Positions 1-32,000 are shown, counted from the stretch's first letter. The stretch is 32,000 bases of DNA from Aciduliprofundum boonei T469 (GCF_000025665.1 NC_013926.1:1110001-1142000); one strand, 5' to 3'. Notes: generated by a model from the sequence alone, not told the origin. Translations and numbers: made by a program.

Positions 1-892
1 TATCTCCCTTCGGCCTCAAGCGTGAGAAGGAGAATCCTGTGCCTCCTCCACTCTTGTGTATCATCGCCGCATACTTCACCGCATTGAATATGCCCTCTAT
101 GCTATCCGGTACCGGCAAAACAAAGCACGCACTTAGCTGACCTAATTTTGTGTTCGCATTCATCAATGTTGGGGAGTTTGGCACATATTTCCTATGGAGC
201 ATCACTTCTGCAAATTTATTTTTCACTCTCTCTATTTTATCCCATTTTGATTTTAAAGAATCTAGCACATATGAAAAATCAACCTTCATATAGCCCTCTT
301 TTGAGAAATATGTAAATGCTCTCTTGAGCATGTTGAACTCCCATATACTCAGAAATTCAGGTTTCTCCTCTACATCTATCTTTCTCTCTTTCTGTTTACC
401 CTCTTTATCGTAAATATCATCCTCATAGAATATATCAACAAGGGCAAGATATCTAGCAGTTCTCTCAAACATCTGTCTTGGGGTTTCAATAACATTACCA
501 TTTTCATCTTTAAGCAAGTATCTTGCTTCAAGCACTTTTATTGCATTCACAGTTAATTTGAGATCATCTTGAACGCCTATAACCTTCTTTGCCTGCCTTA
601 TCTTTCTCCTCTCTTCCCTATACAAAATATATGATTTTGCTACATTGATGTAGCCCTCAAGCATAAGGGTCTCTTCTACAATGTCCTGTATCTTCTCAAC
701 CGTGATTCTTTCCACCCTACTCTCCTTTATTTTTTCTACAACCTTCCGTGTTACTCTCTGTGCATCCTCTTCGCCGTAGCCCCCTATAGAATTCATTGCT
801 TTCATTATCGCTTGAAATATCTTATCTTCGCTAAAGTCCACTATCCTACCATCCCTTTTTATAACTTTCATTACCTCACCCTCTTCTGACAT
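1..892 (-). CDS. nrdJ: Ribonucleotide reductase, class II (adenosylcobalamin-dependent) type. This is the N-terminal part with an ATP-cone; the gene runs off the window start.
   Basis: My own minus-strand translation from ATG at 892-890 reads MSEEGEVMKVIKRDGRIVDFSEDKIFQAIMKA..., an ATP-cone. It continues to ...GQLSACFVLPVPDSIEGIFNAVKYAAMIHKSGGGTGFSFSRLRPKGD at the window edge, which matches the class II RNR core motif. The ORF is missing from the track because it is open at the edge. Confidence 0.8.
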   Translation of the reverse strand, partial: MSEEGEVMKVIKRDGRIVDFSEDKIFQAIMKAMNSIGGYGEEDAQRVTRKVVEKIKESRVERITVEKIQDIVEETLMLEGYINVAKSYILYREERRKIRQAKKVIGVQDDLKLTVNAIKVLEARYLLKDENGNVIETPRQMFERTARYLALVDIFYEDDIYDKEGKQKERKIDVEEKPEFLSIWEFNMLKRAFTYFSKEGYMKVDFSYVLDSLKSKWDKIERVKNKFAEVMLHRKYVPNSPTLMNANTKLGQLSACFVLPVPDSIEGIFNAVKYAAMIHKSGGGTGFSFSRLRPKGD

Positions 893-995
893 ACTTCTTT
901 TGCGGGTAATGAAAACTATACACATTTGAATTTATATCCTTTTTTTAGAACATATTCCATGCAGCATTGCATGTGTTATGGATGATTAACATGGT

Positions 996-1001
996 AAAAA
1001 A
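996..1001 (-). terminator. Oligo-T tract (TTTTTT on the minus strand) about 20 nt downstream of the nucleotidyltransferase stop. It looks like an archaeal terminator.
   Basis: aaaaaa at 996-1001 on the + strand is T6 on the coding strand of the upstream gene. Archaeal termination commonly uses oligo-T. No experimental support. Confidence 0.3.
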
Positions 1002-1021
1002 GTTGGTAAAGAATTTGATAA

Positions 1022-1738
1022 TCAAAACATGTTGAAAGCCCTACGATACTCATCTAAGTTTCCAATATCGAGCCAAGTGCCTTTAAATGAAAAAGCATAC
1101 ACTGGAATTTTAGTTATTAGCCAAGAAATAAAGTACCCGGGGCTATCTGGATTGTTCTTATTATCCAAGTACTCTTTTAGCAGCCCATATACCTTTTTAG
1201 GAAGCGCGTAGCAGGCGGTTGCAATTAGAGTTGATTCTGGGTTCTCAGGCTTTTCTACGAATTTTGTTATCTTTCCTTGGTTGTCTACGCTTACAACCCC
1301 ATATCTTCTCGCCTTATCTTTATCCTCTACATCATAAACTGCCACTATTGGACTTTTTCTATCCTCATAAAATTTCAAAAATTGTGATAGAGAGAAATCA
1401 AAATAGTTGTCTCCTGCCACGATAAGATAATCATCCTGCCCATATTTATCCATAGCATACTTTATACCCTTTATGGCTCCAAATTTTTCTTCTTCTTTTC
1501 TCGTTGGCTCTATTAAAAGAGATATATCATCATTTCTGCATTTAATCCAGTATCTAAACTGCCTTTCATAATAACTGTTTGTGGACACAATGATTTCATC
1601 AATGCCTGCATTTTTTATATTATCCACGATCCAATCAATGATCAATCTATCTCCCACAGGCAATAACGGCTTGGCTATGAAATCAGTTATAGGTGCCAAT
1701 CTCCTTGCAAAGCCACCCGCTAATATCAAAGCTTTCAT
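1022..1738 (-). CDS. Sugar-phosphate nucleotidyltransferase (NTP_transferase fold).
   Basis: The N-terminus MKALILAGGFARRLAPITDFIAKPLLPV is the classic G-rich nucleotidyltransferase signature (LAGGxGxRLxPxT...KPLxP). The start overlaps the purB stop by 4 nt. Confidence 0.8.
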   Translation of the reverse strand: MKALILAGGFARRLAPITDFIAKPLLPVGDRLIIDWIVDNIKNAGIDEIIVSTNSYYERQFRYWIKCRNDDISLLIEPTRKEEEKFGAIKGIKYAMDKYGQDDYLIVAGDNYFDFSLSQFLKFYEDRKSPIVAVYDVEDKDKARRYGVVSVDNQGKITKFVEKPENPESTLIATACYALPKKVYGLLKEYLDNKNNPDSPGYFISWLITKIPVYAFSFKGTWLDIGNLDEYRRAFNMF

Positions 1739-3075
1739 AGACCCTTATTATTTTCCCTCATTTTATTTTTTCTCTTAAGTATATTATCCACTATTTTCTC
1801 CGCAGAGCCAATGTAATTTTTCGGGTTTAGGAGCTCTTCTATTTTTCCTTCTAAGATAGGACGAAGCTCATTATCTTTCATTAAATTTTCTCTGAACTTT
1901 CCAGGCTGCATTGAAATCTGGCGGAGTTTCTCATGGGCATCCTGCCTACTCCAGCCATTTTTGACAAGGAAAATTATTATTGCCTCTGCCATAACCTCCT
2001 CATTGTTTCTTATATTCTCAAGCATCCTTTCCTCATTTATCTCTAAATTCTTGAATAAATTGGCTGCTTTAACCATTATGTCGTCAATTAGAATTGAAGT
2101 ATGTGGAATGATAAATCTCTCTGCCGATGAGTTTGTTAGGTCTCTCTCATGCCAGAGAATAGCGCTTTCGTGCATGGGAGTGAGAAATCCCCTTATTATC
2201 CTCGCTAAACCGCATATGTTCTCTGCCGTGATTGGATTTCTCTTTTGAGCCATTGTGCTAGAGCCCACCTGCTTCTCCACATCAAATTTTTCCATAACCT
2301 CTCCTATCTCACTTCTCTGCAAATTTCTCATCTCTGTTGCAAATTTCTCAAGAGAGGTGGCTAATGAGGAAAAGAATGAGACAAGCTCAACATACCTATC
2401 CCTACCCACCAGCTGCGTTGATGCCTCTTCATATCCTATTCCCAATTCATTCATAACAAATTCTTGAATTTCCAATGCCCTATCTCCAAGAGCTGCCCCC
2501 GTGCCCACGGCACCCATCATCTTTCCAACGAGTACTCTCTTTTTTAACTCTTCAAATCTTTCGTGATGTCTTAAAATCTCAGCCAAAAACACGGCCATTT
2601 TCAATCCAAATGTTATTGGCACTGCCGCCTGCCCATGAGTTCTTCCAAGCATAACTGTGTTTTTATACTTTGCGGCCAATTCTGCGAGTGCATTCTCCAA
2701 TAGTTCAAAATCTCTCTCTATGTACCTGAACAAATCTTTTAACTGTAGAGCAGTAGTAGTATCTATTATGTCATTGCTTGTGGCTCCAAGATGTACATAC
2801 TTGCCACATTCTCCACATTTTTCTGCATATGCCTTAACTATTGCCATAACATCATGCTTTATCTCCTTCTCAATATTTTTAACTCTCTCCAGTTCAACCT
2901 TGTCCATTGCCTCCTTTGCCGCTTTTACACAATATTCAGGTATATTTCCAAAATGGGCATGTGCTTTCATAAGCGTGTATTCCACGAGAAGCATATAACG
3001 GAGCTTGGATTCCTCGGAAAATATTTTTTTAACTTCATCTCTGCCGTATCTGTAATCAAGGGGACAAACTGCCAT
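1735..3075 (-). CDS. purB: Adenylosuccinate lyase.
   Basis: 446 aa. The N-terminus is PLDYRYGRDEV..., and the fumarate-lyase signature GSSTMAQKRNP is present. Confidence 0.92.
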   Translation of the reverse strand: MAVCPLDYRYGRDEVKKIFSEESKLRYMLLVEYTLMKAHAHFGNIPEYCVKAAKEAMDKVELERVKNIEKEIKHDVMAIVKAYAEKCGECGKYVHLGATSNDIIDTTTALQLKDLFRYIERDFELLENALAELAAKYKNTVMLGRTHGQAAVPITFGLKMAVFLAEILRHHERFEELKKRVLVGKMMGAVGTGAALGDRALEIQEFVMNELGIGYEEASTQLVGRDRYVELVSFFSSLATSLEKFATEMRNLQRSEIGEVMEKFDVEKQVGSSTMAQKRNPITAENICGLARIIRGFLTPMHESAILWHERDLTNSSAERFIIPHTSILIDDIMVKAANLFKNLEINEERMLENIRNNEEVMAEAIIIFLVKNGWSRQDAHEKLRQISMQPGKFRENLMKDNELRPILEGKIEELLNPKNYIGSAEKIVDNILKRKNKMRENNKGL

Positions 3076-3155
3076 AAACGAGCATGTTTTTCATTTTATT
3101 AATACTTCCCGAAAATTTTATTTACCTTTCAAGGCATATCATTTTGGTGCTTGTA

Positions 3156-3566
3156 ATGAATAAGAGGGGAAAGAAAAAGAGTGCTCCCAAGCCTTACGAG
3201 ATGCCAAAACTGTTTGAGGAGGAGCATGAAGAGGTTTCATCTTATAAAGAGCTTGATGCTCAGAACCATATTGAAGCTGTTAGAGAGGAGGAAAAAATGG
3301 AAAGATATAAAGAAGCTTCAAAATTGAGAAAGAAGGCTGCAGAGTTTGAAAAGAAAGCTGCGTTTTATCATAGGAAATATAAAGAAGAGATGGAAAAAGT
3401 GGCAAAATATCAGGCATATAAGGCGAAATACAAAGATAAAGAGCATGAAATAAAGCAGAAGATTAAAGAGTTAAAAAGGAGGATTGAAGATTATCAAATG
3501 GAGTTGAAGAATGCAGAATCATTGAAGAAGAGGGGTGAGTTGCAACCCCACATAAAAATAAAATAG
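3156..3566 (+). CDS. N-terminal fragment of the IS-disrupted coiled-coil protein. Its last about 11 codons are read from the IS left end.
   Basis: The track ORF is 3084-3566. MNKRGKKK at 3156 is the plausible start, because the preceding 24 codons are hydrophobic read-through of the promoter region. The sequence is lysine/glutamate-rich and coiled-coil-like. Confidence 0.6.
   Translation: MNKRGKKKSAPKPYEMPKLFEEEHEEVSSYKELDAQNHIEAVREEEKMERYKEASKLRKKAAEFEKKAAFYHRKYKEEMEKVAKYQAYKAKYKDKEHEIKQKIKELKRRIEDYQMELKNAESLKKRGELQPHIKIK
3525..3532. repeat. Left 8-bp target-site duplication of IS copy A (AAGAAGAG).
   Basis: It is identical to 4470-4477, immediately after the IS right end. Confidence 0.85.
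3552..3565 (+). promoter_or_regulatory. TATA-like box inside the IS left end, about 25 nt upstream of the transposase ATG.
   Basis: ataaaaataaaata is centred about 25 nt before ATG 3583. Confidence 0.35.
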
Positions 3567-3582
3567 GGGATATAAATAAAGG

Positions 3583-4413
3583 ATGAGCAGGAAATTAGAC
3601 CTGTACAAGGTTGTGAAAATGGGGATGAAAGCTCTAAAGAGAGCAAATATTCCTCTTTACTGGAGCAAGTACTCTAGGAAAGATTACACTCTGCACCAGC
3701 ACATGATGCTGATAGTGCTGACACAGTATGTGGGAAGTATAGAAAGAATGCTCCAGATTGTGCGAGAAATGAGAAAGATAAAGAGGGTAATGAGATTGAA
3801 GAAAATCCCCCATAAAAGCACAATTTCAAGAGAGTTGAGAAGAATACCAGAACGATGGATTCGCATTGTGCTTAGAGAAATAGTGAAAATAATGGGAATA
3901 CCCAATAAATTTGCAGTGGATTCCACAGGTATTCAAATTTATTACCGTTCATACTACTACACACAGCGAATCGGAGAAGTAGGAAAAATAAGAGAAGGAT
4001 TGAAATTGCATGCTGCTGTGGATATTGAGAGGAAGCTCATTACCAATGCAATAGTTACAAAATGGCACACTAACGATTCACCGTACCTCATTCCTCTTTT
4101 GGAGGAAGAGAGAGTAAAAGAAGTGTATGCAGATAAGGGCTATGATTCTCTACGTAACATACGATTTGTTCTGAATAAAGGAGGAACTCCATACATAGCA
4201 ATCCGTAATAAAGCAAGAAGAGGATTGCGAAGGAGATTGTTAGAAAAGAGCAAATCACCTGACTGGAAAAAGAAGTACTCGCATAGAAATGTAATTGAAT
4301 CAGTCTTCCACTCTTTCAAAAGAGTTGTTGGAGATTACATATTTTCCCATTCTTTCTCTGGTGCTTCTAAACTCCTGCTCTTCAAAGTTCTTGCCTATGA
4401 TCTCTATGTCTAA
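3583..4413 (+). CDS. DDE transposase (IS4/IS5 superfamily, YREK signature).
   Basis: 276 aa. The putative catalytic D residues are in DSTGIQ and ADKGYDS. The Y-x2-R-x3-E-x6-K motif appears as YSHRNVIESVFHSFK. Confidence 0.9.
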   Translation: MSRKLDLYKVVKMGMKALKRANIPLYWSKYSRKDYTLHQHMMLIVLTQYVGSIERMLQIVREMRKIKRVMRLKKIPHKSTISRELRRIPERWIRIVLREIVKIMGIPNKFAVDSTGIQIYYRSYYYTQRIGEVGKIREGLKLHAAVDIERKLITNAIVTKWHTNDSPYLIPLLEEERVKEVYADKGYDSLRNIRFVLNKGGTPYIAIRNKARRGLRRRLLEKSKSPDWKKKYSHRNVIESVFHSFKRVVGDYIFSHSFSGASKLLLFKVLAYDLYV

Positions 4414-4420
4414 TCCTTCC

Positions 4421-4450
4421 TTATTTTTATTCTTCTTTTTTCATGTTTTT
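4421..4450 (+). terminator. T-rich tract in the IS right end, just after the transposase stop.
   Basis: The sequence is ttatttttattcttcttttttcatgttttt. The oligo-T runs resemble archaeal terminators. Confidence 0.3.
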
Positions 4451-4691
4451 CGAGGAATTCAACTTATCCAAGAAGAGAGAAAGCTTAAGAGCTAAAATTG
4501 CAAAGTTACAAACTAGAATATCGGCTTTGAACTCAAAAATAAGTGCATTGAGAGATAAACAGGCAGAGTATGTAAAAAAGATGAGCGAATATAAAGCAAA
4601 GGCAGCAAGATACTATGAGAAAAGCAAGGATTATGAGAGAGAATCAATGATTTTTAATAAAACTGCTGAATCTCTTGAGGGTATGGAATGA
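4443..4691 (+). CDS. C-terminal fragment of the IS-disrupted coiled-coil protein. The ATG and first 9 codons come from the IS right end.
   Basis: The ORF reads MFFEEFNLS|KKRESLRAKIAKLQTRISALNSK... ATG 4443 lies inside the IS and is in frame with the downstream host sequence. Confidence 0.55.
   Translation: MFFEEFNLSKKRESLRAKIAKLQTRISALNSKISALRDKQAEYVKKMSEYKAKAARYYEKSKDYERESMIFNKTAESLEGME
4470..4477. repeat. Right 8-bp target-site duplication of IS copy A (AAGAAGAG).
   Basis: It is identical to 3525-3532. Confidence 0.85.
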
Positions 4692-4999
4692 TAACCGCAG
4701 CTCAATTAATTTTAGCATCTGCCTCCTTACCACTTATCGGATATGGCACATTCATAGCCAAGGATGGAGATAGGCTAGATGGCACTTATACGATAATTGG
4801 AGGATTGTACACGCTTCTCGCAGTATTTTTCATACCCTCTGGATTTCCGGGATTCTTGGTATTCCCTGGCTCTATGGGAATCGCTGCAATTGGTGGCTTT
4901 CATAGTTATGGAAGGAGTAAGAAAAGAGGAAAGTTAATTAAAGGTATAGCGCTTTTAGCAATTGCTACAATTTTAATCCTCTTTCAGGTGGTATTATGA
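4688..4999 (+). CDS. Small multi-pass membrane protein of unknown function.
   Basis: 103 aa with 3-4 hydrophobic segments, including LILASASLPLIGYGTF, IIGGLYTLLAVFFIP and IALLAIATILILF. ATGA overlaps occur at both ends. Confidence 0.6.
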   Translation: MITAAQLILASASLPLIGYGTFIAKDGDRLDGTYTIIGGLYTLLAVFFIPSGFPGFLVFPGSMGIAAIGGFHSYGRSKKRGKLIKGIALLAIATILILFQVVL

Positions 5000-5547
5000 A
5001 TAAAAAGAAAATAGTTGCCGGGATATTCTCATACCTCCTTGTTTTCGCCATTTACATCGCATTTTTCTCATATCCTGTTACTCCCGCTTACATAGAGCAT
5101 AGGGGTTATGTGGATGTTGAAACAAAGAACATAAGCTCTCTTCCAAATGGTCTCTATAAAGTGTATGTAAAAGGTTCTCTAAATCCTGCCATAGTAGTTA
5201 TCGCCACTATCAGAACTCCATACATACCCCAGAAAACTTATAGTAAATCATTAAGGCACATAGAGGGCATTGCTGAAAAAGAAATTAAAAAAAGGTATAA
5301 TGTGAATATAGATTTGGTTTACAGGGGAGAGAAAAGTGTGGATATTAAGAACCATACAATCGTTATGGATGATTACGATGTATACCTTAACTATACATTC
5401 TATGCACCATTGAGACCAAAAGTGATAAAATTGGATATAGGCGCATATTTCTGTCAAGAAAAATTTGAATCAATAATAATTGCTTACGCATATCCACCCA
5501 TATTCGCATCAGATTTTAACAAAGTTTTGGAGTCAATTCACTGCTGA
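4996..5547 (+). CDS. Single-pass N-terminally anchored protein of unknown function.
   Basis: 183 aa. After MNKKK comes a hydrophobic anchor, IVAGIFSYLLVFAIYIAFF, and then a soluble domain. An AGGTGG RBS-like motif lies upstream at about 4984-4990. Confidence 0.6.
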   Translation: MNKKKIVAGIFSYLLVFAIYIAFFSYPVTPAYIEHRGYVDVETKNISSLPNGLYKVYVKGSLNPAIVVIATIRTPYIPQKTYSKSLRHIEGIAEKEIKKRYNVNIDLVYRGEKSVDIKNHTIVMDDYDVYLNYTFYAPLRPKVIKLDIGAYFCQEKFESIIIAYAYPPIFASDFNKVLESIHC

Positions 5548-6272
5548 ACTATGATTTCCATCTTATCTCCAACTTCCAATGCTAACCTCTTTGAAGCATC
5601 TCCCTGATTAACAGCAAATTCCAGAAAATTCTCGCTGTTTACCAAAGCGATTAATTCACCCTTTTTAGCATGGCCGTAAGATGGTAAAAATCTCACAGTT
5701 TTTCCTATTACTTCAATTCCTTTGGCATCTTTAACCATTTCCTTTGGCACATTAGTAATTACATTTCCAAAGTGATCTATGTGAATTACCTCGCAATTTA
5801 TCCTATTTTCATTCCTCGCCGCCTTTCTATACTCAAAAATCTCAAAATTCTCCGTCTTTTTTAAAATTTCAAAATTGCCCATATCAATGTATGCAGCGGC
5901 AGGAGCAAATACATCCCTGCCATGAAATGTGGTGCTCTCAGGCTCAATTTGAAGTTCGTAAACCTCAGAAACTTTATGAGCAACATAAGTTAATATTCCA
6001 TTATCTGGACCAACATACCAAGAATTTTCAATCTTCGCCGCTATGCCCTTTCTCTCAGTTCCCACTCCCGGATCAACCACAAAAACATGAACCGCTGGAG
6101 GAAAATAGGGCAAAATGGCATTTAGCACATACGCAGCATGCCTTATGCTATGCCTCTCCACATTATGTGTTATATCAACTATTTTTGCATGGGGATTTAT
6201 CTTCAATATCACTCCTTTCATCACACCTACATAATGGTCCTTGTATCCAAAATCAGTTGTGAGCGTAATCAT
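5538..6272 (-). CDS. S-adenosyl-L-methionine hydroxide adenosyltransferase family protein (DUF62 / SAM hydrolase).
   Basis: The N-terminus ITLTTDFGYKDHYVGVMKGVI is the hallmark of the DUF62/fluorinase-like family. 244 aa. Confidence 0.8.
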   Translation of the reverse strand: MITLTTDFGYKDHYVGVMKGVILKINPHAKIVDITHNVERHSIRHAAYVLNAILPYFPPAVHVFVVDPGVGTERKGIAAKIENSWYVGPDNGILTYVAHKVSEVYELQIEPESTTFHGRDVFAPAAAYIDMGNFEILKKTENFEIFEYRKAARNENRINCEVIHIDHFGNVITNVPKEMVKDAKGIEVIGKTVRFLPSYGHAKKGELIALVNSENFLEFAVNQGDASKRLALEVGDKMEIIVQQ

Positions 6273-6547
6273 CAGTACCTCACCCTGAAATCCTTGTATC
6301 CTTCTGGCTCACCATACTCAATTTCAATATCATCTACGCGGGCATGGGGGTGCTTGTACCTGCATAGATAAATCAACTTCTCCACTTTATCCTCAGGGCC
6401 TTCAAACACCGCCTCAACCCTACCATCGGGAAGGTTTCTTACCCAGCCACGCACCCCGAGCTTGAGAGCGTTATCCCTTGTAAATGCTCTGAAGAATACA
6501 CCCTGCACGCGGCCAGAAAAGAAGACATGGGCCTTTATCTCTTTCAT
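6272..6547 (-). CDS. acyP: Acylphosphatase.
   Basis: 91 aa. It has the signature GRVQGVFFRAFT...GWVRNLPDGRVE. Its stop shares 1 nt with the downstream start (TGATG). Confidence 0.9.
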   Translation of the reverse strand: MKEIKAHVFFSGRVQGVFFRAFTRDNALKLGVRGWVRNLPDGRVEAVFEGPEDKVEKLIYLCRYKHPHARVDDIEIEYGEPEGYKDFRVRY

Positions 6548-6619
6548 AATTGCATTGATTATTCTTTTCTATTTAACCTTTATGCGAGAAATTTTAATCT
6601 CTTATTTTCATTACTCCCT

Positions 6620-7120
6620 ATGCTTAAAGAAAAACTTATTGAATGCGGAGCCATAAAATTTGGAGATTTCACCCTAGCATCTGGAAAGAAAAGTAAGTAC
6701 TATGTGGACATAAAGAAGGCAAGCACAAAATACGAAATATTGGAGCTAATGGGAAATATGCTTGCAGAGAAAGTAAAAGGAGATATGTTAGCTGGGGTAG
6801 AGCTTGGAGCTGTGCCTCTTGTTGCAATAACGGCTATTAAGGCAAAGAGGGATTACCTAATAATAAGAAAAGAGAAAAAGGGATATGGGACTTCCAAGTT
6901 AATTGAAGGAGATTATAAAGAGGGGCAAGAGGTTGATATAATTGAAGATGTTGTGACAACAGGTGGCTCTGTCTTGCGTGCTATAAAAATTTTACGCAGT
7001 GCTGGACTCACGGTAAATAGGGTAATATGCGTTGTTGATAGAGAAGAAGGAGGTAAAGAGAATCTGGAAAAAGAAGGAGTAGAATTAATATCGTTAATTA
7101 AGGCAAGAGAGCTCCTTTAA
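6620..7120 (+). CDS. pyrE: Orotate phosphoribosyltransferase.
   Basis: The N-terminus is MLKEKLIECGAIKFGDFTLASGKKSKYYVD and the PRPP-binding motif is DIIEDVVTTGGS. The track ORF starts at 6527, but those 31 codons overlap the acyP promoter and coding region and look spurious. Confidence 0.88.
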   Translation: MLKEKLIECGAIKFGDFTLASGKKSKYYVDIKKASTKYEILELMGNMLAEKVKGDMLAGVELGAVPLVAITAIKAKRDYLIIRKEKKGYGTSKLIEGDYKEGQEVDIIEDVVTTGGSVLRAIKILRSAGLTVNRVICVVDREEGGKENLEKEGVELISLIKARELL

Positions 7121-7888
7121 TCATCTTTTCTCTATATCTTCCCCACCTGCAAATGTCAATTGAAGAGCAGTATAAACATCCTCATACCCGTAGAGCATTC
7201 GTGCGGATGTTGGAATTAAAGTGCGAAAAGCATCTATATTTTCAAGGGCTTTGAATAATTCAATGCTCAGTTCCTTACGCATGCTTGGATTCTCTGTTAT
7301 CAGAGCATCGTAAAGAGAATTCCAGTTCTTACTCCATTCAGCAATGTTGTAGAGGTCATTGTCTTCTACGATATCAACCTTGGAGAGTATGTTTATGAAT
7401 GGGATGTAAAATCTAAAATAAACTGAAGAGGATAAAATTAAAAGAGATACGAATCCAGAGGGAGTCTTAGCCAATGATGGATCAAATAGAAATGCGAGCA
7501 TGCTTCTATCTCCTCCAAGATAATCAACTATGAACTTGCTAGCGGCTCTGAATGCGAATAATTCAATTTGGCCTGCAGTATCGTATATTATGTAATCTGC
7601 CTCGTAATTATCCACTTCGCTCTTCAGCTCCTCTACAAAATTGGCAATCATATCAGCCGCCACAATTTGAGCACCATTGGGTCCTAAACCGTATTCGTTC
7701 ATAATTGAATTTAAGTCAACTATATCTCGTATATCAACATCAGGAGTATAGGGCAAGATTTCTGCACCGGGATCAAGATTAACCACTACCGTATCATACT
7801 CGTTTTTTATCATCCACTCTCTAAAAGCAGCAGTGAATGTACTTTTTCCACTTCCCGCAGGACCAACCACGAACAAATTTGCAATCAT
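7121..7888 (-). CDS. GPN-loop GTPase.
   Basis: Walker A is GPAGSGKST and the GPN motif is LGPNGA. 255 aa. The ATG overlaps the DP2 stop (ATGA). Confidence 0.88.
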   Translation of the reverse strand: MIANLFVVGPAGSGKSTFTAAFREWMIKNEYDTVVVNLDPGAEILPYTPDVDIRDIVDLNSIMNEYGLGPNGAQIVAADMIANFVEELKSEVDNYEADYIIYDTAGQIELFAFRAASKFIVDYLGGDRSMLAFLFDPSLAKTPSGFVSLLILSSSVYFRFYIPFINILSKVDIVEDNDLYNIAEWSKNWNSLYDALITENPSMRKELSIELFKALENIDAFRTLIPTSARMLYGYEDVYTALQLTFAGGEDIEKR

Positions 7889-10800
7889 ACGGCAAGAAAA
7901 GACTCAAGGGTTATTTTATTTTTTTCCTCTTCCTCTGCAAAAAGAGAATCCACAGATTCTTTGAGAGCGAGAACTCTCTGCTTCACATACAGAGGCACAT
8001 CATACTCTTCTGCAAGGTTCAGTGCTTTATCTAAATACTTTTTCACAGAGCCCTCCGAAACAGTGAGAATTACATTACCTCCACATTTTGGGCACACATT
8101 GTTCAAAGGTACTCTCCTGTATTTAGCTCCGCATTTTGTGCATCTAAATCCCTGTGTGCCGAATTTTTTCAAGTTACCCATTATATCGGGGATGAAATGA
8201 TGCGCAATTATCCTTGCAGCCATGTCATGCTCATCAACAGCCCTTATCTTCCTTGCCAATTGCAACTGGCTATCAAGTTTTTCTTGCATACTACCAAGAA
8301 CCTTATAGGCAGAGGTCAAAACACCCACATTTATGTCCCTTGTATCGTGGGTGAATTTAAAACCCTCATATTGCCTTGGAGTTTCAATTCTCTTCTTCAC
8401 AAAATCCATAATATCTGCAACTTCATCTGGTTTTGCATACTTTAAAGTTGCTTCGTAGAACTCTAAAGGATACCTCTCCATAACATCCACATGCAAGGCC
8501 TCTTTGTCTATCTCTGTGGGAGTGATCCTAGTAGTCAGAACTAAGGGTGCATCCATCAACCCTCCGCGAGTTGAGGGAAGAAACTTGCGAGAGAAATCCA
8601 AAAGACCTTCAAGAAGGAGCATTATTGAGTCCTCATCTCCATCACAATTGCGGCGCTTTGCAGCATGGAAAAATGGATGCGCAAAGCCAACATTGGCATC
8701 TGAAAATCCAATAATTCTACCAAGTATACCTGCAGATGTGTGTGGTGCTAATCCAATTACAAGATGTCCTATCAGGTCTTCTCTCTTTTTCACATTGTAG
8801 AAGCGTTTCATCTTGTAAAATTTCTCAAGCAAGTCATCAACATAATTTGCAATTTTTATAAGGTAATCGGCAGCACTCTTTGGAATTATTATATCTTGAA
8901 CCTTTAACTCGCAGAGTTGCTCCCCATCTTTAAGATCGTGGCCAAGATAATCTTTCGTGTATCCCAATTTTCTTGCTTTTTCAACACTTAGCCCTATTTC
9001 CTTAGGCCTAAAATGGGTTATTGCTATATCGCTCATATCGAATCTTGCAGTACCATCTTTGAAAACATAAACTCCGTTTTTAGCCCTAAGAATCCCCTTC
9101 TCTAACCTTTCAGGTATGTGCTCTTGAGACATCATCTTCTTTACTCCCTTGACATCCCAATCCACATTCTCACCAAGATATTCCTGTGCCCTCGCGAATA
9201 GATCAGATATATCCACTTTTTTTACAACTACCTTCTCCATGAATTGTGTGGGTGCTCCGCATTTTGGGCAGAAGGGCAGTATCGTTTTCTCTCCGCATTT
9301 TGGACATTTTCTTATGCCTATCTCAATTGGAATGATTTTTTTATTTATTGCTTCGGTTATAAGTCTTCTATTACCTCCTGCATCTCCTATTGGGAAAAGA
9401 GAGTGAATCGGAGGTTTCATCTTTCTAGGCGCTGCCTTCTCAGGCCTGCCCATTCTTGCACCGATTCTAACAGGTGCTCTCTCTCTTATCTTTACCCCTG
9501 CCAATTCTGAAACAACATCCATTATATTTCCTTCTTTAATCTCTTTTCTTCTTACAATTTTCCCATCTTTCAAATCTAAACCAACTCCTCTCAAAAGGGG
9601 ATAAGCGTATCTGTCAAGAATGTAATACTCACGCTCAAGGTGCAATGCACCTAATTTTTTCAATATTTCTTTTATCTCCCAATTTTTCTCCACATACAAT
9701 TTTTCATCTTTCCAAAAAGAGTGATTCTCTAAAAATTCAGATAATTTTCTCAATTCTTCTAAACTCAAATCATGCCAGAACAAATTGTAGTCTGGATGCA
9801 GTGGAACGGAATACTCTTCAGATATTTGAAAAGCTTCGAAACTATTCTTGATTTCCCCATGAAATCCAACCCTCTCCGCTTCCTGTTCCCACCATTCTAC
9901 AGCATATGCTCCAGGAATTAAAGGATGATTATTCTCCAAGAACTCTCCGTAGGGAATAAGCATCTCACCAACATCCACAATTTCAACAACGGAATCGTAA
10001 TACTCCCTAGCTTTTTCAAGCTCGTTGATTTGTATCAAATCTCCATTCTTTAAAAGAACTATAGGACCCTCTATGCTATCGCAAGAAGTCATACCTCCTG
10101 CCTTACCGGGCCTCTCAACTTTGAGCTGAGTGCCTATTGCTATGAATTTATTCAATATATACATCGTGGCAGGATTTACACTTAGCGTGGCTAAGCCTCC
10201 TGCACGGCATCTTCCATACCTAAGGCGAAAACCTCCAGGAGCCATTGGATACGAGAATATGGGCCTTCCTGCTATAACATCCTTCATAAATTTTTTGAGG
10301 GGCTTTAATTCAAACTTGTCCTCTTTCACTTCCGGAATCAATTTTTTTATCCAATCCCAGCCGTCTATTTTCAGCATATCAACATACGCTTTTATCTTCT
10401 TTGTTTTCTGCAATAAACCCTCTGCAAGAACTAGACACATACCGCCTCTAACCCTATTTGTATCTATTCTTGGGAGATTCCTATAACCGCTAACCTCAAC
10501 CTTTTCGGTACCTTCACCATCAATGCAAACTGGACAATTATTCACAACGAGCTCAATCTCTTCATTTGTAGGCCTGTACTGTAAATGATGAATTCTATCG
10601 TATAATTGGATTTCTTCTTTGTACCTTTCAATCTCCGCTTCTGTAGGTTTATACCTTCCTATCTCAAGCTCTCTTCTTACAACATCCGCAATAAGTACGC
10701 TCAACGCCTGAGCAGTACCTCCCGCCCCCCTAATCGGACCAGCATAGTATATGGACACATAGTCCGTGCCATCATCATTTTTCTTTATCTTTACATTTGC

Positions 10801-11157
10801 AATACCTTCAAGCGGTGCGACTAATATACCTTCTGTTAGAATTGCAAGTCCAACTCTTATCGCCTTATCCAACGCTTCATCCTTTCTATCAAATTTCTTT
10901 GCTATCCTCTTTGCCATCAAGAGCGAGACCATACCCCTATCATGGCTCTTGCTGAGCTCTCTGATTTCATCCGCTATACCCTTAACTCCTGTTAATTCTT
11001 CGACCCTTGCAGCAAGGTCTTTAGCACGGGGAATTTCAACATCGGGTACGGGGTCAAATCTCATGCTCCGAGCTTCTCTGGCGATTTTGTAAATTTCTTC
11101 CGCATTCCTTTCAAGCTCCTCAAAATATCTGAGCATATCCTTGCTTGCTTCTACCAT
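7885..11157 (-). CDS. polC: DNA polymerase II (PolD) large catalytic subunit DP2.
   Basis: 1090 aa. It has a DP2-type N-terminus and two Cys4 zinc modules, CPKCGEKTILPFCPKCG and CTKCGAKYRRVPLNNVCPKCG. It is contiguous, with no intein-sized insertion. Confidence 0.93.
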   Translation of the reverse strand: MVEASKDMLRYFEELERNAEEIYKIAREARSMRFDPVPDVEIPRAKDLAARVEELTGVKGIADEIRELSKSHDRGMVSLLMAKRIAKKFDRKDEALDKAIRVGLAILTEGILVAPLEGIANVKIKKNDDGTDYVSIYYAGPIRGAGGTAQALSVLIADVVRRELEIGRYKPTEAEIERYKEEIQLYDRIHHLQYRPTNEEIELVVNNCPVCIDGEGTEKVEVSGYRNLPRIDTNRVRGGMCLVLAEGLLQKTKKIKAYVDMLKIDGWDWIKKLIPEVKEDKFELKPLKKFMKDVIAGRPIFSYPMAPGGFRLRYGRCRAGGLATLSVNPATMYILNKFIAIGTQLKVERPGKAGGMTSCDSIEGPIVLLKNGDLIQINELEKAREYYDSVVEIVDVGEMLIPYGEFLENNHPLIPGAYAVEWWEQEAERVGFHGEIKNSFEAFQISEEYSVPLHPDYNLFWHDLSLEELRKLSEFLENHSFWKDEKLYVEKNWEIKEILKKLGALHLEREYYILDRYAYPLLRGVGLDLKDGKIVRRKEIKEGNIMDVVSELAGVKIRERAPVRIGARMGRPEKAAPRKMKPPIHSLFPIGDAGGNRRLITEAINKKIIPIEIGIRKCPKCGEKTILPFCPKCGAPTQFMEKVVVKKVDISDLFARAQEYLGENVDWDVKGVKKMMSQEHIPERLEKGILRAKNGVYVFKDGTARFDMSDIAITHFRPKEIGLSVEKARKLGYTKDYLGHDLKDGEQLCELKVQDIIIPKSAADYLIKIANYVDDLLEKFYKMKRFYNVKKREDLIGHLVIGLAPHTSAGILGRIIGFSDANVGFAHPFFHAAKRRNCDGDEDSIMLLLEGLLDFSRKFLPSTRGGLMDAPLVLTTRITPTEIDKEALHVDVMERYPLEFYEATLKYAKPDEVADIMDFVKKRIETPRQYEGFKFTHDTRDINVGVLTSAYKVLGSMQEKLDSQLQLARKIRAVDEHDMAARIIAHHFIPDIMGNLKKFGTQGFRCTKCGAKYRRVPLNNVCPKCGGNVILTVSEGSVKKYLDKALNLAEEYDVPLYVKQRVLALKESVDSLFAEEEEKNKITLESFLAV

Positions 11158-11181
11158 TCTTCATAGGTTAATTTTCTGTCC

Positions 11182-11189
11182 ATTATAAC
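11182..11189 (-). promoter_or_regulatory. TATA-like box for polD-DP2.
   Basis: The reverse complement is gttataat, centred about 28 nt upstream of ATG 11157. Confidence 0.35.
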
Positions 11190-11255
11190 ACTTTCTGTTA
11201 TCTCAATTTTTACCAATATTGATAAATTTTGAGTTCAAAAGATTTATAGCCAAAA

Positions 11256-12062
11256 ATGAGATATACCACCATGCTTGAACTTACCTTGCCCGATTATGCT
11301 GAAGAAACGATAATAAGATTCATTAGGGATTTTGTAGGTGATAAAAATGCAGTTATTGGCTTGAGTGGGGGCCTGGACTCTTCCACGGTTGCTTTTCTAT
11401 GTGTGAAAGCTCTTGGTAAGGATAAGGTGCTTGGAGTGCATATGCCAGATTCTATCACGCCAAAAGAGGATAAAGAGGATGCAAAGCTCGTGGCTGAGAA
11501 GCTTGGAATAGAATTCAGAACAATAGAAATTGGAGAAATTGTTGAGAAGATGAATGAGAAAATAAAATTAAAGAATGAGATGAGCACTGCAAATTTGAAA
11601 GCACGCATTAGAATGGCCATTCTTTATGGCATAGCCAATGACGAAAATAGATTGGTAACTGGCACGAGCAATAAAAGTGAAATTTTGATAGGATACTTCA
11701 CAAAGTATGGTGACGGTGCTAGCGATTTTGCACCCATAGGTGATTTGTACAAGACACAAGTTAGAATGCTTGCAGAGAAGCTCGGAGTACCATCCCGTAT
11801 AATCTCAAAAGCCCCAACTGCAGGATTACTTCCAGGGCAGAGTGATGAAAAGGAGATAGGAATAAAGTATGAGATTTTGGATAAAATCCTCTATGGTATG
11901 GAACTTGGATTCAACGAAAATAAGATTGCAGAAATTTTGGATATAGATATAAAAATGGTGAGAAGAGTATTTGAGATGCACGAGAGAAGCAGGCATAAAA
12001 GGGTAATGCTCTACATACCAAAAATAGGAATTAGGAGCGTTAATACAGATTGGAGAGAGTGA
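11256..12062 (+). CDS. nadE: NH3-dependent NAD+ synthetase.
   Basis: The PP-loop is GLSGGLDSS. 268 aa. The tttata box at 11243-11248 is too close to ATG 11256 and fits ATG 11271 (MLELTLPDY) better, so the start may be 11271. Confidence 0.88.
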   Translation: MRYTTMLELTLPDYAEETIIRFIRDFVGDKNAVIGLSGGLDSSTVAFLCVKALGKDKVLGVHMPDSITPKEDKEDAKLVAEKLGIEFRTIEIGEIVEKMNEKIKLKNEMSTANLKARIRMAILYGIANDENRLVTGTSNKSEILIGYFTKYGDGASDFAPIGDLYKTQVRMLAEKLGVPSRIISKAPTAGLLPGQSDEKEIGIKYEILDKILYGMELGFNENKIAEILDIDIKMVRRVFEMHERSRHKRVMLYIPKIGIRSVNTDWRE

Positions 12063-12377
12063 TTAGAAGAGCAGCACCATTTGCGCATGGGGCACTCCAT
12101 CGATTCTCATAACATTCTCCTCGTCGATATAACCTTCTCTTATCGCAAGCGAGATAACTCTATCTCCCACCAAATTCGCAATTGTGGCGATTTTCATACT
12201 GTTTATAAATGTCTGCTCACTTACAAATGCCTCATAGTAAAAATTCTTCTTTACTTCAATCACAAGCTCCCCTTCTTCAAATTTCTTGCCCAAGAGCTCT
12301 CTATCGCATGCGGCGAGCATCACCTCGCCTCTTATCTTGTATATTCGCATTGCTATTCCGTGCTCAAACTTGGACAT
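12063..12377 (-). CDS. DUF424 family protein (conserved archaeal, unknown function).
   Basis: MRIYKIRGEVMLAACDRELLGKKFEEGEL matches my memory of the DUF424 pattern. The start could be the internal M at 12350, which would remove the 14-nt overlap with the mcm stop. Confidence 0.6.
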   Translation of the reverse strand: MSKFEHGIAMRIYKIRGEVMLAACDRELLGKKFEEGELVIEVKKNFYYEAFVSEQTFINSMKIATIANLVGDRVISLAIREGYIDEENVMRIDGVPHAQMVLLF

Positions 12378-14448
12378 ATTTGTACACTCCTCTCTTTGTT
12401 TCTGCTATTATTCCCTGCCTGTGCATCCTCTCCAATATCTGCTCTGCTTTCACCTCATCTATACCCTCTTTCTTGGCCTCTTCTATTATGTCCTCCTTTC
12501 TTGCAAACCCATTGTTGCTACTAGCTAGGCTCTTTATTATAAGCTCCATCCTCTCCATAGCGCTTCTCTGCCTTGAGCTTATCCCTGTGTATAAAACATC
12601 TGAATCAATTATTCCGCTCTCGTCCATAGATGTTTCTTTTAAGAAATAATCCACTATTCTAATTGCCCTCTCAGCATCTTCCTTAGTTACTATATCACTC
12701 AATCTTGCCCTTGCAGATGCCTCTGCCAGCCTAACCATAGCTTCAAGCTGCCTGGGAGTTATAGGCACTGCCTTTGTCTCCTCGTACATTTTTCTCGTAT
12801 CCACATATTTTTTCAAAATTAGATCCTTAGCTTCATCGCTCATCTTTGGAATTATATTTCTCTTTGCATAAGCCACATACTTCCTTATGAACTCAGGAGT
12901 CATCCCCGTTTCAAACTGCTTTACAACGATGTTATCCTCTTCTTCAAGCTGAAGCATCTCACCTGCCAAATGCGCCTCCAAAACATGATTGGCTAGGGCC
13001 TTATCTCTCTCGGGATTGGGCCTATCAAGAATCTTGAATATTACATCAAATCTAGATAGGAGAGGAGTGGGTAAGTCAATCTGGTCTACGAGGGGTCTAC
13101 TTACATCAAACCTCCCATACTTTGGATTTGCAGCACCTAAAATTGAGCATCTTGCCATCAAGGTTGCATATATACCCGCCTTAGTTACAGCGATTATCTG
13201 CTGCTCCATGGCTTGATAGATACTATCCCTATCAGTTGCGTTCATCTTATCTATCTCGTCAATGGCTGCAAGGCCTAAATCCGCAAGAACTAATGCTCCA
13301 GCCTCTAAGGTCCAGCGTCCAGTTTCATCTCGCACTGCTGTTGCAGTTAAGCCAGCAGCTGAGGAGCCCTTGCCAGAGGTGTATATGCCTCTGGGAGCAA
13401 GTTGTGCCATATATTGCAGTAATTGGGACTTGGCAGTACCAGGATCTCCAACAAGCAAGATATGTATATCTCCCCTTATTCTCGTTCCATCCTTCATTTT
13501 CTTGGTTACCCCTCCAAACATTTGAAGCAGGAGCGCTTCTTTCTCTATCTCCATTCCATATATTGTAGGGGCTATTGCCCTTCGCATTCTGTCAATTATG
13601 TCTCCCTTTCTAGCCTCCTCCTTTATCAATCTCTCATCCTCTTCCGTTATTTCAATACTTTCAAGCTCTTTGCTCTCCTTGTCTATGCTCACAACATCGA
13701 TGAAAATATCAAACTCGGTAGAGCGAACATTTCCAAACATCCTGCGCTCCTTGACTTTCAAAATTCCATTTAAAACCACTCTATCTCCAGGCACTATCTC
13801 TCCTGCAATATCATCCTCCAAGTAAGCCATGAGACGCTGGGGCTGCTCCCTACCCCTCAAATTCTCAGGATTGTCCTGAATCTCGGCCTTCTGCGTGTCT
13901 ACAAACTCTGATTTCTCAGGTATGAATGTGAATTTTATGGGAGCTGATTTTTTATCATTTGAGAATCTAGATTTTCCGCAAACTGCGCATTTCACAGGTT
14001 CAATTAACCTAATTCCCGTTTGCTCAATCTTAGTAATTCCTCCACAGTCACTACATCTAAAAGCTCCGAATTTTAGTTTAGGACGCACCTCGCTCGCCCT
14101 TCTTATTATGCCTTCAATGCTTAGAAATTGCCCTACATGCACACTCCTGAGCTCTCGTATCTCCTTTCTCCTGTCCCTAGGCAATTGGTGGATGCGTAGA
14201 TGAATATGCTTCTCGTTATCGTGAATATAACTCCTTATCTCCTCCTCTCCAATCTTTATGTAAATTTCAGGGTTCTTCAAAAAATCCTCTGCAAAAAGAG
14301 GTTTGTAATTTTCAATATCCTCAAATCTTATGTAAATGCTCCTTGTATCAGGATACTCGTCCGCAATCTCATTCAACTTGTTTCCATAATCTGTGCGTGA
14401 AAAAAACTCGTGCCACATATCTCTTATTTCATTTTCATTAAATTCCAT
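12364..14448 (-). CDS. mcm: Minichromosome maintenance (MCM) replicative helicase.
   Basis: 694 aa. The N-terminal Cys4 finger is CSDCGG...CAVCG, Walker A is GDPGTAKSQ, Walker B is AAIDEIDKM and the arginine finger is SRFD. There is a C-terminal wHTH-like tail and no intein. Confidence 0.95.
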   Translation of the reverse strand: MEFNENEIRDMWHEFFSRTDYGNKLNEIADEYPDTRSIYIRFEDIENYKPLFAEDFLKNPEIYIKIGEEEIRSYIHDNEKHIHLRIHQLPRDRRKEIRELRSVHVGQFLSIEGIIRRASEVRPKLKFGAFRCSDCGGITKIEQTGIRLIEPVKCAVCGKSRFSNDKKSAPIKFTFIPEKSEFVDTQKAEIQDNPENLRGREQPQRLMAYLEDDIAGEIVPGDRVVLNGILKVKERRMFGNVRSTEFDIFIDVVSIDKESKELESIEITEEDERLIKEEARKGDIIDRMRRAIAPTIYGMEIEKEALLLQMFGGVTKKMKDGTRIRGDIHILLVGDPGTAKSQLLQYMAQLAPRGIYTSGKGSSAAGLTATAVRDETGRWTLEAGALVLADLGLAAIDEIDKMNATDRDSIYQAMEQQIIAVTKAGIYATLMARCSILGAANPKYGRFDVSRPLVDQIDLPTPLLSRFDVIFKILDRPNPERDKALANHVLEAHLAGEMLQLEEEDNIVVKQFETGMTPEFIRKYVAYAKRNIIPKMSDEAKDLILKKYVDTRKMYEETKAVPITPRQLEAMVRLAEASARARLSDIVTKEDAERAIRIVDYFLKETSMDESGIIDSDVLYTGISSRQRSAMERMELIIKSLASSNNGFARKEDIIEEAKKEGIDEVKAEQILERMHRQGIIAETKRGVYKYVQV

Positions 14449-14483
14449 CTACCAGCACATAGGATACGGAGATTTAAAATTTT

Positions 14484-15896
14484 TTATAATCGCTTTGCCC
14501 TTGCCTCTATCTCATCCATAACGAAATTCTCGGCGAGTTCTAAGCTCGTTCTATCTATCCATATCTCATTTTCTCTCTCTGCAAGAAATCTTACCAAGGA
14601 TGAAGAAGCAGCTATCTGCAATGCCCTATCAATTATCCTCAAACTCACAGGCGCATTGTGCTCGTTTATTGCCTCTGCTATATCATCTCCAATTCTAATA
14701 AAATCATCTTCATCTACAATTACCCTTGCATTTTGCTTATTAAGAAGATGATATGTATAGGTCATATGCTTCCTAAGAGGCTCTGCTAAGTAATAATCCA
14801 CCTTGCCTGCAGCGATGCGCTTCATATTCTCCCAAATCAACTTTCTTCTCTCGTGAGTATTGAGAAATAATTTGCAAAGCATCCTATCCTCCACGGCGTT
14901 GAAATTTGGGTCGTTTATTGTGCTTTTCCATCTTCCTTTATTTACTTGGGTGTTGTAGTTCACTATGAAGAAACTTGTGACCTTATAGGGCCCAATTGTG
15001 GCGGTTCGAGTTTCATCCCTGACCTCTCTTCGCTCCATAACTAACTTAAGTTTCTCTACCATTCCTCGATAGGCAAAGAAATCTTTGAACTCCGGTATGA
15101 CCCAATCCACGGGATAATCTTGATACGCTTCCAGTATAGCTATGAACATCTTAGGAGTCATACCCTGTGCATAGCGAAGACGACCTATCATACCATGGGG
15201 CGGCACTCCCTTCTCCTCCTTGCCCCGAAGCAAATCGTCCGTGGCGAATGTTTTGCCCGTGCCGGGCTCACCAAAGTATGCAAGGGAGAAGCCCGTTTGA
15301 TTTATCCTGCGCTCAGGATTTGCAGATGAGTAGATAGGTACATTGGCTATGGAGTACTGCTGTATTATGGGTAACAAAGCATCCATATACAGCTTATCGC
15401 CCATTATGCTCTTCACATACTCCACGATATCCCCTATAGAGTGAATTTGCGAGATCCATTCTTCCACATCATCCTCTCTCACATTCTTAACAAAAAACTC
15501 ATACTCAGTCTTCAATCTAAGCACTACATCTTGATACTCCCGCATCGCCTCCTCAGTGCTTAATTTCATGTTCTCTCCGCCATATCTACTTAACCATTTC
15601 CTAATCTCATCCGAAGCAAGGAGAGAGTATAATTTTGCACCACCTTCTTCTCCCACTTCTATCATAAGCCCCGTGTTTCTCAGCCTGCCTATTATATTAT
15701 ACGCCCCCGTCTTCGCTATGAGCCATTCTTTCGCTGCTTTCTGCGTCCACGCTCTTTGCATTTTCTGTAAATAAAGGAGGGCTTCCATCTCTTTCAAATC
15801 CATACTGCTCTGAACGACATACCTCATCCAGTTGTTAAACTGCTCCTTCGGCACCTCTGGCTCTTTGGAAATCCTAACCAATCTCTTTTTCTTCAT
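14484..15896 (-). CDS. Predicted wHTH plus AAA+-type P-loop ATPase of unrecognised family.
   Basis: 470 aa. The N-terminal roughly 100 aa look like a winged helix (...AKEWLIAKTGAYNIIGRLRNTGLMIEVGEEGGAKLYSL). Walker A is GEPGTGKTF, the candidate Walker B is VDWVIPEF, the sensor-1-like segment is FFIVNYNT, and VEDRM is a Lon/MCM-style arginine-finger context. Confidence 0.6.
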   Translation of the reverse strand: MKKKRLVRISKEPEVPKEQFNNWMRYVVQSSMDLKEMEALLYLQKMQRAWTQKAAKEWLIAKTGAYNIIGRLRNTGLMIEVGEEGGAKLYSLLASDEIRKWLSRYGGENMKLSTEEAMREYQDVVLRLKTEYEFFVKNVREDDVEEWISQIHSIGDIVEYVKSIMGDKLYMDALLPIIQQYSIANVPIYSSANPERRINQTGFSLAYFGEPGTGKTFATDDLLRGKEEKGVPPHGMIGRLRYAQGMTPKMFIAILEAYQDYPVDWVIPEFKDFFAYRGMVEKLKLVMERREVRDETRTATIGPYKVTSFFIVNYNTQVNKGRWKSTINDPNFNAVEDRMLCKLFLNTHERRKLIWENMKRIAAGKVDYYLAEPLRKHMTYTYHLLNKQNARVIVDEDDFIRIGDDIAEAINEHNAPVSLRIIDRALQIAASSSLVRFLAERENEIWIDRTSLELAENFVMDEIEARAKRL

Positions 15897-15941
15897 CTCA
15901 TGGCATAACTCCCTGCGGGGATATTAAGGTATTGGCGAAGA

Positions 15942-16955
15942 ATGAACTATTTAATACACGAAATCTCTCACCGCCCAATGAGAAAAATAAAACATTTTAA
16001 TTACAAATTCGGCGAAGATACCATATTTACAGATTTCTGCAGAGCCGAGAATGGCTGGATGCTCACAGGAGATGTAAAAATAGATGGAAAATACAAGATT
16101 CTCCTATTGAAAACCAATGAAAATAGGGAGAAATCGTGGAGTAAAATCTATGGAAATGAATATGAGTACGAAGCTCAGACAATAATTAAAGGAAGAAATG
16201 GATATTTAATTGGTGGTAATGCTTATGGTAAAGCAACAGAGAGCGGTGGGAAGGGATGGAAAGCGTACATACTCTCTGTGGATGAAGATGGTGAAAAATT
16301 AAGGGAAAGTAGTTACACTATTAGTGGCAATGATACGATTTACTCGATGATTAGCAAAGAAAATGAGTTCTGGAGTATGGGCGAAAGTAGAGACGAAGAA
16401 AACTACATTTTCACAATGAAGTTGGACAAAGAGCTTAAATTATTAGATATTAAAAAGTCCGAAAAGTATGAGGATGTACTTGCAGGAGGAATATTCTCCA
16501 GATTTCTATGCTACTCTTACAAGCACTTAAATAGATGGTATGGCAGAATAATTCGGATAAATGGAGAATTGGAAGAAATATGGAAGAGGGAGATTCCAAA
16601 TCTCCTGATTTATTCAGCCATGGAAATCGATGATTCGTTATTGGTTGTTGGAACAAAAGATAATATAGGAATTGCAATGAAAATAGATGAAAACGGGGAG
16701 AGAGAAATTAGATTCAAAAATAGCACAATATTGAGCGCTGAGATTCAAGGAGATCTAATAATCCTTGCAGGTGAGTATGGAGAAAAGCCTGTAATTTATA
16801 TGTCAAATAAAAACTTGAAAATGATTGATAAATTTGTTGATCATTTTACCGGATGGTACGAAAAAGCTTTTTCCATATCTTCCGAGAAGATTATGGCTTT
16901 AGGATATTCTTCCGTTAAGAGAGAGGCCGTTATTAGCATATTGACAATAACTTAA
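15942..16955 (+). CDS. Beta-propeller-like repeat protein of unknown function, with no signal peptide.
   Basis: 337 aa with recurring units of the form aromatic-x-hydrophobic-x-G...(D/E)xxG, such as NGWMLTGDVKIDGKYKILLLKT, NGYLIGGNAYG...AYILSVDEDGEK and DSLLVVGTKDNIGIAMKIDENGE. The true start might be M13 at 15978. Confidence 0.5.
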   Translation: MNYLIHEISHRPMRKIKHFNYKFGEDTIFTDFCRAENGWMLTGDVKIDGKYKILLLKTNENREKSWSKIYGNEYEYEAQTIIKGRNGYLIGGNAYGKATESGGKGWKAYILSVDEDGEKLRESSYTISGNDTIYSMISKENEFWSMGESRDEENYIFTMKLDKELKLLDIKKSEKYEDVLAGGIFSRFLCYSYKHLNRWYGRIIRINGELEEIWKREIPNLLIYSAMEIDDSLLVVGTKDNIGIAMKIDENGEREIRFKNSTILSAEIQGDLIILAGEYGEKPVIYMSNKNLKMIDKFVDHFTGWYEKAFSISSEKIMALGYSSVKREAVISILTIT

Positions 16956-17000
16956 TTCTCAGTGTGTTCATTAATTTCTCTATAACTTCAAGAGCCCAAA

Positions 17001-17010
17001 TTTTTATATT
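17001..17010 (+). promoter_or_regulatory. TATA box for valS (leaderless-type spacing).
   Basis: tttttatatt is centred about 27 nt upstream of ATG 17032. No SD motif lies between them. Confidence 0.45.
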
Positions 17011-17031
17011 CCCTCTTCATTTCACCCTATT

Positions 17032-19608
17032 ATGTACGATTTCAAGGAGCGAGAGGCTCACTGGCAAGATTTCTGGGAGAAGGAGAAAATTTACAGATTT
17101 GACCCTGAGAGCGATAAACCGATTTTTAGTATAGATGTCCCGCCCCGATATGCAAGTGGAAAACTGCATATAGGCCACGCCACACATTATACTCACATAG
17201 ATTTCATAGCTAGGTACAAGAGAATGCGTGGTTACAATGTATTCTATCCACTCTGTTTTGATGTAAACGGTATGCCTATAGAGGTGAATGTGGAGAAAAA
17301 ATACGGGATAAAAATGCGTGAAACACCAAGGCAAGAGTTCATAAAGCTCTGCGAGGATTTTGCAAATGCAAATATTGGTGAGATGATTCGCCAGTTCAAA
17401 ATTCTTGGAGAGGCGATGGATCCCACAATATACTATCAAACGGATGCCCCTTACTACAGGAGAATTACTCAATTATCCTTTATAAAGATGTTTGAGAAAG
17501 GTCTTGTGTATAAGGCAAAGCATCCTGTAAACTGGTGTCCAAGATGCGGAACTGCCATAGCGGATGCAGAAATAGAGTATCAGAAAAGAAAAACAAAATT
17601 GAATTACGTTCCGTTCAAGGTGGAGGAGGGAGGAGAGATAGTAATAGCCACTACAAGACCTGAGCTTTTGTGCACATGCCAGCTCATTGCTGTGCATCCT
17701 GATGATGAAAGATACAAGGATTTTGTGGGAAAACACGCCATAGTGCCGATATACGGGCAGAAAGTTGAAATTGTGGCGGATGAGAAAGTTGATAAAGATT
17801 TTGGCACAGGAGCTGTTATGATATGCTCCGTTGGTGATAAGGACGATTTAGAGTGGATTTACAAGTATCATCTTAAATTTCTAGAGGGCATAAACGACAA
17901 GGGTGAAATGACAGAATTAGCAGGAAAATATGCAGGAATGCCTGTAGAGGATGCAAGAAAGGCAATAATTGAAGATTTGAAAAATATGGATCTGCTCATA
18001 AAGCAAGATGAAATCGAGCAGAATGTAGGTGTGTGCTGGCGCTGTCATACTCCCATAGAGTTAATCAATAAAGAGCAATGGTTTATCAAAATAAAAGATT
18101 TAAAAGACGAAGTTAAGAAAACAGCGGAAGAGATAAACTGGCATCCAGAGTGGATGAAGAAGAGACTCTACGACTGGGTGGAGTCTCTAGAATGGGACTG
18201 GGTCGTCTCGCGCCAGAGATATTTCGCTACGCCAATTCCTATCTGGGAGTGTGAGAACGGCCATACATTCGTGCCGAAATTCGAGGAGCTGCAGAAGATG
18301 GACAGGCATGTGGATCCCACAATAGACCCTCCACCCTACGAAAAATGCCCTATTTGTGGTGCCCCCCTGCATGGAACAGAGGATGTTTTTGATACTTGGG
18401 TTGATTCTTCCATCTCTCCTCTTTACAACACCTTCTGGGCAAGAGATGATGAAAAATTTGAGAAACTATATCCAATGAGCCTAAGACCTCAAAGCCACGA
18501 CATAATAAGAACATGGGCATTCTATACAATTCTCCGCTGCAAGAGTGTCACTGGAGAGAAACCATGGAAAGATATAGCAATTGATGGATTTATTCTCGCT
18601 CCTGATGGAAGGCCCATGCACACCTCCTGGGGCAATGTTGTTGATCCATTAGAAATTATAGATGAATATGGAGCAGATGCACTTCGATTCTTTGCAGCTA
18701 AATGCACTCCTGGCGAGGATACACCCTTCCGCTATAAAGATACAATTCGAGGTAGAAAAGTCATAATAAAATTGTACAACTTGGGCAAATTTGTTGGTTC
18801 TGCCATCAAAGATGGCATTAAAGAGATACCTATGGAAAAACTTAATTTTATGGATAAGTGGATAATCTCCAAGTACTCGGAGGTTGTGGATGAGGCAACA
18901 AAATATATGGATGAATACAGATATGATAAGGCAGTGAAGCTCGTAGAGAATTTTATGTGGAATGTTTTTGCAGACCACTATGTAGAAATGGTAAAGCACA
19001 GATTAAACGAGGAATCTACAAAGTATACGCTTTACAATGTATTTCTGGGGATAGTGAAAATGTTCGCACCGATTATGCCTCATATAACTGAGGAGATTTA
19101 TCAAGAGCACTACAGAAAATTTGAAGGAGAAAAGAGTGTACATATAACCTCCTGGCCAGAACCAATATTCATAGATGAGATGGCTATCAAAGAGGGAGAG
19201 AAAGTCAAAAACATTATAGCAGAAATTCGCAGGTGGAAAAATGAGAATAAGAAAGAAATTAAAGAGATCATTATTGAGGGAATTGAACACGGCATTGAAG
19301 ATATCGAGGGGACATTCAAATGCAAAATATCCACTGAGATCGAGGGAGAGATTGAAGATGTTGTTTCTTCATTACAGCCAAATTTCGCAGTAATTGGCCC
19401 AAGATTCAGGGATAAGGCAAAGGAGATTATAGAATTTATAAAATCTTCAGATCCTCAAAAACTTTGGAACGATATTCAGAGAGGCAAGGCTGAGATAAAC
19501 AGCGTGAAAATAACGGAGGATATGGTAAAAGTGCAGAGGAAAAAAGTATACAGAGGAAAGGAAGTTGCAGTACTCAATGTGGATGATGTGGTGGCTTTGA
19601 TTCTCTAA
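17032..19608 (+). CDS. valS: Valyl-tRNA synthetase.
   Basis: 858 aa. The HIGH region is GKLHIGHA. The archaeal ValRS CP1/editing motifs are ATTRPELL...AVHPDDERY...FGTGAVMICSVGDKDD. The anticodon-binding C-terminus is present. The KMSKS position reads PMHTS (see findings). Confidence 0.9.
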   Translation: MYDFKEREAHWQDFWEKEKIYRFDPESDKPIFSIDVPPRYASGKLHIGHATHYTHIDFIARYKRMRGYNVFYPLCFDVNGMPIEVNVEKKYGIKMRETPRQEFIKLCEDFANANIGEMIRQFKILGEAMDPTIYYQTDAPYYRRITQLSFIKMFEKGLVYKAKHPVNWCPRCGTAIADAEIEYQKRKTKLNYVPFKVEEGGEIVIATTRPELLCTCQLIAVHPDDERYKDFVGKHAIVPIYGQKVEIVADEKVDKDFGTGAVMICSVGDKDDLEWIYKYHLKFLEGINDKGEMTELAGKYAGMPVEDARKAIIEDLKNMDLLIKQDEIEQNVGVCWRCHTPIELINKEQWFIKIKDLKDEVKKTAEEINWHPEWMKKRLYDWVESLEWDWVVSRQRYFATPIPIWECENGHTFVPKFEELQKMDRHVDPTIDPPPYEKCPICGAPLHGTEDVFDTWVDSSISPLYNTFWARDDEKFEKLYPMSLRPQSHDIIRTWAFYTILRCKSVTGEKPWKDIAIDGFILAPDGRPMHTSWGNVVDPLEIIDEYGADALRFFAAKCTPGEDTPFRYKDTIRGRKVIIKLYNLGKFVGSAIKDGIKEIPMEKLNFMDKWIISKYSEVVDEATKYMDEYRYDKAVKLVENFMWNVFADHYVEMVKHRLNEESTKYTLYNVFLGIVKMFAPIMPHITEEIYQEHYRKFEGEKSVHITSWPEPIFIDEMAIKEGEKVKNIIAEIRRWKNENKKEIKEIIIEGIEHGIEDIEGTFKCKISTEIEGEIEDVVSSLQPNFAVIGPRFRDKAKEIIEFIKSSDPQKLWNDIQRGKAEINSVKITEDMVKVQRKKVYRGKEVAVLNVDDVVALIL

Positions 19609-20321
19609 ACCTTTCCGTGAAACAAGATGGATATTAATCTCTCCAAATAATCTTTCCTATCAATTATTTTTCTGAGCTTTTCAATTGTTCTTTCCACTGG
19701 ATAATCTAAGCGTTTTAACTCAAATTTTCCGTCTTCGTATATTGCATAAGAAACTCTGGGATCTCCATCTCTTGGCTGTCCTGCACTTCCGGGATTCAGA
19801 TACACCATTCCATTATACTCTCCAAGTACTGGAAAATGAGTGTGTCCGAAGAGAAGATAATCCGTAGTTATAACTCCCCCAAGCTCATTTCTCATACACT
19901 CTGGCATAAAATCAAACATGTATCCGTAGAGTGGATCTGCAGGGCACGCATGCACAAACAGATAATCTTTCCCATAAATTTTGCTCTCTTTCTTCACAGG
20001 CAATGTTCTTAAAAATTGTAGGTCTTCCTTGCTCAAAAGTTTCTGCGTTATATTTTCCCTTGTATAAACACTCAAATCATGGGTTTTTTCTCCACATTTA
20101 CAATCAACACCAAAAGCATTGGCATAGTCATGATTCCCTGTGATCCAAACCTCCGGCTTTAAATCCCTAAGTGTGTCCAGCACGAGATGTGGCTCCGGCC
20201 CATAATCTGTTAAATCTCCCAGAAACCATACTGCATCGTATTTTTCTTTCTCAAGAATTAAAGTAAGGGAGTCATAGTTGCCATGAATGTCGCTTAATAC
20301 CAAGATGCGCATGGTCCTCAC
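19605..20321 (-). CDS. Metallophosphoesterase (calcineurin-like, MJ0936/YfcE-type).
   Basis: The motifs are DIHGN, GDLTDYG, GNHD, GHTH and LNPGSAGQPRDGDPR. 238 aa. Confidence 0.85.
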   Translation of the reverse strand: MRTMRILVLSDIHGNYDSLTLILEKEKYDAVWFLGDLTDYGPEPHLVLDTLRDLKPEVWITGNHDYANAFGVDCKCGEKTHDLSVYTRENITQKLLSKEDLQFLRTLPVKKESKIYGKDYLFVHACPADPLYGYMFDFMPECMRNELGGVITTDYLLFGHTHFPVLGEYNGMVYLNPGSAGQPRDGDPRVSYAIYEDGKFELKRLDYPVERTIEKLRKIIDRKDYLERLISILFHGKV

Positions 20322-20926
20322 TCCATTTCGAATTTGATGATCCTGCCTTTTAGTCCTTGGTTGAATATGCGAGTATGTCTGAATGATATGGGATACTCTT
20401 CAACGATTTCACTGTATATATCATCATCTAGCAGATAGACCTCTCTTATCTCCACAAGACCCTCATCAAAGTTAGCCGTATAAGCCATTAATCTCTTATC
20501 TGCAAGGTAATTTCTTATGTCCTCATCCTCGCGAAGCACATCTAGACCCACTTTTACATAAGTGTAAAGATGGAACAGAAAATCTGTATCAATTTCTCTC
20601 TTTGCCAATGCTTCAAAGAACTCATGCAAAATTTCTCTCAACTTGTCAAACTCTTTGCTTCCTCCAATAAACACCGCTATCAGATTAGGATGGTACTTTT
20701 CAAGCTCTTCAGCCAAGGACTCATAGTTATCATCTATCACAAAGTACCTGCATTCTCCACCAGTGGCAGATATGTAAGAAGATTCCATAGAAGAGCCAAT
20801 AGCTGTGCAAAGCACATTCTTCATTGCAACAAATGCAACTCTATTGTAGCCCAATAGGGCCCTATATCCTACCACTTGCCCTGTCAATACCCTCAATTCT
20901 GCAATCTCATCAAACTTCAGTGGCAT
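20318..20926 (-). CDS. Hypothetical protein (202 aa), translationally coupled to the metallophosphoesterase.
   Basis: The ORF is intact with a 4-nt overlap onto the downstream gene. I recognise no motif. Confidence 0.5.
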   Translation of the reverse strand: MPLKFDEIAELRVLTGQVVGYRALLGYNRVAFVAMKNVLCTAIGSSMESSYISATGGECRYFVIDDNYESLAEELEKYHPNLIAVFIGGSKEFDKLREILHEFFEALAKREIDTDFLFHLYTYVKVGLDVLREDEDIRNYLADKRLMAYTANFDEGLVEIREVYLLDDDIYSEIVEEYPISFRHTRIFNQGLKGRIIKFEME

Positions 20927-21008
20927 AATATCACCTTCAAATCTTTATAGTTGCCACCTATATATTATTTCTGCCTAAATACTCCGCAATAATCCTTTAA
21001 AAGTTGAG

Positions 21009-21016
21009 TTTAAATA
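21009..21016 (+). promoter_or_regulatory. TATA-like box for the pentapeptide/K+ channel gene.
   Basis: tttaaata is centred about 26 nt upstream of ATG 21039. Confidence 0.4.
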
Positions 21017-21038
21017 TGATGAAAAATTATAATTTCCT

Positions 21039-21926
21039 ATGTGTAAGCTTGCCCATTATGGCAACTGTGACGAAGAAACAAAAGATGATGAGTATTGCAT
21101 TTTTCATAAGCCGAATAAAACTGATGAGGAGGCAAAGAAATTTTATGAAATGTTAATTTTAAAATATAAACCCGAAACGGAAGAAACATATGATGATGTT
21201 ATTGGGTTCTTTGATAGATTCATCTTTGACGGGAACATTAACTTTAGTGGATTCGTATTTCCTGAAATTCCAGAGGATTGCAATTTTACTTTTAGGGAAA
21301 TAGAGTTCAGAGGTGATGTTAAATTTGATGATGCTGTGTTTGAATTTACTCCTGAATTTAACAACTCTCAGTTTGATTTTGCTTCCTTCAATGGTACCCA
21401 ATTTAAAAAAGGTGCGGATTTTACACACTCCCATTTTAAAAAGAGTGTTTGGTTTCGTAATACTAAATTTTATGATATCACCGTTCTTGGTCTATCCACT
21501 TTTGAAGAAATGGTATTTGCGGAGAATATTTATTTTGATACACATTGTTTTTCATTTTCAACTTTTAAAAAGGGGGTTGATTTTAAGGGTATAAGCGGCA
21601 AAAGGATAGAACTTATTAGAACTAAATTTTATGGGCCGGCTTTGTTTTCAATTGACTCTGTAAAAGATATGAGATTAGACGGAGCTACTTTTGAGGATTC
21701 TCTTCTCTTTGTGCCTTTCGGAAGTGGAGGAGAGATTGGGGAAATAAGCTTTAATTTCACTCAATTTAATAAAGATTTATCTCTTGAGTTTGTTTTAGAG
21801 AAAATAGAAAATCTGGTAAGTAGAGCAGAAGCCTGCAGAGTTCAAAGAAAAATCTATGAAAGAGAAGATGGGAGAGATCTAGCTGACGATTTGTTTCGTA
21901 AAGGGGTGAGTTGCAACCCCACATAA
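21039..21926 (+). CDS. N-terminal fragment carrying the Cys/His cluster and pentapeptide-repeat domain. The last about 8 codons are read from the IS.
   Basis: The start is MCKLAHYGNCDEETKDDEYCIFHKPNK. It is followed by about 200 aa with 5-residue periodicity centred on F/L, for example FDDAVFEFTPEFNNSQFDFASFNGTQFKKGADFTHSHFKKSVWFRNTKF. Confidence 0.7.
   Translation: MCKLAHYGNCDEETKDDEYCIFHKPNKTDEEAKKFYEMLILKYKPETEETYDDVIGFFDRFIFDGNINFSGFVFPEIPEDCNFTFREIEFRGDVKFDDAVFEFTPEFNNSQFDFASFNGTQFKKGADFTHSHFKKSVWFRNTKFYDITVLGLSTFEEMVFAENIYFDTHCFSFSTFKKGVDFKGISGKRIELIRTKFYGPALFSIDSVKDMRLDGATFEDSLLFVPFGSGGEIGEISFNFTQFNKDLSLEFVLEKIENLVSRAEACRVQRKIYEREDGRDLADDLFRKGVSCNPT
21896..21903. repeat. Left 8-bp target-site duplication of IS copy B (TCGTAAAG).
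   Basis: It is identical to 22841-22848. Confidence 0.85.
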
Positions 21927-22840
21927 AAATAAAATAGGGGATATAAATAAAGGATGAGCAGGAAATTAGACCTGTACAAGGTTGTGAAAATGGGGATGAA
22001 AGCTCTAAAGAGAGCAAATATTCCTCTTTACTGGAGCAAGTACTCTAGGAAAGATTACACTCTGCACCAGCACATGATGCTGATAGTGCTGACACAGTAT
22101 GTGGGAAGTATAGAAAGAATGCTCCAGATTGTGCGAGAAATGAGAAAGATAAAGAGGGTAATGAGATTGAAGAAAATCCCCCATAAAAGCACAATTTCAA
22201 GAGAGTTGAGAAGAATACCAGAACGATGGATTCGCATTGTGCTTAGAGAAATAGTGAAAATAATGGGAATACCCAATAAATTTGCAGTGGATTCCACAGG
22301 TATTCAAATTTATTACCGTTCATACTACTACACACAGCGAATCGGAGAAGTAGGAAAAATAAGAGAAGGATTGAAATTGCATGCTGCTGTGGATATTGAG
22401 AGGAAGCTCATTACCAATGCAATAGTTACAAAATGGCACACTAACGATTCACCGTACCTCATTCCTCTTTTGGAGGAAGAGAGAGTAAAAGAAGTGTATG
22501 CAGATAAGGGCTATGATTCTCTACGTAACATACGATTTGTTCTGAATAAAGGAGGAACTCCATACATAGCAATCCGTAATAAAGCAAGAAGAGGATTGCG
22601 AAGGAGATTGTTAGAAAAGAGCAAATCACCTGACTGGAAAAAGAAGTACTCGCATAGAAATGTAATTGAATCAGTCTTCCACTCTTTCAAAAGAGTTGTT
22701 GGAGATTACATATTTTCCCATTCTTTCTCTGGTGCTTCTAAACTCCTGCTCTTCAAAGTTCTTGCCTATGATCTCTATGTCTAATCCTTCCTTATTTTTA
22801 TTCTTCTTTTTTCATGTTTTTCGAGGAATTCAACTTATCC
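21904..22840 (+). mobile_element. 937-bp insertion sequence, copy B, apparently identical to copy A.
   Basis: The offset to copy A is a constant 18371 nt. The transposase ORF and the antisense ORF are identical in the track, and every stretch I spot-checked, including both ends, is identical. Confidence 0.9.
21954..22784 (+). CDS. DDE transposase (identical to 3583-4413).
   Basis: The 276-aa translation is identical to copy A. Confidence 0.9.
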   Translation: MSRKLDLYKVVKMGMKALKRANIPLYWSKYSRKDYTLHQHMMLIVLTQYVGSIERMLQIVREMRKIKRVMRLKKIPHKSTISRELRRIPERWIRIVLREIVKIMGIPNKFAVDSTGIQIYYRSYYYTQRIGEVGKIREGLKLHAAVDIERKLITNAIVTKWHTNDSPYLIPLLEEERVKEVYADKGYDSLRNIRFVLNKGGTPYIAIRNKARRGLRRRLLEKSKSPDWKKKYSHRNVIESVFHSFKRVVGDYIFSHSFSGASKLLLFKVLAYDLYV

Positions 22841-22848
22841 TCGTAAAG
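22841..22848. repeat. Right 8-bp target-site duplication of IS copy B (TCGTAAAG).
   Basis: It is identical to 21896-21903. Confidence 0.85.
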
Positions 22849-22874
22849 AAAAAAGATATTTAAGAAAAGCAAGA

Positions 22875-23255
22875 TTGGAAAATATAAAAAATTCTAAAAA
22901 ACCAGTATTTTCCAAAATTAAAGATTACATATTCACTATTTTTAGTGTAGGGATTGAGTTTTTACTGGCCGATTTGACCTGCGAATATGGAACAAACTGG
23001 AAGCGTCCCGTTTGGCTATGGGTAGGAGCTGTACTAGTTGTGTTTCCTCTTTTATATTGGTTCTTAGGTGGAATTGTAGGTGCTTCTAGCCCTTGGGATT
23101 ATTGGTATTTCAGTATCGTTACAGCCACAACTCTCGGATATGGAGATATGCACCCGATAGGATATGCAAAAGTATTTGCCTCCTTAGAAGCAATCTTTGG
23201 AATGTTTATGTGGGCAGTGTTCTTAACGGTGTTTGCAAGGAAATATATGAGATAA
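22875..23255 (+). CDS. C-terminal fragment: 2TM K+ channel pore domain. It has only a TTG start in its present state.
   Basis: TM1 is WLWVGAVLVVFPLLYWFLGGIV. The pore helix plus selectivity filter is WYFSIVTATTLGYGD. TM2 is VFASLEAIFGMFMWAVFLTVFA. Confidence 0.75.
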   Translation: MENIKNSKKPVFSKIKDYIFTIFSVGIEFLLADLTCEYGTNWKRPVWLWVGAVLVVFPLLYWFLGGIVGASSPWDYWYFSIVTATTLGYGDMHPIGYAKVFASLEAIFGMFMWAVFLTVFARKYMR

Positions 23256-23310
23256 AAACACAGAGCATTTATTCTAAAAAACATTAAATCAATGTAGATA
23301 ATTCCCCGGT

Positions 23311-24078
23311 ATGCATATGAAATTCGTAATAGACATGGATGGCGTGCTTTATCGGGGGAATAGAAAAATAGAGGGTGCGGATACTTTCATAAAATTCTTA
23401 CAGGATAATAGCGTCCCCTTTCTTCTCGCCACTAACAATTCCACAAAAACAAGAGAGATGTATGTGGAAAAACTAAAAAATATGGGAATAAAAGTAAAAG
23501 AGAAGAATATCATAACATCCGCCTATGTGACGGCAGAAGTTCTAAAAAAAGAGGAAAATAGAGCTTCTGCACTCATAATTGGTGAGATAGGAATATTCGA
23601 AGAGATAAAGAGAATTGGATGGGGCATCCTTGATTTAAAAAATTGGAGCAAAGCGGAATATGTTATAGTAGGCATGGATACTACCTTAACTTACGAGAAG
23701 CTAAAGGCAGGATGTTTGGCCATAAATAACGGGGCAAAATTCATTGCCACGAATGATGACAAAAATTTCCCGTCAGAGGAGGGGCTGATTCCCGGAGCAG
23801 GGAGTATGGTGGCCGCCTTGGAAGCAGCAACGGGAAAAAAAGCCAGAGTTATGGGAAAGCCCAATGAGCCCTATGTGAATATGATAAAATCCTTACTAGG
23901 AAGTGAAGATATATGGGTTGTAGGTGATAGAATTGAGACTGATATGCTTCTCGCAGAAAAATTAGGAGCAAAAAAAGTACTAGTGCTGAGCGGTGTTACA
24001 AAAGAACCCGTAAAAAATGTGGATTATGTTATAAATGATGTGGGCAGGCTCCCAGCCCTGCTTGCTTCTATTCTCTGA
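23311..24078 (+). CDS. HAD-superfamily hydrolase, subfamily IIA (NagD-like sugar phosphatase).
   Basis: The motifs are DMDGVLY, LLATNNST, GKPN and VVGDRIETD. The start may be ATG 23317 (MKFVIDMDG). Confidence 0.85.
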   Translation: MHMKFVIDMDGVLYRGNRKIEGADTFIKFLQDNSVPFLLATNNSTKTREMYVEKLKNMGIKVKEKNIITSAYVTAEVLKKEENRASALIIGEIGIFEEIKRIGWGILDLKNWSKAEYVIVGMDTTLTYEKLKAGCLAINNGAKFIATNDDKNFPSEEGLIPGAGSMVAALEAATGKKARVMGKPNEPYVNMIKSLLGSEDIWVVGDRIETDMLLAEKLGAKKVLVLSGVTKEPVKNVDYVINDVGRLPALLASIL

Positions 24079-24727
24079 TAACTTTTTCTTTTAGCACCCC
24101 TATTCCCTCTATCCAAGCTTCTATTTCATCTCCATTCTCTATTCTCCCCACTCCGCTTGGTGTGCCTGTAGCAATTATATCTCCAGGTTCCAGAGTCATT
24201 ATGGAAGAAATGTAAGAAATTATCTCAGGTATTTTGAATATCATCCGAGCTGTATTTCCCTTCTGCCTTATCTCTCCATTAACTTTTAATCCTATTTCCA
24301 AATTATGGGGGTCTATTTCCCCATCCACAACTCTTGGCCCTATCGGTGCAAAGGTATCGTATCCCTTGCTCACGCTCCAAGGCAAGCCCTTTTTCTTTGC
24401 CTCGTCCTGCAAATCCCGAGCAGTTATATCCAATAAAATGGTATATCCAAGCACATAATCCATGGCTTTTTCTATTTTTACATTCTTTGCTTTCTGTGAA
24501 ATTATAACTGCAAGTTCAACCTCATGATGAACATTTTTACTATCTTTAGGCAAAATTATAGTTTCATCGGGGCCAATCAAAGCAGATGGAGGCTTGAGGA
24601 AAATAACAGGTCTGCTTGGAACTTCACTTTTCATTTCTTTGGCATGTTCTGCATAATTCCTGCCCAAACATACAATCTTTGAAGGCTTAATCTCCAAAGT
24701 TTCATCTTCAAATTCAAGAAGTACCAT
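24068..24727 (-). CDS. Fumarylacetoacetate hydrolase (FAH) family protein.
   Basis: The motifs are CLGRNYAEHAKEM, HHEVELAVII, DITARDLQ and PGDIIATGTPSGVG. The track ORF extends to 24778, but M18 (MVLLEFEDE) at 24727 is the more plausible start. Confidence 0.82.
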   Translation of the reverse strand: MVLLEFEDETLEIKPSKIVCLGRNYAEHAKEMKSEVPSRPVIFLKPPSALIGPDETIILPKDSKNVHHEVELAVIISQKAKNVKIEKAMDYVLGYTILLDITARDLQDEAKKKGLPWSVSKGYDTFAPIGPRVVDGEIDPHNLEIGLKVNGEIRQKGNTARMIFKIPEIISYISSIMTLEPGDIIATGTPSGVGRIENGDEIEAWIEGIGVLKEKVIRE

Positions 24728-24783
24728 AAGAGGAAAATATAGACAATGGTTAAAGATTTTTCTGCAAATTTTCCACAAAAAGA

Positions 24784-24793
24784 TTAATATAAA
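24784..24793 (+). promoter_or_regulatory. TATA box for the DUF373 gene.
   Basis: ttaatataaa is centred about 26 nt upstream of GTG 24814. Confidence 0.4.
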
Positions 24794-24813
24794 TTAAAGT
24801 ACATTTAGAGAGC

Positions 24814-25968
24814 GTGACCACCCTTATTCTCTGCGTTGACAGAGACGATGACCTTGGACGAAAGGCGGGAGTTAAAGGCCCGATAATTGGGAGAAAGAAT
24901 AACTTAGATGCAGCTGTGGCTTTAGCTTTAGCTGACCCAGAGGACTCTGATGCTAACGCAATATTTGCTGCCGTGTCTCTTTATGATAGAATGAAAAAGG
25001 AGGGAAAAGACATTGAAGTTGCAACCCTCACAGGTCATGAAAATGTTGGGATTAAGAGTGATGAGATAATAGCAAAGCAGTTGGATAAGGTAATAAGGAA
25101 AGTTAAACCTAAAAATGTGATTTTTGTGAGTGATGGGAGTGAGGATGAGTACATTCTTCCATTGGTAACATCCAGAGTGCCAATAGCCCATATGAGAAAA
25201 GTCATTGTAAGGCAATCGAAGAATATTGAAAGTACTTATTACATACTGATGAGAGCTTTGAAAGATAAAAAAATGGTCAAAAAGATCCTCGTGCCAGTTG
25301 CGTTGATTTTCTTAGCATATGCTTTTTCATCAATTCTTGTCGCCACAATAAAGTACTTCTTTCCAGGGTGGAACCTTATGGGGCCGGGAACAATGGCTCT
25401 TACCGTAATAACTCTCACTCTCGGTCTTTACTTTCTTGACAGGGCATATAGCATAAGAAGGAGGACCGCGCATTTTGTAAACCGTATCAAAATTTCAATG
25501 GCTCAGGCAAAAATTACAATCATATCCGATACTTTAGCTTTTCTTCTCTTGATAGTTGGACTGGATCTTGCGTATAATGATGCTTTGGCAGGAAGTGATA
25601 TTATAATACAACTCATCATATTCTTGCATACCTTCATAGTGTGGTTTGTATTTGCAGTACTGATAAGGGAGGGTGGCAAAACATTTGATATCTGGGTTCA
25701 TAAAGGAACATACACCAAGAGTTTCTGGATTGCCCTTTTGTCCACTGTCTCAACCGGTATAATCATATATTCCACTCTTGATTACCTTCTTGTACTTCTC
25801 AATGCCAAGAGTGAAGCGTCTCTCATTCCCATTACCATCATGGTCGCAAGTGGCATAGTCCTTGCTATCATGGCCGCCCTGTTGCAGAGACAGTTAAAGG
25901 AAGAAGGGTTAATAGAAGAGCCAGAGGAAGAGAGAAATGAAATGGAAGAACTGGATGAAGTTGTATGA
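24814..25968 (+). CDS. DUF373 family archaeal membrane protein.
   Basis: It has a GTG start. The N-terminus TLILCVDRDDDLGRKAGVKGPIIG is typical of DUF373, and the C-terminal half is polytopic. Confidence 0.72.
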   Translation: MTTLILCVDRDDDLGRKAGVKGPIIGRKNNLDAAVALALADPEDSDANAIFAAVSLYDRMKKEGKDIEVATLTGHENVGIKSDEIIAKQLDKVIRKVKPKNVIFVSDGSEDEYILPLVTSRVPIAHMRKVIVRQSKNIESTYYILMRALKDKKMVKKILVPVALIFLAYAFSSILVATIKYFFPGWNLMGPGTMALTVITLTLGLYFLDRAYSIRRRTAHFVNRIKISMAQAKITIISDTLAFLLLIVGLDLAYNDALAGSDIIIQLIIFLHTFIVWFVFAVLIREGGKTFDIWVHKGTYTKSFWIALLSTVSTGIIIYSTLDYLLVLLNAKSEASLIPITIMVASGIVLAIMAALLQRQLKEEGLIEEPEEERNEMEELDEVV

Positions 25969-26599
25969 GGAAATTGAGAGAGATTTTAAATTCAGAAGAG
26001 AAAAAGAAATTGAATCCCGCAACACTCTCTCTAAAATACTTGGAGATAAAGTCCTTAGTATAGGGGATATTGGAAATCTGATAGGTGAAGAAGTGTATGT
26101 AGTTGGGTTCTCCCCCTCGTTGGAAAATGAGATAGAACTGATACCCGATAGAGCAACAATAATAGCTGCCGATGACGCAGCAGTAATACTGAATGATTTA
26201 GGAATTAAACCAACGATAGTTATGAGTGATTTAGATGGGGACATAGATTCACTAATCAGAATAAAAAGTTCAGTCTTTGGGATACATGCCCATGGAGACA
26301 ATATACCTCTCCTTCCATACGCAGAGTTCTTTCCTAAGAAATTCGGAACCACGCAAATAGAGCCCTTGGAAAATGTATATAACTTTGGAGGATTCACCGA
26401 CGGAGATAGATGCGTATTCCTTGCGGCTCATTTTGATGCAAAGATACATATCCTTGGATTTGACTTTGAAAATCCAAGGATTAAAGAAGGAAAAGATATG
26501 ATAAGAAAGAGAAAAAAGCTCAGATGGGCTAAATACCTCATTCATTACTTAGAGCAATCTGGGGCAAAGATAATCTGGGAAAATTTAAATTCTAAATGA
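25937..26599 (+). CDS. mptE: 6-hydroxymethyl-7,8-dihydropterin pyrophosphokinase, archaeal MptE type (DUF115).
   Basis: IIAADDAAVILNDLGIKPTIVMSDLDGD...IHAHGDN matches my memory of the MptE/DUF115 motifs. It overlaps the DUF373 3' end by 32 nt, or 14 nt if the start is M7. Confidence 0.7.
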   Translation: MKWKNWMKLYEEIERDFKFRREKEIESRNTLSKILGDKVLSIGDIGNLIGEEVYVVGFSPSLENEIELIPDRATIIAADDAAVILNDLGIKPTIVMSDLDGDIDSLIRIKSSVFGIHAHGDNIPLLPYAEFFPKKFGTTQIEPLENVYNFGGFTDGDRCVFLAAHFDAKIHILGFDFENPRIKEGKDMIRKRKKLRWAKYLIHYLEQSGAKIIWENLNSK

Positions 26600-26611
26600 G
26601 TATGCTCATCT

Positions 26612-27028
26612 GTGATAATACTCAGCCCTCAAGTAGCCACAATACTTAGCGCTTTATTACTCATATATATTGGAATAGTTGTAGAGAAATACTATGTAAG
26701 TTGGAGCAGTGTTTACGCAAACACTCTTAGCTTTTTGATAATGCTTGGTTCAATAAATATGAGTTTCTATGTTTTTCTATTCCTTTTAGGATACACTTTA
26801 TTAGGATATATTTCTGTTAAGCTTAAATGGAAGAGAATCTTCCCATTATTTGGATGCAAAACCTACGGTTCTTTAGTGTTGGTTCTAACCTTGGGCTCAG
26901 AAGGATACATATTTGGAATTTACAGTATTACCTCAGTACTCATCTCCTGGGTATCGGTGGCTATAATGGTCCATATACTTGGATATTTATATGTAAAGCA
27001 TAGCAGGAGAAGGCGTTCAAAATGGTGA
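26612..27028 (+). CDS. Small polytopic membrane protein of unknown function.
   Basis: 138 aa with a GTG start, four hydrophobic segments and a basic tail, HSRRRRSKW. Confidence 0.5.
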   Translation: MIILSPQVATILSALLLIYIGIVVEKYYVSWSSVYANTLSFLIMLGSINMSFYVFLFLLGYTLLGYISVKLKWKRIFPLFGCKTYGSLVLVLTLGSEGYIFGIYSITSVLISWVSVAIMVHILGYLYVKHSRRRRSKW

Positions 27029-27282
27029 GAAAAATATTAAATGAGTACAAATGGCGGCAAGACAGAGATTTTAATCTCATCGAAGTACACTATATAGATA
27101 GATTGAGCCCGAGGGGCTATGCAATTTTAAAAGGAGAGGATATAGAAGATATGGGAGATAGATTCATATTTACCAAGAACGGAATGATTCCGTATCATAG
27201 AGTTATAAGGATTCTCTACGATGGTAAAATCATTTACGAGAAAACTCGTGGATATCATAATAAATATAGTAAAAAACCATAG
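27022..27282 (+). CDS. UPF0248 / DUF504 family small protein.
   Basis: ILNEYKWRQD...IEVHYIDR...IPYHRVIRILYDGKIIYEK fits the UPF0248 pattern (lnklkW...y.dR...IP.HRI..I). 86 aa. Confidence 0.7.
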   Translation: MVRKILNEYKWRQDRDFNLIEVHYIDRLSPRGYAILKGEDIEDMGDRFIFTKNGMIPYHRVIRILYDGKIIYEKTRGYHNKYSKKP

Positions 27283-27802
27283 AGGTAAAAGTTCCAACTA
27301 AGTTTCCTGTTACTATTCTAATAAAGTTTGTACTCTCATAGGAGGTTATAAGCTGAAGGAAGCCATCAACACCCATAATGAGAATGATTAAAAAATAAAA
27401 CAATGTACCAACGCGCACGCGGAAAAGTGCGCCTATGAAAGCACCAAAAGCCAAGCCCATAAATATGCCAGTACATCTTGCACAGAATGGCATCTGATTT
27501 CCATTTATAAAGAACGAGCGATCTGCATGCTGGTGACACATAACATCCCCAATTAAATAAATTCCCCTAATAAATGGATTAGAAATATGGGAATTTATGT
27601 AAGGTGCATTATCCATAACACTAACTTTTCCATTATTGCCTAAATACACGGAATTTGGTGGTAATAGAATAGGTGATAAAAAAAGTAAGAGTGCCCATAT
27701 GAATGCAAATATCGCGGGCAATAGCAAAAATATACTTATTTTCTCTTTTTTCTTTATATCAATCGTTAGTGATTCCAATAATCGTTCCTTTACATTCTCC
27801 AT
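27230..27802 (-). CDS. DUF2085 family membrane protein.
   Basis: It has the Cys/His motif CHQHADRSF...PFCARCTGIF between TM segments. Confidence 0.72.
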   Translation of the reverse strand: MENVKERLLESLTIDIKKKEKISIFLLLPAIFAFIWALLLFLSPILLPPNSVYLGNNGKVSVMDNAPYINSHISNPFIRGIYLIGDVMCHQHADRSFFINGNQMPFCARCTGIFMGLAFGAFIGALFRVRVGTLFYFLIILIMGVDGFLQLITSYESTNFIRIVTGNLVGTFTSMVFYYIYYDIHEFSRK

Positions 27803-28433
27803 TTAACATCGCCTTTTTTAAATCTTCTATGCTTTTTCCCATTATGCATATTTCTATCTTGCTCCTCTCCGCAATTTTTATAGATACTAAATCAAAGGGT
27901 AAATTTAGTCCTGCATCCATATCTCTACTCAAAAACATCTCTTGTGCTTTTCTATAACTCATTCTCCTTATAATTTTTGCATCTTTGTACTTTCTCGGGT
28001 CCTTATCATACACTCCTCCAACAGAAGTCATATTTATGACCCTTCTCTCCCCTATCCTCTCCGCAATGAGTAAAGAAACTGCGTCTGTAGTATGTCCAGG
28101 CTCTGTGCCTCCCATAAGTACAACAGGATAGCTACCGGAGGCAATCACCGCCTCCTCCACATTATCCGCTACTTTTGGATACGAATAATTTCCAAGGAAT
28201 AGAGAAGCATTTATTCTGCTAGCCATTATACCTATTCTATCCTGTAAGAACTCATTCATACCAAGTTTTGAGGCCATAGAAATGTAATCCCTGGCGATTT
28301 TACCTCCGCCTACAACTAAGAATATTTTATCATTCTTGGACTGCTCCTCTAAAAATTTGCGAAATGAGAATATGTAATTGAAATCAATATTATCCCCACA
28401 CACAATCGAGCCACCAAGAGATATCACAGCCAT
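27759..28433 (-). CDS. pyrH: Uridylate (UMP) kinase, archaeal type.
   Basis: 224 aa. It has amino-acid-kinase-fold motifs: ISLGGS, LVVGGGKIARDY, GGTEPGHTTD and DGVYDKDP-like (GGVYDKDPRKY). Confidence 0.88.
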   Translation of the reverse strand: MAVISLGGSIVCGDNIDFNYIFSFRKFLEEQSKNDKIFLVVGGGKIARDYISMASKLGMNEFLQDRIGIMASRINASLFLGNYSYPKVADNVEEAVIASGSYPVVLMGGTEPGHTTDAVSLLIAERIGERRVINMTSVGGVYDKDPRKYKDAKIIRRMSYRKAQEMFLSRDMDAGLNLPFDLVSIKIAERSKIEICIMGKSIEDLKKAMLNGECKGTIIGITND

Positions 28434-28490
28434 AGATGATTATCCCTATTGAGTATTAAAAAATTACCATAAGGAATATCTATGGCGAAA

Positions 28491-28500
28491 ATTTAATATC
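28491..28500 (+). promoter_or_regulatory. TATA box for the KaiC-like/CheY operon.
   Basis: atttaatatc is centred about 28 nt upstream of ATG 28523. Confidence 0.4.
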
Positions 28501-28522
28501 TATTGCTCTCATTTAAAAATTT

Positions 28523-29896
28523 ATGAACTGGCCAACAGAGATTGGAAATTTTCTGCAAAAGAATGGCACCGTGCTCTTGATTAGAGGTGAGCCAGGTACT
28601 GGGAAAACCTTATTTTCTCTAACTCTAATGAAAGATTTGAAAAATACGATTTTAATTGCTCCTAGAAAAGTTTATCAAGATATAGTAAGGAACTATCCAT
28701 GGATTGATGAAGAGGCAAAGAATAGGATTTTGATAATTGATGAAAAGTATGATTATGAGACAACGCACAAGTTCGGAAACTTATTTTTCTTACTTCCAGA
28801 ATCGTTCAGACTCGCATTGAACAAGATAGAAGAGGGTAGCATAAATACAATAATCTTGGACAGCTGGTATACTTTAATTGAAGAGTTGAAGTATAAATCC
28901 ATAGAGGAGCAAGAGAGAAAGGATATATACGATCCTGAGCGCTTCCTTTTAAACCTCGTTAAGCTCTCTGATTTAGGTGTAAATTTGATAATAAATAGAG
29001 AGGGAGACAAAGATGACACTCTTTCATATGTGGCAGATGGAGTTATAACATTAAAGAAAAATATTGAAAATGGAAGGCTCTACAGATATTTGATACTGGA
29101 TAAGTTAAGGGGAGTGGGAATTAAAAAATCTGAGTACTTTTTCACCCTAAAGAACGGGATGGCTAATATATTAATATCACATCCATTCAAACATCCCAAA
29201 GAGATAATTGATATTCCAAAGAAGGATATAAAGATCGGGTATGGAGTGCCTTCAATGGTATTTGATGACATTTTGAGTTTTGAGAGGGGAAATACAGTAC
29301 TTTACGATTTTGAAGAGTATGTGCCAAAAATATATCATTTTATCACTCTTATGAGCACAACTGCAAATTTCTTAAAGAACGGAATAAAAAGTATAATTTT
29401 ACCTCCTAATGATATGGATATGAACGAGATAAAATATCAAATCTATCTCTTTAACATCCACAAATACATTTCAAACCTGAGGATAATCTATCCTGAAAAA
29501 GAGCTTGAGGATTTTGTTGTAGAAACCAATTTCTATAATTTAAAAAGGATAATTGAGAGTATGGAGAGGTGCATAACCGAGGAAGATATGAATCCTCTAG
29601 TAATTATTGGATACGACAGGCTATTTAACTTCTTGGAAGAACACCAGATAATGCAACTAATTGATTATATGAGGAACTTTGTTAGAAAACACGGTGGCTT
29701 GCTCATAATCTCAGGAAAGATGTCAAATAAAGCAATAAAGAACTTCAGTGCTGGCTTAGCAGATATCTATCTTAAATTTAAGAATGTAAATGGCGACATA
29801 ATTATGTATGGAATAAAACCATGGACAAGGGTGTATCACTTGAGCCTATCTTCAGAGAAAGGATATCCAGAGATAATAAAGGAGGAGGTGTTATGA
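28523..29896 (+). CDS. KaiC/RecA-superfamily ATPase with two domains: an N-terminal domain with an intact P-loop and a C-terminal domain lacking one.
   Basis: The N-domain has LLIRGEPGTGKTLFSL (Walker A), TIILDSW (Walker B) and VADGVITLKK...RYLILDKLRGV, which is the KaiC-like layout. The second half (about aa 240-457) has similar beta-alpha periodicity but no GxxGxGKT. Confidence 0.75.
   Translation: MNWPTEIGNFLQKNGTVLLIRGEPGTGKTLFSLTLMKDLKNTILIAPRKVYQDIVRNYPWIDEEAKNRILIIDEKYDYETTHKFGNLFFLLPESFRLALNKIEEGSINTIILDSWYTLIEELKYKSIEEQERKDIYDPERFLLNLVKLSDLGVNLIINREGDKDDTLSYVADGVITLKKNIENGRLYRYLILDKLRGVGIKKSEYFFTLKNGMANILISHPFKHPKEIIDIPKKDIKIGYGVPSMVFDDILSFERGNTVLYDFEEYVPKIYHFITLMSTTANFLKNGIKSIILPPNDMDMNEIKYQIYLFNIHKYISNLRIIYPEKELEDFVVETNFYNLKRIIESMERCITEEDMNPLVIIGYDRLFNFLEEHQIMQLIDYMRNFVRKHGGLLIISGKMSNKAIKNFSAGLADIYLKFKNVNGDIIMYGIKPWTRVYHLSLSSEKGYPEIIKEEVL
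29881..29890 (+). promoter_or_regulatory. Shine-Dalgarno-type ribosome-binding site for the CheY gene.
   Basis: ggaggaggtg ends 3 nt before ATG 29893 and lies inside the 3' end of the KaiC-like gene. Confidence 0.6.
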
Positions 29897-30252
29897 ATAA
29901 GCTACTTTTGGCTGATGATTCAGAATTGTTCTACAAATTCCTAAGAGATGTTCTTAAAAAAGAGGGCATCGAAATAATCTGGGCAAAAAACAAGAAAGAA
30001 GCTATTGAGAAATTCAAAGAAGAGAAGCCAGATATAGTTTTGGTGGATATTATACTCTCAGATTCAAATGGAATTGATGTAATTAAAGAGATAAAAGCTC
30101 TGGACAAAGATGCGAATATAATGGTGATAAGTGGACTTGATAAACAGGATGTGATAAAGGAAGCTTTGGATGCGGGAGCAAGGGACTATATAGTGAAGAA
30201 TGTAAGCCCAAAATATTTCCGTGAGGAAATTTTAAAAGCTTTGAAGACCTAG
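29893..30252 (+). CDS. Stand-alone CheY-like receiver domain protein.
   Basis: About 119 aa. The acidic pair is LLLADDS, the phospho-acceptor context is IVLVDIILSDSNG, the conserved S is in IMVISGL and the conserved K is in DYIVKN. The ATG overlaps the upstream stop (ATGA). The track's 29821 start is an upstream extension. Confidence 0.88.
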   Translation: MNKLLLADDSELFYKFLRDVLKKEGIEIIWAKNKKEAIEKFKEEKPDIVLVDIILSDSNGIDVIKEIKALDKDANIMVISGLDKQDVIKEALDAGARDYIVKNVSPKYFREEILKALKT

Positions 30253-30279
30253 CTCCAAGATTAATTTTTGCAAAAACAA

Positions 30280-30287
30280 TTATATAA
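30280..30287 (+). promoter_or_regulatory. TATA box for the 7TM-DUF835 gene.
   Basis: ttatataa is centred about 26 nt upstream of ATG 30310. Confidence 0.45.
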
Positions 30288-30309
30288 GAGCAAAGCTGAT
30301 GCTATAATA

Positions 30310-31836
30310 ATGGATGGAGGGGTGATTGCCGATATAGCCACTATTCTGATTTTCAGTTTCCTTTGCTCCTATTTATATTATAAATTGGGTAACTCAGTTC
30401 TTAGTTATGTAGTACTCCTATTTAGCTCGGGAGTAGCCATATTGGCAATATCGGATATAATCTCACTTTTATATCAAAACTTGCCGTCGGTGGAGTGCAT
30501 TGCAGGAAAATTTACAGCGATGGGATCACTTATTGCAATACTTGGGCTTTTACACCTAGTTTCTATTTTCCCTCGTAAAAGTACGCGTATCCACACAATA
30601 CTTCCATCAATCTATTTTATATCTGCAATTCAAATCATTTACCTATTCTTCACACCCCACTTTCTTTCCTGCGATCCAATAATGGGGGGAGTTAGAAATC
30701 ATCTATGGTCCATTTATGCGCTATGGGCTTATTCACTTCTTATTTTTGCCTCTTTAATTCCTATTTATCATATGTTCACCTCCATAACAAAAATTGAAAA
30801 AATTGCAACATTCTATATGGTAATTGGCTCACTCTTGGTAATAGGATACCTTGGACTTGCACAAATTGTTCCGATGTATTATCCAGAGTTTGAAGTTTTC
30901 AGTGCTGTTCACATTCTACCTTTAATGGGTGTGCTTTTCACTGTTGGTATCATAAAATACGGCATATATGTTATGGTTCCGTATAAAGAGGTAAGTAAAA
31001 AATCTGAAAATTTACCTGAAATAAGATATGGAGAGATCAATGGAATAGCCAACATAGATGCTGCCTATAAAATATTTAGACAAGAAATATCGGAGCATTT
31101 AGGTATGGTTATCACCATTCGCCCACCCACAATAATTAAAGAAAGATATTCTATAGAGAGAACACCTATTATATGGCTTACATATTTCTCTAATGGATAC
31201 GATCTGGCAATAGTTCCAGATAGATTGCACTTTGAGGCTACATATTCCATAGCAAATTTTCTAGACAATGGTGGAGAAATTGTAATTATGGATGGTGTAG
31301 AATACATAATAAAAAATTATGGGAGGCGATTTTTTGCTGAATTTTTAGAGGAGATAAAAACAGTAAAAAATGATGCTACAATAATTCTCGCCGTAAACTC
31401 ATTAGATTGCTTAGAGGGACTTGCTGATAATGTTATCTACACCGAAGGAGCTATTGAGGCTCCCAGGGTTATAATGGTCAATAATATAAAGTATATTAAA
31501 AAGAGAGATTTGCTAATAATAACTTCAAAATCAAGGAAGCATCTAGAGTTCGAATTTGAAGAAAATCCAGAAATAATAAGCATATCTAATGAGTTCAATA
31601 TAGACCGCTTTTTGTTTGAAGGAATAGGAAAAATAGAAGATAGCCCAAAGAAGAATGTGTATATAGAATGCATGGATTATATAATGTCAATGGGTGAGGA
31701 AAAGGATGTCATGAACTTCATAAAAGATATAATAGACATAATACTTTTCCGCAATGGATATGTATTCCTAAGATACACTCCAAGGGCTCTAGAATCACCG
31801 GCGATTAAACAATTTGTTGAAGAAATAAAATTATAA
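30310..31836 (+). CDS. 7-TM membrane protein with a cytoplasmic DUF835-type domain, apparently duplicated.
   Basis: There are seven hydrophobic helices up to about aa 235. They are followed by ...MVITIRPPTIIKERYSIERTPIIWLTYFSNGYDLAIVPDRL...GGEIVIMDGVEYIIKNYGRRFFAEFLEEIK...ATIILAVN, which is the DUF835 pattern (TR.P...y.....WLT....i.P..l...vvldglEYLi...F). The ATG at 30310 is preferred over the track's TTG at 30268 because of TATA spacing. Confidence 0.72.
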   Translation: MDGGVIADIATILIFSFLCSYLYYKLGNSVLSYVVLLFSSGVAILAISDIISLLYQNLPSVECIAGKFTAMGSLIAILGLLHLVSIFPRKSTRIHTILPSIYFISAIQIIYLFFTPHFLSCDPIMGGVRNHLWSIYALWAYSLLIFASLIPIYHMFTSITKIEKIATFYMVIGSLLVIGYLGLAQIVPMYYPEFEVFSAVHILPLMGVLFTVGIIKYGIYVMVPYKEVSKKSENLPEIRYGEINGIANIDAAYKIFRQEISEHLGMVITIRPPTIIKERYSIERTPIIWLTYFSNGYDLAIVPDRLHFEATYSIANFLDNGGEIVIMDGVEYIIKNYGRRFFAEFLEEIKTVKNDATIILAVNSLDCLEGLADNVIYTEGAIEAPRVIMVNNIKYIKKRDLLIITSKSRKHLEFEFEENPEIISISNEFNIDRFLFEGIGKIEDSPKKNVYIECMDYIMSMGEEKDVMNFIKDIIDIILFRNGYVFLRYTPRALESPAIKQFVEEIKL

Positions 31837-31839
31837 GAG

Positions 31840-32000
31840 CTAAAATTCCTCTGCGGGACATTTTCCAAGGCAGTCCAAGCAATGTATACATTTCTCTTCT
31901 TTTATTGCTATCTTTCCATTTTCAAGATATAAAGCCCCAACAGGACATCTCCCAAGACATATACCGCATCCAATGCACTCCTGAGAGCGTATTATTAAAG
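31840..32000 (-). CDS. 4Fe-4S dicluster (ferredoxin-type) domain protein. This is the C-terminal end; the gene runs off the window end.
   Basis: My own minus-strand translation reads ...LNIRSQECIGCGICLGRCPVGALYLENGKIAIKEEKCIHCLDCLGKCPAEEF*. It contains two CxxCxxCxxxCP motifs, and the stop is at 31842-31840. Confidence 0.8.
   Translation of the reverse strand, partial: LIIRSQECIGCGICLGRCPVGALYLENGKIAIKEEKCIHCLDCLGKCPAEEF

Follow-up and report, generated by a model that had tools for sequence, protein, structure and literature searches.

The gas-vesicle regulator GvpD acts on GvpE, an activator encoded by the adjoining gene, which it binds and eliminates by means of its P-loop; GvpD oligomerises, and GvpE breakdown requires the Walker motifs as well as an Arg-rich region (PMC4390858). 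In Halobacterium, gvpE starts 5 nt after gvpD. The cyanobacterial KaiC system (KaiA, KaiB, SasA–RpaA) provides a second point of reference: the second domain of KaiC is an autokinase domain, and KaiA carries a pseudo-receiver domain. KaiA3 is reported to have a receiver-like N-domain (PMC11372060). Archaeal fusion response regulators of the iKaiC-REC and REC-DUF835 types exist, with DUF835 itself termed ‘iKaiC’ and the receiver of REC-DUF835 at the N-terminus, the usual input position; the reported fusions come from Methanosarcinaceae, Methanomicrobia and methanogenic Thermoplasmata, not from Aciduliprofundum (Galperin et al. 2018). Such fusions lend support to the idea that receiver and KaiC-type domains interact directly. 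Near type IV pilus loci, KaiC-like ATPases (arCOG01174) are paired with a second component that is DEATH-like or KaiB-like (Makarova et al. 2016). In Haloferax volcanii, the KaiC protein CirA and a receiver-containing regulator were found in the same genetic screen. Makarova et al. are said to have proposed in 2017 that KaiC-like ATPases act as signalling hubs, and the pair of genes described below may already be listed in that work. Many archaeal stand-alone receivers and KaiC-family proteins lack known partners.

The locus considered here lies in a 32,000-nt window, the whole stretch of Aciduliprofundum boonei T469 DNA that was analysed. All three same-strand ORFs described in an earlier note were confirmed (Table 1). 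A convergent PAPS-reductase gene flanks gene 3 on the side away from the receiver gene. The locus resembles the fusions of Galperin et al. in that REC, KaiC-like and DUF835 domain types appear functionally linked, but here they sit on separate proteins, with an overlapping operon, and the KaiC-type one is a member of the GvpD branch. It shares with the arCOG01174 systems a KaiC-family protein and a small second component, and type IV pilus or archaellin genes adjoin the gene pair in the related lineages L035 and L002/L005; the A. boonei partner is, however, a receiver, and the flanks of the locus lack pilus and archaellum genes. CirA is a single-domain KaiC, whereas the gene 1 product has two domains.

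Table 1. Features of the A. boonei locus; positions are counted from the first nucleotide of the window
Feature	Position	Strand	Basis
Candidate archaeal TATA box TTTAATAT, 24–31 nt 5′ of gene 1 ATG	28492..28499	+	Sequence reading, inferred
Gene 1, GvpD-like, 457 aa, KaiC/RecA superfamily, two domains	28523..29896	+	ORF, Pfam, Foldseek, BLASTP, hhalign
Gene 1 Walker A GEPGTGKT, residues 22–29	28586..28609	+	Invariance among 21 homologues
Gene 1 R48-K49, site of KaiC catalytic Glu77/Glu78	28664..28669	+	Profile alignment
Gene 1 Walker B strand IILDSW, residues 110–115	28850..28867	+	D113, S114, W115 invariant
Gene 1 C-terminal domain, residues ~229–457, RecA/KaiC-like, without P-loop	29207..29893	+	AF2 model, Foldseek, GvpD alignment
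Gene 2 Shine–Dalgarno GGAGGAGGTG, within gene 1 3′ end	29881..29890	+	Sequence reading
Gene 2, stand-alone receiver (REC), 119 aa	29893..30252	+	Response_reg; ATG overlaps gene 1 TGA (ATGA)
T5 run past gene 2 stop, candidate archaeal terminator signal	30265..30269	+	Sequence reading, inferred
Gene 3 TATA box TTATATAA, ~26 nt 5′ of ATG	30280..30287	+	Sequence reading
Gene 3, 508-aa membrane protein, seven TM helices and two tandem DUF835	30310..31836	+	Pfam, orthologues, AF2, Foldseek
Gene 3 seven-helix TM domain, residues 4–223	30319..30978	+	Hydropathy scan, AF2
Gene 3 cytoplasmic half, residues 228–508, two α/β modules without Walker A	30991..31833	+	DUF835, AF2, Foldseek

A GvpD homologue and an adjacent receiver

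The earlier note placed gene 1 in the KaiC/RecA superfamily, and profile searches agree (Pfam KaiC ATPase, E 7.1e-12), but the assignment can be refined: gene 1 is an end-to-end homologue of GvpD, a more precise description than KaiC-like. The Pfam GvpD_P-loop model (PF07088) matches residues 10–193 with E 8.3e-15 (55.6 bits versus a cut-off of 24), spans profile positions 5–189 of 189 and is matched by all 21 members of the clade. In BLASTP, residues 2–457 align with residues 18–492 of Halobacterium pNRC200 GvpD (24% identity, E 7e-25), and hhalign gives a probability of 99.4% over 424 columns. A tblastn search of plasmids with the sister protein P0034 returned gvpD as its sole match. The Pfam search of gene 1 gave no GvpD_bR2 (PF20440) match at E ≤ 1; this model is matched by P0034 and by L009, and weak matches to DUF835 (0.003) or GvpD_bR2 (best 0.0084) occur in 5 of the 21 clade members.

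The AF2 model of gene 1 (pLDDT 90) contains a second α/β domain and has full-length two-domain KaiC as its best Foldseek match (E 4e-24), with an alignment of ~480 columns. Both hhalign and BLASTP align the C-domain with the C-terminal half of GvpD, and this domain has no P-loop, as the earlier note had observed. The Walker A and B motifs of the N-domain had been described as intact. This holds, with G22, P24, G25, T26, G27, K28 and T29 of Walker A and D113 of Walker B invariant in 21 homologues, but the N-domain as a whole is not fully intact: profile alignment to KaiC CI and SSO2452 places R48 and K49 opposite KaiC E77 and E78. Position 48 of the clade (n = 21) is Arg in 7 proteins, Lys in 7, Glu in 6 and Gly in 1, with K49 near-invariant, while the wider family and GvpD carry ‘STRV’ at this site. 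Because Arg48 and Lys49 replace the catalytic Glu pair, ATP hydrolysis by gene 1 is probably weak. One subclade (P0008–P0014) has Glu at position 48, so the loss of hydrolysis may not be uniform.

Gene 1 is not a circadian KaiC: it has the two-domain fold but neither the second P-loop nor the Glu pair, and it falls below the KaiC equivalog cut-offs NF006799 (36.7 versus 408 bits) and TIGR02655 (19.9 versus 546 bits). Gene 2 is not a chemotaxis CheY; it scores 80.7 bits against a CheY_Halo cut-off of 200, and no chemotaxis family occurs among the Pfam-annotated neighbours.

Likenesses to the cyanobacterial system are the two tandem RecA-like domains, the conservation of KLRG-type interface residues in gene 1 homologues and the regulation of KaiC homologues by receiver-like domains; besides the active-site differences, the annotated neighbours of the A. 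boonei locus include no kaiB-like gene. The parallel with GvpD/GvpE consists of a P-loop N-domain followed by a P-loop-free C-domain in both, an Arg at the site of the KaiC catalytic Glu (‘STR’ in GvpD, ‘PRK’ in gene 1) and a small same-strand partner gene immediately next. The gene 1 partner is, however, a receiver and not a leucine-zipper activator like GvpE, the C-terminal RRR motif of GvpD is not present in gene 1, and A. boonei is a thermoacidophile with no gas-vesicle genes nearby (no Gvp family among Pfam-annotated neighbours within 10 kb either side).

Gene 2 matches Response_reg (PF00072) with E 3.5e-25 (88.7 bits versus a cut-off of 30.2) and has the full set of acceptor residues claimed for it: D8, D9, D52, S80 and K102. 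All nine receiver orthologues keep D/E8, D9, D52, S/T80 and K102. Judged by these residues, gene 2 is a genuine phospho-accepting stand-alone receiver, with no output domain of its own detected by Pfam.

The core of the locus is a conserved operon of two translationally coupled genes, 1 and 2. The ATGA overlap, which together with the GGAGGAGGTG Shine–Dalgarno sequence had been read as a sign of co-translation, recurs in all nine loci at 43–100% identity, and GGAGG-type motifs precede the receiver ATG in most related loci. Conservation of the pair is strict, while its upstream neighbours vary by locus (AA_kinase, PCNA, type IV pilus genes or DUF835). No Shine–Dalgarno sequence was read before gene 1, an arrangement that would fit the leaderless first gene of an operon. 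The gene 1 protein may physically bind the gene 2 protein.

The membrane DUF835 gene and the histidine kinases

Gene 3 has its own promoter, in line with the earlier description of a TATA box, TTATATAA, ~26 nt 5′ of its ATG. DUF835 (PF05763) is matched in two stretches with E 2.7e-18 (66.5 bits versus a cut-off of 33.1), the best being residues 250–363. A hydropathy scan gives seven hydrophobic segments within residues 4–223, and every other loop, like the tail that follows TM7, is enriched in Lys/Arg; the predicted topology has the N-terminus outside and the C-terminus inside. The AF2 model (pLDDT only 68) contains seven long helices, and its top Foldseek matches are full-length KaiC (E 1e-6, ~400 columns to two-domain KaiC). 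The proposal that DUF835 modules are KaiC-like in fold is borne out by these matches and by the name ‘iKaiC’ (Galperin et al. 2018); no GxxxxGK[ST] was noted in the cytoplasmic half on reading the family alignment. Seven TM segments and DUF835 are thus as the earlier note described, but its expected HisKA_7TM-like N-terminus was not detected by Pfam, which gives no HisKA_7TM (PF16927) match at E ≤ 1; hhalign to a HisKA_7TM-DUF835 protein of L005 gives a probability of 18.6%.

Gene 3 is a recent, optional neighbour of the pair. Eight orthologues were found (48–95% identity). Apart from A. boonei itself, the sole genome in which gene 3 follows the receiver gene is L032, an 80%-identity relative with the same ttatataa before gene 3. 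Gene 3 is absent from the locus of the pair in L033, L034, L035, L004 and L007, and orthologues in other genomes lie at other loci, beside a PIN gene. The gene 1/gene 2 junction, for which the earlier note had proposed a conservation survey, is conserved, but the three-gene signalling module of the note is not upheld; the trio is not co-conserved, an outcome that the note had itself named as counting against the module and that here concerns gene 3. DUF835 genes as a class do recur near the pair, in three arrangements: A. boonei/L032, L002/L005, where a soluble 200-aa DUF835 protein is encoded immediately upstream, and L066, where a 282-aa DUF835 gene lies downstream.

As had been noted, there is no histidine kinase nearby; the window and the source scaffold up to 10 kb downstream yielded neither a kinase nor a further receiver or DUF835 gene. 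The A. boonei genome encodes two histidine kinases and four response regulators, all unlinked, and none of the six closest lineages has the kinase linked to the pair. The adjacent cognate kinase of a classical two-component system is thus missing at the A. boonei locus but present in L066, L002, L005 and L007. The last three carry a PAS kinase ~2 kb downstream of the pair, and the operon of the sister lineage L066 runs GvpD-like, REC, KaiC, DUF835 and, as its last gene, PAS/GAF-HisKA-HATPase_c. With kinases in the A. boonei genome and in cis in relatives, the puzzle of an unexplained phosphodonor dissolves.

Proposed mechanism and alternatives

Our best overall reading, to which we give a probability of about 0.45, runs from a kinase to the receiver to the GvpD-like oligomer. 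A canonical PAS-type histidine kinase, unlinked in A. boonei and linked or in the same operon in relatives, would phosphorylate receiver Asp52. The phosphorylated receiver would then bind a GvpD-like oligomer with ATP at its subunit interfaces, where hydrolysis is probably poor, and alter the action of this oligomer on a downstream target, with GvpD as the template. DUF835 and single-domain KaiC proteins would be recurrent, optional partners, perhaps co-assembling with the pair; in the A. boonei lineage, gene 3 would have moved beside the pair, and its product may anchor the complex to the membrane or modulate it there. We infer, rather than observe, the direction of signal flow and the output.

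At other loci, GvpD-like genes have small same-strand partners that fall into unrelated classes: HTH_20, wHTH, and proteins of ~100–150 aa with weak NitrOD5/DEATH-like matches. Taken strictly, the analogy with gvpDE and the HTH partners would allow the small partner to be what the GvpD-like protein acts on, and not its input.

The flow could also run from gene 1 to the receiver. The GvpD-like protein would bind the receiver and sequester or destabilise it in an ATP-dependent manner, setting its availability to an unlinked kinase and a separate output. GvpD does act on GvpE, which its neighbouring gene encodes, the order and close coupling of the two genes match those of gvpDE, and the HTH partners at other GvpD-like loci are typical outputs. 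We consider this antagonism doubtful, since the receiver lacks an output domain, fused REC-DUF835 regulators have the receiver in the N-terminal input position, and the inclusion of a kinase in the L066 operon suggests that the receiver is the entry point. It is unlikely that gene 3 is a functionally unrelated, independent DUF835-class membrane receiver translocated by chance between the receiver and PAPS-reductase genes. Its own TATA box and the T-run 5′ of it, the position of its orthologues elsewhere, next to a PIN gene, and the fact that five related lineages lack it at this locus would all fit such an origin, but two further, independent arrangements (L002/L005 and L066) also place DUF835 immediately beside the pair, which exceeds the expectation from a single chance adjacency.

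The pathway implied by the earlier note would dispense with a histidine kinase: a seven-helix sensor would signal through degenerate KaiC-like modules to the ATPase, which would autophosphorylate and pass phosphate to the receiver Asp. The adjacency of the three genes in A. boonei and L032, the three arrangements of DUF835 near the pair, the intact Walker A and B motifs of gene 1 and the lack of a kinase within ~28 kb upstream and 10 kb downstream are consistent with this route. It is nevertheless very unlikely, because gene 3 is not co-conserved with the pair, canonical kinases occur in the genome and in cis in relatives, the Glu pair is missing and the equivalent of the KaiC autokinase domain has no P-loop; to our knowledge, there is also no precedent for transfer of KaiC-type Ser/Thr phosphate to a receiver Asp. 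The last two structural features make gene 1 a poor candidate phosphodonor. We give hardly any credence to the broader version in which the GvpD-like protein itself sets receiver phosphorylation, as an ATP-dependent phosphodonor or as a dedicated phosphatase or protector, in an archaeal Asp-phosphorylation pathway free of histidine kinases and with seven-helix DUF835 input. Full-length GvpD homology points to regulation by partner binding, not to phosphorelay.

The GvpD-like/receiver operon fits and sharpens current ideas without overturning them, as a modest variation on a known signalling theme. If the favoured reading is true, the operon would represent a compact, strictly conserved wiring of a two-component receiver to a GvpD-type KaiC-family regulator, and would offer a concrete, testable point at which two-component machinery of the bacterial type meets the KaiC-based signalling network proposed for archaea. 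‘GvpD plus small cognate partner’ would then also look like a regulatory cassette of general use, well beyond gas vesicles.

The GvpD-like/receiver pair

The three ORFs lie where the earlier note had placed them, and three of the Pfam families it expected (KaiC, Response_reg and DUF835) were found. The overlap of the gene 2 ATG with the gene 1 stop codon and the GGAGGAGGTG element ahead of gene 2 are likewise readable in the sequence. The closest homologues come from Aciduliprofundum and Thermoplasmata metagenome-assembled genomes.

Features of the locus and of other parts of the window, in window coordinates
Feature	Position	Strand	Description
Gene 1	28523-29896	+	ORF; Pfam GvpD_P-loop 8e-15, KaiC 7e-12
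Gene 1 position 48	28664-28666		Arg, Lys or Gly in A. boonei and the remaining clade
GGAGGAGGTG	29881-29890	+	Just 5' of gene 2 ATG; read from sequence
Gene 2	29893-30252	+	ORF; Pfam Response_reg 3.5e-25; ATG overlaps gene 1 TGA
T5 run	30265-30269	+	Upstream of gene 3; read from sequence
TTATATAA	30280-30287	+	Upstream of gene 3; read from sequence
Gene 3	30310-31836	+	ORF; Pfam DUF835 2.7e-18, two stretches
PUA/PAPS-reductase/4Fe-4S gene	31840-32000	-	580 aa, convergent; runs past window edge; 13318-15060 in L001 (the A. boonei locus)
Insertion sequence copy	3531-4469		939 bp; 276-aa DDE_Tnp_1 transposase
Insertion sequence copy	21902-22840		939 bp; 276-aa DDE_Tnp_1 transposase
ORF	14484-15896	-	470 aa
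ORF	15942-16955	+	337 aa

Sequence comparison identifies gene 1 as homologous to genuine GvpD over its full length. The BLASTP match to the pNRC200 GvpD spans residues 2-457 (E 7e-25), hhalign gives a probability of 99.4%, and gvpD genes are the sole matches when the nearest outgroup protein is compared with all plasmids by tblastn. Gene 1 scores far under the cut-offs of the KaiC equivalog models. GvpD is an oligomer whose Walker motifs and Arg-rich region are required for breakdown of the activator GvpE (PMC4390858); gvpE starts 5 nt downstream of gvpD.

Both halves of gene 1 are strongly conserved in the 21-sequence family alignment. The best structural match to its AF2 model (pLDDT 90) is full-length, two-domain KaiC (E 4e-24, ~480 columns), so the C-terminal half is modelled as a second RecA-like domain without a P-loop, in agreement with the earlier proposal that this domain had lost the motif. 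The companion claim of intact Walker motifs in the N-domain holds: no sequence of the alignment departs from Walker A (G22-T29) or Walker B (D113). The catalytic site differs from that of KaiC, since profile comparison with KaiC CI and with SSO2452 places Arg48/Lys49 where the catalytic Glu77/Glu78 would be. Within the clade position 48 is R, K, E or G, Lys49 is near-invariant, and the site reads ‘STRV’ in the wider GvpD-like family. The N-domain should bind nucleotide but lacks the canonical general base. In the family alignment (A1), one subclade (P0008-P0014, 57-59% identity) has a Glu at the KaiC Glu77 position (‘TTEK’), and because of this residue the sublineages may differ in ATP hydrolysis.

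The receiver gene lies directly 3' of the gene 1 homologue in 9/9 independent loci (43-100% identity to gene 1), and each retains the ATGA overlap together with the receiver's acidic pair, Asp52, Ser/Thr80 and Lys102. The pair is unbroken although its upstream neighbours vary among UMP kinase, PCNA, a type IV pilus cluster and DUF835. Downstream, the convergent PUA/PAPS-reductase gene is syntenic with the pair in all lineages examined (43-100% identity), and in four of the loci (L033-L035 and L004) there is a 4-nt overlap between its 3' end and the receiver stop codon. Surface-filament genes adjoin the pair in locus L035, where two T2SSE ATPase and two T2SSF/TadC genes lie divergently upstream (1-5857), and in L002/L005, where the upstream genes include one for a 538-aa protein of the archaellin type and two for single-domain KaiC proteins (2700-7300). 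This proximity may point to an output connected with pili or archaella.

Elsewhere in the window, the two insertion sequence copies form a direct repeat with 100% identity. The duplication-like sequence at the flanks differs between them (AAGAAG at one copy, TCGTAA at the other), a pattern suggesting that they inserted recently and independently of one another. The two divergent ORFs lie between the MCM and class-I aminoacyl-tRNA synthetase genes and match no Pfam family at E<=1e-5.

Gene 3 and DUF835 neighbours

Gene 3 contains seven hydrophobic segments (residues 4-223), as the earlier 7-TM assignment implied, and the placement of its charged residues predicts that the C-terminal half is cytoplasmic. 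Its AF2 model, which is only moderately reliable (pLDDT 68), matches full-length KaiC (E 1e-6, ~400 columns); this agrees with the name that Galperin et al. 2018 use for DUF835, ‘iKaiC’ (inactivated KaiC-like domain). Local hhalign comparison of the gene 1 N- or C-domain with the two cytoplasmic modules of gene 3 gave probabilities of <=20%, from shallow alignments. For the membrane domain of gene 3, Pfam shows no HisKA_7TM hit at E<=1, and hhalign with a HisKA_7TM-DUF835 protein of L005 reaches a probability of 18.6%.

The three genes had been read as one compact module, and the distribution of gene 3 speaks against this. Only A. boonei and L032 (80% identity) have gene 3 directly 3' of the receiver. 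In L033, L034, L035, L004 and L007 the receiver gene instead abuts the PUA/PAPS-reductase gene with no gene 3 between them, and gene 3 orthologues (49-56% identity) sit at other loci; the trio is thus not co-conserved. On the independent contigs L036 (942-3007) and L037 (5455-7524), the neighbour of these orthologues is a divergent PIN-domain gene (DUF3368/PIN_6). DUF835 genes nevertheless recur beside the pair in two further arrangements: a soluble 200-aa DUF835 protein and a single-domain KaiC are encoded directly upstream in L002/L005, and a KaiC and a 282-aa DUF835 protein downstream in the sister lineage L066. The recurrence suggests a link between DUF835 and the pair that is real but facultative.

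Phosphodonor and direction of signalling

Neither the window nor the 10 kb downstream contains a histidine kinase, which bears out the earlier note on the immediate surroundings. The puzzle it drew from this, an unexplained phosphodonor, largely dissolves. A published census lists two histidine kinases and four response regulators in A. boonei, no two of them neighbours, so unlinked partners are the rule in this genome. The two kinases appear as Aboo_0120 and Aboo_0497 in Galperin et al. 2018, and A. boonei has three REC-only proteins. Among relatives, a PAS histidine kinase lies ~2 kb from the pair, beyond the PAPS-reductase gene, in L002, L005 and L007, and the L066 contig carries GvpD-like, REC, KaiC, DUF835 and 1366-aa PAS/GAF-HisKA-HATPase_c kinase genes tightly packed on one strand. 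A search for an A. boonei orthologue of the L002 kinase returned generic PAS kinases only. Given these linked kinases, and because gene 1 lacks both the catalytic Glu pair and a second P-loop, gene 1 is an unlikely phosphodonor and a canonical kinase the likely one.

We propose that an unlinked PAS-type histidine kinase would phosphorylate Asp52 of the receiver, that the phosphorylated receiver would bind the GvpD-like oligomer, and that binding would change the ATP-gated action of the oligomer on a target; we infer all of the interaction steps. DUF835 and KaiC proteins would be optional co-assembling partners, the A. boonei DUF835 partner being membrane-anchored. The main rival is a strict analogy with gvpDE, in which the receiver, at the position of gvpE, would itself be the target and be sequestered or removed by the GvpD-like protein. 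Flow from receiver to GvpD-like protein is favoured over this because the receiver is N-terminal, in the input position, in REC-DUF835 fusions (Galperin et al. 2018) and because a kinase belongs to the L066 operon. The kinase-independent relay of the earlier note, from 7TM sensor through DUF835 modules and KaiC-like ATPase to receiver, accords with the kinase-free window, yet we rate it as very improbable. A chemotaxis CheY role for gene 2 was excluded, and a defence-system reading was rejected, PADLOC having given weak generic P-loop and REC matches only.

Earlier literature already links KaiC-family proteins with receivers and DUF835, describes the fusion proteins and contains the ‘signalling hub’ idea. 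What appears to be new is a full-length GvpD homologue with a receiver at the gvpE position and the strict translational coupling of the two, although Makarova, Galperin and Koonin 2017 (mBio) may list the pair; the evidence for a kinase in the ancestral gene set also appears new.

Partners across the GvpD-like family

An exhaustive profile search (E<=1e-3) recovered 1111 cluster representatives of the GvpD-like family, many of full length. No adjacent receiver occurs in ~24 loci of more distant GvpD-like genes, counts that represent a sample of loci rather than a census, and the receiver was ruled out as a family-wide partner. A small co-directional neighbour is common in these loci, with classes unrelated to each other: HTH_20 proteins (3 loci), wHTH proteins (2 loci) and a class of ~100-150 aa with weak NitrOD5/DEATH-like matches (6 loci, in Nitrososphaerales and others). 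The last is encoded on the same strand as the GvpD-like gene in L009, L012, L013, L014, L048 and L050, four from Nitrososphaerales-type archaea and two unassigned metagenome contigs; matches to NitrOD5 (‘archaeal DEATH-like’) were found in 2/5 scanned members and are weak (E 0.001-0.007, under the Pfam threshold).

Together with gvpD-gvpE, these unrelated small partners suggest a general cassette of a GvpD-like protein and a small cognate partner, of which the receiver would be one type. Makarova et al. 2016 noted a comparable arrangement, in which KaiC-family ATPases are paired with KaiB-like or DEATH-like second components.
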